Part shown: positions 1-64,000 of the stretch, piece by piece
Layout of the letters: the number at the start of each line of letters is the position of its first letter
Numbering within the stretch: position 1 is the stretch's first letter
Assembly (NCBI GenBank): GCA_964632485.1
Contig: CAZWDO010000003.1
Location: forward strand, 218,204 to 282,203
Origin: an uncultured bacterium
GTDB taxonomy: Bacteria > JAGOEH01
DNA length: 64,000 bases
Direction of reading: 5' to 3'
Notes under the pieces: generated by a model
Seen by the model: the letters and a program-made list of their open reading frames with translations, nothing else
Databases searched by the model: none
Told to the model about the DNA's origin: nothing
Translations under genes and position numbers: made by a program

Positions 1-3000
1 GGTACGGCTGGCAAACCTACGTTGAATTCGGCCGTCCGGTCGACATTCAGAACCTCAACGCCGGCGCCACATTGCCGTTTATCCGCTTCTGGGTTGCTGC
101 TCGTCCTTCTGGCTGTTGCGACAGTCCCGAAGGTTCGATGGATCCCAGTTTGGGTGTGGATCTGGCTAACGCCGCAATGACCAATCGCGCCAATTGGGGC
201 GATGAATTCTTTTTTGGAATGTTCCCGGATCTGTTTGGTCCGTGGATGGGTACTCAGGACGGAGAAGCCTATTCTCCATACCGTATCCTTCCCGGAACCG
301 ATTACACAGCTTGTCCGGAGATTCTGGGCGGCGGCACAACCTGGGAACCGGATCTCTTCGAGGTTCGTCCGTCCCTGTTGCTGCGTCCCCGCACCAAAAC
401 CGGCGCCGCGGCCTGGACCACGGTTGACGGTTCGGAAGCTTCGTGGAACAACAAGGCCAATGATAATTCCGTTCCCGCCATGTGGGATGTCCCCGGTTTG
501 ATTCATGGTTGGCAAGGTAATGTGGGTCCTGTGGTCGCCATTGTTGACCCGATGGTCTCCACTGCCTATGCCACTGTTGATTACACCGATGATGGCGATG
601 CAATTTATGAAGCGGCCGACTGGGCTGACGACATGGCGATCCCTACCGGGAACCGTTATGCCTATTCCAGCCAGCAGACTGCTACTCAGGGTGGCGTTTA
701 TACCAACGTCCCGCCTTACACAACCGATTCGATTCAGGTGATCACCTGGGTGATGCAGGATCTCGACAACTGCGCGGATGACACTACGATCCATATCGCC
801 GTTGATACGGGTAACTCCGTATTTGATAACAGCGCCGACTGGTTTGGCAGCGCCGCCAGCGCCGCCGGTATCACCAATAGCGATGCGATCCATTTGGGTA
901 TCGACTCGGTGATTTTCATTGATGACGATAATCGCGGAATCAATCAACGGACCAATGAATTGGGCAACGTGATCGATTATTCGACCGTCAACAATGATCC
1001 GTCCACCTATGCTGATGCTCGCGCTTTATTAGCCATGGGCGGCGCCGGCGCGCATCCCTTCGTGGTTACCAACCGCGCCAATTGCGGTGTGACGTTGATC
1101 CGCGATACCGCGTTATGCGTTGATACCTTGATTTTCAATATCTACCACACCGATATGAATTTGACCGCGGTCGGCGAAACCGATCTGCGCGATTTCGTAT
1201 GGCGTGATGGTATGGTTGTGACTGCCCGGTTGTATGTGAAAGACCGCGGCGGAAATACTGTTTATACGAATTACAGCAAAGCTACCGTTAATAACAATTT
1301 TGTCGGCCGTCCGACTGAAGCCTGGATTACAGCCGGCTATGTGGAAACACGCTTTGCCGTCGATTTGTCCGCGCCGATCGCCAAGATGACTTGCCCCGAG
1401 TACATCAACCGTCCGGGACTCGATTATCAGCCGATACGCGTGGTCAATACGACCGATCCGATTATTCGCATTGAAATCAAAGATGCCTTTTTAAGCGACA
1501 CCACCAATTCTGCGACTAAAGTGGTCAATTGTAATGGTGAAAACCTTTACCCGACCTACCAGCGCAGTGGCGGTATTAATTCCAACGCGATTTATGTGCA
1601 TGATGACAACGCGCATTGGGATGACGCGCTTGCTTACCATTCACCGACGTATGCCCAGTTGACCTCCGGTATCTGGCGTACGAACAATGGTCGCGATGCG
1701 ACACTGGCCCCGGCTCCGGGAACCGGTTTCGATACAACCAACTTCGCGATTCTTTTGACCGTATGGGATTGCGATAACAGTTTAGCGACCGATGACCGCT
1801 TCGATCCGACCAACTTCGGTTGGGATGACGATGAAGATTGGGACACCGACGCCCAGGGTATCTGGGAAGGCGCCGCCGCTCAGGTTTTTATCTGGGAAGT
1901 GGAAGCCGCCAATGGCGTAACGTACGCCAAAGATGCGACTAATCCTCAGAATGGTATCCTCAGCATCAATCTGGCTGATGATTATTTTGACGCATTGGGC
2001 GCCGATACTGAAGACGGCGATGTGATCCTGGTAGAAATCGTCGATGCCGCCCTGGTAGCCGCAAATCGCGTTGCCTGGGGTCATGCTGCTGTTCGCTCCG
2101 ACGGTATTCATGATCAGCCGAATATTCTCTGGAGTCGTTATACCATTAATGATAACCAGTCTTCTACTGATCTGGATGCTGACGCTGAACCAGATTATGC
2201 CGCCGCTACCGCAAACGCGGATGATAACGGCGTATTCCTGCGCGACGACAACTGGTGGTACAACCCGTTGGATGCCCAGAATGTCCCGTTGAACTACCAG
2301 ACGTTTAATTTTCCTACTGGCGTCAATGGCGCCAACCATGAAGCTTTTAATGAAGAGCTTTGCGAACGTTTTAAATTCCGTTTTGGCAATTTTCAGGCCA
2401 ATTTCAACTATGCGTTCGGCAACCCGAACAAGCATTTCCTCCGTTTGGATGAAACCGACAGCGACGATGACGGCGATCATGACGCTCCGGAATACGAATG
2501 GCAGGTTGGGCTTGCCGGTGCCGGTGCCGAAGGTGATTTCCTTGGCTTAGGCTGGTATTTCGCCGATGACGCGCTGCTCGACGCCAATTTGGATGTCGAT
2601 GGCCGCGAACAAGACGGTTATACCTACGCTTCCGATACTCTCGGTTGGTTCTACGTTGATATGACCGGACCAATCGTTGATCTGGAATCGGTATATCCGT
2701 TTATGCGCCGCACCGATGATGGCGATGCCACTTGGTTTGAAAATAACATTGACGGCGCTGTCGCCGGTCATGATGAAGTGGCTACCAATGCCGAAAATCT
2801 TTATTCCTATACTTCCGATCCGTATCAAGTTATTTCGCTTGATCTGGCTGATCTTTCCTGCCGTTTCTATTCGCGCGATTTCGCGGCCGGCATGTCGATG
2901 AGCTCGGTAAAGATGCGGATTAAAGTAACCGCGTGCGACGGTACTTACCACCCGTGGTTTGGACCGAACGGAACGGTTTTCTCGATTGGCAATGGCAACC

Positions 3001-6000
3001 TGGTATCGGCTGATGAGGCCCCTGCTGATTGCCCGGCCTTCTATTTCGACCGTCCCACTGATCTGAACGAAGGCGCTGATGGCGCTGTCGTAACCGATCA
3101 GGCCGCTGACCGCGATCTGGACGATGACGGAACCCCCGATATCGTTGAGAAAGTATTAGGCCGCGTGGGTGGTACAAATGCAGACGATTATGATCTGGCT
3201 GCCGTAACACCGCAGACCCGTATCGTTTTCGACGCGCGTTTAGGCGCCCGTGACACCGAAAACCGCTTGGGATTCGGCACGAGCGAACCTCGTTATCGTT
3301 TCCGCGACGGTGATATGGTTTGCGTGAGCGTGTACGCAACCGATGTCGCCACTGGCGATTGCGACGATAACAATATCGGTAATGAAATCATCAATGAAGC
3401 CGCTTCTGAAAACGGCAATGTAATTACCGATAGCAATTATTTCAAGTACACCTTTGCCGTAGATACCAAAGAACCCACTATTGCCATTCAGAACAGCAAT
3501 AACTGGATGGAATTGGGTTGTAATAACGCGTATGTAGATATCCGCCTCAGTGATGTCTGTGACGAATGTTTTCAGAGCAACCAGTGCGGTGATGTGGCTG
3601 CCGGCGTTGATTCGCTTTTCCTGCAGCTTGAATTCACCCCGCAAGGCTCTGCAACATCGCAACTCAATCGCATTGCCGTCGGTATTTCCGATCTCACCAA
3701 TGCCGCTAATGAATGGGATCCGGTGCTTGAATGGCTGAACCCCGGCATGGAGTGGAATCTGAATAACGCCGCTGCGACTGATCTGTACGGCGCTTTCCTC
3801 GAAGATGCCGAGATCACGGCTGATGCAGCAGTTGATGCGGATTTGCATAAGCATAATGAGTATGCCAGTTCAGCGAACGAAAAAGCAAAATTTAACCATT
3901 ATACCTTGCGTTTATGGTTTAATTGCGATTACGTTGATGATGGCGATATGATCAAAATTTCTGCCTGGGGCCGTGATGCGATTGATGTACCCTGGTACCC
4001 GATTAACAGCGGTTGGGAAAACGGCGGACAGCTCGGCGCGGCCGATCTATCCGAACACCTTTTCCCGCAGGCTTTTGACCGCGTTCAGCAATTGGGCGCC
4101 ATCAACCATTGGTCCACCGCCGATGGCGATTATTATTACGATGACGGCTTATACAATGATATCGAATTCGATACCTATAACTATCGTCGTCATTTTGAAC
4201 ATCCCAACTTCGATATCGACACCGCCCGTTTGAACGGGACGACAGCCGAATGGCGCTGGGATAACAACACGACGCCGACTCGCACCTGGGGTTATTTCAC
4301 TCAGAAGAGTCCGGCTGATTTCTGGTGGCAGGGTCCGTTATACGCCGTTGCCAATGGTACTAATGATTGGCGTACCGGTGTGAACGCTACTGCCGCTTTC
4401 TTGAAGGACAGCACAAACACCGTCGTCAGTTACAATTATGGTAACAGCGATACGCGCAATCGTATGTACGGATTCCAGTATATTCACTGGTACAACGTAT
4501 GTCCGTGGGCGCTGGATTATCTTGCGCAACGCGATTCGTTGCTGACTATCGGCGCCAACAAAGTCGGTAGCTACCGAATTGCCGGCGAACATGTCGGTGA
4601 CAACAACCTCTGGGATCGTGGCGATGTCGGAACGGTTGATGATGCCTGGGTGCCTGGTTCAAACTGGACAGATGTCTTCCAGTATGATATGACGGACTAC
4701 GATTGGACCGATCTGGATTCGATCATGGTAGCCAACGCCGTGCACCACAACTGGGCAAAGCCCGTGGAATCCAATACGATTACCGTCGTATCGAATTCCA
4801 ATCTGTCCCGTGTGTATGATGAAGACTGGAGCACTCGTACGGCTCATGAAGATTGGGCTTGGTCCAATCCTGCCGCGACCAATATCGCTCATAGCGCGCC
4901 TTATGCGGCGTCCTACGGTGATGTTATCCGCGCGGCTGTCGTTGGCAGCGATGTCGATGGCAATGTGATCCGTCAGTATCGCACTGGTTTAGTCGATACG
5001 ATTATGGTTGATTTCCGCTCATGCTGGGATTTCAACTATTGTCATGAACCGATTGCCAACGATACGACCGTCGGTTTTGCCATGGAATGTTACGACAAAG
5101 ACGGTAACATTAAATGGTACTGGCCGTACAAAGTAGATGATATCCGTTATGGCACGGGTAATACCCACGCCAACTGGGAAGCCGCGTTCGCGACCGATAA
5201 AGCCGCCGCTAATGCTAGCGGATTTGCTCCGATCGCTTATCGTTGGTTCGATTGCGATTGTCCCGGATGTAATGGCGTTCGCTGGGCCGCCCTGGCTGAC
5301 AGCGGCTATTGTGGCGCCAACAACTATCGTTTAACTGTTGATCTTAACCAGTTAATTACCTGGAAGACCAATGGCGATTCCGTATGGTTGTCCCGCGGCA
5401 ATACCACTACCGCCTATGCTGATGGCGACAGTGTAATTTGCTACACCTATCTCAGCACGACCGCGACCGATGTCAATGCCGATGATCACAAGATCATCAC
5501 CAGTTGGTACTATCTGATCGATCAGATGGCTCCAGTGGCTAATTTCAATGACATCGAAATGTACACTCCGACCACATCGACGCAGTTGGTTGGTACAGTT
5601 TTTGGTTGGAACTACTACAGTGGACCTTCCACCGGCAATATCGATATGGCCGTTACTGCCCGCACTGCCAGTCTGGCGACTCCAGAATTTTTGGGACTGA
5701 GCGCCAAGGGTGAACAGAACATGGGTCTGGAAGCCAAGCGTTACGATTTCGTACGTATGGGCTTAGCCAATGCCATGGACTATGAAACCCAGCGTACGAT
5801 CGCCGGAACGCAGTATATCTCCAAGGTCGGTTTGACCGGTACTGCCACCGATGTTCGCCATGTAATTGGTAAACAGGAAGCCGGCGTATTGCTGGATGGT
5901 AATGTTTGGACTCAGGATGCCCCTGATGCCAACGTACTGAATATCCCCAATACGATCTGGAACACCCATTACGGCGAAGCCTATGGCGGCGGATATCGCG

Positions 6001-9000
6001 ACACCACTTATTGGGGCGCTGTATATGTTCATGATCAACGCACCAATGTTCGCGAATACATTGATACCCTCAAGTTCTATCTGCAGGATCGTTTAGGCAA
6101 TACCTCGACCTATACCCGCACCTACGTCGTAGATAACATTCTGCCGAAGATGGTGTGGAACTATTGTAATGGTAATCTGAACAAGCAGATGAACCTGAAT
6201 GAAACCGGAAACGATGGTTATTTCGGTTACTGGTTGAATGGCGAAGGCACCAACACCGATTACGATTATACCAGCGAAATGGCTGATTTCGTCGATACGT
6301 TGGGTCTTGCTATTTATCAGGCCAGTGATGCCACGACCACCTGGGAATGGGTGGATGTACTGGCGCTCAAAGGCCATCGCAGTTATACCCCCAATACAGA
6401 CAATTCAGCGGCGGATGCCGATACGATTAAGAATGTCTGTAAGGGTCAAATTTATGTAGTCGTTAATTTTAACGATCTGATGTATACCTCCAAGCTTGAC
6501 GGACATACCTTCTCTTCCGCTGGCGCGGTTAAAATTAAACCGCAGACCGGAGCCTGGAAGAACGTCAGCGCGATTGCCGGAGACCAAGTGACTCGTTTTG
6601 CCGAGAAACTGGCCGGATGGGGCAATGTACCGATTTTGGTCGCACAGGCCAATATGGGTGAAGCCATCAGTGAAATCGCTGTTGCCGATTCCAAAGACCG
6701 CGAAATGCTGGCTGAAAAGTCGAAAAATGCTCAGTTGAGCGCGAAGTATTATGACCAGGATGGCTGGTTGGATGAAAATACCTGGGTTGGTGGCATTTAC
6801 ATCGATACCACTACCGGCTGGAACGGCACTGCCCGTATGTCGGTTGTTGGATTCTATGATAAAGCCGGCAACAAGATGGTAGAAGACACCAGTTTGTGTT
6901 TCTACATCGAGTTCATGACTTCCCAGGGCGACATCATCATCGCCAATCCGGATGCTGACGACATCTATCCAGATGCCGCCAACAGTTGTCAGAATTATAT
7001 TATGATGGAAGATACGGTTATCAACCGTTCCGCTGTCAGCTCCCATTACTGGTTCTACGCGACCAATGGCGTTTATGGTGGAGATTACGGCGCTGATAAC
7101 CAGTTTGACGCTCCGACCGCTTTCAATGCGTTTGGCAGCGTAACTCCCGCTACGAATGCCGCTACTCCGAAACGCGTGCTTTTGTCGCAGGACCGCGCGG
7201 TTGTTTACACCTATTTCCAGGGTAACGCCGCTACGTATACCGACGATTTCGTCACTCGTCAGGACGTCCAGTTCAAGGCCGCCATCGCCGGTATGTCCGG
7301 TTGTGTGGATTCGATTGCCAAGACGGTCGCTCCGATCGAAGTCGATTTCGAGGATCCCGCCGTTTCTATTCTGACTGCGGATATCAACGTGCGTACTGCT
7401 GTTAGCAGCTATCGCAACCTTTATATCGAATCAGAATATTACGACGATGTAACGGCTTACTACGATACCGATGACGCCACCCAGGCCGCCTTGGCTTTCG
7501 GTGAAATCACTGCCGTATCCTTTGCCGTTAAAGATATTACCCGTGGCGATGCTGCTTTCACAACCATAGATTATGCAACCTATACCGATCCGACGCCGGA
7601 AACCGGTTTAGGCTGGGCTTTGGAACTTGATTCCTTAGTAAAATATGGTTTGATTGCCAGCGTTTATGATTCGCTGCACATTCAGTTAACCGCGACTGAC
7701 AATGCGTGCAATACCGGCACCGCTGTCGTTCCGGTTCCGCGTTTGATCTACATGCCGGCTCTGCTGGTCCGTGGACGTTCGCATGTAACGGGCGTCGATC
7801 CGTTGGAAGACGCTGTTCGCTCCGCGAAGTTTGAAGGCCTTGGCGCGGGTTATGCCCGTGAAATCTGGCCGCCTTTCTTCATGTTCAACGAATCGATGGA
7901 AGCTACGGTTACCGATGCCTACACGACACCGGCCAACCCGATCCGTATTCTCGATAGCCTCCAGGTGACGACCTTCACCCATTACAATGAAGCCGATATG
8001 AATCCGGACGTCAATGATCCGTTTGGTCATCTGTTCACGACCACCAAGCGCGATTATCCGGGCGATTCGCTTTACCTTGTATATTTTGACGAAGGTAATT
8101 ATCTGGGAGCCACCGACGATGTTTTCTTCATCGTCGAAGGCGCTGAAGTTGCCAATGGTATCTACAATCCGGGCGTAAAATTCTCCGCTCAGGCTGAAAA
8201 TCCTGAATGGGAATTGGCTGCCCAGCAGACTACCGTTGACGGCGTTACTTTCTGGTATGCCAAGCTGGAACTCGAAGACGAAGACTATGACCAGGATCAG
8301 TTTGTCCAGGTTACCGTTCGCGTCGATACATTGACGACCGGCAAAGCCTACTCGAAGAAGTTCACCGATTATACTTGGTTCCTGTTGGATACCGAGGATC
8401 CGATTTATGATGTTACCTATACCGACGATCAAGGTGTTGATCTCAAACAGGTAGCGACTGCCGTTCAGGTGCTGAACACCGAATCGCAGGGTGGCTACTC
8501 AGTAGATAAGACTTTGGCCGACGCTGGCGACATGGTTTGGATTACCAATGGACAACGCATACACGCCCTGGTTGATATGAATCAAACCATGAGCGCGTTG
8601 GGCGAACCCGTTGAAGCTACTGCTCGTATGTGGAAGCATATTAACGTTGATTTTGAAGCTCCGACTCAGGTGAATATGCGTTCATCCGATGAAGCTTTCC
8701 AGATCGATGTTGATACGCAGACCTACAGCAATTTCAATAACTGGTTAGACAAAGATTCCGTCAAGATTTACGACTTCATGACCTTAATTAACAACAGCAA
8801 TCCTGCCAACAGCGGATTTGCCTGGGTTAAGGTTGAAGAGCGTGATGCCGCCGGTAACTATGTCCGCGACTGGTCAACTGACAAGTGCACGGGCTTGGTA
8901 GTCTATTTGGATACCAAGAAACCGAGCGCGCCGAATGCAGAAAAACTGGGCGCTTATGTCCCGACCGCTTTAGCTGCCAATAATGGTTATGGCGCTGATA

Positions 9001-10469
9001 AAGCCGGTATCCAGGTGCAAGCCATGGAATCCGGTGTAACCGTTTTCGGTTACGTAGGCGCTGCCATTGATGATAGCTGGCCGACTTCGCTGACCCAGCC
9101 CGATAACAGTGTAACGGTTTATATTTATGAAGATGCAACGACCGCCACTCCGTTGGCCACTGCGGTAGCCAAGAATGACGGTAGTTTCACCGTAAATATC
9201 GCCGATGCCACTGAAGACGATGTGTTCTATGTTGCTATCGCTGATTACGCCGGTAATATGTCCGATCGTACCATGGTCACCACCACCGCTATGATCACGC
9301 AGATGATTCCGCTCAATCAGGGCTGGAACCTCTTCAGCGTAAACGTGATGGGTGATGATCTGCAGAAAGTGCTGAAAAATGAGAACGCTGGCCTTTACGC
9401 CAACAGTTTCTTTTATTTCTACACTGAAATGCGCGATGGGACGATTAAATCCTATAAGAAAGAAGATATGGAAGCTCTGCAAGCGACCGATCTGACCGTT
9501 TCTTTAGGAGAAGATAATCTGGCTTACTGGATCTATATGCTGAATGCCGATACCCTGGAAGTTACCGGAACTCCTGTTGATCCGGTCACTGAGATCGAAT
9601 TGGCCGACGGCGTATGGAACTATGTGGCTTACCTGCCGACCACTTCCGCCAAGATTAGCGGCGCTTTCAGCGTAGCTACTCTGGAAAACGTTGATGCGAT
9701 CGCTTCCGATGCATGGCGTACCGATGTGGTTGAAGGTGTTGCCGCTTCCGACAATATGATGTACCCTGGTAAGGGTTATCTGGTTCTGCCTGGCGCCGAA
9801 GGCGTCACTATCGCTTATGCTGCTCAGGGCGCTTTGGCGAAAGCCGAAACCGCTCCCGCGCGCGTCAGCGAAATGGTTGCTTCCCGCTACATGCAGGCTT
9901 TTACCGGTGAAGCCATGTTCTATGGCAAACCCGCCTACGAAGGCGACAAGGTCGAAGTCTTCAACGCCAATGGCGTCAAGTGTGGCGAAGGCTCCGTTGA
10001 CAAAAACGGCCGCTATGAAATCCTCGTTTATGGTGATGATCCTGTCAGTGATGCCGACGAAGGTATCGCGTTGGGTGAAACCTTCATCGTTCGTATCAAC
10101 AACGAAGAAGCTGTTTTCGACAATGCGCCGCTGTATGCCGGTGACCTGAGCAAGAAAGCTCTGAACCTGAATGTTCAGAAACCGTTGCCGAAGGTTTTCA
10201 GCCTGAACCAGAACGTCCCGAACCCGTTCAATCCGTCCACGATCATATCGTACGATGTTCCGAAAGCTGCTCATGTATCCCTGGTTATTTACAATAATCT
10301 CGGTGAAAGAGTATGCGCTTTGGTGAATGGCGCCAAAGAACCTGGAACCTATACGATTCGCTGGAACGGCGAGAACCAAAAGGGCGAAAAAGTAGCCAGC
10401 GGTGTTTATTTCTACAAGATGAAAGCCGGGGATTTTGAAGATTCCCGTCAGATGATGCTTGTAAAATAA
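1..10469 (+). CDS. Giant secreted/cell-surface protein (>3465 aa, 5'-truncated by the window edge) with a C-terminal T9SS type-A sorting domain. It is Asp/Asn/Thr/Trp/Tyr-rich and carries multiple DxDxDG-like putative Ca-binding motifs.
   Basis: The reading frame is open from position 3 to the stop at 10469, with no in-frame stop upstream of the annotated TTG at 72. The C-terminus reads ...NQNVPNPFNPSTIISYDV...GVYFYKMKAGDF...LVK, typical of a Por/T9SS C-terminal domain. Acidic motifs include DYTDDGDA, DSDDDGDHD, DLDDDGTPD and DYVDDGDM. A terminator follows the gene. Confidence 0.8.
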   Translation, partial: YGWQTYVEFGRPVDIQNLNAGATLPFIRFWVAARPSGCCDSPEGSMDPSLGVDLANAAMTNRANWGDEFFFGMFPDLFGPWMGTQDGEAYSPYRILPGTDYTACPEILGGGTTWEPDLFEVRPSLLLRPRTKTGAAAWTTVDGSEASWNNKANDNSVPAMWDVPGLIHGWQGNVGPVVAIVDPMVSTAYATVDYTDDGDAIYEAADWADDMAIPTGNRYAYSSQQTATQGGVYTNVPPYTTDSIQVITWVMQDLDNCADDTTIHIAVDTGNSVFDNSADWFGSAASAAGITNSDAIHLGIDSVIFIDDDNRGINQRTNELGNVIDYSTVNNDPSTYADARALLAMGGAGAHPFVVTNRANCGVTLIRDTALCVDTLIFNIYHTDMNLTAVGETDLRDFVWRDGMVVTARLYVKDRGGNTVYTNYSKATVNNNFVGRPTEAWITAGYVETRFAVDLSAPIAKMTCPEYINRPGLDYQPIRVVNTTDPIIRIEIKDAFLSDTTNSATKVVNCNGENLYPTYQRSGGINSNAIYVHDDNAHWDDALAYHSPTYAQLTSGIWRTNNGRDATLAPAPGTGFDTTNFAILLTVWDCDNSLATDDRFDPTNFGWDDDEDWDTDAQGIWEGAAAQVFIWEVEAANGVTYAKDATNPQNGILSINLADDYFDALGADTEDGDVILVEIVDAALVAANRVAWGHAAVRSDGIHDQPNILWSRYTINDNQSSTDLDADAEPDYAAATANADDNGVFLRDDNWWYNPLDAQNVPLNYQTFNFPTGVNGANHEAFNEELCERFKFRFGNFQANFNYAFGNPNKHFLRLDETDSDDDGDHDAPEYEWQVGLAGAGAEGDFLGLGWYFADDALLDANLDVDGREQDGYTYASDTLGWFYVDMTGPIVDLESVYPFMRRTDDGDATWFENNIDGAVAGHDEVATNAENLYSYTSDPYQVISLDLADLSCRFYSRDFAAGMSMSSVKMRIKVTACDGTYHPWFGPNGTVFSIGNGNLVSADEAPADCPAFYFDRPTDLNEGADGAVVTDQAADRDLDDDGTPDIVEKVLGRVGGTNADDYDLAAVTPQTRIVFDARLGARDTENRLGFGTSEPRYRFRDGDMVCVSVYATDVATGDCDDNNIGNEIINEAASENGNVITDSNYFKYTFAVDTKEPTIAIQNSNNWMELGCNNAYVDIRLSDVCDECFQSNQCGDVAAGVDSLFLQLEFTPQGSATSQLNRIAVGISDLTNAANEWDPVLEWLNPGMEWNLNNAAATDLYGAFLEDAEITADAAVDADLHKHNEYASSANEKAKFNHYTLRLWFNCDYVDDGDMIKISAWGRDAIDVPWYPINSGWENGGQLGAADLSEHLFPQAFDRVQQLGAINHWSTADGDYYYDDGLYNDIEFDTYNYRRHFEHPNFDIDTARLNGTTAEWRWDNNTTPTRTWGYFTQKSPADFWWQGPLYAVANGTNDWRTGVNATAAFLKDSTNTVVSYNYGNSDTRNRMYGFQYIHWYNVCPWALDYLAQRDSLLTIGANKVGSYRIAGEHVGDNNLWDRGDVGTVDDAWVPGSNWTDVFQYDMTDYDWTDLDSIMVANAVHHNWAKPVESNTITVVSNSNLSRVYDEDWSTRTAHEDWAWSNPAATNIAHSAPYAASYGDVIRAAVVGSDVDGNVIRQYRTGLVDTIMVDFRSCWDFNYCHEPIANDTTVGFAMECYDKDGNIKWYWPYKVDDIRYGTGNTHANWEAAFATDKAAANASGFAPIAYRWFDCDCPGCNGVRWAALADSGYCGANNYRLTVDLNQLITWKTNGDSVWLSRGNTTTAYADGDSVICYTYLSTTATDVNADDHKIITSWYYLIDQMAPVANFNDIEMYTPTTSTQLVGTVFGWNYYSGPSTGNIDMAVTARTASLATPEFLGLSAKGEQNMGLEAKRYDFVRMGLANAMDYETQRTIAGTQYISKVGLTGTATDVRHVIGKQEAGVLLDGNVWTQDAPDANVLNIPNTIWNTHYGEAYGGGYRDTTYWGAVYVHDQRTNVREYIDTLKFYLQDRLGNTSTYTRTYVVDNILPKMVWNYCNGNLNKQMNLNETGNDGYFGYWLNGEGTNTDYDYTSEMADFVDTLGLAIYQASDATTTWEWVDVLALKGHRSYTPNTDNSAADADTIKNVCKGQIYVVVNFNDLMYTSKLDGHTFSSAGAVKIKPQTGAWKNVSAIAGDQVTRFAEKLAGWGNVPILVAQANMGEAISEIAVADSKDREMLAEKSKNAQLSAKYYDQDGWLDENTWVGGIYIDTTTGWNGTARMSVVGFYDKAGNKMVEDTSLCFYIEFMTSQGDIIIANPDADDIYPDAANSCQNYIMMEDTVINRSAVSSHYWFYATNGVYGGDYGADNQFDAPTAFNAFGSVTPATNAATPKRVLLSQDRAVVYTYFQGNAATYTDDFVTRQDVQFKAAIAGMSGCVDSIAKTVAPIEVDFEDPAVSILTADINVRTAVSSYRNLYIESEYYDDVTAYYDTDDATQAALAFGEITAVSFAVKDITRGDAAFTTIDYATYTDPTPETGLGWALELDSLVKYGLIASVYDSLHIQLTATDNACNTGTAVVPVPRLIYMPALLVRGRSHVTGVDPLEDAVRSAKFEGLGAGYAREIWPPFFMFNESMEATVTDAYTTPANPIRILDSLQVTTFTHYNEADMNPDVNDPFGHLFTTTKRDYPGDSLYLVYFDEGNYLGATDDVFFIVEGAEVANGIYNPGVKFSAQAENPEWELAAQQTTVDGVTFWYAKLELEDEDYDQDQFVQVTVRVDTLTTGKAYSKKFTDYTWFLLDTEDPIYDVTYTDDQGVDLKQVATAVQVLNTESQGGYSVDKTLADAGDMVWITNGQRIHALVDMNQTMSALGEPVEATARMWKHINVDFEAPTQVNMRSSDEAFQIDVDTQTYSNFNNWLDKDSVKIYDFMTLINNSNPANSGFAWVKVEERDAAGNYVRDWSTDKCTGLVVYLDTKKPSAPNAEKLGAYVPTALAANNGYGADKAGIQVQAMESGVTVFGYVGAAIDDSWPTSLTQPDNSVTVYIYEDATTATPLATAVAKNDGSFTVNIADATEDDVFYVAIADYAGNMSDRTMVTTTAMITQMIPLNQGWNLFSVNVMGDDLQKVLKNENAGLYANSFFYFYTEMRDGTIKSYKKEDMEALQATDLTVSLGEDNLAYWIYMLNADTLEVTGTPVDPVTEIELADGVWNYVAYLPTTSAKISGAFSVATLENVDAIASDAWRTDVVEGVAASDNMMYPGKGYLVLPGAEGVTIAYAAQGALAKAETAPARVSEMVASRYMQAFTGEAMFYGKPAYEGDKVEVFNANGVKCGEGSVDKNGRYEILVYGDDPVSDADEGIALGETFIVRINNEEAVFDNAPLYAGDLSKKALNLNVQKPLPKVFSLNQNVPNPFNPSTIISYDVPKAAHVSLVIYNNLGERVCALVNGAKEPGTYTIRWNGENQKGEKVASGVYFYKMKAGDFEDSRQMMLVK

Positions 10470-10494
10470 GCGCCTCACGCATAGACTGATAAGT

Positions 10495-10526
10495 GGGTCA
10501 GGGCGCGAGCCCTGGCCCCCTTTTTT
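10495..10526 (+). terminator. Rho-independent terminator after the giant gene
   Basis: GC-rich stem gggtcagggc/gccctggccc with a gcga loop, followed by cccccTTTTTT. Confidence 0.5.
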
Positions 10527-10664
10527 CAGTTATTGCCTTGCGATACCTGAAAAAAGGGAAGCACCAAATAAAACCGACCAAGAAAAGGAGGCGCTGCTTC
10601 GGATCTTTTACACACGTCTATTGTTTCAGTTAACCAAAAACGCTCGTCAAAACGGAGGGTTTAA

Positions 10665-12326
10665 ATGAGCTTGAAAAAAACCTTGATTCTTTTCATGATT
10701 CTGACGCTGGGATTGATTGGATCTCTCAGCGCCCAAGTACGTTACATCGATATCCAGGGAACGCAGTCCTTTTATAATTGCGGTCCCGTTGAACCCGGCG
10801 CCATTATTGAAGCCTATAATCAATATGACGTCAAATTGGCTCAAACGATTGTTATTAATGGCGGCCGCTATAGCATCCGTATATTTGAGGCCGATACGAT
10901 TAATCAGATTTTCGGTGTTCAAGAAGGCGAATTGATCAGTCTGGTTATCGATGGAAATGAAGTCATGCCTTATGGAGCATACGAATACCCCATCGTCTAT
11001 GCCAACGAAACCGGCGCCGACGTCATTGATTTTGAGTTTATGGCTCAGGATCCGGATGTTGTAACTAAATCCATCTATTTTATGACTTTTTCCAGTAGCG
11101 CAACCTATCTGAATGGCGGCTTAGTTCCTGTTGGAGCCATTGTTGAAGCGTTTATTCTAGAAACGGGAAAACAGATTGGAATAGATACCGTAAAGGTGAA
11201 TGGCCGATATAATATGAGCGCGTATGCCGATGCGGATATTACTGATTTCTGCGTTGAAGGCGCGCAAGCCGGTGACTCGATTGTTTTCACCATTAATGGC
11301 GCGATGGCCAAAGTGGTTGCCGGAAATGCGACATTTACCAGCGCTATGGATGTACAGACCGTTGATTTGTGCGCCAATGACGGCGTTATCGGCAGCGCGC
11401 AGAGTTGTTCATTTTACGGCGCCGTTTCGGTCAATGGCGTCAATGCCACGGCTGGTACTATTGTTACCGCCTATGATACCGATGGCATTGTTTGCGGACA
11501 ATTTACACTGACCCAGAATGGCCATTACAGTATGCTGGTATTCGGCGATGATGCCGCCACCGATGATGTATGCATGGATGAAGGCGCCCTCGAAGGTGAA
11601 GAGGTGGTGTTCTTTGTCGATGATGAGCCGGCTACCCAGTCTCCAGCCAATGTGACCTGGGTGCGGAATGGTATGTTGGAAGTCAATCTGACCGTCGGAC
11701 AGGCTCAGAGTAACAGTTGGTGCGATTTTATCGGCATCAATTGTAAATTTAACGGCGCTCCGCTTGCCCAGGGAATGACCGTCGCGGCTTATAATGCCCT
11801 TGACGATCAAATGTGCGGCACAGCGACCGTCGGCGCTCTCGGCGCTTTTACTATACGGGTGGTCGGTAAATCCGAGACTCCCGTTGTCGAAGGCCCGGAA
11901 GAAAATGATCCGATCTATTTTATGATTAATAACGAACGCGCTGCGGTTAAATCTCCCTATAACGATACTCTGTTCAGCAATTGGGGCAGTAAGTATGTTA
12001 CTTTGGAATCGCGCGTGGTTCCTGTAGTGGAAGATCAGAAAATCAACAAATCGTTGGAATTGAAACAGAATTATCCGAATCCATTCAACGGAACCACGGT
12101 AATTAGTTTCAATCTGCCTTCCGCGCAGAAAGTTTCCCTCAAAGTGTACAATATGCTGGGAGAGGAAATCTGCGTATTGGCGAACCGAACGATGTCCGCC
12201 GGATCGCATGAAATCGTTTGGGACGGCCAGGATCGTAATGGCCGCAGCGTTCCTTCCAGTATTTATTATTACCAGTTGTTGACGGGTCAGGAAAAACTCG
12301 TTAAACGTATGGTTTATATGAAATAG
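10665..12326 (+). CDS. Secreted T9SS cargo protein (553 aa) with four tandem ~100-aa repeats of an unassigned module and a C-terminal T9SS sorting domain
   Basis: RBS GGAGGG precedes the ATG. The N-terminus is a signal peptide (MSLKKTLILFMILTLGLIGSLSAQ). The module recurs four times with NG[RH]Y..GDD...EGA..GE..F.IN motifs. The C-terminus reads KQNYPNPFNGTTVISFNLP...YYYQL...VYMK. Confidence 0.8.
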   Translation: MSLKKTLILFMILTLGLIGSLSAQVRYIDIQGTQSFYNCGPVEPGAIIEAYNQYDVKLAQTIVINGGRYSIRIFEADTINQIFGVQEGELISLVIDGNEVMPYGAYEYPIVYANETGADVIDFEFMAQDPDVVTKSIYFMTFSSSATYLNGGLVPVGAIVEAFILETGKQIGIDTVKVNGRYNMSAYADADITDFCVEGAQAGDSIVFTINGAMAKVVAGNATFTSAMDVQTVDLCANDGVIGSAQSCSFYGAVSVNGVNATAGTIVTAYDTDGIVCGQFTLTQNGHYSMLVFGDDAATDDVCMDEGALEGEEVVFFVDDEPATQSPANVTWVRNGMLEVNLTVGQAQSNSWCDFIGINCKFNGAPLAQGMTVAAYNALDDQMCGTATVGALGAFTIRVVGKSETPVVEGPEENDPIYFMINNERAAVKSPYNDTLFSNWGSKYVTLESRVVPVVEDQKINKSLELKQNYPNPFNGTTVISFNLPSAQKVSLKVYNMLGEEICVLANRTMSAGSHEIVWDGQDRNGRSVPSSIYYYQLLTGQEKLVKRMVYMK

Positions 12327-12372
12327 TTGCTTTGGAAATCAAAGCAGTCTTTGTTTTAAAAGTCATCATTAC

Positions 12373-12410
12373 GCCGCCTTTATCCCAAACCGGGTAAAGG
12401 CGGCTTTTTT
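12373..12410 (+). terminator. Rho-independent terminator
   Basis: Stem gccgccttta ... taaaggcggc followed by TTTTTT. Confidence 0.55.
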
Positions 12411-12424
12411 GTTTAGTCAGGACC

Positions 12425-12592
12425 GTCATTCCGGGCTCGCGCCCGGAATCCACGGGTCACCTTCTGTCATTCCGGGCTTGACCCGGAATCCAACGATAAA
12501 CGATGGATGCCGGATCGGAGTCCGGCATGACGACGGATGATGGCATTCCGGCTTGACCGCCAGCGCGGCTCGCGCCCGGAATCCACGGGTCA
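12425..12592. repeat. Cluster of at least 4 GC-rich palindromic REP/MITE-like hairpin repeats (GTCATTCC-stem-loop-GGAATCC family)
   Basis: Perfect hairpins are present: gtcATTCCGGGCtcgcGCCCGGAATcc at 12425-12451, gtcATTCCGGGcttgaCCCGGAATcc at 12466-12491 and ATGCCGGAtcggagTCCGGCAT at 12507-12528. The segment ctcgcgcccggaatccacgggtca is duplicated at 12564-12592. Confidence 0.6.
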
Positions 12593-12605
12593 AAAAACCA
12601 ACTAT

Positions 12606-14351
12606 ATGAAAGGAACAAGCATGAGAAGAGTTTTTCAATATCTTCTGCTAATATTAATATCTATTATATCGGTCAGCCAAGCCCAGCAGTCCTGGAGAGT
12701 TGGATTTAAGCTGTATGTATTTATCGATAGCGTCAAAGCGCCCATTCATACAATCGTTGAAGTAAGAGATGTTAATGGTAGTCAATATGATAGTCAAAGT
12801 AAACCCTATGCGTCTCCAATAGTCTCAGAAGTTGAAACATCCTTAGGTACGGCTTTTATTAATGCTCTGGGCGATAATCCGAATACTTCCACAGTACAGG
12901 AAGGCGGATTTACTATTGGCCAAAAAATTTATTTCTATGTCAATAGCAAACGGGCAACAGTTAAGTGTAAGAGCCCGAGTAGTAATTGTGATCTTTATAC
13001 TAACCCTTCTGATCCTACGTTTCCCCCTTCCCAACGGGAGCTGGAAATTTACATTTCTTCCCAGCAACAGACCATTGATACATGTACTTTTACAGGCAGT
13101 GTGTTCATCAACAATGCGCCGGCTCCGGCAGGCTCCCAGATATCGTTTCACGACAAGAACAATCCTACAACATACACCTGGAAAACGATCGCCACTTCGT
13201 CATTGGGCTCATACACGGTAAAAATTGCGGAAGATGATCCGGAAACTACCGGTAAGCAAGGTCCTCTTGATGGAGACACTTTGATTGCGCGAATAAATAA
13301 TTTGTCCGCCGGATCGGATATCCCGCTTATTTTCCGTCCGGGACAAACCCAAATGGTAAGTCTTTCCTATACGGACCCTGACACTTTGCTGTGTACATTT
13401 AATGGAATGATGTGTATGCTGGACGGTCAATTCATAACGTCTCTGGTAACTGTGGAGGCCTTTAATAAGTACAATAAAGTGTGCGGCGCGGCAATCGGGA
13501 CATCCACTCCGGTTCCGGGTTCGTTTACCTTGAATGTTCGCAAAGAAAAAGGCGATAATACCGGTGTCGTAGAAGGCGATTCTGTTTATTTTAAGTTTAA
13601 CGGAGGCAAGGCCCGAACGACAACCATGAGTCCGACGCTTTCTCCATTTTTTTGTTATGAGGATTCCTCATATATGGTGGTTTTGGAAGCAACAACTCCG
13701 CCGCCACCCCAACCGGATACTAATTTTTTTATGCAGTTGTCCGGAACATTGTATGCCGGAGGAGCAGTGGCCAAGCGAAATCTGATTACTGTTAAAACCA
13801 GCGGGAAGACCATGGCTTGTACCACCGCTACCAACGATAACGGACAATTTATCCTGAAAGCCTGGGGCGATAGTCCGTTGACTACCGATGTGGTTGAAGG
13901 CTTTGAGGATGAAGATACCCTGACTTTTTACCATCTTTACAACGGAACAAATCAACCCGTTCAGATGCTCTATCCGACGACGCCCATCACATATGAATTG
14001 TTTGGACTGATTGCGAATATTATGATTTATAACAGTATCGTCGATATAGAAGCAGAAGAAACGCTGATCAAATCTCCAGCTCTGCTTTTATCCAATATTC
14101 CTAATCCGTTCAACCCCGGTACAAATATCCGCTTTAATTTAACAGAACGAACCAATGTGCAGATAACTATATTTAATGTGTTGGGGAATGAAATCAGGCG
14201 ATTGTCAAACCAGCTTTTCCCGGCGGGTGAACACCAGCTCTACTGGAACGGTTGCAGCGATCAGGGTGAACCTCAGTCCGCTGGTATCTACTTTGTCCGT
14301 TTACGGGCAGCGGATATGCAGCATACGCAGAAAATCACACTGATGAAATGA
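12606..14351 (+). CDS. Secreted T9SS cargo protein (~580 aa) with repeated modules related to the upstream neighbour. The start is probably ATG 12606 or 12621, not 12537, which lies inside the repeats.
   Basis: Signal peptide MRRVFQYLLLILISIISVSQAQ. The internal modules carry DNGQFILKAWGD...VVEGFEDEDTLTF-type motifs. The C-terminus reads LSNIPNPFNPGTNIRFNL...GIYFVRL..., a T9SS CTD. GC content is lower than in the flanking genes. Confidence 0.75.
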   Translation: MKGTSMRRVFQYLLLILISIISVSQAQQSWRVGFKLYVFIDSVKAPIHTIVEVRDVNGSQYDSQSKPYASPIVSEVETSLGTAFINALGDNPNTSTVQEGGFTIGQKIYFYVNSKRATVKCKSPSSNCDLYTNPSDPTFPPSQRELEIYISSQQQTIDTCTFTGSVFINNAPAPAGSQISFHDKNNPTTYTWKTIATSSLGSYTVKIAEDDPETTGKQGPLDGDTLIARINNLSAGSDIPLIFRPGQTQMVSLSYTDPDTLLCTFNGMMCMLDGQFITSLVTVEAFNKYNKVCGAAIGTSTPVPGSFTLNVRKEKGDNTGVVEGDSVYFKFNGGKARTTTMSPTLSPFFCYEDSSYMVVLEATTPPPPQPDTNFFMQLSGTLYAGGAVAKRNLITVKTSGKTMACTTATNDNGQFILKAWGDSPLTTDVVEGFEDEDTLTFYHLYNGTNQPVQMLYPTTPITYELFGLIANIMIYNSIVDIEAEETLIKSPALLLSNIPNPFNPGTNIRFNLTERTNVQITIFNVLGNEIRRLSNQLFPAGEHQLYWNGCSDQGEPQSAGIYFVRLRAADMQHTQKITLMK

Positions 14352-14373
14352 TCTTCATTCCCGCCTCACTCCT

Positions 14374-14398
14374 GTCATTCCTGCGTAGGCAGGAATCC
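14374..14398. repeat. Single REP-like hairpin of the same family
   Basis: gtcATTCCTGCgtagGCAGGAATcc is a perfect 8-bp stem. Confidence 0.5.
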
Positions 14399-14433
14399 AA
14401 GAATCTGGGAATCGGTGAACAAGGGATAACTGT

Positions 14434-14721
14434 ATGGATCAGGCTTATGTTTATATATTAGCCAGTAAAAAAAATGGAACATTGTATGTTGGAGTGACCA
14501 GCAATTTGCTCCGACGAATTTGGGAACATAAAAATGATCTTGTAGAAGGATTTACAAAGAACTACAATGTCCATGTGCTGGTTTTTTATGAAATTTTTAG
14601 TGAGATGTATCCGGCAATTACTCGTGAAAAGCAGTTGAAAAAATGGAAAAGAGAATGGAAGATAGGACTAATAGAGTCTATAAATCCGCAATGGAAAGAT
14701 TTGTATGAAAGTCTTTTATAA
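14434..14721 (+). CDS. GIY-YIG nuclease family protein (95 aa, UPF0213/YhbQ-like)
   Basis: YVYILASKKNGTLYVGVTSNLLRRIWEHK followed by ...REKQLKKWKREWKIGLI match the GIY-YIG catalytic core pattern (GIY...YVG...R...E). Confidence 0.8.
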   Translation: MDQAYVYILASKKNGTLYVGVTSNLLRRIWEHKNDLVEGFTKNYNVHVLVFYEIFSEMYPAITREKQLKKWKREWKIGLIESINPQWKDLYESLL

Positions 14722-14724
14722 AAG

Positions 14725-14850
14725 ATGGATGCCGGGTCAAGCCCGGCATGACGGCGGTGGCTCATGGATGCCGGGTCAAGCCCGGCATGACGGCGGTGAC
14801 TCATGGATGCCGGGTCAAGCCCGGCATGACGGCGGTGATTTATGGATGGC
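14725..14850. repeat. Tandem array of ~3.3 copies of a 39-bp unit. Each unit contains the hairpin ATGCCGGGtcaagCCCGGCAT, the reverse-orientation variant of the 12.4 kb REP family.
   Basis: Unit atggatgccgggtcaagcccggcatgacggcggtgRctc at 14725-14763, 14764-14802 and 14803-14841, plus a partial fourth copy. The loop tcaag is the reverse complement of cttga in the 12466 copy. Confidence 0.7.
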
Positions 14851-14892
14851 GCATCATGCGCAATATGACAATACACAGATAAGGTAGGTTTC

Positions 14893-16410
14893 GTGGATCA
14901 GGTGAATTTATTTTCAATGCTTGACTGGATAGTTTTGGGAATTTATGTTATTGGATTAATCGCTTTAGGATGGTGGGTAAGTGGACGTCAAACAGGTGTA
15001 AAAGATTATTTTTTGGGAAGCCGGCAAATACCCTGGTGGGCTGTCGGTATTTCCATCGTTGCCGCTGAGACCAGCGCGCTCACCTTCATCGGCGTCCCCG
15101 CCATGGCATACGCTCAAGGGGGCGATCTTTCCTATGCCCAGATACTCATTGGCTATATCCTGGCGCGCATCATTCTGTCTATCATCATGGTCCCTGCCTA
15201 CTTCAAAGGTGAAATCTATTCTGCCTATCAATTGATCGGCAATCGTTTCGGCAAGGCTCCGCTGATTCTTTGCTCGTTGTTTTTTTTAATCGGCGGATCA
15301 TTGGCTGCGGGTGTGCGTGTCTATGTTACCGCCATACCGCTCCAGCAGATATTAAATGTTGATGTTTCCGTTGCCATTGTTGCGTTTGTTGCCATTGCTT
15401 TGTTTTATAGTATCAAGGGAGGTGTAAAATCAGTGATTTGGACTGATTTTATGCAATTTGCTTTATTTATCGGGGGAGGAATTTTCACCTTGTTTTATGT
15501 TCCTTCGCGCATGCCCGGCTTATCCTGGAGCGCTATATTCAGCCAGGCTGCCGCTGCCGGAAAAATGCGCTGGTTTTATCCTGAATTTTCCTTTCAAGCT
15601 CCGTTTAACATCTGGATGGGATTGATTGGCGCGACAATCGGAGTCATATACAGCCACGGGGTCGATCAATTACTCGTGCAGAAAGTGCTCTGTTGCAGGG
15701 ATGTTCGGGATGGGCGCAAAGCTCTCATTCTTTCAGCGATCATCGTATTTCCTCTATTCATGATTTTTTTGCTGGTAGGAGTTATGTTATTCGTTTATAC
15801 TTCAAATTACCCATCGGCGATAACATTGCCGTTGAACGCCTCGGGGATCCCAAAATGGGATTACATATTTCCCCTGTTTATTGTCGGACAGATGCCGCCG
15901 GTTATCAAGGGCGTATTAATTGCAGCGATATTGGCGGCTGCTTTATCCTCTATCAGCGGCGCTTTGAGCGCATTGTCATCTGTATGGACCATGGAATTCT
16001 ATCGTCGGTATTTAAATACGAAGCGGGACGAGAGAGGTTACCTTAATTATTCGCGCCGGGTGATGGGGGTTTTTAGTATTGTTTTGGCGGCAATTGCTTT
16101 TTTGAGTCAGAATGTGCCATTGGTATTCAATTTGGCCTTTTCTTTAGCTGGACTTACAGCCGGGGCTTTGCTGGGCGCGGTTATACTCTCTTTGTGGGGA
16201 CGTGAACGGCGGGCATGGCCGGTTTTAACCGGGATGGGTGTCTCTTTTGCTTTGATGAGTGTGATTGTGGTGATGAATCTGCAGCATAAGTTGTCGATAT
16301 TCTGGCCCTGGTACCCGATGATCGGTATGCTGGCCATGCTTTCTGTAACGATTTTTTTGCAGAAAATCGCCTGTCAAAAAAGTGCTGTACGGAACAACTC
16401 TGATGATTGA
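14893..16410 (+). CDS. Sodium:solute symporter family (SSF) transporter
   Basis: Multi-pass membrane protein. The N-terminal region FLGSRQIPWWAVGISIVAAETSALTFIGVPAMAY is typical of SSF/SglT/PutP-like carriers. GTG start with a nearby alternative ATG. Confidence 0.8.
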   Translation: MDQVNLFSMLDWIVLGIYVIGLIALGWWVSGRQTGVKDYFLGSRQIPWWAVGISIVAAETSALTFIGVPAMAYAQGGDLSYAQILIGYILARIILSIIMVPAYFKGEIYSAYQLIGNRFGKAPLILCSLFFLIGGSLAAGVRVYVTAIPLQQILNVDVSVAIVAFVAIALFYSIKGGVKSVIWTDFMQFALFIGGGIFTLFYVPSRMPGLSWSAIFSQAAAAGKMRWFYPEFSFQAPFNIWMGLIGATIGVIYSHGVDQLLVQKVLCCRDVRDGRKALILSAIIVFPLFMIFLLVGVMLFVYTSNYPSAITLPLNASGIPKWDYIFPLFIVGQMPPVIKGVLIAAILAAALSSISGALSALSSVWTMEFYRRYLNTKRDERGYLNYSRRVMGVFSIVLAAIAFLSQNVPLVFNLAFSLAGLTAGALLGAVILSLWGRERRAWPVLTGMGVSFALMSVIVVMNLQHKLSIFWPWYPMIGMLAMLSVTIFLQKIACQKSAVRNNSDD

Positions 16411-16458
16411 TAGCCGCTAAGTATCATCGGAAAGCTTTTCGGATTTGAGTTACCAGTC

Positions 16459-16485
16459 GGCCGAGTAAAATTTTTTTACTCGGCC
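16459..16485. terminator. Perfect 12-bp-stem hairpin downstream of the symporter gene, followed by a partial direct repeat. It is a possible terminator or regulatory element.
   Basis: GGCCGAGTAAAA ttt TTTTACTCGGCC; a ~24-bp segment (aaatttttttactcgRcMattSaac) is repeated directly at ~16500-16525. No T-run follows beyond the stem, so the terminator assignment is tentative. Confidence 0.35.
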
Positions 16486-16810
16486 ATTGAACGCGCAGCA
16501 AATTTTTTTACTCGACAATTCAACAAATTTTTAGTCATAAATATTTTAATTTTGATTTGAGTATGTAAAGGTTTTTTTTCTAAATGAAATTCTATAGTAA
16601 GTTTAGTTGAGTTTTAAAAATTAACTTATTATTAATCAATCACATCGAAATATATTTGTTTATTAAATACACAGTATTTGCCATTTGAGGACTCGCTTTT
16701 GGCAGCAAATTTTTATATATGGACACAAATCAGACAAATTTCACTCCTGAAAGTGGTCAGGAAAAAACTTGAGTTTTAAGTTGGAATGAAAAATGCAATA
16801 TTGTACATGT

Positions 16811-18052
16811 ATGAAAATTAGAAGTCGAATTATACTCAGTTTCCTTCCTTTCCTTCTCCTTAGCGGAACCATGGAGGGACGGGTCTGGTTGGTAGCGGTC
16901 GGTATCGATCGATACCTCGATGCCCGCATCCCGTCTCTCCACTATCCGTCAGCCGATGTAAGCTACGTGCTTGATGTATTAGCTGTAAATCCCAGTCGCG
17001 TGATACCCCGTCAGTTGCTGAATGAGGAAGCGACCTGGCGCGGATTGCGAAGTCTGCTACTAAATACATTGCAACGGCAAATGGTTGATACTGATACCCT
17101 GGTTTTCTATTTTTCAGGGCATGGGCATTTTCTGGAGGACTCGAAATTGGGCAATCATCAATATATAGCGCTCTATGACAGCTCGCCGGATGATATGAGT
17201 ACCTACCTTAATGAAGATGAATTAGCCGGATGGCTTGATCGGATTCACTGCCGTTTGAAAATTCTTATTTTTGATTCCTGCTCACCGATGGACTTTCGAA
17301 TTGAGGCAATTTCAACACTGCCGTTAAATAATCCCCGAAGTTTAAAGAATATGCTTATATGGTCTGCCAATCAGGAGCAGGGAAAAACATGGGAGGTACC
17401 ATTTCTCAACCATTCGGCATTTACGTTTCTTCTGATGCAAGCATGGAAAGGTTACGCCGATGCGGATCGTAACGGTAAAGTCAGCGTTAAAGAGACCCGT
17501 CGTTATCTGGACTCGATGATCCTGAAAATTCCAGGCGCTGCCGAATATCGGCCACAAACCGTCGTCAATGGCGATCCGTTGACATTAAATGATTTTCAGT
17601 GGGTTTATCCGCCGCAGATTATATCACAGGCGATAGTGGTTGCAATCGACAGCAGTCATGCTGTTATTGACATGGGTAGAGAAAATTTGCCATCCAGGAA
17701 TGCGATTTGCTATCATCCCGCCACTCAGCAACGCTATAAATTTTTAGAGATACTGGATTATGCTGCTATGATCGAACGCAACGGCATGTTAAAAATGGGA
17801 GATCGGTTGGAGATTAAAATGCCGGATGCAGGTGGGGAATTGATTCTGGAAGTTAAACCCTGGGCCATGGCCGAATTGAATCAACGCCCCTACGGTTATA
17901 CTCCCCTGCGAATCAAAGATTTAGCTCCCGGCGAGTATAAGTTGCGCTTGACTCATCCGGAACTGGGCGCCCGGGTTCTTAATTTTTCGTTGACGCCTGG
18001 CGAGCAAAAACGACTTTTTATCAATTTTGCTGAACTACCGGAGTCGGAATGA
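16811..18052 (+). CDS. Secreted caspase-like cysteine peptidase (peptidase C14/CHAT-like fold) with a C-terminal PEGA domain
   Basis: Signal peptide MKIRSRIILSFLPFLLLSG. The caspase His/Cys dyad context is present: VGIDRY...YFSGHGH...ILIFDSCS. The C-terminal PYGYTPLRIKDLAPGEYKLRLTHPELG matches the PEGA motif. A 4-bp ATGA overlap joins it to the next gene. Confidence 0.7.
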   Translation: MKIRSRIILSFLPFLLLSGTMEGRVWLVAVGIDRYLDARIPSLHYPSADVSYVLDVLAVNPSRVIPRQLLNEEATWRGLRSLLLNTLQRQMVDTDTLVFYFSGHGHFLEDSKLGNHQYIALYDSSPDDMSTYLNEDELAGWLDRIHCRLKILIFDSCSPMDFRIEAISTLPLNNPRSLKNMLIWSANQEQGKTWEVPFLNHSAFTFLLMQAWKGYADADRNGKVSVKETRRYLDSMILKIPGAAEYRPQTVVNGDPLTLNDFQWVYPPQIISQAIVVAIDSSHAVIDMGRENLPSRNAICYHPATQQRYKFLEILDYAAMIERNGMLKMGDRLEIKMPDAGGELILEVKPWAMAELNQRPYGYTPLRIKDLAPGEYKLRLTHPELGARVLNFSLTPGEQKRLFINFAELPESE

Positions 18053-20073
18053 AAATTCGTTACTTAATTGCCGGTATCATTTTTTCCCTGCTGATGCTAT
18101 TTACGTTTACTCCCTGGTATAGTGAACTTGAATTTTGGTGTTATGATACATTAGCAGGTCATTTATCGCGGACGGTCAGTGATTCAGTGGTATTAATCGC
18201 TGTTACGCGGGATGATTTAGAGGCATTGCAGAGTTATCCGATCGCCGATGACTATTGGGCATTGCTAATTGAGGGATTGGACCGGGTACAGGCCGGCCAG
18301 GTCATTATGGATATGTTTTTTCCTCCCCGTAAGGCGGATGATTGGGATATTTTGGGTTTAACGCTGGCGCGGACCCGTATTCCGGTTATTTTTTCAGTAC
18401 CTTGCGAATGGGTTGAGCAGAATAACCCGTTACCCTACCAACAATGGGTGAAGTATGGTTATAGTAATATCGATTTGTCGGTTGACGGGTATGCCCGTTC
18501 ACTTCCCTCCCGAGGACCCTGTTCACTCCCTGCATTATATCAGGTTGCCCTGGATTTGCCGGATCAATCCCAAGCTGCGAGTTGTTTACTGATTCCCCCC
18601 TATCCGTTTATAGAGGATTACCGTCATTATACACTGAACGAGGCGCTCAATCTGCTGAATCAGCCGGAAAGTTCCGATGCTTTTTCCCATAAGCGTGTTT
18701 TTGTTGGATATCATGTCCCCGGCATTGCCCCGTTTTTTCAAAGTCCTGCCAGCGATCAAGTATGTTCCGGACTTAATCTGCAGGCCAATTACGTAAATGC
18801 AATTCTGACGGGGAGTCGGATCGTCCGGCCTGAATTCAGCATACAACGCTTATGGTTATTTTTTTGGTGGATATTATTGAGCCTGGGGGTGTTATTTTTA
18901 ACTCGTAAACGAAGTATTATTTCTTTTTTAAGCATTTCATTTTTGTTTACGCTGATGATGCTTATAGTTTTATGGACAATGGGAGTTTATTTACCGTTGC
19001 TTTTCCCCATGATTGGCGGTATTTTTCTTTATATCATGTTAGGGTTTACGGTGGCGTTTGAACGGGAAAAAGAATTGCGAACCCGCTTAACGTCACAAAA
19101 CCACATTATCGAGCAAATTATCGCGAATCTGCCCGGTTTAGCAGCCTTGATGAATGAAGAAGGCGTGATTATATATAGAAATGGACGTGAAGGCGTCGGA
19201 ATCAGGCGAGAGGAAATAGATGATCGATATTGGCGGACGATTTTTGCCGGGAAGGAATCTGAAATCTGGTGGCAGCAGAAGGTGAATGGCCGTGATTATC
19301 GAATGATGCTGATTCGACTCTCCGGTCTAAAAGATTTTTGTGGACAAACCCGTGTACTTTTATTATCTTATGATATAACGGAGAATCTGGAATTGGAAAG
19401 TAAACTGAAACAACAGGAACATTTAGCTTCATTGGGTCGAATGGCGGCCAATGTGGCGCATGAAATCCGCAATCCATTGGCCGGTATGGAATTGACTGCC
19501 GCAAGTATCAGGGAAAAGGTATCGGATCGGCCGGAAGTTACTGCGTATGTAAATAATATGGCTTTAGCTCTCAACAGCTTAAACCGATTTGTCAGTGAAT
19601 TTTTAAAATTTAGCCGAAGTTTTCAGCTTAATCCGATTTATTGCGATTTGATACCAATTATCACCGAAGCCCTTGATCAAATTGATCGGGAGGGAAAACC
19701 GATCACAATTGAACGGAACGAGCCGGAACTCTTAATGCTCAGCGCCGATTGTGATCGTTTACGTCAAGTGATGATCAATCTTTTACAAAACAGTGTTCAG
19801 GCCATTCGTAATAATGGAGAAATTCGTATAGAAGCGCGCCAGATTGAGGATAGGGCAGTTATTACTCTGGCGGATAACGGAGAAGGTATAGACCCGGAAG
19901 ACCTGGAGAAAGTGATGGAGCCTTTTTTTACGACTCGGGCGCGCGGGATTGGATTGGGTTTGTCGATTTGCCGACAACTGATCGAGGCGCATGACGGACA
20001 GTTACAGATCGTCAGTCAACGGAATCTGGGAACGAAAGTGACAATTACCTTGCCGATTGGGAGTGAGTTATGA
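18049..20073 (+). CDS. Sensor histidine kinase with an N-terminal CHASE2 extracytoplasmic domain, a TM segment, and HisKA + HATPase_c domains
   Basis: N-terminal TM, then VLIAVTRDDLEALQSYPIADDYWALLIEGL...VIMDMFFP (CHASE2-like). H-box HLASLGRMAANVAHEIRNPL. G-boxes DNGEGIDPE...GIGLGLSICRQL. Confidence 0.8.
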   Translation: MKIRYLIAGIIFSLLMLFTFTPWYSELEFWCYDTLAGHLSRTVSDSVVLIAVTRDDLEALQSYPIADDYWALLIEGLDRVQAGQVIMDMFFPPRKADDWDILGLTLARTRIPVIFSVPCEWVEQNNPLPYQQWVKYGYSNIDLSVDGYARSLPSRGPCSLPALYQVALDLPDQSQAASCLLIPPYPFIEDYRHYTLNEALNLLNQPESSDAFSHKRVFVGYHVPGIAPFFQSPASDQVCSGLNLQANYVNAILTGSRIVRPEFSIQRLWLFFWWILLSLGVLFLTRKRSIISFLSISFLFTLMMLIVLWTMGVYLPLLFPMIGGIFLYIMLGFTVAFEREKELRTRLTSQNHIIEQIIANLPGLAALMNEEGVIIYRNGREGVGIRREEIDDRYWRTIFAGKESEIWWQQKVNGRDYRMMLIRLSGLKDFCGQTRVLLLSYDITENLELESKLKQQEHLASLGRMAANVAHEIRNPLAGMELTAASIREKVSDRPEVTAYVNNMALALNSLNRFVSEFLKFSRSFQLNPIYCDLIPIITEALDQIDREGKPITIERNEPELLMLSADCDRLRQVMINLLQNSVQAIRNNGEIRIEARQIEDRAVITLADNGEGIDPEDLEKVMEPFFTTRARGIGLGLSICRQLIEAHDGQLQIVSQRNLGTKVTITLPIGSEL

Positions 20074-21458
20074 CCGCTCAGATACTGGTTGTGGATGATG
20101 AACTCTATATGCGGGATACGATTGCCCATATATTAATGGATGAAGGGTACCGCGTGATGACTGCCGGTGATGGCGCAGAGGCGCTTAAAGAGATCGAAAA
20201 AACGGCGTTTGATGTCGTTTTAACCGATTTGCGCATGCCGGGTGAGATTAATGGTATGAAACTGCTTGAAATGATAAAGCAACGTGAATTTGAAACAAAA
20301 ACTATTATGATGACGGCTTACAGTAGCGTGGAAACCGCTGTTGACGCTATGCGGTTTGGAGCTTTTGACTATATACAAAAGCCGTTTCAACCGGTGGAAT
20401 TGAAAGTCAGAATCCAGCGGGCAGTGGAATCGATCCGCCGTCAACGGGTGGCGGAGAGTCAATTAGAGGAAGTGGATCAACGTTATACACTCATTGGTTT
20501 ATCACCGGCAATGGATGAAATCCGCCGATCGATCAAAGAGATCAGTCAAACAGATTTTCCTGTGTTGATTACCGGAGAAAGCGGTACGGGGAAGGAGTTG
20601 GTAGCGCGGCAGATTCACTTACAGAGCCGACGGCGGGAACAGCCTTTCGTGGCGCTGAATGTATCCACAATGAATGGTAATCTGGTTGAAAGCGAACTTT
20701 TCGGCCATGAAAAAGGGGCGTTTACCGGCGCTGTGAACCGGCGGATCGGGAAATTTGAACTGGCAACTGATGGCTCGCTTTTTCTTGACGAAATCGGTGA
20801 TTTAGACCTCGAAATGCAAACTAAATTCTTACGTGTATTACAGGAAAAAGAGTTTCATCGTGTGGGAGGCAATCAGTTGATTGTAACAAACACTCGCATT
20901 ATCGCCGCTACATTGCAGGATCTCTCTACCATGATTCAGGAAAATCGGTTTCGAGAAGACTTGTTTTACCGTTTGAATGTATATCCAATTCACATGCCGC
21001 CATTACGCCGACGCAAAGAGGATATCCCATTGCTGTTGGAACATATAGTCCGCAAGCATGAAGGCCAGATACCCCAACCCGTTGAACGCGTGGAGCCGGG
21101 TGTTGTCGATCGATTATGCGCGTATAATTGGCCCGGGAATGTGCGGGAATTTGAAAATGTCATAATTCGTATGCTGATCAGAACTCGGGATGGCGTGTTA
21201 CGGGCAGAGCAGATTCCGGCAGACATCGGTGGAACGGGCTTCATGCTGCAAGAAGGAGATAAGGAAACGTTGGAACAGTTAACCGATCGCTGGTTGGATA
21301 AAGTGATGCAAACAGGGAAAAACAAACCCCTGATGCAGTTCATCGAAAGTCTGATTGCTCAACGGTTTTTTATGCTTCACGGGGAAAAACAACGCGCGGC
21401 CGATTTGTTGGGCATTTCAAAACCGACCTATTTTAAATGGTTAAAGCGAGAATTATGA
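20070..21458 (+). CDS. Sigma-54-dependent response regulator (NtrC family: REC, AAA+ with GAFTGA, HTH)
   Basis: DDELYMRD...TDLRMPG (REC domain), GESGTGKE Walker A, EKGAFTGA sigma54-contact motif, and a C-terminal HTH (LLGISKPTYFKWLK). Confidence 0.85.
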   Translation: MTAQILVVDDELYMRDTIAHILMDEGYRVMTAGDGAEALKEIEKTAFDVVLTDLRMPGEINGMKLLEMIKQREFETKTIMMTAYSSVETAVDAMRFGAFDYIQKPFQPVELKVRIQRAVESIRRQRVAESQLEEVDQRYTLIGLSPAMDEIRRSIKEISQTDFPVLITGESGTGKELVARQIHLQSRRREQPFVALNVSTMNGNLVESELFGHEKGAFTGAVNRRIGKFELATDGSLFLDEIGDLDLEMQTKFLRVLQEKEFHRVGGNQLIVTNTRIIAATLQDLSTMIQENRFREDLFYRLNVYPIHMPPLRRRKEDIPLLLEHIVRKHEGQIPQPVERVEPGVVDRLCAYNWPGNVREFENVIIRMLIRTRDGVLRAEQIPADIGGTGFMLQEGDKETLEQLTDRWLDKVMQTGKNKPLMQFIESLIAQRFFMLHGEKQRAADLLGISKPTYFKWLKREL

Positions 21459-22693
21459 AAAAAATTGCTCTTTGTTTATTCCTTTGCGTAACATCCTTGG
21501 TCGCTCAATCCTGGGTAGCGCGTGTCCAGATTCTAAAAGGACAGGCTTTTTTAAATCGGGAACGGCTTAAAGTGGGACAGGAAATCAACCTTGCGCCCTC
21601 CGATACAATCCGCTGTGGCAAAGCAAGCCGTCTGGACCTTGAATTGACAGGGCTCTGCCACCTATCCCTGAAGGATTCAACAGAATTGGTTTTTCAGGAT
21701 CTCTATTTGCAGTTGCGATTAGGCATCATGCGACTGCGCCTGCCGGCAAAGGCAGAAGGTGAGCAACCATGGATTGTAAAAACCCGACAATTGCAAACAG
21801 CCGCGTTACAAGGCCGTAAATCCAGCGATTTCGCATTGTTAGCCAACGAAGATACAACCATTATTGCTGTTTACCAGGGCGATTCTTTACAGGTTCAACG
21901 TATGGATAATGGAGAAAAAGGTCTGGAAATCCTTTATCTAAAACCCTGGCAGGGATTCAGGCGCTTTTATGACCAGTGGGGCGGTCGCATCAACTGGCGC
22001 AATACACGGCTTGATATTACGATATGGGGCAAAGATTTATTGTATAACGACTGGTTAGAAAAACAATTATTGATAGATGAAGCCGCTTTTAATCTGGATT
22101 CTCTGATTAGCGACGGAAATCTTGATAGTTCTGATTTACATAATGCCTTGATGAAACGCGCTTATTTCGCTCTTTACGATAATGATCAAAAAGTTGCGGA
22201 AGATGCTATCCGGCAGGTATTGACGACAAATCATGAGTATCAGTTACCAGCAGATTTACAGTCTCCGAAATTTAAGGATCTATATTACCAAGTGATGGGC
22301 CAGGTTTCACAAGAGGCGGGATTAACTCCCCGGGCGGTTTCTTTATGGAATCCTCTCGTACCTGGATTGACCCAGCTAAATTGCGGCCAAACTTTGAAAG
22401 GCACTGTACTTTTAGGTACTCAAATGGTATTGCTGGCTGGGTTCTGGTACAATCAGACCCGGCAGGCTGATTATGAAAACCGGATGCGCCTGGCCACAAC
22501 TGCCGCGGATGTTGATCGTTATTATCAACAAAGCTTGCATCATTATGACCGGAAACAGGTTTTCTTTTATACCGCGTTAGGAGTTTATGCGTTCAATCTA
22601 CTGGATGCCTTCCATACCCGACATCGCTGGCAAGCGCAATTGCGGGCTTCACTTGAAAGTATTAACGTTGGAGTAGCCTGGAAGTTCGAATGA
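21455..22693 (+). CDS. FecR-like domain protein with a signal peptide (probably periplasmic or membrane-associated)
   Basis: Start at the ATGA overlap with the regulator stop. Signal MKKIALCLFLCVTSLVAQ. The beta-sandwich-like region (SRLDLELTGLCHLSLKDSTELVF...WIVKTRQLQTAAL...IIAVYQGDSLQV) resembles the FecR fold. Hydrophobic C-terminal segments are present. Confidence 0.45.
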   Translation: MKKIALCLFLCVTSLVAQSWVARVQILKGQAFLNRERLKVGQEINLAPSDTIRCGKASRLDLELTGLCHLSLKDSTELVFQDLYLQLRLGIMRLRLPAKAEGEQPWIVKTRQLQTAALQGRKSSDFALLANEDTTIIAVYQGDSLQVQRMDNGEKGLEILYLKPWQGFRRFYDQWGGRINWRNTRLDITIWGKDLLYNDWLEKQLLIDEAAFNLDSLISDGNLDSSDLHNALMKRAYFALYDNDQKVAEDAIRQVLTTNHEYQLPADLQSPKFKDLYYQVMGQVSQEAGLTPRAVSLWNPLVPGLTQLNCGQTLKGTVLLGTQMVLLAGFWYNQTRQADYENRMRLATTAADVDRYYQQSLHHYDRKQVFFYTALGVYAFNLLDAFHTRHRWQAQLRASLESINVGVAWKFE

Positions 22694-22703
22694 CCTTTCC
22701 CCA

Positions 22704-23753
22704 ATGGAATCCCGGATGATGACTAATAGATTTTGGATATTAATTATAGAATTGGCAATAATCATCGGATATAGTGTTTCCTGTTTTAATAAACCGATCA
22801 AACCGGACTTGCCGCCTGAGATTGTATGGTTTCAACCGTCCGATGGCATGAGCGTCATTGAGGGATCAACTGTGGTTTTTGAACTTAAAGGTCAGGATGA
22901 CCGTCGATTGGAGATGATTAAACTTTATTTGGATGGAACAATCGTTGATTCGGTTTTTAGTGATTCAATTCGGTATTCCTGGGTGACGACCGGGGCTGAG
23001 GGAGTGCATTCATGGTATTTTTATTTGCGTGATACTCATGATCAGATTATACAGACCGAATTGGCTTTGCTAACGGTGCAACCTTTTTCTTTTCAAGTGA
23101 TGGCGCCGGACAATGATTATTTTATAGTGGATACCCTTTCTTTATGGTTGAGATGCGAGAATTGGCAATTGGGGGGGCAATTGAGTGTCCTGGGAAATGA
23201 AATTCAACTTAATGAACCCTTCGATCTTCATAAGAAATTCCAAATTTCTTTAGATCAATTTTCTTCCGGAGCATACAATACAATGATTCGCATTTTGGAT
23301 AACCGGCAACAGCTATTAACAGAACAGGAATACACATTAATAAAAGTTAATGATGCCGTCCTGTCGTTTCCCGACACCCTGTTGGCCCGGGAACCGTACA
23401 ATTTTGTTTTACCGTTAAGAATTCAGGCGGTCCAACGACTTTATTCGCTGGATTTTAAAGTTTTATTTTACAAAGATGTCATTGTCATTGACAGTGTTAA
23501 ACCTGAGGGCGTGACTTCACAATACCTGGCATTTTCAACTACGCTGCTGAGCTCTCCGGAGCAAATGTCGGTTACATTTCGGGCGAAACCGGGGCAATTT
23601 GTTGATGGCGACCATCAGTTGTTTAAGTTTTTTGTCCATCGGGGCGCGCAATCCTACAGTGATCGTGTGAGTTTATTAAAATTTACCGGTATTTTGGGAA
23701 ATGGCGGCGCTTTATCTGTTTATGGCAACAACTGCCGAATCTGGTTTGAATAG
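22704..23753 (+). CDS. Membrane-anchored hypothetical protein (N-terminal TM, probably extracytoplasmic Ig-like beta domains)
   Basis: N-terminal hydrophobic anchor FWILIIELAIIIGYSV. The remainder is beta-rich. No recognisable catalytic motif. Confidence 0.45.
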   Translation: MESRMMTNRFWILIIELAIIIGYSVSCFNKPIKPDLPPEIVWFQPSDGMSVIEGSTVVFELKGQDDRRLEMIKLYLDGTIVDSVFSDSIRYSWVTTGAEGVHSWYFYLRDTHDQIIQTELALLTVQPFSFQVMAPDNDYFIVDTLSLWLRCENWQLGGQLSVLGNEIQLNEPFDLHKKFQISLDQFSSGAYNTMIRILDNRQQLLTEQEYTLIKVNDAVLSFPDTLLAREPYNFVLPLRIQAVQRLYSLDFKVLFYKDVIVIDSVKPEGVTSQYLAFSTTLLSSPEQMSVTFRAKPGQFVDGDHQLFKFFVHRGAQSYSDRVSLLKFTGILGNGGALSVYGNNCRIWFE

Positions 23754-23768
23754 ATTAGGGAGAGAATT

Positions 23769-25289
23769 ATGCAACGAATGATTTACACAGTTATATTTTT
23801 AGGTTTTATATTAGCAATGAGCCATCGCGCATCTACGATTTTAGTGGGGCCGGGCGGAGATATACAAAGCGCGATTGATCAATCGGTATGGGGCGATACG
23901 GTTTTATTAGAAAAGGATTTCCGCATTGTTCCTTCCTTGAGATTAAAAGATGGCGTCATTTTGCGTGGAATCAGAAAAGATAGTTGTATTTTAAATTTTG
24001 GCGGGGATGATTATTTCATCAGCGTGGAAAATACCAGTCGCAATGTTATTGAAAATTTAACAATTATCAGCATAGGCGTCTTGCCGAAATCGATGGTCTA
24101 TACAGATCAATGTCGGTATTTGAGTCTAAAAAACGTGGAGTTCCAGGGTGGAAATCTGTCAGTTTTCGCGAGGGGTAGTTATCTTTATATTGATAACGTT
24201 TTATTTTCCAATCGCCAGACAAATCTTGAATTGGAACTCAGCGGCGGGATTATTCGAAATTCCCGTTTTATGAGTGATAATAGCGGATTAATTATTAAAG
24301 GAAACGTTCGCGATTCATTGATTGTTGAAAATAATCGGTTTGAAACGGGGAAATCCATTGTATATTGTGAGAATGCGGGAAATGGATTACGCTTTCTTCA
24401 TAATGAATTTTCAGCGCCATCAGCGAATATGATGATCAATGCGATCGGCAGTTCGCTGGAGCTGGCATTCAATCGAATCCTGTTACAAACTAACGCGACG
24501 GGGATAGCGCTTTCCGGTTCATCTATGGCATATTTTCATCATAATGTTTTCCTCAGCGAGCAAAGCGGGAGCGCCATTGCGGCTGTCAACTGCGAAGCAG
24601 TTCTCTGCCATAACAATACATTTTTAAATTTTAGCAATGTATTGGCCGGATATGAATCGTATCTTTCTTTTGTCAATAATATTTGCGCCAATACATCGCT
24701 CATTGGCGATACGGCCATCCAATTGGTGAGTTCTAAAAAAAATGTGGTTCGATATAATGATTTTTGGGGATTTGAAGCAGATGTGAGTGGAACACTTGAC
24801 ACAGCATTATCAGAACATAATATATTTGCTGATCCTTATTTTATCAGCCAGGATTTTTCCGATACGCTCAATTTTTTATGTCTGGATTGTCAATCCCCCT
24901 GTATAGATAGCGGGGATCCAGCATTTGATGCTGGAAAAGAGCCGGATAATAGTATAATTGACATGGGATTTACCGGGAATACCGTGAGGGGCTGCGGTTA
25001 TAAAGCCGTCTCGGTCGATGAAGATAGCAGACAGCCGGAGGAAGATTTTAAATTAGCAGTTTATCCGCTTCCAGTTGACGACCATATTACCATCCGCTGG
25101 GGGGTTGATGAATTTGCAAGAGAAGTTTCGATTTATAATTTAATAGGGGAACGTGTGGCATGTTTTCCAGTTTCACCAGGATCAGTAAATTTTAGCTTTA
25201 ACTGTTCCAGGTTTCCTGCCGGGTGTTATTTGATCAGAGTGTTATCCGGCGGAAAAGCGCTGTATGCCAGGTTTATGATTTGCCGGTAG
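23769..25289 (+). CDS. Right-handed parallel beta-helix repeat protein with a C-terminal T9SS sorting domain
   Basis: Signal peptide. Repeated N-rich turns (NNVFLSE..., HNNTFLNFSN..., VNNICANTS...) typical of PbH1/pectin-lyase-like folds. The C-terminus reads KLAVYPLPVDDHITIRW...SIYNLIGERV...GCYLIRV, a T9SS CTD. Confidence 0.7.
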   Translation: MQRMIYTVIFLGFILAMSHRASTILVGPGGDIQSAIDQSVWGDTVLLEKDFRIVPSLRLKDGVILRGIRKDSCILNFGGDDYFISVENTSRNVIENLTIISIGVLPKSMVYTDQCRYLSLKNVEFQGGNLSVFARGSYLYIDNVLFSNRQTNLELELSGGIIRNSRFMSDNSGLIIKGNVRDSLIVENNRFETGKSIVYCENAGNGLRFLHNEFSAPSANMMINAIGSSLELAFNRILLQTNATGIALSGSSMAYFHHNVFLSEQSGSAIAAVNCEAVLCHNNTFLNFSNVLAGYESYLSFVNNICANTSLIGDTAIQLVSSKKNVVRYNDFWGFEADVSGTLDTALSEHNIFADPYFISQDFSDTLNFLCLDCQSPCIDSGDPAFDAGKEPDNSIIDMGFTGNTVRGCGYKAVSVDEDSRQPEEDFKLAVYPLPVDDHITIRWGVDEFAREVSIYNLIGERVACFPVSPGSVNFSFNCSRFPAGCYLIRVLSGGKALYARFMICR

Positions 25290-25483
25290 CTTTGATTTGT
25301 AAAAAGAAGCATCGGTTTCCAATCTATACTATTTTTTGTATGGTATCTCACCGGTTAAACTAAAGGCTGATTGATTAGTCCCGTGGAATGACGCGAATTG
25401 TAATATGTTATGGCCGAATGGGTCTGACTATCCGTTTGCAGACTCATTTTAATTTGCAATGATATAAAAAGAAAGGAAAGAGA

Positions 25484-26371
25484 ATGGAGAAAAGTAATTT
25501 AATTGGCGTGATTGGCGGGAGTGGATTTTATAAACTGGATGGTCTGAAAGTGATTGATCAAAAAGTAGTAGAGACTCCGTATGGAATGCCATCCAGCCCG
25601 TATATTATCGGGACGTATGAAGGGAAAACCATTGCATTTCTGGCGCGGCATGGTTTGAACCATCAGTATATCCCCAGCGACGTGAACTATCAGGCAAATA
25701 TATACGGATTCAAATTGTTGGGCGTGGAAGAAATTTACAGTTTCAGCGCAGTGGGTTCTTTGCAGGAGCTTTATAAGCCGGGAGATTTTGTTATAATCGA
25801 TCAATTTTTTGACCGTACAAAGAAACGGTTGGACACTTTTTTCGGTGGGGGAGTGGTCGCTCATGTCGGATTTGGCCAACCTGTCTGCCCTGTGATGCGA
25901 CAACGGATTTTGACCGCTTCCAAAGGGCTGGACGTTGCCGTACATGACGGCGGCGCTTATGTCTGCATGGAGGGACCAGCCTTTTCAACGCTGGCCGAGT
26001 CGCTTTTCTATCAGCGGCAGGGCTTTGCGGTGATCGGAATGACCAATCTGACAGAGGCGAAGCTGGCGCGGGAAGCGGAAATCTGTTATGCCTCGATTGC
26101 CATGGTGACAGATTACGACTGCTGGCATGAGAGCGAAGAAGCCGTCAGTGTCGAAATGGTGGTTCGCGTTCTGAAAGCCAACACCGCCCATGCGCATGGA
26201 TTATTGAGCCGCCTATTGGAAATGAGTGTTGGTGGAAGAGTTGAATGCGAATGCAGGGATGCCCTGAAAAATGCGATCATGTCGGATATCAGCAAAGTAT
26301 CACCGTCAGCGGTGAACCGTCTTAAAGCGATTATTCAACGCTACCTGCCTCATGACCAGCATGGGGATTAA
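25484..26371 (+). CDS. mtnP: S-methyl-5'-thioadenosine phosphorylase
   Basis: IGVIGGSGFY...GMPSSPY...GMTNLTEAKLAREAEICYASIAMVTDYDCW are conserved MTAP/PNP-family motifs. Confidence 0.85.
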   Translation: MEKSNLIGVIGGSGFYKLDGLKVIDQKVVETPYGMPSSPYIIGTYEGKTIAFLARHGLNHQYIPSDVNYQANIYGFKLLGVEEIYSFSAVGSLQELYKPGDFVIIDQFFDRTKKRLDTFFGGGVVAHVGFGQPVCPVMRQRILTASKGLDVAVHDGGAYVCMEGPAFSTLAESLFYQRQGFAVIGMTNLTEAKLAREAEICYASIAMVTDYDCWHESEEAVSVEMVVRVLKANTAHAHGLLSRLLEMSVGGRVECECRDALKNAIMSDISKVSPSAVNRLKAIIQRYLPHDQHGD

Positions 26372-26641
26372 AAAGTAACGTGTTACGGGAAAAAAGAATC
26401 CACCCATGAACCCAGCGTGAAAGCCGAGTACATCAGCCAGAGCTGAGCGACAATCCGTTTGAAATCGCGTTGAGTCTTTTGTGGAAAGATACTAAAGTAC
26501 CTTTTTGGGAACAAAAAGGAGAAATTGTAGTTAAATTGATCAATTTGGGTTATAATGAAGAGGATATCTTACAACTGGAAGTTTGAGTAGTTGTGAAAAC
26601 AGTTGTTTCGGCGGCATTTTGTTGGATGAATGAAAAAAACC

Positions 26642-26670
26642 TTGACAAATGAATTGAATTTATGTAAATT
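26642..26670 (+). promoter_or_regulatory. Sigma70-type promoter for tmRNA
   Basis: TTGACA - 17 bp - TAAATT, ~25 bp upstream of the mature tmRNA 5' end. Confidence 0.45.
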
Positions 26671-26694
26671 GGTAACAGGAGTGAAGTAGATTTT

Positions 26695-27043
26695 GGGGGC
26701 GAACATGGTTTCGACGGGGAAAAAGAAGTGCCGGTTGCATACCGAGGACCCTGAGGCCTCGTAAAAAACAGGGAACAAGTTAGCTGCGAACGATTACTCG
26801 TACGCCATGGCTGCCTAATTCGCGGCCTCCCTATTTGCTTTCTCCCCTGATGGGAAGTGAATCGGGTCGATTAGTCAGGGTGCTGCGCAGCCCGAGTCTG
26901 AGGGTCAGGCCTAAGAACAAACAGACTGGTCAGCAGTGACGTTGGCTTTCTCTCTTACTGCTGATGAGATTAAAAGAAAGCTATGTATGTAGACGCTGGT
27001 ATGGAAGATTCTTCGGACGTGGGTTCGACTCCCACCGCCTCCA
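26695..27043 (+). ncRNA. ssrA: Transfer-messenger RNA (tmRNA, SsrA)
   Basis: The 5' end GGGGGCGAACAUGGUUUCGACGGGG is the tRNA-like acceptor/D analogue. An internal ORF follows the resume codon: GCG AAC GAT TAC TCG TAC GCC ATG GCT GCC TAA, giving tag ANDYSYAMAA. The 3' end ends GGGUUCGACUCCCACCGCCUCCA (T-arm, acceptor strand complementary to the 5' GGGGGCG, discriminator A); CCA is not encoded. Confidence 0.85.
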
Positions 27044-27046
27044 TTC

Positions 27047-27084
27047 GCAAAAAAGCCCGGATTAACGTTATTCCGGGCTTTTTT
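27047..27084 (+). terminator. Rho-independent terminator of ssrA
   Basis: aaaaaaGCCCGGAttaacgttatTCCGGGCtttttt. Confidence 0.6.
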
Positions 27085-27106
27085 ACTTATAGGAGGAGAG
27101 CTTATT

Positions 27107-28339
27107 ATGAAAATTCTGCACACATCCGATTGGCATTTGGGACGAAGTCTCAACGGCCGCAAACGTTATGAGGAGCAAGAGGCGTTCCTTGACTGGTTGG
27201 CTGAAACCATTGATCGTGAAGGGATCGATGCATTATTGGTGGCTGGCGATCTTTTTGACGCCAGTACTCCCAGCAACCGCGCTCAGGAACTCTATTACCG
27301 TTTTATGTGCCGAGTGGCGTCCTCGCCCTGTCGGCATGTGGTCGTTATTGGCGGCAACCATGATTCACCCTCCTTTCTTGACGCGCCCAAAGAATTGCTC
27401 AAGTCGCTGAATGTTCACGTTGTCGGCAGCATTACTGATAATCCAGACGATGAGGTGATCGCGCTCGCCGATGCGCGGGGAGCTACTGAATTGGTCGTAT
27501 GCGCCGTGCCTTACCTGCGTGATCGTGATATCCGCTCAGCGGAAGCAGGTGAGAGTATAGAGGACAAGGAACGCAAGCTGGTCGAGGGAATTCGCAATCA
27601 TTATGCAGAAGTCACGCGTTCGGCGGAATCTAAGCGCGCCGAAGCGGGCGGCAATATCCCGCTGGTCGCCATGGGGCATCTGTTCACCGCTGGTGGGTTG
27701 ACCGTCGCTGAGGACGGCGTGCGTGAACTCTATGTAGGATCGTTGGCCCATGTCCGCGCTGACAATCTGCCCGCCAGTCCTGATTATTTCGCATTGGGCC
27801 ATCTTCATGTTCCGCAAACTGTCGGCGGGTCTGATTATATCCGCTATTCCGGATCGCCCATTCCCATGGGATTTGGCGAAATCAATCATGCCAAAAGCGT
27901 GGTCATCGTGGATTTTTCGGATGGAATTCCGCCGCGGATATCGGAGATTCCCGCGCCGCTGTTTCAGCGAATGGAACGTGTTCGCGGAGATTGGTCTCAA
28001 ATTGAGGCCCGACTTCGGGAACTGGCCGCCGCCGGAGTCTCGATCTGGCTGGAAGTAGTTTATGAAAGCGACGAAATCATGGGCGATCTGCGCCAACGCG
28101 TGATGGAACGGGTCGAGAATACCTGTCTCGAAGCGCTGAACGTAAAAAATCCCCGCGCCATTGAAAAAGCCCTGGAACAATCCCAGTGCCATGAATCCCT
28201 CGAGGAATTAGATGAGTACCAGGTGTTCGAACGTCTGCTATCGTCCCGGAAGGCGCCGGAAGAGCAGAGATCGGCATTGATTCATACCTATCGCGAAGCG
28301 GTTCAGTCGCTTTACGACGATGATGCGAATGCGGAATAG
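27107..28339 (+). CDS. sbcD: Exonuclease SbcCD nuclease subunit D (Mre11-like phosphoesterase)
   Basis: RBS AGGAGG. MKILHTSDWHLG...LLVAGDLFD...VIGGNHDS are the calcineurin-like phosphoesterase motifs I-III. Confidence 0.85.
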   Translation: MKILHTSDWHLGRSLNGRKRYEEQEAFLDWLAETIDREGIDALLVAGDLFDASTPSNRAQELYYRFMCRVASSPCRHVVVIGGNHDSPSFLDAPKELLKSLNVHVVGSITDNPDDEVIALADARGATELVVCAVPYLRDRDIRSAEAGESIEDKERKLVEGIRNHYAEVTRSAESKRAEAGGNIPLVAMGHLFTAGGLTVAEDGVRELYVGSLAHVRADNLPASPDYFALGHLHVPQTVGGSDYIRYSGSPIPMGFGEINHAKSVVIVDFSDGIPPRISEIPAPLFQRMERVRGDWSQIEARLRELAAAGVSIWLEVVYESDEIMGDLRQRVMERVENTCLEALNVKNPRAIEKALEQSQCHESLEELDEYQVFERLLSSRKAPEEQRSALIHTYREAVQSLYDDDANAE

Positions 28340-28348
28340 GAGGATTTG

Positions 28349-31300
28349 ATGCGAATATTGCATATTCGATTCAGGAATTTAAATTCATTGGTTGGGGAAT
28401 GGTGTATCGATCTGACCCATCCCGAGATTGTTTCAAATGGGATTTTTGCGATCGTGGGTCCCACGGGTTCCGGAAAAACGACGATACTCGACGCCATCTG
28501 CCTGGCGCTTTATGGCTGCACTCCTCGCTTGGGGAAAATCAGTTCCAGTGATAATGAAATTATGTCCCGTCAAACCGTTGAGTGTTATGCCGAAGTAACT
28601 TTCGAGACCCAGAAAGGGCGCTATCGCTGTCACTGGAGCCAGCATCTGGCGCGACGAAAACTCTCGGGTCCCTTGCAACAGCCTCGGCATGAACTGGCCG
28701 ATGCCAGTGTTGAACCCGCGAGGGTTTTGGCCAACGGCAGTGAAGTGGTCAAGTGCGTCGAGGAAGCGACGGGCATGGACTTCGGACGTTTCACCCGTTC
28801 CATGCTGCTCGCTCAGGGCAATTTCGCCGCTTTTCTGCAATCGAAAAGCGATGATCGTTCCGCTCTGTTGGAAGAGATTACCGGTACAGATATATACAGC
28901 CGCATTTCACTGCGTGTTCATGACCGGCGCAAGGCGGAACGCGATAAACTGGACCTAATGAATGATAAAGCGGAAGAGATTGAACTGCTCTCTTCCGAAG
29001 ATGAACGGCAACTGGCGGCGGCCTTGGAAATTGATGCTAAACGGGAACAGGAACTCAACGCTGAAATCGGACTCAGGAATCAGGCGATTGTGTGGCTTGA
29101 TGGCATGGTGCGTTTGGAAGAGGAGCTGATAAAGATCGATGAATTGCAAGGGGCTTGGGAAACGCGCATGGCAGCGTTCGCTCCGGAACGGGAACGACTC
29201 CGGCTTGCCCGGTTGGCGGGGGAACTCGAGATTGATTTTAAAAATTTAAGCCGTAGTCGCCGGGAATTTGAAGAAATCCGGCGCCAACTGGATGAAAAAC
29301 AATCCTCTCTGCCGAAGGTTGAAGCGGACGTTTTTCTGGCTGATGATGCGATGAAAGCGGCGAACGATCGCCTGAATGCCGCTAAACTGGAACGTCAAAA
29401 CATGAAACCGGTTATCGATAAAGCTCGTGAGTTGGATACGAAGATTGTCGAAAAGGAAGTTCCGATTCGTACGCAAAGAGACGATTTCCATAGGAGTGAA
29501 TCCGAGCTGGGGCGGATGACTGAGCAGCGGGATGAGATCGCCTCGCAGCTCGGGCGAAGCAGCCATACCTTTGATCAGTTGCTGCAATGGCAGGAGCGAA
29601 ATTCGGCAGATGAGCGCTTGATCAAACAGCTTAGCGCGATTGAAAATCGTTTTGACGCCCTACGGGAGTCTCATCATCGCTACCGCAATAGCCTGCAAGA
29701 ATCAGGGAACGCCGAAAAGCAATTGCAAGCCGAGACTTGGCTTATGCAAAAAGCGCAGGAAAAACTGAAGCGCCGCCAGGAGGAACTGGAACGAATTCAG
29801 CAGGAGCTGTCCGTTGGGGAAAGAGAATGTAAACTCTTACTTGGCGATCAGGTGTTAGCCGGATGGCGGAACCGGCAAATACGATTGATTGAGCGCAAGG
29901 AATTACTCAATCGCCTCGGAGAGGCATTGCGGCGCGTCGGTGAGTCGGAAGCTGTTATCGAGAAATCGGAAGGCCGGGACCGGGGAAGTCAGACGCAGTA
30001 TGACGAATTGAATACTCGCTTGGCCGGTTTGATGGAAAAACGCCCGACGTTGGAATCGGAAGTTGAACTGCTGGAAAATCAATTGCTTCTGCTCAAACGG
30101 ATTGAGGATTATGAGACTGCCCGCCACCAGTTAATGGACGGAGAGCCCTGCCCTTTGTGCGGCGCAAGGCAACATCCCTTCGCCCAGGGCAATATCCCTG
30201 TTCCCGATGCCACGCGCCAGCGTCTGGATGCCGCGCGCGGTGAGTTGAAATCGGTTAGCGACGCGCTATCCAAGCTCCGAATCCGACTGGCGCAACTTGA
30301 TCAGGAGCTGAAACATGAAGAAGCGAAACGCCGGGAACATCGCGAACGCATAGCAGCCGCTCGCGCGAATATAGCCGAAATATGCGAACAAGTGCCGGAT
30401 GAACTGAATGTGAGCGCAGGAGATCCCGATTTGTCCTCGAATATTGAGCGCTTGCGGAACGAAAATCAGCAGGAGTGGAATCAAGTATCAAAAATTGTCG
30501 AATCCGCTGAAAGCCTCGAAACTCAATTGCAAACTCTTCATCAATCCCTGCTGAAAACAGGAAAGGCGGTCGGGCAGGCCGAACGCGAAATGGGGGACGC
30601 TATGCATCGACGGAATTTGACAGATCAGTCCCTCTCACGTCTGAAAAGCGAAATGGAAACGCTAGGCCTCCGTAATGAAGAAACTCTCACCGCGTTGAAC
30701 CGGGAAGTGGAGTTTTTCGGGATAAAGGACTTAACGATCGATAGACTGGATTCTGTGAAAACTGCGCTGAAAGAGCGATGCGAACAGTGGCAGGTTAAGA
30801 GTCGGGAACGGGACGACCTTGAGAGAAAGATCGCCAAGTTGGAAAACTCGGCGGTTGCGTTATCGGAAAGCATGGAAAAAACAGAAACGGAACTGAACGC
30901 TAAACGGCGGCAATTGGAAATTCTGGAACGTGAACAGGAGGAGTTGCATCGGGAACGGTGGGACCTCTTTGGCGACAAGCGCCCCTTTGATGAGGAAATG
31001 CGCCTGGATGCGGCTATTGCTTCTGCGGAAGATGACTCTGATAAAATCCGAGATCGACTTTCCAAAGCGCGCGAGTGGCTTGGCGGGGTGCGCGCCGCTA
31101 TGGAACAGTTGACGATACGCTTGCGTGAACGGGAGGCGCAGGTAGAGTCAGAAACTGGGCAATTCCGGAAACGGTTGGAGGAAAAAGGATTCGTCAATGA
31201 GGAAGGTTATCTGGGCGTTTGTTTGACGGCCGTTGAACGGGGGAATCTCGAACAGCGCGAGCGGATCCTGGCCGATGAGAATCTCGAATTGTCGTCCCGA

Positions 31301-32053
31301 CGGCGCGAGAAATCGGATCAGTTGGACTTGGAACGCCGGAAGCGGATCACGGAAGAGGAGTACACAGCGCTCCGGGAAGCGATAGTTATGCTAGGCGATG
31401 AGCAACGGCAAGCGCAGCAGCGGATCGGCGCTGTCCGCCAGCGGCTCGCTGAAAATGAAGGCAGAAAACAGCGCTGGCAGGAACAGATGGATGCGATTAC
31501 CGCGCAACGGTTAGAATGCGCGCGGTGGGACGAGTTGCATGCGCTGATCGGTTCGTCCGATGGCAAGAAATACCGCAATTTCGCCCAGGGGCTGACGTTC
31601 CAGGTCATGGTCAATCACGCCAATGATCAATTGCAGAAAATGAGCGATCGCTATTTGTTGACCAGGGATAGAGGGGAACCATTGGAATTGAAAGTGATGG
31701 ATGCCTATCAGGCCGGAGAGGAGCGTTCCACCCGTAATCTCTCGGGTGGTGAAAGTTTTATTGTTAGTCTGGCCTTGGCCCTGGGGCTTTCCCGCATGGT
31801 GAGCCGCAATGTGCGGGTCGATTCGCTGTTTCTGGACGAGGGTTTCGGTACGTTGGACCCGGAAGCGTTGGATATGGCCCTCAACACACTCTCCAATTTG
31901 CAACAGGATGGTAAGCTGATCGGGATCATCTCCCATGTGGGGGCCATGCGCGACCGGATATCCGCCAGGATTCAGGTTAAACCGGTTTCCGGCGGGTGGA
32001 GTCTTTTGGAGGGCGCGTGTATTTCTCGTCCGAGTCAAGCTTCGAAAACGTAA
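28349..32053 (+). CDS. sbcC: Exonuclease SbcCD ATPase subunit C (Rad50-like SMC)
   Basis: Walker A GPTGSGKTTILDAICLALYG, a long coiled coil, the zinc hook CPLCGARQHP, the signature LSGGESFIVSLALALGL and Walker B SLFLDEGFGTLD. Confidence 0.85.
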   Translation: MRILHIRFRNLNSLVGEWCIDLTHPEIVSNGIFAIVGPTGSGKTTILDAICLALYGCTPRLGKISSSDNEIMSRQTVECYAEVTFETQKGRYRCHWSQHLARRKLSGPLQQPRHELADASVEPARVLANGSEVVKCVEEATGMDFGRFTRSMLLAQGNFAAFLQSKSDDRSALLEEITGTDIYSRISLRVHDRRKAERDKLDLMNDKAEEIELLSSEDERQLAAALEIDAKREQELNAEIGLRNQAIVWLDGMVRLEEELIKIDELQGAWETRMAAFAPERERLRLARLAGELEIDFKNLSRSRREFEEIRRQLDEKQSSLPKVEADVFLADDAMKAANDRLNAAKLERQNMKPVIDKARELDTKIVEKEVPIRTQRDDFHRSESELGRMTEQRDEIASQLGRSSHTFDQLLQWQERNSADERLIKQLSAIENRFDALRESHHRYRNSLQESGNAEKQLQAETWLMQKAQEKLKRRQEELERIQQELSVGERECKLLLGDQVLAGWRNRQIRLIERKELLNRLGEALRRVGESEAVIEKSEGRDRGSQTQYDELNTRLAGLMEKRPTLESEVELLENQLLLLKRIEDYETARHQLMDGEPCPLCGARQHPFAQGNIPVPDATRQRLDAARGELKSVSDALSKLRIRLAQLDQELKHEEAKRREHRERIAAARANIAEICEQVPDELNVSAGDPDLSSNIERLRNENQQEWNQVSKIVESAESLETQLQTLHQSLLKTGKAVGQAEREMGDAMHRRNLTDQSLSRLKSEMETLGLRNEETLTALNREVEFFGIKDLTIDRLDSVKTALKERCEQWQVKSRERDDLERKIAKLENSAVALSESMEKTETELNAKRRQLEILEREQEELHRERWDLFGDKRPFDEEMRLDAAIASAEDDSDKIRDRLSKAREWLGGVRAAMEQLTIRLREREAQVESETGQFRKRLEEKGFVNEEGYLGVCLTAVERGNLEQRERILADENLELSSRRREKSDQLDLERRKRITEEEYTALREAIVMLGDEQRQAQQRIGAVRQRLAENEGRKQRWQEQMDAITAQRLECARWDELHALIGSSDGKKYRNFAQGLTFQVMVNHANDQLQKMSDRYLLTRDRGEPLELKVMDAYQAGEERSTRNLSGGESFIVSLALALGLSRMVSRNVRVDSLFLDEGFGTLDPEALDMALNTLSNLQQDGKLIGIISHVGAMRDRISARIQVKPVSGGWSLLEGACISRPSQASKT

Positions 32054-32135
32054 AAATAATTCCGATCTCAGTGTCATGCCGTTCGCGCCGGGTTGCGGCA
32101 TCTATCTTTGATAAGATGTTTCCTCTGCTTGCGAA

Positions 32136-32208
32136 GGAATCCCCTCACCCTGCCCTCTCCCCAATGGGGCGAGGAGATAAGAGGGGGCGCGGGAATGACA
32201 GGAATGAC
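32136..32208. repeat. Reverse-orientation copy of the GTCATTCC/GGAATCC hairpin-repeat family, with a degenerate copy also at ~32073-32100
   Basis: GGAATCC...cgGGAATGACaGGAATGAC (minus strand reads GTCATTCCtGTCATTCCcg...GGATTCC), and atgccg...cggcat at 32075-32100. Confidence 0.4.
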
Positions 32209-32213
32209 GGGGA

Positions 32214-33950
32214 TTAGGGCGCTTGAGTCACCTCTAGTGAAATCAACCAATAGGATTGGCCATAGTAATGTTGTCGTTGGATAGATAGTTTGGGTTTCCA
32301 GCTCGTATTTCCTAATATCTGAAAATGCATCCCGGCTGAATATTCATGCTCTCGATCCGTGCGCTCATAAGCATTCTGTCGATATTTGCGATAATCGGTA
32401 TAGCGTTGTGAAAAAAATAACTGTCCTTCTATTTTCGGATAACGAACCGTCAGTTTGCCTTCGATATATTGGCGGTCACGCAGGTTTTGGCGCAGAAACC
32501 GATACTCTTTTTCTTTCAAGAGGATATAAGGACCATAGTCGCGCTTCTGATTATTATTGGCAAAAGACACCGTCCAATTTGATGATATTTTATAGTTTAT
32601 CCCGAGAAGATAATCGAGCGACCGTAGAAGAAGATTATTGTCCGGGATAAAATGGTAGTAGTTGTAGTTAGCTTCCCATCTTAATCCGTTCGATAAAAAC
32701 AAATTGTCTGAGATGGTGATTGACCATTCTGTTTTTAATTGAAAAACATCTTCGGTAAAATTTCCCGCTGAAAGATATTGAGAAATATAGACCAGTTTTT
32801 TACGTGAATTGCGGAATTCACAAGCAAAGCGCCAGGTATGACCCGGCGGAGCCAGCTCACCTTTGAGCGCAATAACCAGCCTGAGTTGGTCGTTGTCACT
32901 CAGATTGAGCGGATCGGTAAAATAAAAAGCATCCTTTTCAATTTGTTGGGTAAATTGAAATGACGCGTACCCGGGCTGCCAGTTCCAGCCTGTTCCTAAA
33001 AGCGCATATTCATAATAGAAATTGTTGAAACTATTTAAAAAAAAACTTTCCGTCCGTGTATAGGCATGTTGGAGATGAAGGTCTAACCGACGTAAACATT
33101 GAAATTGAAAATCGCCTTGTTGACTAAAATAATGACGGTTCCATTTTTGAGTCGGTAAATGATGAAGTGTTGAATAATAACCGACCCATTCAGTAGAATC
33201 GATTGTCAAAATTTGGGTGTATTCCATACTTTTTAGGCGGACTTTCCACTTGGAACCGATTTGATAACCATGGGCTTTTTTCTCTTCGGCAATTGTTTCA
33301 CGAAGATATGTATGGCGGGATTGGAGATAATGGAAAAATATCTGGGGTTCAACCCAGGAATAGATAGCGGACCACTGGTGGTTGAAGCGGGTGATATAGT
33401 AGGGCAGATCCTGTTGTAAATTGAGTTCCCATTTTGCGTCACTCATATTTGACCAGCTTGCCCAAGCCAATTTATTTCGCAATTGAAGTATATGATAATA
33501 CCCTCGGTTATCGATCCGGTGGTTGATCTCCATCGAACGGTAATAATATTGATCGCTTTTGTAACCACTTTCCAACGTTCCGTCAATCAGAGAGTTGTCC
33601 GGGATTTGACAGAAGATGCCCATTGTATAGAGATTTGAATTTATTATATAAAGCGAACTGACATCTTTTTGCAATTGATAGCGAAAAAATGGTCGAATGA
33701 TTGAATTTGGAATAATATAGGTCTGGATTAGATTTTGACGCTGATATTTGTTAAGAGTGCGGTTATATGTTTGTTCGCTGCTGATTGTAAATTGTACAGG
33801 CAGGAAGTCGGTTTGGTGATAACTGAGTGAATCATTCAGCTCATAGCGGTCGTTGTTTTGATTAAATTGCAGTTGGTGGAATAATGGAAATGACGGACTT
33901 GAACTTACCCATAAGATTATAAGGAGGAAAACCGGTCCGAAATAGTTCAT
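32214..33950 (-). CDS. Hypothetical secreted protein, Tyr/Asn/Trp-rich; putative outer-membrane beta-barrel
   Basis: Signal peptide MNYFGPVFLLIILWVSSSPSF. Aromatic-rich alternating pattern throughout and an aromatic-rich C-terminal region. No catalytic motifs. Confidence 0.45.
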   Translation of the reverse strand: MNYFGPVFLLIILWVSSSPSFPLFHQLQFNQNNDRYELNDSLSYHQTDFLPVQFTISSEQTYNRTLNKYQRQNLIQTYIIPNSIIRPFFRYQLQKDVSSLYIINSNLYTMGIFCQIPDNSLIDGTLESGYKSDQYYYRSMEINHRIDNRGYYHILQLRNKLAWASWSNMSDAKWELNLQQDLPYYITRFNHQWSAIYSWVEPQIFFHYLQSRHTYLRETIAEEKKAHGYQIGSKWKVRLKSMEYTQILTIDSTEWVGYYSTLHHLPTQKWNRHYFSQQGDFQFQCLRRLDLHLQHAYTRTESFFLNSFNNFYYEYALLGTGWNWQPGYASFQFTQQIEKDAFYFTDPLNLSDNDQLRLVIALKGELAPPGHTWRFACEFRNSRKKLVYISQYLSAGNFTEDVFQLKTEWSITISDNLFLSNGLRWEANYNYYHFIPDNNLLLRSLDYLLGINYKISSNWTVSFANNNQKRDYGPYILLKEKEYRFLRQNLRDRQYIEGKLTVRYPKIEGQLFFSQRYTDYRKYRQNAYERTDREHEYSAGMHFQILGNTSWKPKLSIQRQHYYGQSYWLISLEVTQAP

Positions 33951-34159
33951 GGCTAACGGAAATAGTTGCGGTATTTCGTGATAAGCCTATCATACAGATA
34001 AAATAGAAGCGCAAAATATTGCGATAGCCGGATCGAATTGTTATTTGCGCAACAGTTAGCCAAACAGGTGTTGATCCATTGGATCAAATAGGAGTGATGA
34101 TTAACAAGAAGCGGTACGTACATGAGGCAAACCAGCTCTCTGGGGAGAATGAAATAGGA

Positions 34160-34855
34160 TTACCAGCTACCGGAGGCGCCACCTCCGCCGAAACTACCGC
34201 CGCCGCCGCTAAATCCGCTGCCGCTACTGCTAGACCAGCCGCCGCCACTGGAATAGAAGCGTCCGCCTTTTCTGCTGCCGAGTCTGAAAATAAGTGAAAA
34301 AAAGATAAAAATCGTGATGAATCCGATCCACACGGCAATTGGGGATGCTTCTTTATTTTCTTTTTCAAGCTCGGTGAAAGCCGAGGAATCACCAGCGATC
34401 GCCGCCCCCATGATTTTAAAAGACTCTGAAATCCCCTGGTAGTAGTCGCCGCTGCGAAAGGCTGGAACCATGATCTGACGGATAATAGACCCGCATTTTC
34501 CATCGGATAGAATGCTTTCCAGTCCATACCCCACTTCAATGCGGATTTTCCGTTCTGCCTGGGCAACAACTAGGATCAGACCATTGTCCTGGTCTTTTGT
34601 GCCGATCTTCCAGGCTTCCGCGGTGCGCATGCTGTATTCCTCCAGAATTTCACCGTCCAGAGATGGTATGCTAAAAAAAACCATTTGGGATGATGTATTG
34701 GCTTCAACCGATGCGAGATAATCGTTTAATTCTCTTTCCTGCGAGGGAGTCAGCAAATCGGCGTAGTCGTTGATACGGCCTTTAAGCGGTAGAAGATCGA
34801 GCGCCATCAGCGTGGGAACGAAAGCGCACAGGAAGATAAATAGTAGTTTTTTCAT
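34160..34855 (-). CDS. TPM-domain protein (YgcG-like) with a C-terminal TM segment and Gly/Ser-rich tail
   Basis: Signal peptide. INDYADLLTPSQERELNDYL...QMVFFSIPSLDG...DNGLILVVAQAERKIRIEVGYGLE matches the TPM/TLP18.3 domain. The tail reads GGRFYSSGGGWSSSSGSGFSGGGGSFGGGG. Confidence 0.75.
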   Translation of the reverse strand: MKKLLFIFLCAFVPTLMALDLLPLKGRINDYADLLTPSQERELNDYLASVEANTSSQMVFFSIPSLDGEILEEYSMRTAEAWKIGTKDQDNGLILVVAQAERKIRIEVGYGLESILSDGKCGSIIRQIMVPAFRSGDYYQGISESFKIMGAAIAGDSSAFTELEKENKEASPIAVWIGFITIFIFFSLIFRLGSRKGGRFYSSGGGWSSSSGSGFSGGGGSFGGGGASGSW

Positions 34856-34857
34856 GG

Positions 34858-35523
34858 TTATAACTCGATGATGGGGTTATCGCTTAACTCATTGACATCG
34901 TCCGGCTGGATCGGAAATAACGGCGCTAAGTGTTCGCCGCAGTTTTGAATCTGGGTGGATAGAGCGTCGATAAAGCGGTTTTCTTTGATTCCGCGAATAA
35001 TTTCATCAACATTATTTTGCCAGGTTTCCTCTGGAATCTGAGCGGCTATCGCTGTGTCAACGAGTAGCTCGACTCTTCGTTCAAAAAATGAGATATAAAA
35101 GAGGACTCCGGTGGCTCCCTGGGTCGCGCCAATCTTGTGACGGTAAAATGCGGATTCGGCAGAAGTACGGACAGTGTTTGCCAGCACATTGCGGGGAATC
35201 AGATTGAACTTGAGCCATGGAATATGCCCAATCAGCCAAATGATTATAAACAGTAATGATTGTGTTAATAAGAAAAATACCAGCGCCAGAGTCAAATTTG
35301 TTTCCCAATAAAAAGAATGGATCCATGAAACCCATGTTTTTCCCGATAGGATCAGCGCGATAGAAAATATGAGCGTAATCAATACGGCAAATATCAAACT
35401 CACAGAAGCGTAATTGTCAGATTTGCGGGCAATGACTGTCACAATTTCAGCGGATGTTTTTTTCTCCGCGATTTGTGTCGCTTGAGTAATCTTGTCAAGA
35501 TCGGTTTGAGTGAAACGACGCAT
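34858..35523 (-). CDS. TPM-domain-containing membrane protein
   Basis: Classic LemA-TPM-TPM operon arrangement. Central TM helices. An N-terminal TPM-like segment (ITQATQIAEKKTSAEIVTVIARKSDNY). Confidence 0.6.
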   Translation of the reverse strand: MRRFTQTDLDKITQATQIAEKKTSAEIVTVIARKSDNYASVSLIFAVLITLIFSIALILSGKTWVSWIHSFYWETNLTLALVFFLLTQSLLFIIIWLIGHIPWLKFNLIPRNVLANTVRTSAESAFYRHKIGATQGATGVLFYISFFERRVELLVDTAIAAQIPEETWQNNVDEIIRGIKENRFIDALSTQIQNCGEHLAPLFPIQPDDVNELSDNPIIEL

Positions 35524-35538
35524 ATTGTGTGTATCCTG

Positions 35539-36108
35539 TTAAAATTCTACTTTAGGGGCTTGTTTGGCGCTTTCGTCAGCTTTGAAGTAGTCGTATTGGT
35601 TGATATTAATTCCACGCAGGCTGACAAAAAAAGAGTTGGGAAAGGCTCTTGCATATTGTCGAAATAGTTCCACTTCTCCGTTATACCGGCGTCGTTCGAC
35701 ACTGATTCGGTTTTCTGTACCGCTGAGTTCATCCATTAGTTTATTAAACGATTCATTTGCTTTGAGGTCCGGATAGTTTTCGCTAAACACCAGCAAACGG
35801 GAAAGAGCGCCCTCAAGGCCCTGTGCGGCGGCAATTTTTTCGTTGGGTGTGGGGGCGGAGAAATATGCCTGTCGCGCTTTCGCCAGATCGGTGAAGATTC
35901 CTTCCTCATGTTTGGCGTAGCCCTTAACAGTCGCGACCAGATTCGGAATCAAATCATAACGTCGCTGCAGAACGTTTTCCACATCGCCCCAGGCTTTGCG
36001 GACATTTTCTTCCATGATGACCGGCTTGTTATAGCTTGATACAAAACATGAACCGAAAATAAAAATTATAACGATCAATACCAGACCAATAATGAGTCCT
36101 TTTGACAT
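35539..36108 (-). CDS. lemA: LemA family protein
   Basis: N-terminal TM, then ...RRYDLIPNLVATVKGYAKHE...ENYPDLKANESF...RRRYNGEV, conserved LemA motifs. Confidence 0.8.
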   Translation of the reverse strand: MSKGLIIGLVLIVIIFIFGSCFVSSYNKPVIMEENVRKAWGDVENVLQRRYDLIPNLVATVKGYAKHEEGIFTDLAKARQAYFSAPTPNEKIAAAQGLEGALSRLLVFSENYPDLKANESFNKLMDELSGTENRISVERRRYNGEVELFRQYARAFPNSFFVSLRGININQYDYFKADESAKQAPKVEF

Positions 36109-36332
36109 ATATCCTCCCGGTTAAATCCGATTTATCCACTGGTTAACGGTTTGTAAGTTATCATCTCTATATATTAATATAAAAAAATAAGGAAGTCAAG
36201 TTTTTTTTAAATTTTGAATGCTGAATCCCGTACTTATTTCACAACTGTGTTTTTAAACTGAAATTCGCTTTGCGTGATAAAATGAGCCAATGAGCTGAGG
36301 AGAAGGTTTTTTTTTAGAGTAATGCTTTAGGC

Positions 36333-36371
36333 TTGACTTGGAGCTTAAAATGTGTTAATTTATATTTAACA
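36333..36371 (+). promoter_or_regulatory. Promoter of the metal ABC transporter operon with an overlapping Zur/Fur-like inverted repeat
   Basis: TTGACT - 17 bp - TAATTT. The palindrome TGTTAAtttatatTTAACA (36353-36371) overlaps the -10 element. Confidence 0.35.
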
Positions 36372-36380
36372 GGATAAATT

Positions 36381-37148
36381 ATGGATTATTTAGTGGAAGT
36401 CGAAAATCTGTCGATCGCTTATGAAAACCAGCTCGTTTTACGGGATATTACATTAAATATTGAAGAAGGTGATTTCTTGGGGATTATCGGACCCAATGGC
36501 GGTGGGAAAACCACTCTGTTGAAGGCGTTGCTGGGATTAGTATCGTTCCATAAAGGAACGATCCGTTACAATTTGAAGGGAGGCGGAAATGCGCCCCGGC
36601 TATATGGGATTGGGTATTTACCTCAGATAAAAAATTTTGACCAGCAATTTCCGATAACAGTACAGGATATCGTTTTATCTGGATTGATGAAGGGGGGAGG
36701 ATGGTTTTCACATTTTTCTCGAGATGAAAAAAAACGCGCATCTTTATTATTAGAGCGGTTAGGAATATCCCGACTGGCCCATCGTTCACTAAATGATTTG
36801 TCGGGGGGACTGTTACAACGGGTTTTTCTGGCCCGCGCTTTAATCGGCGCTCCCCGTTTGTTGCTGTTGGACGAACCGAACACTTTTGTCGATAAGGATT
36901 TTGAAAATCATCTCTATCAGATATTGAAAGACCTTCATCAAAAGGAAGGAATATCTATTGTCCTGGTTACTCATGATATTGGTGTGATCTCTTCTTATGT
37001 AAAAAATATTGCGTGTGTGAATGGGACTTTATTTTACCATGGCGGCAATGAAATGACTGAGGCGCTGGTTGATCGCTATAACTGCCCGATCGATATTATT
37101 ACGCATGGCGTTATCCCTCATCGAGTATTAAAGAGACATGATGGTTGA
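36381..37148 (+). CDS. znuC: Metal (Zn/Mn) ABC transporter ATP-binding protein
   Basis: Walker A GPNGGGKTT, signature LSGGLLQRVFLARAL and Walker B LLLLDEP. Adjacent to a ZnuB-type permease. Confidence 0.75.
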   Translation: MDYLVEVENLSIAYENQLVLRDITLNIEEGDFLGIIGPNGGGKTTLLKALLGLVSFHKGTIRYNLKGGGNAPRLYGIGYLPQIKNFDQQFPITVQDIVLSGLMKGGGWFSHFSRDEKKRASLLLERLGISRLAHRSLNDLSGGLLQRVFLARALIGAPRLLLLDEPNTFVDKDFENHLYQILKDLHQKEGISIVLVTHDIGVISSYVKNIACVNGTLFYHGGNEMTEALVDRYNCPIDIITHGVIPHRVLKRHDG

Positions 37149-37968
37149 ACTCTGGCATTATCAGTTCTTCCTTCATGCGATGGCCGCTATTGGATTGGGG
37201 AGTATTGTGTGTGGGGTGATTGGCACTTATATTGTCAGTCGGCGGATGGTCTTTATTGCCGGCGGAATAACGCACAGCGCCTTTGGAGGAATTGGCCTTG
37301 CGTGGTATCTGGGGTTTCCTCCCTTGTTGGGCGCTACGTTAGTTGCCGTTGCCGTTAGTCTTATCACAGAACACTCCATCCAGCATCGTGAATTCCGTCA
37401 GGATACAATGATTGGCATTCTTTGGTCAATCGGTATGGCTTTCGGGATTGTTTTTGTATCGCAGACGCCCGGGTACGCGCCCAATCTAATGAGCTATCTT
37501 TTTGGAAATATTCTATTGGTCAGCCAGTTCGATTTGTACTTTATGAGTGGTTTGGCCGGATTGGTTATTCTGATTAATTGGGCATGTTATCGGCAAATTA
37601 TATATACAGCGTTTGACCGGGAGTTCATGCTCACCCGGGGTGTAGCGGTAAAGACGATTCAAGTTGTGATGAGCATCCTGATTGCTCTGACCATTGTAAT
37701 TATGATACGGATTGCCGGCATTATGCTGGTGATTTCTCTGTTGACAATTCCCCAAACGACGGCAAATCTTTTTTTTCGTTCCTATAAAAAAATTGTTGTC
37801 GCGTCGATCTTATTAGCTTTAGTTTCAGGGCTGGGGGGACTCGTGGGGGCCTATTATTGGAATTTGCCAACCGGCGCGGCAATTATCATTTTTGCCACAT
37901 TGGTTTACCTCTTGGCAAAATTGGCAAAGACTGGGTTTCGCTTGTGGAAAAAAGTAGATCATGAATAA
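37138..37968 (+). CDS. znuB: Metal ABC transporter permease (ZnuB/TroC family)
   Basis: Eight-TM ABC-3 family permease. Overlaps znuC by 11 bp. Confidence 0.75.
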   Translation: MMVELWHYQFFLHAMAAIGLGSIVCGVIGTYIVSRRMVFIAGGITHSAFGGIGLAWYLGFPPLLGATLVAVAVSLITEHSIQHREFRQDTMIGILWSIGMAFGIVFVSQTPGYAPNLMSYLFGNILLVSQFDLYFMSGLAGLVILINWACYRQIIYTAFDREFMLTRGVAVKTIQVVMSILIALTIVIMIRIAGIMLVISLLTIPQTTANLFFRSYKKIVVASILLALVSGLGGLVGAYYWNLPTGAAIIIFATLVYLLAKLAKTGFRLWKKVDHE

Positions 37969-37973
37969 TATTA

Positions 37974-40019
37974 ATGGATAAAATTCCGGAATTGTTAGCG
38001 CCGGCAGCGTCCCGAAATGCTGCCCTTGAAGCATTTCAGGCAGGCGCAGATGCTGTTTATCTGGGGGTCCCGCGCTTAAACGCGCGCTTGAGGGCGGCAA
38101 ATCTTTCGTTGCATGAGTTGCGCGAATTGTTGCCGCAAGCCCATAAAATGGGTAAAAAAATTTATCTGACTTTAAATACCTTAGTGAAACCCCAGGAATG
38201 GCCCCAATTGAGACAAATTGCCCAGTTTTCACTGATTTTTGGTGTGGATGCGCTTATTATTCAAGATTGGGGTGTTTTGCGCTATTTGCGGGATTTATAT
38301 CCTGAACTCCCTATCCACGCTTCCACTCAAATGTTTACTTATCATCTTGCGGCGTTACAGGAACTAAAAGAGCAGGGTGTGCAGCGGGTAATTCTGCCCC
38401 GTGAGTTGAGTCGGGGCGAAGTCGCCTGGTTGGCGTCGCGTTCACCCCTGGATTTGGAAATTTTTGTTCATGGCGCTCTTTGTTTCTCTTTCTCTGGCGC
38501 TTGCTGGATTTCTGAACTGTTTTATGGAGATTCCGGCAATCGTGGATTATGCCGCCAGATATGCCGCCATCCGTTTCAAACGCGGCAAGGTACGATCCGT
38601 CCGTTTGCCCTGAAGGACTTAGACAACCATCTTCACTTGGATGAGTTTGCCCGTTTGGGTATTGTTTCGCTCAAAATTGAGGGCCGCTTACGATCACTTT
38701 CCTATTTGCGGGAGACTGTCACTATGTACCGCCGTCTGTTAGATGGCGAGAAATTTCAACCAAGGTTTCGTTTTTCCCGTCCCGGAACGGATGGGTATTG
38801 GCGAGGAGAAACCGGGGATTCACTCCTGGCGAGTTCTGATGATAATCAATTGGGCGAGTATGTAGGAATAGTAAAAAATGGCTGGGGTCGGGAGCTTATT
38901 ATTCAGGCTGGAGAAACCCCCTCAATTGGCGCCTCCTTGAGGCTGGTTGCTGAAAACGGCAGGTTTTCAAGCAACGTAACGGTAATTTTTTCAGAACAAA
39001 TAGGAAAAAATATTCAGCGATTGAAAACTGATAAAAATATGGATCGGATTCTTCCCCAAAGCCTGGTTTACTTGACAAACGACCCTCGGGCTGACTTGTT
39101 GATGAAAGCTGCGGTATCTCCTGATGTCAGATTGAAAGGCGAGAGTGAGATTAACCTTCGTATCATCCAGGAAATTGGGAAGCTGCAAGTGTATGGACGT
39201 TTTGTTTTTCCCCGGTTAGCTCCTCTTGACGTTGTGGCGATTGTAAATACGGTAGAGGAACCACTTGTCGCTGAATGTGATGCGCAAATCCTGCAGCAGG
39301 TATGGGGACAGACGGGGAATTATCCCTGGCGGGTAAACTCGGTGGAGTTGCATGTTACTCAAAATTTTGGCTATCGCTTTTGGAAGCGGACGCGGAGGGA
39401 ACTCTTCCAGCAGTTCCATATTCAATGGCAACACTATCAACGTGAACAATTGCGCCGGATTGAACCAGTTGCATTTTCGTCAACCATCTCTGCGCCGGTT
39501 TTTCAGTTGCGTGAACTTTTCAATATTCCTAATGACTTTACCGTAACCTCCAATGATACGTTCCTTGGATCCCAGATTCTGGCGACTCAACTCCTGGAGC
39601 GAGGGATGGAGCCGGGGCGGCTTTGGGTGCGATTGCCGCTTTTTTTTTCCCCCTTGCATGAAGAAGATTTTAAAATTAAAATGGAGGAATGGGTCAGAAA
39701 AGGATGTAATTTATGCTTAACTCATTGGGGACAGATCCCTATGGCGCGATCTCTGAATATTAAATGGATTGGCTACTATACGCTCAACTGTATCAACCCT
39801 TTGATGGAGAAATGGTTGAGCAGTCAGGGGATGTCTGGTATTGTGATCCGGCCTCTGGCTCCTGTTGTCGAACCCCGGAGAGCGGTTCTTCTCGATACAT
39901 CCCGAGTTCTGGCTATGATCTACCGGCCAGATGTATCTCCTTGTGAATTAGGTTATAATGGCCGTACTCTTTATGTGGAAAAGGAAGATGAAGCTCACCT
40001 GCTTTGGGCTGGTTTATGA
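37974..40019 (+). CDS. Peptidase U32 family protein (YhbU/RlhA-like) with a ~250-aa C-terminal extension
   Basis: LLAPAASRNAALEAFQAGADAVYLG...IYLTLNTLV...IIQDWG...IHASTQM...IEGR are U32 core motifs. Confidence 0.75.
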   Translation: MDKIPELLAPAASRNAALEAFQAGADAVYLGVPRLNARLRAANLSLHELRELLPQAHKMGKKIYLTLNTLVKPQEWPQLRQIAQFSLIFGVDALIIQDWGVLRYLRDLYPELPIHASTQMFTYHLAALQELKEQGVQRVILPRELSRGEVAWLASRSPLDLEIFVHGALCFSFSGACWISELFYGDSGNRGLCRQICRHPFQTRQGTIRPFALKDLDNHLHLDEFARLGIVSLKIEGRLRSLSYLRETVTMYRRLLDGEKFQPRFRFSRPGTDGYWRGETGDSLLASSDDNQLGEYVGIVKNGWGRELIIQAGETPSIGASLRLVAENGRFSSNVTVIFSEQIGKNIQRLKTDKNMDRILPQSLVYLTNDPRADLLMKAAVSPDVRLKGESEINLRIIQEIGKLQVYGRFVFPRLAPLDVVAIVNTVEEPLVAECDAQILQQVWGQTGNYPWRVNSVELHVTQNFGYRFWKRTRRELFQQFHIQWQHYQREQLRRIEPVAFSSTISAPVFQLRELFNIPNDFTVTSNDTFLGSQILATQLLERGMEPGRLWVRLPLFFSPLHEEDFKIKMEEWVRKGCNLCLTHWGQIPMARSLNIKWIGYYTLNCINPLMEKWLSSQGMSGIVIRPLAPVVEPRRAVLLDTSRVLAMIYRPDVSPCELGYNGRTLYVEKEDEAHLLWAGL

Positions 40020-40124
40020 TATCGCTTGAAAATTATGGGTAAACTATGATTATAAGTATTGAAATCATGGACGAATGCTTATTGACAATCTATCAGCAAT
40101 TTTCGGAAAAGGGATAAAAAAATC

Positions 40125-40153
40125 TTGACAAATACTTAATAGTTTTTTATTAT
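40125..40153 (+). promoter_or_regulatory. Sigma70-type promoter upstream of the SIS-protein gene
   Basis: TTGACA - 17 bp - TATTAT. Confidence 0.35.
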
Positions 40154-40290
40154 TTAGCATTAAGATTGCCGAACGCTCTATAATGTTTGAATTAAAGAAG
40201 GAGCAATCTGGGCAGATTCCGTGTGTGAATGTATAACTTGCTATGGTGCAATGATGAATGATTGTTTGAATAATAGAAGGAGGCTCTTCG

Positions 40291-42033
40291 ATGACATTAT
40301 CCAGCATTACGGAAATGGCCAACGAATTGACAGATGAGATTGATATTGCTTCGGCGGAAGAGATGCTGAGATTGTTGAGGCAAACGGATCAGCAGATGTT
40401 TGAAGGATATAAAGCTTATGAAAGTATGAAGGATCAGCCTTTCCGGGATCGGCTGGCGCGCGCGGTAGCGCTTATTCGTCAGTTTGAAAATGCAGCTAAG
40501 GAAACAGACCAAAAATTTAAGATCATTTTATCTGGCGCCGGGACGTCGGGCCGTTTGGCCATGTTAATCGCCCGGCAATTCAACCAGGCTCTTGCCGGAA
40601 GCGGCGTAGCGGTAGAGTTTGATTATCTGATCGCCGGTAGTGATTTAGCTCTGATCAAGGCGCAGGAAGGGGCCGAGGATGACCCGCTTCAGGGACGCCA
40701 GGATTTGTTGGAAAAGACCCAGGGCACGAATATTTTTATCTATATTGGAATTACATGCGGATTTTCCGCTCCGTATGTAGCCGGGCAGTTGGATTATGCC
40801 GTATATGAACGTAACCAGGCGGCTTTTCTAATTGGCTTTAATCCTCCGGATCGGGCCCGTCGCAATACCCCTGAAAATTGGGATAAAAGTTTTTACCAGG
40901 TTGTCAATGAATTAATTGGCAATGAGCGGTTTGAGCTGCTTAATCCAGTCGTGGGCCCGGAACCGATAACCGGATCGACCCGCATGAAGGGTGGCAGCGC
41001 GACCAAGATGATTCTTGAGATTTTATTCACTCTGGCTTACTTGCCCAGGGCTGAATCTCTCTGGCCTGAGTTGGCTGTTTTAGGCGTCAATGAGCCAATG
41101 GATGGATATCGCAGTTTATTGGCCGGATTTCAGCGCGCTAAAGATTATGTGTATGAGCAGACTGAAAAGATTGCGCCGGCGCTAATTTCAGCCGGAGAAT
41201 CGTTGAAACATAATGGACATATCTATTACTTGGGTGAAGATGTCGCCGGTTGTCTGGGGATTGTTGACGCTTCTGAATGCCCTCCGACTTATGGCGCTGA
41301 TTTTCATGATATTCGTGGATTTATTGAAAATGGTTGGGCGGGATTCTCTCCCACCAGTCGTGATCTCTCTACCGTAGATTCGCTTTTTGACATCGGTTTT
41401 GATAGTTTTCAAGCTCATTGTCTGCCAACACTGGGGATCAATGATTTAGTCGTCATAACCGGAAGCGACGGGTTCCATGCGAAGCAGGTCCAATGGATTG
41501 ATGTCTGTAAGGAAAAAGGCGCTCGATTATTCCGAGTTTTATTGGCGCAAAGGCGGCATACCAGTTCTCTAACTGATTTCGACCTCGTTTTGGATGCCAA
41601 TGAATTTCAGGCAACAACACCGTGGGAAATTGGATTGGCCGTCAAGTTAGTTTTTAACGCAATTACGACTGCTGCCCACGTGTTTAAAGGCAAGGTTTAT
41701 AAAAACCGTATGGTTGATTTGCGTATCAGCAATAATAAACTTTATTATCGCAGTATTAATATTATTAAGGAACTGATGCGCGTTGATAGTGAACGGGCTG
41801 AAATCTGTGTCCTGCGGGCTATTTACGGGAGCGATACTATTTCTGAGGAGACGCTTACTGCGCCTATTTCACACCATGTGGCCCATGCGGTCGCACAGGG
41901 GAAAATTGTTCCACTGGCGCTGATTATGGCGGCGAGCGATTCTACCTATAACCAAGCTCTCGATCATTTAAGCCGGCAACCGGTGATTCGTCATGTCGTT
42001 GAAGAATTCCAGAAGGAGCAACGCCATCTATGA
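40291..42033 (+). CDS. Double-SIS-domain protein of the MurQ/glucokinase-regulatory-protein (GCKR) family
   Basis: GAGTSGRL (N-terminal SIS) and GIVDASECPPTYGADF (MurQ/GCKR hallmark) are separated by ~230 aa. Length 580 aa, compared with ~300 aa for MurQ. Confidence 0.6.
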   Translation: MTLSSITEMANELTDEIDIASAEEMLRLLRQTDQQMFEGYKAYESMKDQPFRDRLARAVALIRQFENAAKETDQKFKIILSGAGTSGRLAMLIARQFNQALAGSGVAVEFDYLIAGSDLALIKAQEGAEDDPLQGRQDLLEKTQGTNIFIYIGITCGFSAPYVAGQLDYAVYERNQAAFLIGFNPPDRARRNTPENWDKSFYQVVNELIGNERFELLNPVVGPEPITGSTRMKGGSATKMILEILFTLAYLPRAESLWPELAVLGVNEPMDGYRSLLAGFQRAKDYVYEQTEKIAPALISAGESLKHNGHIYYLGEDVAGCLGIVDASECPPTYGADFHDIRGFIENGWAGFSPTSRDLSTVDSLFDIGFDSFQAHCLPTLGINDLVVITGSDGFHAKQVQWIDVCKEKGARLFRVLLAQRRHTSSLTDFDLVLDANEFQATTPWEIGLAVKLVFNAITTAAHVFKGKVYKNRMVDLRISNNKLYYRSINIIKELMRVDSERAEICVLRAIYGSDTISEETLTAPISHHVAHAVAQGKIVPLALIMAASDSTYNQALDHLSRQPVIRHVVEEFQKEQRHL

Positions 42034-43154
42034 AAATAATAGTGTTAATTTTTTCCGTGTTTATTTTAGTCAGTTGTTATCCTTTTAAAAAACAACCGGT
42101 CGTCAGCCTGACGCCCCGGGAACTTGAATTGGCTCAGGCGCGGGGAATCGACGGCGAAGATCTGGCCCGCTGGCAGGCTCTACCCCTTAATAAACTGACT
42201 CCACTTGAGCTGGATCGCTATCTGGGTTTTATCCATGAATTCATTCCGAATCTGCGCCAACGAGTTCAATATTTGGCCCGAAAAAATTTAGGCCAGCCTT
42301 ATCAAATTTATCTTCTCGGAGAATTTCCGTTTGAAATTTATGATGAACAACCGCTTTTTTGTCTTGAAAAAAGCGATTGCGTCGTTTTTTCTGAGCATAC
42401 CTATGCCATGGCTTTGGCTCAAAATTGGCGCGAGTTTTTTATTATTTTGCAACGGATTCGTTATAAAAACGGAATAATCGGAATGCTGACACGTAACCAT
42501 TATACAGAATTGGATTGGGATAAAAATAATAATTGGCTGGTGGAAGATATCACTGATTCGATTGCTTCTCAATTTGCGAAAAGGGATACGGTTATTATCG
42601 ATAAACGTAAGTTTTTTAAGCGGTTTAATATTGGACAGGAATTACTTGCCGACACCTTGGAATTGAGCTACATCCCGGCAGAATATGTAAAAGATGTCCT
42701 TCAATTTCTGCAACCGGGTGATTTTGTAAATATTGTACGTGGACCTGAAAACAGTAAGGATGGCGATAAATATGTCGGGCATGTGGGATTGATCACGCGT
42801 AAAAGTGATGGAACCGTGTGTTTTCTCCATTCAACCTGGCCCCAGGTGATGGAACAACCGCTGACCAGTGTTTATTTTCCCTATGATGAATATAATGGGC
42901 GGCGCAAAGCTGAAAATGATGAAATTCGCCAGTATAATGAAGGAATTCGCAAGAAATATGCCGGAAATGAGCAGCAAATAAAGAAAAAAATTAAAGCCGT
43001 CAAGCCCTTGTTTTATGGTTTTAAGTTCTTACGGTTACGGGAAAATCCGTTAGGGACGCTAAAATCGTTGGAAAATGAGAACGATAGTCTGTTGATCCGT
43101 TCCGGAGTAGCTTGGCCTGAATCTATTACCATTAATCCTGAGACGGAAAAATGA
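42030..43154 (+). CDS. Lipoprotein, DUF1460-like (putative amidase/peptidase-like) hypothetical protein
   Basis: Lipobox ILVSC. ATGA-coupled to the upstream SIS gene. Weak resemblance to the DUF1460 family, often found near murQ. Confidence 0.35.
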   Translation: MKIIVLIFSVFILVSCYPFKKQPVVSLTPRELELAQARGIDGEDLARWQALPLNKLTPLELDRYLGFIHEFIPNLRQRVQYLARKNLGQPYQIYLLGEFPFEIYDEQPLFCLEKSDCVVFSEHTYAMALAQNWREFFIILQRIRYKNGIIGMLTRNHYTELDWDKNNNWLVEDITDSIASQFAKRDTVIIDKRKFFKRFNIGQELLADTLELSYIPAEYVKDVLQFLQPGDFVNIVRGPENSKDGDKYVGHVGLITRKSDGTVCFLHSTWPQVMEQPLTSVYFPYDEYNGRRKAENDEIRQYNEGIRKKYAGNEQQIKKKIKAVKPLFYGFKFLRLRENPLGTLKSLENENDSLLIRSGVAWPESITINPETEK

Positions 43155-44107
43155 GCTCTTCTCGATCGAAATATTTCTGGTTTTGGTTAAAACTCACCAT
43201 TACCGCTCTATTGATCCTTTTTTTGATTTGTATGTTCGATTGGAATCGGATTTTCGATATCATTCAACATTTATCGATATTCGATCTGTTTATAGCGGCA
43301 TTTGTCTGGATTATTTCACTTTTAGTAACAACTTCACGTTGGTATATCCTGAGTATTCCTCTGCAATGCAACACGCGATTTTGGCAATTGTTCCGGTTTT
43401 ATTATATCGGATTCTTTTTCAATACTTTTTTACCTTCCAGTATTGGGGGTGATCTTTACCGTATCTATCGTGTTAATAAAGAATTATCTTCGAAAAGCCA
43501 GGCAGCGGCCCTTGTTTTTGTAGAGCGCTTGATCGGTTTTTTTGCAATTGCTTTTATGGCCTCATTTTCGCTCTTTTTTATTCAAATCAACAAATTCAGT
43601 AATGAGTTCCGCTATCTTGCGTTTGGTTCTTTTTTAATCTTGTTAGCTGTTCTGCTCTTGAGTTTCAATGAACGGGTTATACTCCACATGTCGCGGTTGT
43701 TGAAAAAAATTTCTTATTTTCATCTTGGTGAACGGTTGAATCAGTTTTATGAAAAAATTTACCATTTTCGTAATTATAAATTATATTTATATATGGGTTT
43801 TATCATTTCCATTATTTATCAGTTGATTGTGATTTATCTTTTTTATTTTGTCGCGCGGGCTATGGATTATACAATAGGATATATGTATATGGTTTTATTC
43901 GTTTCACTATCGAGTATTGTCAGTCTGATTCCTTTCAGCTTGGGCGGGTTCGGATATCGGGAGATCAGCTATGCGCTACTCTTTCAGGCGATCGGTTTAG
44001 CGCGTGAAGATGGAATTGCTTTGTCAATAATCGTCGTAGTGATAACTTCAATCATCAATGCCGGGGGAGGTATTTTTTATATATTGGATAAAAATTTAAA
44101 AAGTTGA
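43151..44107 (+). CDS. UPF0104/flippase-like (lysyl-PG synthase TM-domain-like) membrane protein
   Basis: Multi-TM protein; the ...FLPSSIGGDLYRIY... motif is characteristic of the TIGR00374/LPG_synthase_TM family. ATGA-coupled upstream. Confidence 0.6.
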   Translation: MSSSRSKYFWFWLKLTITALLILFLICMFDWNRIFDIIQHLSIFDLFIAAFVWIISLLVTTSRWYILSIPLQCNTRFWQLFRFYYIGFFFNTFLPSSIGGDLYRIYRVNKELSSKSQAAALVFVERLIGFFAIAFMASFSLFFIQINKFSNEFRYLAFGSFLILLAVLLLSFNERVILHMSRLLKKISYFHLGERLNQFYEKIYHFRNYKLYLYMGFIISIIYQLIVIYLFYFVARAMDYTIGYMYMVLFVSLSSIVSLIPFSLGGFGYREISYALLFQAIGLAREDGIALSIIVVVITSIINAGGGIFYILDKNLKS

Positions 44108-44152
44108 CAGATACTGAAAATGGATTATATTAAATAAAAAAGGAGGGTCTGC

Positions 44153-44968
44153 ATGGCTAATGATAAAGTTGATCTGAGATCAAAAGATGATCTGGTTGAA
44201 CGCTTGCGGATGTCGATTGACAAATTAAGTTATTTTATTCGCATCGCCGAAGAGATCGCTGAGAATAAAAGTTTATCTCCTCAAGTGCAGGAATTTATTG
44301 AGGTGCTGAAGGATATCAGGATGGTGCCGGATGAATTGGGATCAACGCCATTGTTAATTGAAGAAACGATCAAATTTGTGGAAGGAATTGTGGGAGAAGT
44401 CCACCTTGTTCGAGTTCAGATTGAAAATAGTTTTTCTGAAAGCGGGGCATTAAAAACAGCGGTGCAAACTCTGGATCTGATTCCCGATTCGACCTTACGC
44501 GCGACAGACCAGATACTGAATACTTTGGACAATATCATGGCGCGGGAAGGTGAAATGTCGGAAATTATCAATCAACTGACTGAGAAAAAATCGGAATTCG
44601 ATGAAACGATGCAAGGGAATGTTGATCGGTTGCAGGAAATATTTACTGAGAATCAAAACGAACATTTTGCGATCATGGATGCGCTTCAGTTCCAGGATAT
44701 TACTACCCAGCAAATTCAGCATGTGAATGATTTGCTTGAAAATACTGAAAAAAAATTGAATGAACTGGCTTTGAAATTGAAGGGACTTGATGAAGCGGAT
44801 ATTCGCAATATTATCAAGGCAGCATCAAAACCGGAACGGGTTTATGACCCGAACGCTGAATTCAAGCATCGCGAATCCGAACAGAACTTTGCGGATGAGT
44901 TGTATGAGCAAAAAGAAACGATGAAGCAGGACGATATTGAATCTCTTTTATCGCAATTCGGGAAATAG
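44153..44968 (+). CDS. Acidic coiled-coil hypothetical protein with a CheZ-like phosphatase active-site motif
   Basis: ALQFQDITTQQIQHV, compared with E. coli CheZ DFQDLTGQVIKR (catalytic D and Q with identical spacing). Otherwise predicted helical. Confidence 0.35.
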   Translation: MANDKVDLRSKDDLVERLRMSIDKLSYFIRIAEEIAENKSLSPQVQEFIEVLKDIRMVPDELGSTPLLIEETIKFVEGIVGEVHLVRVQIENSFSESGALKTAVQTLDLIPDSTLRATDQILNTLDNIMAREGEMSEIINQLTEKKSEFDETMQGNVDRLQEIFTENQNEHFAIMDALQFQDITTQQIQHVNDLLENTEKKLNELALKLKGLDEADIRNIIKAASKPERVYDPNAEFKHRESEQNFADELYEQKETMKQDDIESLLSQFGK

Positions 44969-44973
44969 TCATT

Positions 44974-45348
44974 ATGCAATTGGCTGAATTAATCGAAAAA
45001 CTCCAGGGGGTTTGGTTGACGAAGGAAATACAAAGCGCGGTTGATGTCCATTATGTGGGGGCCGCTGATTTGATGAGCGATATTTTAGCGTTAACTTCCC
45101 ATCCCATGTTGTTGATCACCGGATTGACCGCTATTCAAACCGTACGAACCGCTGAAATGTCCGGGCATATTCAGGCAATTGTGTTTGTGAGGGGGAAAAA
45201 CGCCGATATCAATACAATCCGTTTAGCTGAAGAAAACGAAATTCCATTAATTACTACCCGTTTGACAATGTATGAATGCTGTGGTATTCTATATCAGGCG
45301 GGGATATTACCAGTTCCTTTAAAGCAACACCATGATACAAGCCTTTAA
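44974..45348 (+). CDS. DRTGG-domain protein
   Basis: HPMLLITGLTAIQTV...IQAIVFVRG...IPLITTRLTMYE matches the DRTGG fold pattern. Confidence 0.5.
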   Translation: MQLAELIEKLQGVWLTKEIQSAVDVHYVGAADLMSDILALTSHPMLLITGLTAIQTVRTAEMSGHIQAIVFVRGKNADINTIRLAEENEIPLITTRLTMYECCGILYQAGILPVPLKQHHDTSL

Positions 45349-45790
45349 TAATGGCACAATCCGTGTCAAGTTTTCCATTCTTAAAGATTTTTCTTCGGCG
45401 GGTAATGCTTCTTCCGGTTTAAAGAAGATTTTAAAATCGGTGGGAATCGTTCCTGATTTGATTCGGCGGGCAGCAATTGCCTCTTTTGAAGCTGAGGTGA
45501 ATGTTGTCGCTCATGCCAACGGCGGAGAGATGGATGTCTTGATTTCGCCTGAAAAGCTGACGGTAGTAATTCGTGATAAAGGACCCGGTATTCCGGATAT
45601 TGAAAAAGCGATGACTCCCGGTTTTTCTACAGCGAATGATGAAGTTCGCAGTATGGGGTTTGGCGCGGGGATGGGGTTACCCAATATTAGAAGTAATACC
45701 GATGAAATGCGCATCGATACAGAATTGGGCATCGGTACAGTATTAACCTTTGTGATTTTTCTGCAAGGAGATGGGCGTGCGGTCACATAG
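45332..45790 (+). CDS. Anti-sigma-factor-like serine kinase (GHKL ATPase, RsbW/SpoIIAB family)
   Basis: EAEVNVVAHANGGEMDV...IRDKGPGIPDIEKA...GFGAGMGLPNI are the N-, G1- and G2-boxes. Confidence 0.6.
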   Translation: MIQAFNNGTIRVKFSILKDFSSAGNASSGLKKILKSVGIVPDLIRRAAIASFEAEVNVVAHANGGEMDVLISPEKLTVVIRDKGPGIPDIEKAMTPGFSTANDEVRSMGFGAGMGLPNIRSNTDEMRIDTELGIGTVLTFVIFLQGDGRAVT

Positions 45791-46994
45791 TATTCAGTTA
45801 TTGGAAGAACGGTGCCTGGGGTGTACCAATTGCTTAAAAGTCTGCCCGGTGCAAGCCATTCGGGTTCGTGACGGAATTGCGCATATTAACGAGAAGCTAT
45901 GCATCGATTGTGGCGAATGTGTCCGGGTTTGCCCCTATCATGCGCATGAAATTATTACAGACGATCTGTCGCTGGCGCGGAAAAGCTCTTTTCGGGTTTT
46001 GATTGTTCCGACAAGTTTTTGGGGCCAGTTTCCGTTGCTTCCTGTGGAGTTGATCCTGGCCGCTCTCGAGCAACTGGGATTCCAGGCTGTTATCAGCGAG
46101 AATGTCGGATTTTCCCTTTTTGAACAACAACTACATAAATATTTGCAGGAGCATTCCTATTCCAATCGCACCTATATATTACCGAATTGTCCGGCCGTTG
46201 TCCGTTTAATCTTCATCCGCTTTCCCAGCCTTATCGCTCATATCCTGCCGGTAAAAAATACGTTAGAAATGACGGCGGCCTATGCCGATTACTACTTTCG
46301 AGATGTTCTGCATATTCCTGACCCGTCTATTTTTTATTTAAGCACATGTTCGGCTAAGGTTACCGCTATCAGTTCTCCGATTGGTGAACGCAATTGCATA
46401 GTGAAAGGCGCTTTTTCCATTAAGACGTTGTTTAACCGGATTAAGGCCATGGAAAGTCAAAAGCCGGTTTTAAGCGAGAAATTTATATTTTTATATACGC
46501 CTTTTCAGCGGACAACCATTTTGAATGAATATGACCGGTTAAATCTGACGGGAGTGGATTATATTCTGGATATTTTTGATAAGCTCGAAAACAATCAAAA
46601 CTATCAATTAGATCTGATTAACCCGTATTATTGTGTGAATGGATGCCGCAATGGCATTTTACAGGTTCAGAATCCATTTTTAGCCAAGAAATTTTTATCC
46701 CGTAAAAATTGGATTCGTGAGCCTTTGGATGTTAAATTGAGCGATTTGCCCTTTGATTTGTATTTATCGCAGAATATTCACCAAATCCGTCTGGTGGAAG
46801 AGGAGACCGATTTGCTTTCAAAGCTTCAACGCTTACAAAAAATAGAGGATTTATATCGCAACTTACCCCATTTGGATTGTGGCAGTTGCGGTTCGCCAAA
46901 TTGTTATGCGTTTGCAGAAGATGTTGTCCAGTGCCAAGCCCAAATCTCGATGTGCGCGTTCCATCAAAATGAGGAGGCGGAAAATCATGACTGA
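45771..46994 (+). CDS. [FeFe]-hydrogenase-like Fe-S protein (two ferredoxin 4Fe-4S motifs, degenerate H-cluster domain, C-terminal Cys-rich Fe-S domain); likely sensory/regulatory
   Basis: CLGCTNCLKVCP and CIDCGECVRVCP. Hydrogenase-like segments LPNCPAV / STCSAK / CVNGCRNG are in the positions of motifs L1-L3 but incomplete. The C-terminus reads LDCGSCGSPNCYAFAEDVVQC. Confidence 0.55.
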   Translation: MGVRSHSIQLLEERCLGCTNCLKVCPVQAIRVRDGIAHINEKLCIDCGECVRVCPYHAHEIITDDLSLARKSSFRVLIVPTSFWGQFPLLPVELILAALEQLGFQAVISENVGFSLFEQQLHKYLQEHSYSNRTYILPNCPAVVRLIFIRFPSLIAHILPVKNTLEMTAAYADYYFRDVLHIPDPSIFYLSTCSAKVTAISSPIGERNCIVKGAFSIKTLFNRIKAMESQKPVLSEKFIFLYTPFQRTTILNEYDRLNLTGVDYILDIFDKLENNQNYQLDLINPYYCVNGCRNGILQVQNPFLAKKFLSRKNWIREPLDVKLSDLPFDLYLSQNIHQIRLVEEETDLLSKLQRLQKIEDLYRNLPHLDCGSCGSPNCYAFAEDVVQCQAQISMCAFHQNEEAENHD

Positions 46995-47331
46995 TTTGAA
47001 ATCGATTGTACAAGCGCTTCAATTGACTGTGGTTACAGGGCTCGAACAATTAGACCGTCCTGTAACCGGTGTGTATATTTCCGACTTATTGAGTGATGTG
47101 ATGGGGAAGTCGCAAAGCGGCCAACTCTGGTTGACGATACAGGGCCATACTAACGTAGTTGCCGTAGCGGTTTTAAAGGATTTACAGGGAATCATCCTGA
47201 CCGGCGGCAATGAATTTGATGCGGGAGCGATTCAAAAAGCGAAGGATGAGGAAATTATACTGTTGAAATCGACGCTTTCCACGTACGCCGTGGCATGCGC
47301 TCTGTTTCAGCAGGGTCTTTTGCCTGAATGA
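46987..47331 (+). CDS. DRTGG-domain protein (second copy)
   Basis: LTVVTGLEQ...HTNVVAVAVLKDLQGIILTGGNEFD; start inferred at the ATG overlapping the upstream stop. Confidence 0.5.
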   Translation: MTDLKSIVQALQLTVVTGLEQLDRPVTGVYISDLLSDVMGKSQSGQLWLTIQGHTNVVAVAVLKDLQGIILTGGNEFDAGAIQKAKDEEIILLKSTLSTYAVACALFQQGLLPE

Positions 47332-48047
47332 ATCCATTTCCGATCGACCTGCATATTCATTCTGTGCTCTCTCCCTGCGCGGATTTAAATATGTCTCCAC
47401 GGATGATTGAACCGTTTTTAGTGAAATATGGGATTCGTATGATAGCGATCGCCGATCATAATTCTGTGTTGAATTATCCGGCATTTGTTCAGTTCGAACA
47501 GCGAGGAATCACCATCATTCCGGCAATGGAGCTGACTACACGTGAAGAACTGCATTTGTTGTGCTATTTTCCGGACTATGCATCGGCATTGCGCTGGCAA
47601 AGCCGCGTGGACCAATTGAGACTTCCGTTGCCAAATTCCTCCGGACTGTTTGGAGAACAATTGATTATCAATGAGAATGAAGAGATCATCGGCGAAGAGC
47701 CGATCCTGCTCAACCAGGCGATTGCAATTTCGCTGGAGGATGCCGTTGAGAGTATTCATCAGTTGGGCGGGCTTGCGGTTCCGGCGCATGCGGAAAAACC
47801 GCGGTTCAGTGTTGTTTCCCAATTGGGATTTCTACCGTCCGATCTGGCGGTGGACGGATTGGAACTCTTTGATCCCCAGTCGCTCGACATTTATCAGACA
47901 CACTATTCTGTGATTTTTTCTTCCGATGCTCATGCGTTGGAGATGTTAAGGCCGCCGCGTACCTGTTTGTGGGCGGAACGTCCGGTTTTTGACGAGTTGA
48001 AATTGGCTTTTGCGCGTCAGGCTGGAAGGTATTTTCAAACATTATGA
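47328..48047 (+). CDS. PHP-domain phosphoesterase
   Basis: IDLHIHSVLSPCAD...IADHN...AHAEKP give the His/Asp-rich PHP signature. ATGA coupling. Confidence 0.65.
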   Translation: MNPFPIDLHIHSVLSPCADLNMSPRMIEPFLVKYGIRMIAIADHNSVLNYPAFVQFEQRGITIIPAMELTTREELHLLCYFPDYASALRWQSRVDQLRLPLPNSSGLFGEQLIINENEEIIGEEPILLNQAIAISLEDAVESIHQLGGLAVPAHAEKPRFSVVSQLGFLPSDLAVDGLELFDPQSLDIYQTHYSVIFSSDAHALEMLRPPRTCLWAERPVFDELKLAFARQAGRYFQTL

Positions 48048-48616
48048 TGAAAGAAATTTCCCTTCATCTGCTGGATTTACTCGAGAACTGTGTGAAGGCA
48101 GAAGCCACCTGCGTTTCTCTGGCAATATCCATCGATACGCGTATGGACCGATTGTCGGTGGAACTGAAGGATAATGGTAAAGGAATTCCGCCTGCAATGC
48201 TGGATAAAGTGTTTGACCCTTTTTATACCACGCGAACAACCCGGCGAATCGGTTTAGGCCTGCCCTTGATCCGTCAGACAGTAGAGGCTTGTGAAGGTTC
48301 CCTAACACTCGATTCCCATGAAGGGGAGGGAACTGAATTGTGTTTCCAGATGCGTTACTCGCACTGGGATCGGCCCCCCATGGGGAATCTGGTCGATACG
48401 TTGCTAACTTTTTTAATTGGAAATAAATATATTGACTTTTATTATAAACATGATTATAATAAGTCGTTATTTGTTTTTTCAACGAAGGATTTGGAAGCGG
48501 AACTTGGAGATTTGGGGTTTCTGGATCAACCGGAAGTATATGAATTTTTGCGTCAATATTTGTGGGAAAACTTAACCGCTATTTATGGAGGAGATACTAA
48601 TGAAGTCACTAGCTGA
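48044..48616 (+). CDS. GHKL-type ATP-binding protein (histidine-kinase-like ATPase, no HisKA)
   Basis: HLLDLLENCVKA...LKDNGKGIP...RRIGLGLPLIRQ. ATGA coupling. Confidence 0.55.
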   Translation: MMKEISLHLLDLLENCVKAEATCVSLAISIDTRMDRLSVELKDNGKGIPPAMLDKVFDPFYTTRTTRRIGLGLPLIRQTVEACEGSLTLDSHEGEGTELCFQMRYSHWDRPPMGNLVDTLLTFLIGNKYIDFYYKHDYNKSLFVFSTKDLEAELGDLGFLDQPEVYEFLRQYLWENLTAIYGGDTNEVTS

Positions 48617-48977
48617 TTTACGAGCGATCAAGGAAAAGGCTTTGAAGAATATGCAATCGCGGGAGAGTGGGCAGGCAAGATTTCGGATTGTGGTTGGAAT
48701 GGGAACCTGTGGGATTGCTGCTGGCGCGCGCGATGTTTTACGGGCAATTATGGATGAAATCCAAAAACGGGATTTGATCAACGATGTGGTTGTAACTCAG
48801 AGCGGTTGCGCCGGGTTTTGTACCAATGAGCCTATGATCGTCGTCCACGATGCTAAGGGCAATCAGGTCACTTATGAATTAGTTGATCCCGAAAAGATTT
48901 GTCGGATTTTCGATGATCATATTGGCCGTAATGTTGTCGTTAGCGAATATGTTTTCAATATTCAAACCAAAGGGTAA
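48600..48977 (+). CDS. Thioredoxin-like [2Fe-2S] ferredoxin (NuoE/HndA-related small subunit)
   Basis: RBS GGAGGA before ATG 48600. VGMGTCGIAAGA...QSGCAGFCTNEPMIVV resembles the NuoE-type cluster-binding segments. Confidence 0.5.
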   Translation: MKSLADLRAIKEKALKNMQSRESGQARFRIVVGMGTCGIAAGARDVLRAIMDEIQKRDLINDVVVTQSGCAGFCTNEPMIVVHDAKGNQVTYELVDPEKICRIFDDHIGRNVVVSEYVFNIQTKG

Positions 48978-48985
48978 TTTGGGTG

Positions 48986-49204
48986 ATGAGTAAGCTCAGT
49001 TTTGAGGAAAATCTTTCCCAACTTGAAAAAATTGTGGAGCAGATGGAGAAAGGCAATGTGACTCTGGAGGAATCGCTGGAACTTTTTGAAAAAGGGATCA
49101 AACTTACGCATGAATGTCAAAAATCTCTCGATAAAGCAGAAACGAAAGTTCGAACTCTGATCAAAGATGAGGCTGATGGGTATCAATTACAATTGTTGGA
49201 TTGA
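48986..49204 (+). CDS. xseB: Exodeoxyribonuclease VII small subunit
   Basis: SFEENLSQLEKIVEQMEKGNVTLEESLELFEKGIKL is a canonical XseB sequence. Confidence 0.8.
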   Translation: MSKLSFEENLSQLEKIVEQMEKGNVTLEESLELFEKGIKLTHECQKSLDKAETKVRTLIKDEADGYQLQLLD

Positions 49205-49212
49205 GGTTTCCG

Positions 49213-50094
49213 ATGGAATTTAAAGAACTGGTTGGGTCGTTAACAGAAATTCAGCGGCGGGTAGATGTTGAGTTAAGTTGTTTGTTGCCCCGGGAAGATT
49301 GCGCGCCGCCCCGCATCCATCAGGCTATGCGCTATTCCATTTTTGCCGGAGGCAAACGGCTGCGTCCATTTTTAGTCTGGCTGGGCGCCCAGGCAGCGGG
49401 AGGCAGGATAGATGATCGGCGGGTTTTTGCAGTAGGCGCCGCGTTAGAGATGATCCATACTTATACACTCATCCATGATGATTTGCCATGTATGGACGAC
49501 GATGATTTGAGGCGCGGAAAACCAACTTGTCATAAACAGTTCGACGAAGCGACCGCGGTCCTGGCAGGTGATGCGCTTTATGCCCAGGCGTTTGTGGTTC
49601 TGGCTGAATCAGCCAACTTGCCAGTCATTAAGTTAATCGCTGATATGAGCGGATCCTGTGGGATTGTTGGCGGTCAAATTATGGATATTGCGGCTGAAGG
49701 TCAGTCGGTGACTCCGGAGATGTTAGAATATATCCATACGCATAAAACCGCGTTATTTATCAGCAGCTCCCTCCAGGCCGGCGCGATGCTTATTGACCCT
49801 GATCATTTTATGATCCCCTGTTTGAAAGAATATGGTGATCGTATCGGCCTGGCTTTTCAGATCGTGGACGATATTTTAGATATTACCAGTAGCGAAGAGA
49901 TGCTCGGTAAACCTATCGGGTCTGATGTCGGGCTAAATAAAGCGACCTATCCCGCTCTTTTCGGTTTGGAAATTTCCCGACAAAAAGCGCAAAATCTGAT
50001 TGCCGAAGCCCTGGAAATTGTCCGGAGAGATCAACTGAGTCCGCAAATTATCTATACGCAACTGGCTCAATATTTCATCGAACGGCAACATTGA
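49213..50094 (+). CDS. ispA: Polyprenyl (farnesyl/geranylgeranyl) diphosphate synthase
   Basis: FARM motif LIHDDLPCMDDDDLRRG and SARM motif FQIVDDILD. xseB-ispA synteny is conserved. Confidence 0.8.
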   Translation: MEFKELVGSLTEIQRRVDVELSCLLPREDCAPPRIHQAMRYSIFAGGKRLRPFLVWLGAQAAGGRIDDRRVFAVGAALEMIHTYTLIHDDLPCMDDDDLRRGKPTCHKQFDEATAVLAGDALYAQAFVVLAESANLPVIKLIADMSGSCGIVGGQIMDIAAEGQSVTPEMLEYIHTHKTALFISSSLQAGAMLIDPDHFMIPCLKEYGDRIGLAFQIVDDILDITSSEEMLGKPIGSDVGLNKATYPALFGLEISRQKAQNLIAEALEIVRRDQLSPQIIYTQLAQYFIERQH

Positions 50095-50101
50095 ACACAC
50101 T

Positions 50102-51052
50102 ATGGAAATATTTTTAGCGACCTTTCAATCGATCGCCACCCTTCTGGGTCTGGGATTTATTGGTTTTATCATTATTGCGCGTCGGATTGTCCCGCAAAAC
50201 ATCAGTTTGGTTCTTTCCACATTAGCGATTGATATTGCATTGCCATTGCTGGTTTTTGAAAATATTATCACCCAATTTAATCCCGAAAAACAAAGCAATT
50301 GGTGGCTTTTTCCATTATCCTGGGCAGGATTTATGCTGGCGCAACTGGTTTTAACCCGGCTTTCTGTACGATTCAGCGGAACAAAGTTTCCCCGGGAATT
50401 GGGAATGGCTCTTTTTTACCAGAACGCTACCTTTGTACCTCTGGCAATTATTACCGGGCTGTGGGGAATGGATAGTTCAATGCTTTCTTATTTGTTTTTA
50501 TTTACACTTTTCAACGCTACTCTCCTTTTCTCCACATACCATCTTTTTTTTAACCAGCAGGAACAAAAAATTAATTTGCGCAAAATTGTGAACAATGTTT
50601 TATTAGCGACAATTGTCGCTTTGTTGCTTAGTTTAACCCATTTGCAGCTTTGGATTCCCAAATTTGTGGTTGCTGTTAGCCGGATGGTTGGAAATATGGC
50701 ATTGCCTCTGTTGATGTTTGTTTTGGGGGGAAGCATCTATATCGATTTTAAAGAACGTGGAAAATTGTATTGGGGCGAGATTTTGCGTTTTTTTCTACTG
50801 AAGAATATTCTGTTCCCGTTTGTGTTTATCGGATTGTTATGGATCATAAAACCTGCGCCGGAACTAAGTTGGCTCATATTTATCGAGAGCGCGGTTCCTC
50901 CGATCATCTCTGTTTCGATTTTTACCCAGATGTGTGGAGGAAATCGACAAATCGCTAATCAATATCTTGTTGCCAGTTTTTTGGGATCATTGGTTTCGAT
51001 TCCCTTTTTATCCTGGATTTATTCGTTAGTGTTAACTATCCCATCAATGTAG
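50102..51052 (+). CDS. AEC (auxin-efflux-carrier) family membrane transporter
   Basis: Ten-TM protein with an N-terminus typical of AEC/malate-permease-like transporters. Confidence 0.65.
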   Translation: MEIFLATFQSIATLLGLGFIGFIIIARRIVPQNISLVLSTLAIDIALPLLVFENIITQFNPEKQSNWWLFPLSWAGFMLAQLVLTRLSVRFSGTKFPRELGMALFYQNATFVPLAIITGLWGMDSSMLSYLFLFTLFNATLLFSTYHLFFNQQEQKINLRKIVNNVLLATIVALLLSLTHLQLWIPKFVVAVSRMVGNMALPLLMFVLGGSIYIDFKERGKLYWGEILRFFLLKNILFPFVFIGLLWIIKPAPELSWLIFIESAVPPIISVSIFTQMCGGNRQIANQYLVASFLGSLVSIPFLSWIYSLVLTIPSM

Positions 51053-51061
51053 GAATATTTT

Positions 51062-51508
51062 ATGGAAATAATACCGATAGAAATTAAGATTTTATGTCCC
51101 GAACGGAATATAAATTTACCGCGTTATATGACGACCCATGCCGCCGGAATGGATGTGTCCGCGTGTTTAGATGAACCCTATTCTTTGAATGCGGGTAGGA
51201 TTGGATTGATCCCTACCGGCATCGCTTTGGGGATTCCTGATGGTTACGAAATCCAGGTACGACCTCGTAGTGGACTGGCGATCAAACATGGAATTGGCGT
51301 GTTAAATTCACCGGGAACGATTGATGCGGATTATCGGGGTGAATTGAAAGTGATTGTGTTTAATTTTAGCGAAACCGATTTTGTCATCCAACATGGAGAC
51401 CGGATTGCTCAACTGGTGGTTGCCAAGGTATTTCACGGTCAGTGGCTGGAAGTGAATGAACTTGCCGCCACATCACGGGGTGAAGGCGGTTTCGGGCATA
51501 CCGGATAA
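51062..51508 (+). CDS. dut: dUTP diphosphatase
   Basis: AGMDV...RPRSGLA...[10 protein letters not shown]...RIAQLV are dUTPase motifs 1-5. Confidence 0.85.
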
Positions 51509-51733
51509 AATGAACGAGAAATAGTTCAGCAAGCGGTAACCCATTGGATGTTTTCAGATTTCATTGATTCTACTTAGTTATTATGGATTTGAACGTTATC
51601 AATAATATCCCTTGATTTGCTATAATGTCAGTATGAAAGTTAGGATTTAATATAGTATTTATTTAATAGTATGTGAAGGTGTAGCTATTTTATAAAGTAA
51701 AGAGTCAACGATTTAAATATTTGTTTTTGCTGC

Positions 51734-51762
51734 TTGACAAGAATGAGTCAATGTGTTATATT
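51734..51762 (+). promoter_or_regulatory. Sigma70-type promoter upstream of the small ORF and mutase cluster
   Basis: TTGACA - 17 bp - TATATT. Confidence 0.4.
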
Positions 51763-51819
51763 TAGTTACATGGTTTTAGTTAACGTTGGCTATTAACAGT
51801 AATTATTACAGGAGCCGGT

Positions 51820-52107
51820 ATGAGTATTGACGAACTGACAATTCGGTGGGAGGATGAGAATGGCGTGGAAGCGACCCGGGAGATTGATAAAGTTGTTTTG
51901 ACTCGGGGAATGTGGGTCACGATTATGTTTCTTTATCAGGTATTAGACAAGAAGACAGAAGAGTATGGAGAGCCTCAAGCCCGTATTGTACGTTATAAAA
52001 AGATCAAAGAGAATTATGTCGCGCAGAGTAAATTTAATATTTCCGGTAAAAAGCAGGCGATGCAGATCGTTGAACAACTGCAGCGCTGGTATAGCCCTCA
52101 GGAATGA
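51820..52107 (+). CDS. Small hypothetical protein (95 aa)
   Basis: ORF with a reasonable RBS (ACAGGAG) directly upstream of the mutase gene. No recognisable motif. Confidence 0.4.
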   Translation: MSIDELTIRWEDENGVEATREIDKVVLTRGMWVTIMFLYQVLDKKTEEYGEPQARIVRYKKIKENYVAQSKFNISGKKQAMQIVEQLQRWYSPQE

Positions 52108-52122
52108 GAAGGAGGAAAACGG

Positions 52123-53790
52123 ATGAACTATGAAGAGATGAAAAACCGTCAGGATGAGTGGCGGGAAAAAACACTGAAAAAATTTGTTGCCAAAGTACCG
52201 GAGCAGCGTTCTGTATTCCTTACCGGTTCATCGGAAGAAGTGGATACTCTTTATACTCCAGTTGATGTTAATGCTGACACATATTTGGATGAAATTGGAT
52301 TCCCCGGCCAGTACCCCTTTACTCGGGGTATTTATCCCAATATGTATCGCGGCCGTTTTTGGACCATGCGTCAATATGCAGGTTTTGGAACGGCAGAGCA
52401 ATCCAATCAACGCTACAAATATTTGTTGGAACAAGGTCAAACCGGACTTTCCGTTGCTTTTGATCTGCCTACCCAGATTGGTTATGATTCCGATCACCCT
52501 TTATCCGAAGGTGAAGTGGGAAAGGTGGGCGTCGCCATTGACAGTTTACATGATATGGAAATTCTTTTCGATGGGATTCCCCTGAATAAGGTTTCCACGT
52601 CGATGACAATTAATGCGCCGGCGGCGATTCTTCTCGCTATGTTAATCGCGGTGGCGGAAAAACAGGGAGTGCCGGCATCCGAATTGCGGGGGACGATTCA
52701 AAATGATATTTTAAAAGAGTATATCGCCCGGGGCACTTATATATTCCCCCCCAAGCCTTCTATGCGTTTAATTGTTGATACTTTTGCCTATTGCGCCAAG
52801 GAATTGCCTAAATGGAATACGATCAGTATAAGTGGGTATCATATTCGTGAAGCGGGATCAACAGCCGCGCAGGAAGTGGCGTTTACGCTAGCCGATGGAA
52901 TTGAGTATTGTCGGGCGGCGCAGAAAGCGGGTATGGATATAGACGAATTTGCCGGCCAGTTGAGTTTTTTCTTTAATGCCCATAACGATTTGCTGGAAGA
53001 AGTCGCCAAGTTCCGAGCGGCTCGACGACTTTGGGCAAAAATCATGAAAGACAAACTACAGGCCAAAAATCCCAAGTCCATGATGCTGCGCTTCCATACG
53101 CAGACCGCCGGTTCAACCTTGACGGCTCAGCAACCGGAAAATAACGTCATTCGCGTTACACTTCAAGCGTTAGCCGCTGTGCTGGGGGGTACGCAGAGTC
53201 TGCATACAAATTCATTGGATGAAGCGCTGGCGCTTCCTACGGAAAAATCAGTTCAAACTGCTTTGCGCACTCAACAGGTAATCGCGCATGAATCAGGCGT
53301 GATTAGTAATGTTGATCCGTTGGCTGGTTCCTATTATGTTGAATCCCTGACTGATAAAATCGAAAATCAAGCCCGCGCTTATATTGAAGAAATTGAAGGG
53401 ATGGGCGGGATGGTCGGCGCTATTGAACGTGGATATGTCCAAAAAGAGATTCAACGCTCTGCCTATCAGTACCAACAGCAGATTGAGAAACAGGAACGGA
53501 TTATTGTTGGGATGAACAAATTTTCAGTAAAGGAAGAACCGCCAAAAGACCTTTTAAAAGTTGATCCTGCGATTCAGGGAACACAAATAGACAAAATCGA
53601 AGCTGTTAAAAACCGTCGGAACGCTGACGAAGTCCAGAGAATTTTAAGGGAAATCGAAATCGCTGCGCAGGGGACGGATAATCTGTTGCCTTTGTTTGTA
53701 AAAGCGGTAAAAGCCTATGCGACTCTGGGTGAAATTTGCGGCGCATTACGCGCGGTTTTTGGCGAATATGAAGCTCAAGTCTTTTTTTAA
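52123..53790 (+). CDS. Methylmalonyl-CoA mutase, large (catalytic, TIM-barrel) subunit
   Basis: [53 protein letters not shown] is a signature MCM substrate-domain sequence. Confidence 0.85.
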
Positions 53791-53801
53791 GGAGAGATGC
53801 T

Positions 53802-54215
53802 ATGGATAAAAATAAAATTCGGATTTTAATCGCAAAAGCGGGCCTGGATGGCCATGATCGGGGCGCTAAATATATCGCCCAGGCTTTGCGTGATCGCGGG
53901 TATGAAGTCATCTATACTGGAATTCGTAAAACTCCGGAGGAAATTGCTAATATTGCCATCCAGGAAGACGCGCGTTTTGTGGGATTGAGCCTGCTCTCAG
54001 GCGCTCATAATCAGCTTTTTCCCAAGGTTGTCCAATTGCTGATGGAAAAAGGCGCGGATGATATTATCGTTTTTGGTGGCGGAGTGATCCCCGTTGATGA
54101 TATTCCCTTTCTTAAGAGCCAGGGTATCCGGGGAGTTTTTGGTCCCGGCACCACAATCGATGAGATGGAAATTTTTATCGATGAATGTTTGAACGAGAGA
54201 GCTGCGTTTGCATAA
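53802..54215 (+). CDS. Methylmalonyl-CoA mutase B12-binding subunit
   Basis: IRILIAKAGLDGHDRGAKYIAQALRDRGYEVIY gives the DxHxxG cobalamin-binding motif. Confidence 0.85.
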   Translation: MDKNKIRILIAKAGLDGHDRGAKYIAQALRDRGYEVIYTGIRKTPEEIANIAIQEDARFVGLSLLSGAHNQLFPKVVQLLMEKGADDIIVFGGGVIPVDDIPFLKSQGIRGVFGPGTTIDEMEIFIDECLNERAAFA

Positions 54216-54216
54216 T

Positions 54217-55203
54217 ATGGAGCAATTGGCGGAAGGATTTCGCCGTCGCGAGTTGCGCGCCTTAGCCAGGGCTATAAGCTTAGCTGAAAATGATCCTGTT
54301 TCTGCCAGCGTGTTTATAAAGAATTTTGCTTCATCCCCAATGACCGGTTCTGGCCGGCCCAGCCGAGTGATTGGGTTGACCGGCGCTCCGGGAGCGGGAA
54401 AGAGTACCCTAATTCGGGCGTTGCTGGAAGAAAGTCAAAAAAATGAACAACGTATCGCCGTTCTGGCAGTGGACCCCAGCAGTCCTTTCTCCGGTGGCGC
54501 GCTGCTGGGTGACCGATTGCGCATGACAGTGAAAAATTGGGATCCCGAACGTGTGTTTATTCGTAGCCTTTCCGCCCGGGGACATTTGGGTGGACTTTCT
54601 CAAGGGATTCGAACTTCCATTCGATTGCTTCAATATTACGATTTTGACTGGATTTTGCTGGAAACTGTTGGGGTCGGGCAGGATGAAATTGAAGTGGTCT
54701 ATTTAGCCGATTGCGTGATTGTGGTTTTAGTACCGGGTTTGGGCGATGAAATCCAGGCAATGAAAGCGGGATTGATGGAAATCGCCGACCTTTTTGTCGT
54801 CAATAAATGTCTGAATAGTGGCGCGGATAAACTGGTGGGTGAGCTGGAAGGAATGATCGCCTTTTCACCCCGCTATGAACAACCTGGAATCTGGCGGCCT
54901 CCGGTAAAGGTTACAGATGCCTTGCATTGTATTGGAATTAACGAACTTTGGGAAACGTTACCACAACTCTTTAACGATCCGTTATTTAAAGGGCATTACC
55001 AAAAAAAAGTTGCGCGGCAGTATCGTTTTTATATTGAGAACAGTGTGCATGCGGCGTGTGATTATTGGCTGAAAAAAAAATTAGATGAGGTTGAATGGCA
55101 TGAATTGGACGAGAAACAGTTTTTACTTTTAGCCGAACAGACATTGGATGAAGTTACCGAATCATTATATATGCAAAGGAGTTATTATGTTAAAAAAAAT
55201 TGA
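54217..55203 (+). CDS. meaB: Methylmalonyl-CoA mutase-associated GTPase MeaB/ArgK
   Basis: GLTGAPGAGKSTLI (P-loop), LETVGVGQDE and VVNKCL. Confidence 0.85.
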   Translation: MEQLAEGFRRRELRALARAISLAENDPVSASVFIKNFASSPMTGSGRPSRVIGLTGAPGAGKSTLIRALLEESQKNEQRIAVLAVDPSSPFSGGALLGDRLRMTVKNWDPERVFIRSLSARGHLGGLSQGIRTSIRLLQYYDFDWILLETVGVGQDEIEVVYLADCVIVVLVPGLGDEIQAMKAGLMEIADLFVVNKCLNSGADKLVGELEGMIAFSPRYEQPGIWRPPVKVTDALHCIGINELWETLPQLFNDPLFKGHYQKKVARQYRFYIENSVHAACDYWLKKKLDEVEWHELDEKQFLLLAEQTLDEVTESLYMQRSYYVKKN

Positions 55204-55597
55204 CCATATCGGGATCGCGGTCAGTTCATTGAGCGAGAGTGTCCCCGTTTTCCAGAAGATGGGGTTGAGCTATTTGGGAGAAGAAGAAGTGGCAGAACAA
55301 AAAGTAAAAGTAGCGTTTTTTGATATTGGCGGTGTACATATTGAATTACTGGAACCAACCGCCCCAGATAGCCCCATCGCGATCTTTCTTGAAAAAAAAG
55401 GTCAGGGCATTCATCATCTGGCCCTCGAATCAGATGGTCTGGAACAGGAAATTAACCAATTGATCAGTAATGGAATCAGTATGATTGACATGAAACCCCG
55501 GACGGGAGCCCATAATAGCAAGATCGCTTTTATTCATCCCAAATCGAGCGCAAAGGTATTAACTGAATTATGCGAACACTGTAGCGAGGGACATTGA
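55187..55597 (+). CDS. mce: Methylmalonyl-CoA epimerase (VOC/glyoxalase fold)
   Basis: IDHIGIAV...HIELLEP...GIHHLA. Start inferred at the ATG with an AAAGGAG RBS. Confidence 0.8.
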
Positions 55598-55598
55598 G

Positions 55599-57149
55599 AT
55601 GGCGATGAATGAGGCGATTCAAGAATTGAATGAACGGCGGAATCGCGCGTTGCTGGCCGGTGGAGAAAAAAGGTTGAGTTCCCAGCGTCAAAAAGGGAAA
55701 ATGACAGCGCGTGAACGCATCGAGACGCTTTTAGATGCCGATAGTTTTGTTGAATTGGATATGCTTAAGCAGCATCGGTGTCATGATTTTGATTTGGAGA
55801 ATGAAAAATATCTGACTGATGGAGTGATCACTGGTTTCGGCCGGATTCAGGGTCGGAAGGTTTTTGTTTTTTCACAGGATTTTACAATTTTTGGCGGTTC
55901 TCTTTCGGCAACCTTTGCCGAAAAAATCAATAAAATTATGGATTTAGCGGCGAAAACCGGATGTCCCGTCATCGGTCTCAATGATTCAGGTGGCGCTCGT
56001 ATCCAGGAAGGAATGGAATCTCTGGCCGGTTATGCGGAAATTTTCTTGCGGAACGTGATCTATTCAGGAGTGGTGCCCCAAATCAGCGTGATTATGGGAC
56101 CTTGCGCGGGTGGAGCTGTATATTCTCCCGCTATCACCGATTTTATTATAATGGTTAAGGATATCAGCTATATGTTTGTGACCGGCCCTAAAGTCGTTAA
56201 AACAGTTACCAATGAAGAAGTGACAACTGAGGAGCTGGGCGGCGCAATGATCCATGCAGGGAAAAGCGGTGTAACTCATTTTGTTGCTCAAAATGATCAG
56301 GACGCTTTAGAATTATTGAGGCGTCTGCTTGGTTATTTGCCGTCTAATAATGTTGAAAATCCGCCTTTTATATCCAATTCTGATCCTCTCGATCGCCTGA
56401 CTCCTGAATTGAATGCGCTGATTCCTGAGAATCCGAATAAACCTTATGATATGCGGGTTGTAATTTTACGCACGGTGGATAATGGAGAGTTCCTCGAAGT
56501 CCACCGCAACTGGGCTGAAAATATTATCGTTGGATTTGCCCGTTTAGGTGGATATTCAATTGGTATAATCGCCAATCAACCAATGGTTATGGCGGGTGTG
56601 CTGGACAATAACAGCTCACGCAAGGCGGCTCGTTTTGTGCGGTTTTGCGATGCATTTAATATTCCGCTGGTGACGTTTGTGGATGTGCCGGGTTTTATGC
56701 CGGGAACCATCCAGGAATATAATGGAATTATCATCAATGGCGCCAAATTATTGTATGCGTATGCCGAAGCAACCGTACCCAAACTGACGGTCATTACGCG
56801 TAAAGCTTATGGTGGGGCGTATGATGTAATGAGTTCAAAGCATATTCGCGGGGATCTCAATTTTGCCTGGCCGACCGCTGAAATTGCCGTTATGGGCCCT
56901 AAGGGGGCTGTGGAAATCCTTTATGCCAAGCAGATCAAAGCCGCTGTGAATGGAGTGGAAGAAGCCGCCCAACTGGAAGAAGAGTATCGACGCCTGTTCG
57001 CAAATCCTTGGCGCGCAGCGGAGCGCGGCTATGTGGATGATGTTATTGAACCCATGGGTACGCGGCTGATGCTGATCCGCGGATTGCAGATGCTCGAAAA
57101 TAAACATGATGAAAACCCACCTCGCAAACATGGTAATATACCCTTGTAA
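55599..57149 (+). CDS. Methylmalonyl-CoA carboxyltransferase (propionyl-CoA carboxylase beta / methylmalonyl-CoA decarboxylase alpha family)
   Basis: Two crotonase-like CT domains: ...GGARIQEG...[13 protein letters not shown]... and GGAYDVM. Confidence 0.85.
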
Positions 57150-57161
57150 GGAGGATGAATA

Positions 57162-57509
57162 ATGATGGATATTGTCCGTCAGAGTATGTTGATCTGTGTG
57201 ATTGGACTATCAATCGTGTTTTTTGGACTGTTTCTGCTCTTTGTTATGACACGTCTGGTCAGCCGGCTTTTTAATTTAAAACCCCCACGGGTGATGTCGG
57301 AAGTCAGAACTCCGTCGGAAAGCGATGGTCAAACAGCATCGATTCAAGTACGGAGCGCTGATCCTATGGAAGAAATCGCTGCTATCTGCGCTGTATTGCT
57401 CTCCTTGAAAAAGAAACCAGTTTCCAAAAAGATCAGTGAGCCGGTTTTTAATCCCTGGGTGTATCAAAAACGCCTATCCGCTATGCCTCTTCATAAAAGG
57501 AAACACTAA
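57162..57509 (+). CDS. Small membrane subunit (OadG/MmdD-like) of the biotin-dependent decarboxylase
   Basis: Single N-terminal TM (LICVIGLSIVFFGLFLLFV); position between the carboxyltransferase and BCCP. Confidence 0.5.
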   Translation: MMDIVRQSMLICVIGLSIVFFGLFLLFVMTRLVSRLFNLKPPRVMSEVRTPSESDGQTASIQVRSADPMEEIAAICAVLLSLKKKPVSKKISEPVFNPWVYQKRLSAMPLHKRKH

Positions 57510-57510
57510 T

Positions 57511-57948
57511 ATGGAACAATACCAGTTTGAAATTAATGATCATACATATCATACGATCATCAAGCATAAAACGTATAATCGGATGGATGTGGAAGTCAAT
57601 GGCCAACTGTATAGCGTAAAAATCAATGCAAGTATGCCGACCGTAGAAAAACCGGAAGAATCGAAGGGTTCCGATGAATCAAATCTATCGACAGTTTCAT
57701 CTACCGGCACATCATCTTCGGCCATTAAACAGAATGCTAATATCCTGCCTTCTCCCTTGCCCGGAATGGTGACCCGGGTCAATGTTCGCCTGGAGCAGGA
57801 AATTAAAAATGGTGATCTGATTTGTACGATGGAAGCGATGAAAATGGAAAATGAAATTCGTTCATTTCGCGATGGACGGGTAACCAATATTTTTATTAAA
57901 GTCGGGGATGCGCTGCAAGAAGGCGCTCCGATTTGTGAAATCTCTTAA
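57511..57948 (+). CDS. Biotin carboxyl carrier protein (biotinyl domain subunit)
   Basis: TMEAMKMENEI biotinylation motif (the Lys in AMKM). Confidence 0.8.
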   Translation: MEQYQFEINDHTYHTIIKHKTYNRMDVEVNGQLYSVKINASMPTVEKPEESKGSDESNLSTVSSTGTSSSAIKQNANILPSPLPGMVTRVNVRLEQEIKNGDLICTMEAMKMENEIRSFRDGRVTNIFIKVGDALQEGAPICEIS

Positions 57949-57959
57949 AGGGGAATCTT

Positions 57960-60164
57960 ATGAAAAAATTTAATCGAGAATTTTTAGAAACATTTTTTAA
58001 ATTGTCTGTTCCCATGCCCATCAAATTTAAGGAATTGATTGAATTGCTGAAAGTAACCAAGAATAAAGACCAGCTTGTCCTCGACGGATTGCTGAGTGAG
58101 ATGGTTGCAGATGGCGTATTGACACGGACTAAAGGCCATCGTTTCGCCTATAGCCAATCTATGGGATTGATCATTGGCCAGCTTTCCTGCAACAGCAAAG
58201 GCGCAGGGTATGTCATCCCGGAAGATCCATCAATCGCAGATATATATATCGCCCGCGACCAGATGAATACAGCGATCCACCTGGATCGGGTGATGGTGAA
58301 AATATTGCGTCATCCTCCCAAACAAGCTGCTCAGGGCACAATTACTAAGGTACTCAAACGGACGATCCATACTTTTGTTGGCAGCTACCGAATCCAAAAA
58401 GATTTGGGGATTATGCGCCCCGACGATCCGAAACTTCTTTTTGAGATTATTATCCCTCCCGGAGAAGCGTTGAATGCGGTCGAAGGACAGAAAGTGATCG
58501 CAGAAATTACTGTTTGGGAAACTCCGACACTTAATCCGATTGGGCGGGTATTGGAGATTTTGGGTTTTGCCGATGATCCTGATATTGATGAGAAAATTGT
58601 CTTGCGTGAATTTAATCTAAACACAGAATTTCCTGAAACGGTAGAAGCTGAAGCTCAACGTTGGTTGAACGAATCTTTAGAAGAAGAGTATAAAAACCGG
58701 AAAGACTTACGTCATCTGCGCTGTATGACTATTGATCCGGCCGATGCTAAGGATTTTGACGACGCATTGAGCATTCAACAATTGAAAACCGGTTTTCAAG
58801 TAGGAATACATATTGCCGATGTCAGCCATTATGTGGTTCCCGGCAGCGCCTTGGACGAGGAAGCCTACCGGCGCGCAACTTCTGTGTATTTAGTCAACCA
58901 GGTAGTGCCTATGCTGCCGCATACACTTTCCAGCGATCTTTGTAGTTTACGACCTCATGTCGACCGACTGGCGATGAGTGTGTTGGTCGATATGGACAAT
59001 GATGGGAAGATTGTTAAATCCCAATATTTCCCATCAGTAATCAGAAGTTGCCGTCGTTTTACTTATGAAGAAGTTCAATCATTATTGAATAAAGAAGAGA
59101 ACCCCGATCTCACTGCCGAATTGACTGGGGATTTAGAGGAGTTAGACCGCTTAGCGAAAATATTGCGCCAAAAGCGTCTGGAAAGCGGTAGCCTGGAATT
59201 GAATATTCCCGAAGTGCAAATTATTATGGATGGCAATAAGGTTCGCGATATTTGCGTGAAGAAACGTTTGGATAGCCATCAGTTGGTCGAAGAATGGATG
59301 CTGCTGGCTAATCAATTAGTTGCCCATGCAATGAGTGATAAAAAATTGCCGATTCTCTACCGAGTGCATGATATCCCGGACCTTGAAAAAATTGAACAGC
59401 TCGGTAATATTTTGCGGTCACTGTCTTTACGTACGAATTTGAAAGAATACCGCAATCCAAAATCTTTACAAAAAGTTTTAAAACAAGTAGAAAATACCAA
59501 TTTCGGTTATTTGGTGGAACGAATTTTATTACGTACATTGAAAAAAGCCTGTTATCAAAGTGAAAATATCGGACATTATGCTTTGAATTTTACGTATTAT
59601 ACTCATTTTACTTCCCCTATAAGACGCTATCCTGATTTGTTAGTACATCGCATGGTAAAACAGGCCAAGTTAGTAAAAAAAAGTCAAAAGTATCTTAAAA
59701 CTGTTCATGATTGCATCGTTGCCTGGGGGGAGCATACTTCGGAATTGGAACGTAAGGCCGAAGAAGCCGAACGTCTATCGATTCGTCTGAAACAGATACG
59801 CTTTATGAAAGCTCACGAAGGTGATTTTTTTGATGGAGTTATTTCCGGTGTTACCAGTTTTGGAATTTTCATTGAACTTCCTCATAATTTGGCGGAAGGA
59901 ATGATTCACTTGCGCGAACTGACTGATGATTATTATTTGTTTGATGAGAAATTGATGGCCCTGGTGGGGAAACGACGTCGTAAAATCTATCGATTGGGCG
60001 ACAAGATTAAAGTTCAGGTCGTCAATGTATCGATTGAGAAGAAGCGGATTGATTTTGCCCTGGTAACCGAGAAAAGCAAGCAGGCTCCGGAAAAAAAGGA
60101 GGCAGCTCAGCCTACGGAAATCATTAAGAAGAAGAGACGTAGAAAAAAACATGTAACTCCCTAA
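57960..60164 (+). CDS. rnr: Ribonuclease R
   Basis: RNB catalytic motifs DPADAKDFDDAL and HYALNFTYYTHFTSPIRRYPDLLVHR, plus S1 domain and a basic C-terminal tail. Confidence 0.85.
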   Translation: MKKFNREFLETFFKLSVPMPIKFKELIELLKVTKNKDQLVLDGLLSEMVADGVLTRTKGHRFAYSQSMGLIIGQLSCNSKGAGYVIPEDPSIADIYIARDQMNTAIHLDRVMVKILRHPPKQAAQGTITKVLKRTIHTFVGSYRIQKDLGIMRPDDPKLLFEIIIPPGEALNAVEGQKVIAEITVWETPTLNPIGRVLEILGFADDPDIDEKIVLREFNLNTEFPETVEAEAQRWLNESLEEEYKNRKDLRHLRCMTIDPADAKDFDDALSIQQLKTGFQVGIHIADVSHYVVPGSALDEEAYRRATSVYLVNQVVPMLPHTLSSDLCSLRPHVDRLAMSVLVDMDNDGKIVKSQYFPSVIRSCRRFTYEEVQSLLNKEENPDLTAELTGDLEELDRLAKILRQKRLESGSLELNIPEVQIIMDGNKVRDICVKKRLDSHQLVEEWMLLANQLVAHAMSDKKLPILYRVHDIPDLEKIEQLGNILRSLSLRTNLKEYRNPKSLQKVLKQVENTNFGYLVERILLRTLKKACYQSENIGHYALNFTYYTHFTSPIRRYPDLLVHRMVKQAKLVKKSQKYLKTVHDCIVAWGEHTSELERKAEEAERLSIRLKQIRFMKAHEGDFFDGVISGVTSFGIFIELPHNLAEGMIHLRELTDDYYLFDEKLMALVGKRRRKIYRLGDKIKVQVVNVSIEKKRIDFALVTEKSKQAPEKKEAAQPTEIIKKKRRRKKHVTP

Positions 60165-60309
60165 AAAACAGGAAATCTTGAAGGGATGAATCAGGTGGAT
60201 GCCTCTTTGATAGCGTTGCTGGAAATTCGTTCTCTTAAAACTGTTTTTTAAAATATTTTAAGTGATTTCAATGAACTGATCACGTCAATTAATCCAAAAA
60301 AATGAGACC

Positions 60310-60337
60310 TTGCCATAGCTCTTAAAATGAGTACAAT
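60310..60337 (+). promoter_or_regulatory. Candidate sigma70-type promoter of htpG
   Basis: TTGCCA - 16 bp - TACAAT. Confidence 0.3.
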
Positions 60338-60455
60338 TCTATTGCTTGTGGTTTTTTAAGGCGATTCTGGTTTTTTTTTGGGAACCTGAACAAAATGTTA
60401 TCAGTTAATAATACTACAAAAAAAGTGAACCCATTTAAACAAGGAGATTCTATCT

Positions 60456-62354
60456 ATGAGTGAACAGAAACAGGAATTTGTTTTCCAGACGGAAGTTCAA
60501 AAGGTACTTGATATTTTAATCTATTCGCTTTACACGCATAAGGAAATTTTTTTGCGCGAATTGATTTCCAATGCGGCTGATGCTTTAGATAAACTCAATT
60601 ACCTTTTGTTGACGGATGCCAAAGAACAAATTATCGATAACGATTTGCCGTTGGAAATTCAATTGAGTTTTGATGAGAAGAAGAATATTTTAACAATTGC
60701 CGATACCGGAATCGGTATGACAGAAGCTGAATTGCAGAAGAATCTGGGGACCATTGCTCATTCCGGGTCTTCTGCTTTTTTGCAAGAAGTTGCCAAGGGT
60801 GGGGAGAAACCACTAGATTTAATTGGACAGTTTGGCGTTGGTTTCTATTCTGTATTTATGGTGGCTAAAGAGGTCCGTGTTTATAGTAAATCTTACACAG
60901 GTCAGGATGCTCACGTATGGATTTCTAGTGGGAAAGGAGGGTTTACTGTTGAGAGTACTGAGTTTCAAAAAAAACGGGGTACAAGTATTGAAATTTATTT
61001 AAAGGATGATGAAAAAGAGTTTCTTGAAAAATATCGACTGGAATCAGTGATCAATAAGTATTCAAATTTTGTTAATTTTCCCATTTTTATTCAGGGAGAA
61101 CAGGTCAATAAAATTGCGGCTCTATGGACGCGCAATAAAAACGAAATTACCCAGGAACAATACACCGAATTTTATAAATTTATCGCTCGAGCTGGAACTG
61201 AGTTTTTTACTCATCTGCATCTGAAATTTGATACTCCATTACAATTCAGTTCGATTCTGTTTATACCCAAAGAAAATATGGAAAAATTAGGGTTTATGAA
61301 ATATGAACAGGGTTTGCATCTTTATTGCAAGCGAGTCTTGATTCAAATCGACAACAAAGACCTTCTGCCTCCATATCTGAGATTTATCTATGGCGTTGTT
61401 GATTCCGAAGATTTGAATTTGAATGTGTCCCGTGAGATGATTCAGAATGATCCGATATATCAAAAAATCAAATCAAATTTGACAAAAAAGGCGTTGGATC
61501 AATTGGCGGAAATTGCGAAAACAGATGCAGTGAAATATGCGGAATTTTTCGATAGTTTTGGACGGTTCTTAAAAGAAGGACTCCATCTTGATTTTAGCCA
61601 TCGTGAAAAACTGGTAGAACTACTGCGTTTCCATTCTTCCAAGGGAGAGCAACTGGAAAGCTGGGTATCTCTTGAGGATTATTTGCAGCGCATGGATAGC
61701 GACCAGAAAGAGATTTATTACTTGACCGGTTCCGATCTTAAGTCAATTACCCGCAGTCCCTATTTGGAAATGTTTAAAAAAGCCAATATCGAAGTTCTTT
61801 TTCTTGACGATCCTCTGGATGAATTTGTTTTGGATATGTTGATGAACTATAAAGAGAAAAAATTTAAATCCGTTGAACAAGCGGATCTTGATTTTCTCAA
61901 AGAGACGGCAAAACGGGAGCATAATGAGGAAAATGAACTTACAGACGAAGAAAAAAAAGAAGTTGACAATTTGCTAAATTTTATCAAATTGACCTTGAAA
62001 GATGATGTCGTGGATGTTGTGGATTCGATCCGCTTAGTTGGTTCCCCGGCGTGTCTGGTAAATGCTGATCAGTCGCACAGCAGTCATGTTCAGAAATTAT
62101 TGAAGATGATGAATCCTGAGACAGCGCAAAGCAAGAAAATATTAGAAGTGAACCGCCAGAGTCCGATTATGCTTAATCTAGCGCGCCTTTATGCAAAAGA
62201 TCCGGCATTGCCTCTTCTGAAGGAATTGGTTTTTCAAATCTACCAGAATGCGCAAATTAGCGCGGATGGTATTGTCGAACAGCCGGATAATCTGATTAAA
62301 CGGATGGAGCGAATTATGAGAGAAACTGTTGATTTATTGTTGAACACTAAATAA
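60456..62354 (+). CDS. htpG: Chaperone Hsp90
   Basis: HKEIFLRELISNAADALDK...IGQFGVGFYS are Hsp90 N-domain signatures. Confidence 0.9.
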   Translation: MSEQKQEFVFQTEVQKVLDILIYSLYTHKEIFLRELISNAADALDKLNYLLLTDAKEQIIDNDLPLEIQLSFDEKKNILTIADTGIGMTEAELQKNLGTIAHSGSSAFLQEVAKGGEKPLDLIGQFGVGFYSVFMVAKEVRVYSKSYTGQDAHVWISSGKGGFTVESTEFQKKRGTSIEIYLKDDEKEFLEKYRLESVINKYSNFVNFPIFIQGEQVNKIAALWTRNKNEITQEQYTEFYKFIARAGTEFFTHLHLKFDTPLQFSSILFIPKENMEKLGFMKYEQGLHLYCKRVLIQIDNKDLLPPYLRFIYGVVDSEDLNLNVSREMIQNDPIYQKIKSNLTKKALDQLAEIAKTDAVKYAEFFDSFGRFLKEGLHLDFSHREKLVELLRFHSSKGEQLESWVSLEDYLQRMDSDQKEIYYLTGSDLKSITRSPYLEMFKKANIEVLFLDDPLDEFVLDMLMNYKEKKFKSVEQADLDFLKETAKREHNEENELTDEEKKEVDNLLNFIKLTLKDDVVDVVDSIRLVGSPACLVNADQSHSSHVQKLLKMMNPETAQSKKILEVNRQSPIMLNLARLYAKDPALPLLKELVFQIYQNAQISADGIVEQPDNLIKRMERIMRETVDLLLNTK

Positions 62355-62368
62355 AAATGATTGAACGA

Positions 62369-62402
62369 AGCCTGATCGCTAAGGAGTGATCAGGCTTGTT
62401 TT
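62369..62402. terminator. Bidirectional rho-independent terminator between the convergent htpG gene and the minus-strand gene
   Basis: AGCCTGATC gctaaggagt GATCAGGCT followed by tgtttt. Confidence 0.55.
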
Positions 62403-62408
62403 GGAGAG

Positions 62409-63581
62409 TCAGGGTTTGAGGGGATAATCCCATATCCGGTATTTTTTATAAGTTTCCCCCCCGATTTTATTGATTGCTTTGTTAATGGCTGTATTGTCCT
62501 CTAATTCCCACGAAAGCTCACCATGCCGAATTCCTAGTTTTTTGCCGTTAATAAAGGGAATGACGTAGAGGAAAATATCAAAACCCAGGTGCCGGTATTC
62601 CGGTAAAAGCCCGGCGATCAACATTCGGGCCCATTCGAATTTGGGTTTGGGTTTGAGGTATATGCGCCAGCCAATGGTGATTAATTGCAGAATTGATTGG
62701 ATAAAAAGCGGCCATCGATCAAATTTTCGAAGTCGATGGGTTACTTCATTGATATTGTACAGGGTCCCGGTGACGCCTACGGGTTGACCTTCATATTCAA
62801 TAAAAAGAATCAGTTCCGGTTCCGTGATCATCAATAAATTTTTTGCCATTTTTTCGATTTCGTGGTCGGTAATAGGTACATATCCCCAGTTATCTTTCCA
62901 GGCGCTGCGGTAAATTCGGCTGATATGCTGGACTTCTTCCAGGCTTTTTCTTTTATTGAAGGGGCGGATAACCAAGCCCAGGGGTTCATATTTTTTGCGA
63001 ATACGTTCCGAAAGTTTTTGCATGGTTTCCGGTATCGATTTCTGAACATCCAAATAAAACGCGATTAAATCCTTGCTTTTTATCATACCAAAAGTTTCGC
63101 AATGTCGGATATAATAGGGCGGGTTGTAGGACATCATGATGATGGGGCTTTTATCGAATCCTTCGATGAGCATCCCGCATTCATCATTGGTACCGAAGCT
63201 CATAGGCCCCCGCATATTATCCATTCCTCTTTGGATCAGCCAATTTTTTACAGCTCCAAATAATTGGTGGGCGACTTCAATATCGTCAATGGCTTCATAG
63301 AATCCCCAAAATCCTGTTTTTTCGTCATGATAGCGATTGTGTTCATGATCGATAATGGCTGCGATTCTACCGACAACTTCCTCGCCGCGATATGCCAGGA
63401 AATAGTTAACATCGGCATGTTCGAAAAAAGGATTTTTATGTGGGTTTAGACGATCCTTCATATCCATGATAATGGGAGGGCACCAGGCTAAATCGCACTG
63501 GTATATTTTCCAGGGAAGTTTGAGGAATCGTTGTTGATTGTGCTGAGTAGCCACTGTTTGGATTGTGATTGTTGGATTCAT
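62409..63581 (-). CDS. Hypothetical protein (390 aa), possibly a GNAT-fold acyltransferase-like protein
   Basis: Long ORF, convergent with htpG. No confidently recognised motif. Confidence 0.4.
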   Translation of the reverse strand: MNPTITIQTVATQHNQQRFLKLPWKIYQCDLAWCPPIIMDMKDRLNPHKNPFFEHADVNYFLAYRGEEVVGRIAAIIDHEHNRYHDEKTGFWGFYEAIDDIEVAHQLFGAVKNWLIQRGMDNMRGPMSFGTNDECGMLIEGFDKSPIIMMSYNPPYYIRHCETFGMIKSKDLIAFYLDVQKSIPETMQKLSERIRKKYEPLGLVIRPFNKRKSLEEVQHISRIYRSAWKDNWGYVPITDHEIEKMAKNLLMITEPELILFIEYEGQPVGVTGTLYNINEVTHRLRKFDRWPLFIQSILQLITIGWRIYLKPKPKFEWARMLIAGLLPEYRHLGFDIFLYVIPFINGKKLGIRHGELSWELEDNTAINKAINKIGGETYKKYRIWDYPLKP

Positions 63582-64000
63582 GGCGTCTCCGTTGATTTAT
63601 GAGTTGAAAGAATGTCCAATTGTTCGTTAATCCGTTTTTGCAATAGATGTTTCTGGTTAACCCAGGGTGGAGCAATGAGCAGGTCCCGACTATCTTCGCT
63701 AATACGTTCGATCACCATCTCGTCGGGCAGGAGGTAGATCAGGAGCGCCGCGCGTCGGATATATTCTTCCATGGAAATGGGTATCAGCTTTCCTGACTGG
63801 TGCCATTGCGCAAAGCGAGTATGGCGGACAATGGCTAAAGGGTGGATTTTTATTCCACGGATCTGGCATTCGCGCAAGAGAGTCGCTGTTCGCTTCAGGT
63901 GGTCATCTGTTTCGCCAGGTAACCCAAGGATTAAATGAGCGGATACTCGGATGGCTGGATTTATCGCCATTACTCGATGGCAGGCGTTCCGAAAATCGGA
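63578..64000 (-). CDS. Radical SAM protein, TIGR01212/YhcC-like, C-terminal part (gene continues past the right window edge)
   Basis: The frame stays open upstream of the annotated Met to position 64000. HLILGLPGETDDHLKRTATLL...GIKIHPLAIV is typical of the C-terminal half of the TIGR01212 radical-SAM family. Confidence 0.5.
   Translation of the reverse strand, partial: SDFRNACHRVMAINPAIRVSAHLILGLPGETDDHLKRTATLLRECQIRGIKIHPLAIVRHTRFAQWHQSGKLIPISMEEYIRRAALLIYLLPDEMVIERISEDSRDLLIAPPWVNQKHLLQKRINEQLDILSTHKSTETP

Follow-up and report, generated by a model that had tools for sequence, protein, structure and literature searches.

The type example of the group D (M2e) [FeFe]-hydrogenase-like proteins is TamHydS of Thermoanaerobacter mathranii, and the Cthe_0335, Athe_1292, TTE0887 and Teth39_1463 loci are known to adjoin both kinase-like genes and bifurcating hydrogenases (PMC8163306, PMC13104023, PMC3561251). 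Proteins of this type have no PAS domain, whereas TM1420-1422 of Thermotoga maritima represents the PAS-containing group C (M2f) type (PMC3561251), and for hfsB there is genetic evidence of a regulatory role (PMC5707799). TamHydS turns over H2 despite a heavily altered pocket (PMC8163306), and a hydrogenase operon with the natural gene order hydC-tte0891-hydD-hydB-hydA has furthermore been described (PMC4694547).

In the 64-kb stretch of DNA analysed here (the window), seven open reading frames that overlap by 4-20 nt occupy 44974-48977 of the + strand. They were originally predicted to encode, in this order, a DRTGG protein, an RsbW-like Ser kinase, a hydrogenase-like Fe-S protein of 407 aa, a second DRTGG protein, a PHP phosphoesterase, a GHKL ATPase and a Trx-like [2Fe-2S] ferredoxin, and both content and order are borne out by the ORF coordinates together with domain and ortholog matches. 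The features of the region are:

44104..44131, + strand: promoter-like site TTGACA-16-TATATT in the only intergenic gap upstream, matching the consensus at 11/12 positions
44153..44968, + strand: CheZ-like protein, 271 aa (Pfam CheZ 30.9 bits, gathering score 30.7)
44974..45348, + strand: DRTGG single-domain protein 1, 124 aa (Pfam DRTGG 21.5 bits, below the gathering score of 25.2)
45332..45790, + strand: RsbW/SpoIIAB-like GHKL protein, 152 aa (HATPase_c_2 37.7 bits, HATPase_c 38.7 bits)
45771..46994, + strand: divergent group D (M2e)-type [FeFe]-hydrogenase-like Fe-S protein, 407 aa, by profile, fold and cysteines (JGI call: start 45777, 405 aa)
46987..47331, + strand: DRTGG single-domain protein 2, 114 aa, also in the JGI call (Pfam DRTGG 25.0 bits)
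47328..48047, + strand: PHP-family phosphoesterase, 239 aa (weak Pfam PHP match, 18.9 bits)
48044..48616, + strand: stand-alone GHKL ATPase, 190 aa, counterpart of tte0891 (HATPase_c 73.1 bits)
48600..48977, + strand: Trx-like [2Fe-2S] ferredoxin, HydD-like, 125 aa (2Fe-2S_thioredx 25.8 bits; longest ORF from 48585)
start 48983: xseB (76.6 bits), directly after the ferredoxin gene
start 49201: ispA, after xseB

The predicted lack of adjacent NuoF-like and HydA genes, with xseB following instead, was likewise confirmed, since the window's ORFs of 60 aa or longer, and likewise the 9.6 kb past its end, contain neither HydA nor NuoF homologs. NuoE is also absent from the cluster, and hydA, hydB and maturase genes are missing from the window genes checked and from the same 9.6 kb. 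It had been envisaged that hydB and hydA might lie beyond a contig break, but the cluster is found in the interior of its contig, at about 49.4-53.4 kb of 316,795 bp, and the ferredoxin-xseB junction recurs in independent assemblies (L002 and L003/L004), so that no break is hiding these genes. The same gene order and flanks are found in three independent relatives of 53-60% identity, one of them labelled Candidatus Delongbacteria, and the seven-gene cluster is thus real and conserved and not an artefact of assembly. The CheZ-like gene ends 6 nt before the first DRTGG gene, is found in the same place in L002 and L003 and is missing from 80 typical group D loci; judged by this position, it may possibly be a clade-specific eighth gene of the unit. 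The promoter-like site is a weak candidate, since such matches are not above chance in the region as a whole (37 found, 28.1 +/- 4.2 expected).

The match of these genes to the set upstream of bifurcating hydABC operons in Clostridia holds, as 27 fetched loci read DRTGG, RsbW-like, HydS, DRTGG and PHP (the D-W-S-D-P core) followed by NuoE, GHKL, Fdx, HydB and HydA. The core itself is present in 56 of the 66 loci with enough flank. The absence of a neighbouring hydrogenase, which the original prediction stressed, is not unusual: when group D loci are reduced to one per species and to those whose flanks are long enough (57 loci), hydB-hydA is downstream in only 27, hydA is missing from the fetched flanks in 27, and locus L023 of an Oscillospiraceae genome has the identical seven genes. 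Most orphan loci (15/57) consist of the D-W-S-D-P core with neither ferredoxin nor GHKL gene, and the GHKL gene, alone or together with the ferredoxin gene, accompanies the core and not hydB-hydA in L017, L023, L031, L045 and L053. Lack of a hydrogenase next door is therefore ordinary among group D loci, and since the group D motifs of typical orphan loci are fully canonical, modules of this kind presumably function.

The 407-aa protein groups with the TamHydS family, i.e. the "putative sensory" [FeFe] hydrogenases of group D (M2e). A profile built from 81 typical members of group D matches it over its full length with 346.7 bits, but with a profile of group A HydA it scores only 27.5 bits, where typical group D proteins score 48.6-103.3 bits. 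Its domains are two 4Fe-4S motifs, Fe_hyd_lg_C (residues 93-198 only) and a PF04060 Fe-S domain, and the AF2 model (pLDDT 92.4) has as its top Foldseek PDB matches the [FeFe] hydrogenases DdH, CbA5H, HDCR HydA2 and CpI, with TMq of about 0.6. Together with its three relatives it forms a clade that is sister to, and outside of, all 81 typical group D sequences, with 27.6-35.9% identity to these as compared to a minimum of 38.7% among the typical sequences, which span five phyla.

Aligned sequences indicate that it is this putative sensor which is the unusual feature of the locus, since residues around the [2Fe] site that are conserved in both group A and group D are replaced. Sixteen Fe-S cysteines are invariant (C15/18/21/25, C44/47/50/54, C140/193/288/292 and C370/373/378/395), but alignment of L1-L3 verifies the predicted absence of a complete H-cluster motif set, with L1 reading LPNCPAV, L2 STCSAK and L3 NPYYCVNGCRNG. 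In all four clade members T or S replaces the proline of SP(Q/M)E (81/81 in group D, 6/6 in group A), N or D stands in place of the glutamate that precedes L3 (81/81 in group D), GGCVGG has become xGCxNG and PxISSACP has become (T/S)xI(L/I)P(N/D)CP. The W/F-x-x-(S/T)-G-G-E/V motif, of which W and the second G are each found in 81/81 group D proteins, is furthermore gone from all four with a deletion of about 15 residues. The Lys/Arg after L2 is however kept in the clade (K196 here), and as the four H-site cysteines are also retained, a [2Fe] subcluster could conceivably still be held in an altered pocket. Several of the lost [2Fe]-site contacts are backbone contacts in group A enzymes, and changes of side chain need therefore not abolish binding.

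The partner proteins retain the residues that are invariant across 40-75 orthologs. DRTGG protein 1 is the unambiguous ortholog of the first gene of the core in 71 other loci and keeps the family-conserved SDLMSD, LxTGL, RTAEM and VFVRGK motifs, and in 72 loci the gene that follows HydS encodes an ortholog of DRTGG protein 2. The 152-aa GHKL protein scores 47.8 bits with the TIGR01925 SpoIIAB model, far below its 135-bit cut-off, and likewise falls far short of the cut-off of the RsbW NCBIfam model, but it has a conserved N-box, DxGxG box and GFGAGMGLPN box in common with 75 orthologs. The PHP protein is matched by NCBIfam PHP-containing models at 1e-11 to 1e-5 and shares DLHIHS, DHNS and SSDAH motifs with orthologs in 74 loci. 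Finally, the 190-aa GHKL ATPase has orthologs in 44 loci, where they are encoded between NuoE and Fdx, and the ferredoxin, at 45.8 bits below the cut-off of NF041612, is orthologous to the approximately 121-aa gene before HydB in 40 loci and has the conserved TCGIAAGA and GC..C motifs. DRTGG domains are on record only as regulatory or oligomerisation inserts, and we know of no DRTGG protein that is phosphorylated.

Natural fusions of HydS with DRTGG (five HydS-DRTGG proteins, P0124, P0162, P0188, P0224 and P0267, and one DRTGG-HydS protein, P0197) and with a GHKL domain (HATPase_c_2-HydS, P0165) support the notion of one signalling complex. A PAS domain is found neither in the 407-aa protein nor in its ten longest homologs checked, which instead have fused DRTGG or HATPase_c_2. 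The term partner-switching, as used in the original prediction, can stand as an analogy only, since the cluster, the genes at 35.8-57 kb and the other window genes checked encode neither a STAS antagonist nor a PP2C phosphatase or sigma factor. Nor was an output domain or target of the module found. The original suggestion that the cluster may control some H2- or redox-responsive function at another site would be a reasonable one.

It seems probable, though by no means certain, that the locus is a stand-alone, divergent group D (M2e) signalling module in which the sensor reports Fe-S redox state rather than H2. The HydS-like protein, which has two [4Fe-4S] clusters at its N-terminus, an H-site of four cysteines and a Cx2Cx4Cx16C cluster at its C-terminus, would be the sensor and most likely forms a complex with both DRTGG proteins and the RsbW-like GHKL protein. 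The PHP esterase would be the opposing hydrolase, and the tte0891-like ATPase and HydD-like ferredoxin would be accessory partners in ATP binding and electron transfer. Signalling may involve phosphorylation or otherwise depend on ATP, the signal would more likely be cluster redox state, i.e. the ferredoxin/NADH pool, than H2 at a canonical H-cluster, and the output would act on a target encoded outside the cluster. It is the remodelled [2Fe] pocket, in a lineage whose nearest named relative is a Candidatus Delongbacteria MAG, that makes a redox report the likelier one. A genuine H2 sensor, with a full H-cluster in a lineage-specific pocket and partners controlling hydrogenase or fermentation genes elsewhere in the genome, is a possible but rather doubtful alternative. 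The conserved H-site cysteines and K196 are in agreement with it, as are the orthology of all partners to typical group D loci, upstream of hydABC in 27/57, the presumed function of orphan modules with canonical motifs, and the large pocket changes tolerated by TamHydS (PMC8163306). It is however in poor agreement with the replacement in 4/4 of positions conserved in group A (6/6) and group D (81/81 or nearly), with the loop deletion, with a group A profile score under the whole typical group D range, and with the lack of hydA, hydB and maturase genes in the region checked.

That the HydS-like protein, ferredoxin and GHKL protein instead form a small redox enzyme or electron-transfer unit, regulated by the kinase-like, DRTGG and PHP gene products, is improbable: although a HydD-type ferredoxin co-purifies with the catalytic hydrogenase in Caldanaerobacter (PMC4694547) and the H2 turnover of TamHydS is slow and reversible (PMC8163306), the ferredoxin and GHKL genes are dispensed with in most orphan loci, the domains fused to HydS are regulatory and not catalytic, and residues of the proton-transfer path and [2Fe] pocket are missing. 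Least credible of all is a functionless remnant, decaying after loss of hydC, hydB and hydA from a regulatory-plus-hydABC operon. The sensor has indeed lost family-invariant residues, but four lineages with sensors that are 40-47% different all have the seven ORFs intact, overlapping and co-linear, none of the 16 cysteines that bind clusters has been lost, both GHKL proteins retain their ATP-binding boxes, and the GHKL gene goes with the core in the five loci named above.

The proposed redox-reporting module may also be viewed against other known systems. The eukaryotic cytosolic Fe-S assembly factors Nar1/Narf share the [FeFe]-hydrogenase fold and the kept four [4Fe-4S]H-site cysteines and have likewise lost the residues holding [2Fe], but they differ in their termini and have neither kinase nor DRTGG partners, and we know of no evidence that the degeneration is of common descent. 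The RsbW-RsbV-RsbU and SpoIIAB-SpoIIAA-SpoIIE modules are similar in that the second gene here encodes a small HATPase_c_2-type GHKL protein, as do those of anti-sigma factor Ser kinases, and in that a dedicated hydrolase is found in the same cluster; with DRTGG proteins and a PHP esterase in place of STAS, PP2C and sigma factor, the likeness would be in logic only. The group C (M2f) proteins, i.e. HydS of T. maritima (TM1420-1422) and Ruminococcus albus and HfsB of Thermoanaerobacterium saccharolyticum, are also hydrogenase-like sensors with N-terminal clusters, a C-terminal four-Cys cluster and nearby Ser/Thr kinase or phosphatase genes, often upstream of hydABC, but they contain the PAS domain that the 407-aa protein lacks. 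Although its gene content, order, absences and motifs stand, the original prediction thus chose the sister type in its synteny comparison with T. maritima, the module here being of group D (PMC3561251). Genes 6 and 7 are positional counterparts of tte0891 and hydD (PMC4694547), and their orthologs lie in the same order between NuoE and HydB in 40-44 fetched loci, but hydC, hydB and hydA are absent here, and it is the sensor module, not hydB-hydA, that the GHKL gene follows in the clade, L023, L031, L045 and L053, whether or not accompanied by Fdx. Group D, with TamHydS, provides the best profile match and shares the two N-terminal [4Fe-4S] motifs, H-domain, C-terminal Cx2Cx4Cx16C and lack of PAS (PMC8163306), the loss of the proton-relay Cys299 to another residue, a Ser in place of Met353, and the flanking DRTGG, RsbW-like, DRTGG, PHP, GHKL and Fdx genes, from which the present clade is set apart as a sister lineage with [2Fe]-site residues lost, no adjacent hydABC and a CheZ-like gene upstream.

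The cluster is made up of seven forward-strand open reading frames at 44974-48977, whose neighbouring ends overlap by 4-20 nt, and the gene content originally predicted for this feature is real and was described correctly, as judged from the ORFs and their Pfam and NCBIfam matches.

Genes of the cluster at 44974-48977 in order, with domain matches
First gene, + strand: DRTGG gene 1, Pfam DRTGG at 21.5 bits, below the gathering score
Second gene, + strand: RsbW-like gene, HATPase_c_2 at 37.7 bits (above the gathering score) and HATPase_c at 38.7 bits
Third gene, + strand: 407-aa HydS-like protein, two 4Fe-4S motifs, partial Fe_hyd_lg_C (93-198) and, at the C-terminus, the Fe-S domain PF04060
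Fourth gene, + strand: DRTGG gene 2, Pfam DRTGG at 25.0 bits
Fifth gene, + strand: PHP gene, weak Pfam PHP match at 18.9 bits
Sixth gene, + strand: GHKL ATPase gene, HATPase_c at 73.1 bits
Seventh gene, + strand: ferredoxin gene, 2Fe-2S_thioredx at 25.8 bits
6 nt past the seventh gene: xseB, 76.6 bits (Pfam/NCBIfam), then ispA

The public gene calls of the source contig agree with these ORFs, apart from the starts of genes 3, 4 and 7, which lie a little further downstream (two codons for the 407-aa ORF, giving 405 aa). The weak domain scores are rescued by the fact that each of the seven genes matches the gene in the same position of 40-75 other loci, with the conserved residues kept. Indeed the ATP-binding boxes are intact in both GHKL proteins, the PHP protein retains the HxH, DHN and SSDAH metal ligands, and the ferredoxin cysteines and DRTGG family motifs are likewise retained.

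Group D (M2e) is a PAS-less type with two N-terminal [4Fe-4S] motifs and a C-terminal Cx2Cx4Cx16C motif, in which the proton-relay Cys299 (CpI numbering) is lost and Ser or Thr stands in place of Met353 (PMC8163306), and its sole characterised member is TamHydS from Thermoanaerobacter mathranii (PMC8163306; PMC13104023). The 407-aa protein agrees with this description in every respect, since Pfam finds two Fer4 domains, Fe_hyd_lg_C and PF04060 and no PAS, the motif C370-x2-C373-x4-C378-x16-C395 is present and invariant across 69 sequences, L1 (LPN-C-P) has Cys299 replaced and Asn where typical group D has Ala, and L2 (S-T-C-S-A-K) has Ser at the Met353 position. Its closest homologs are all Fer4/Fe_hyd_lg_C/PF04060 proteins, three alignments (20, 69 and 85 sequences) show no variation at the H-cluster-site cysteines C140, C193, C288 and C292, and a profile built from 81 typical group D proteins matches the protein end to end at 346.7 bits, as against only 27.5 bits for one of bifurcating group A HydA. 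In addition, its AlphaFold2 model is confident (pLDDT 92.4, pTM 0.90) and finds its best PDB matches in [FeFe] hydrogenases (TMq ~0.6, 15-18% identity). Group C (M2f) proteins differ in carrying a C-terminal PAS after the four-Cys motif, whereas the window protein is without PAS and ends 12 residues past C395, and the comparison with Thermotoga maritima that had been proposed for the cluster in fact leads to this PAS-containing group C type (PMC3561251 Table 6).

The window protein and its closest relatives make up a clade of four. In an NJ tree with HydA as the root and without group C sequences, this clade is monophyletic and branches off as the sister of the whole set of 81 typical group D proteins. 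Identity between the clade and typical group D is 27.6-35.9%, the minimum among the typical members, which come from Bacillota, Spirochaetota, WOR-3, Atribacteria and Armatimonadota, being 38.7%. When 1.84 billion representatives were searched exhaustively with HMMER, one clade cluster came up at 519.9 bits, with the next match at 250.5 bits and 33% identity, and there were no intermediates between the clade and typical group D; the clade makes up a single 50% cluster and, in a word-indexed search, four 90%-clusters. A clade-specific pattern scan of JGI metagenomes recovered only L090, already known as the contig of the relative locus L005, and a 41%-identical fragment, L093.

All of the cluster-binding cysteines (16/16) and the Lys/Arg after L2 are retained in this clade, and each of its four members has other residues at positions conserved in typical group D as well as in the six group A HydA of the alignment.

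H-site positions in typical proteins and in the clade
K-S-P-(Q/M)-E proline: kept by group D (81/81) and group A (6/6); Thr or Ser in the clade
A-P-S/A proline: 76/81 elsewhere; missing from 3/4 clade members
(W/F)-x-x-(S/T)-G-G: Trp in 81/81 and the second Gly in 81/81; absent from the clade, with a ~15-residue deletion
Glu before L3: 81/81; N or D in the clade
G-G-C-V-G-G: conserved elsewhere; x-G-C-x-N-G in the clade

The group D family residues around the [2Fe] subsite (the SP(M)E proline, W-x-x-S-G-G-E and E..AC.GGCVGG) are missing from the clade, and the alignments bear out the notion that the H-cluster motifs of the 407-aa protein depart from the canonical ones, with non-canonical L1 and L2 and replaced [2Fe]-site residues. 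The replaced segments are those that line the [2Fe] subsite in group A enzymes such as CpI, a mapping checked against DdH and HDCR HydA2 alignments. Since typical orphan loci, with no hydrogenase genes adjoining, keep the canonical group D motifs, the divergence is a trait of the lineage and not of orphan loci, and as judged from sequence this remodelled H-site in a rare deep-branching clade is the real peculiarity of the locus.

The original prediction had instead emphasised the missing catalytic genes. Their absence is real, since phmmer with queries from typical loci found no NuoE, NuoF/HydB or HydA among window ORFs of at least 60 aa, and Pfam found no hydrogenase or recognisable Hyd maturase among the genes checked (35.8-57 kb and ten large ORFs elsewhere in the window), in the ~11-kb stretch of L088 or in the 9.6 kb past the window end. 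An assembly artefact or contig break was rejected, since the window is part of the 316,795-bp JGI contig Ga0207193_1000008, with the cluster ~49-53 kb from one end, and since the layout recurs in three independent relatives, namely a Candidatus Delongbacteria MAG (GCA_017997825.1) and another lineage with three assemblies, whose sensor proteins are 53-60% identical to that of the window. All of these have the same seven genes, GKRP-like, LPG synthase and CheZ-like genes upstream and xseB-ispA downstream, an AmiA-like gene in the upstream flank being present in the window and the relative locus L002 and absent from L003-L005. Contig interior, relatives' flanks and searches together exclude that hydBA lie just past a break.

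The missing hydrogenase is however ordinary. The loci compared are the best 80 tblastn matches in species-representative GTDB genomes, which are not a random sample; their ORFs were labelled with phmmer, and all of those listed are typical group D loci, none from Delongbacteria. Writing D for DRTGG, W for RsbW-like, S for HydS, P for PHP, G for GHKL and F for Fdx, the window reads D-W-S-D-P-G-F and shares the D-W-S-D-P core with 56 of the 66 loci among these best matches that have enough flank. The full typical order in this set is D-W-S-D-P-NuoE-GHKL-Fdx-HydB-HydA, whose last five genes correspond to the natural order hydC-tte0891-hydD-hydB-hydA of Caldanaerobacter (PMC4694547). Group D genes are said to lie "often" directly upstream of bifurcating hydABC (PMC8163306), which is not the case in the window, and among the 57 of the best 80 matches with at least 6.5 kb readable downstream, hydB and hydA follow in 27, hydA lies within the upstream 10 kb in 3 more (two of them with hydB), a HydB-like gene occurs without hydA in 3 (rnf next in two), and 24 have nothing hydrogenase-related. 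Because only 27/57 loci have hydABC downstream, this adjacency does not define the family, and its lack is shared by roughly half of the loci among these best matches. Exactly D-W-S-D-P-G-F, with unrelated genes behind it, occurs in one Oscillospiraceae genome (L023), and two further loci (L045, L053) have D-W-S-D-P-G; the GHKL gene, with or without Fdx, tends to accompany the sensor module rather than hydBA. In ten orphan loci, the genes that come first downstream share no common target; among them are YicC, SurA-like, transglutaminase, GGDEF-EAL, DUF3795, ABC, malic enzyme and CNNM.

Some of the compared loci deserve separate mention. In L006/L007 (Lutispora), L012 and L058, the order D-W-S-D-P-NuoE-GHKL-Fdx-HydB-like is followed by rnfCDGEAB in place of hydA, and the group D module may there precede a NuoEF-like/Rnf unit without hydrogenase. 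The textbook L1 motif of HydA is TSCCPxW. Unlike this, the HydA beside typical modules in L010-L087 has TSCSPGW, as does Acetobacterium woodii HydA1 (PDB 7q4v_A).

Ten long homologs were examined, and a PAS domain was found in none of them; five are HydS-DRTGG, one DRTGG-HydS and one HATPase_c_2-HydS proteins, and the idea that they are hidden group C members was rejected, as they are DRTGG or GHKL fusions and not PAS proteins. The fusions (HMMER homologs P0124, P0162, P0165, P0188, P0197, P0224 and P0267) carry DRTGG C-terminally in five cases and N-terminally in one, with HATPase_c_2 N-terminal to HydS in the remaining one, and the literature searched holds no mention of them. Such natural fusions speak for a single complex of HydS with the DRTGG proteins and the RsbW-like protein, in which a change in the redox state or ligand of the Fe-S protein might alter ATP-dependent signalling by the GHKL protein, with the DRTGG proteins as possible adaptors or substrates and the PHP protein as a putative opposing hydrolase. 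DRTGG domains appear in the literature only as regulatory or oligomerisation inserts, and nothing usable was found there on DRTGG with hydrogenase or on hydrogenases in Delongbacteria.

As for the partner-switching part of the original prediction, the RsbW-like protein is of the HATPase_c_2 type and may be an anti-sigma-like Ser kinase, but with the SpoIIAB/RsbW equivalog models of NCBIfam, whose cut-offs are 135-155 bits, it scores far lower, at 47.8, 27.7 and 26.4 bits. RsbW/SpoIIAB systems comprise a STAS antagonist, a PP2C phosphatase and a cognate sigma factor, and Pfam detected no such gene in the cluster, in 35.8-57 kb, among the other window genes checked, in the ~11-kb L088 stretch or in the 9.6 kb past the window end; the term is therefore an analogy.

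Other features of the window
72-10469, 10665-12326, 12537-14351 and 23769-25289: one 3465-aa ORF and three further proteins ending in FlgD_ig/Por_Secre_tail/CHU_C type IX secretion sorting domains
16793-21458, + strand: Peptidase_C14 (caspase-like) gene, then CHASE2 histidine kinase and sigma-54-dependent response regulator
26695-27046, + strand: tmRNA gene, full-length Rfam RF00023 at 181.7 bits, the sole Rfam match in the window
27107-32053, + strand: sbcD/sbcC-like pair (Metallophos and SbcD_C; AAA_23 and SbcC_Walker_B)
44104-44131: promoter-like site, 11/12 sigma-70-like match, in the sole intergenic gap, upstream of the CheZ-like gene
44153-44968, + strand: CheZ-like gene, Pfam CheZ at 30.9 bits (gathering score 30.7), ending 6 nt upstream of the first DRTGG gene
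52123-57149, + strand: methylmalonyl-CoA mutase, B12-binding subunit, MeaB, glyoxalase-family gene (possibly epimerase) and carboxyltransferase

All three related contexts have the CheZ-like gene at this place, and the best 80 typical group D loci are without it. FQDITTQ and the acidic C-terminal DDIESLLSQFG of its product resemble the catalytic and CheY-binding motifs of CheZ, and a PDB sequence search with this protein gave no significant match. The genes at 52123-57149 suggest a succinate/propionate pathway, which is an electron sink other than H2. G+C is 0.50-0.535 in the first 10 kb, above most of the window, and 0.50-0.54 in the sbcD/sbcC-like pair as against 0.41-0.47 in neighbouring genes. 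Contigs from a second sample (ENA ERZ27262927) encode proteins identical to those of the window, so this strain, or one very close to it, was assembled a second time.

On balance we lean towards a stand-alone group D-type module, whose sensor would read Fe-S redox state and not H2 by way of a canonical H-cluster. It is rather unlikely that the protein is a genuine H2 sensor serving a distal hydrogenase; the four retained cysteines could be read in its favour, but they do not show a bound [2Fe] subcluster, since the [4Fe-4S] part alone needs them, and it is the surroundings of the [2Fe] subsite that have changed. A small redox enzyme is an improbable reading. Pseudogenisation was rejected in view of the intact ORFs and conserved ligands, and it is very improbable that the cluster, for all its diverged pocket, is a relic.

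On the signal relay of group D [FeFe] hydrogenases, the 2026 study of TamHydS states that neither its native complex nor its partner proteins are known (PMC13104023), and the locus survey supplies concrete candidates in the five-gene core of DRTGG, RsbW-like GHKL, HydS, DRTGG and PHP, backed by the natural gene fusions. This core is separable from the hydrogenase presumed to be under its regulation, and the clade is a natural experiment, with the same partners kept and the H-site pocket diverged, that could tell a general Fe-S redox switch from a module dependent on H2 chemistry.

Tentatively, the window protein may even be a bacterial counterpart of Nar1/Narf, which would have lost the [2Fe] subcluster, read redox by [4Fe-4S] clusters alone and kept its ancestral RsbW-like, DRTGG and PHP partners for signalling, with an output that might reach a CheY-type response regulator by way of the CheZ-like phosphatase, for instance in redox taxis. 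The cluster as such belongs to a known but mechanistically unsolved system, in which a missing adjacent hydrogenase is common and the remodelled H-site is what is new.
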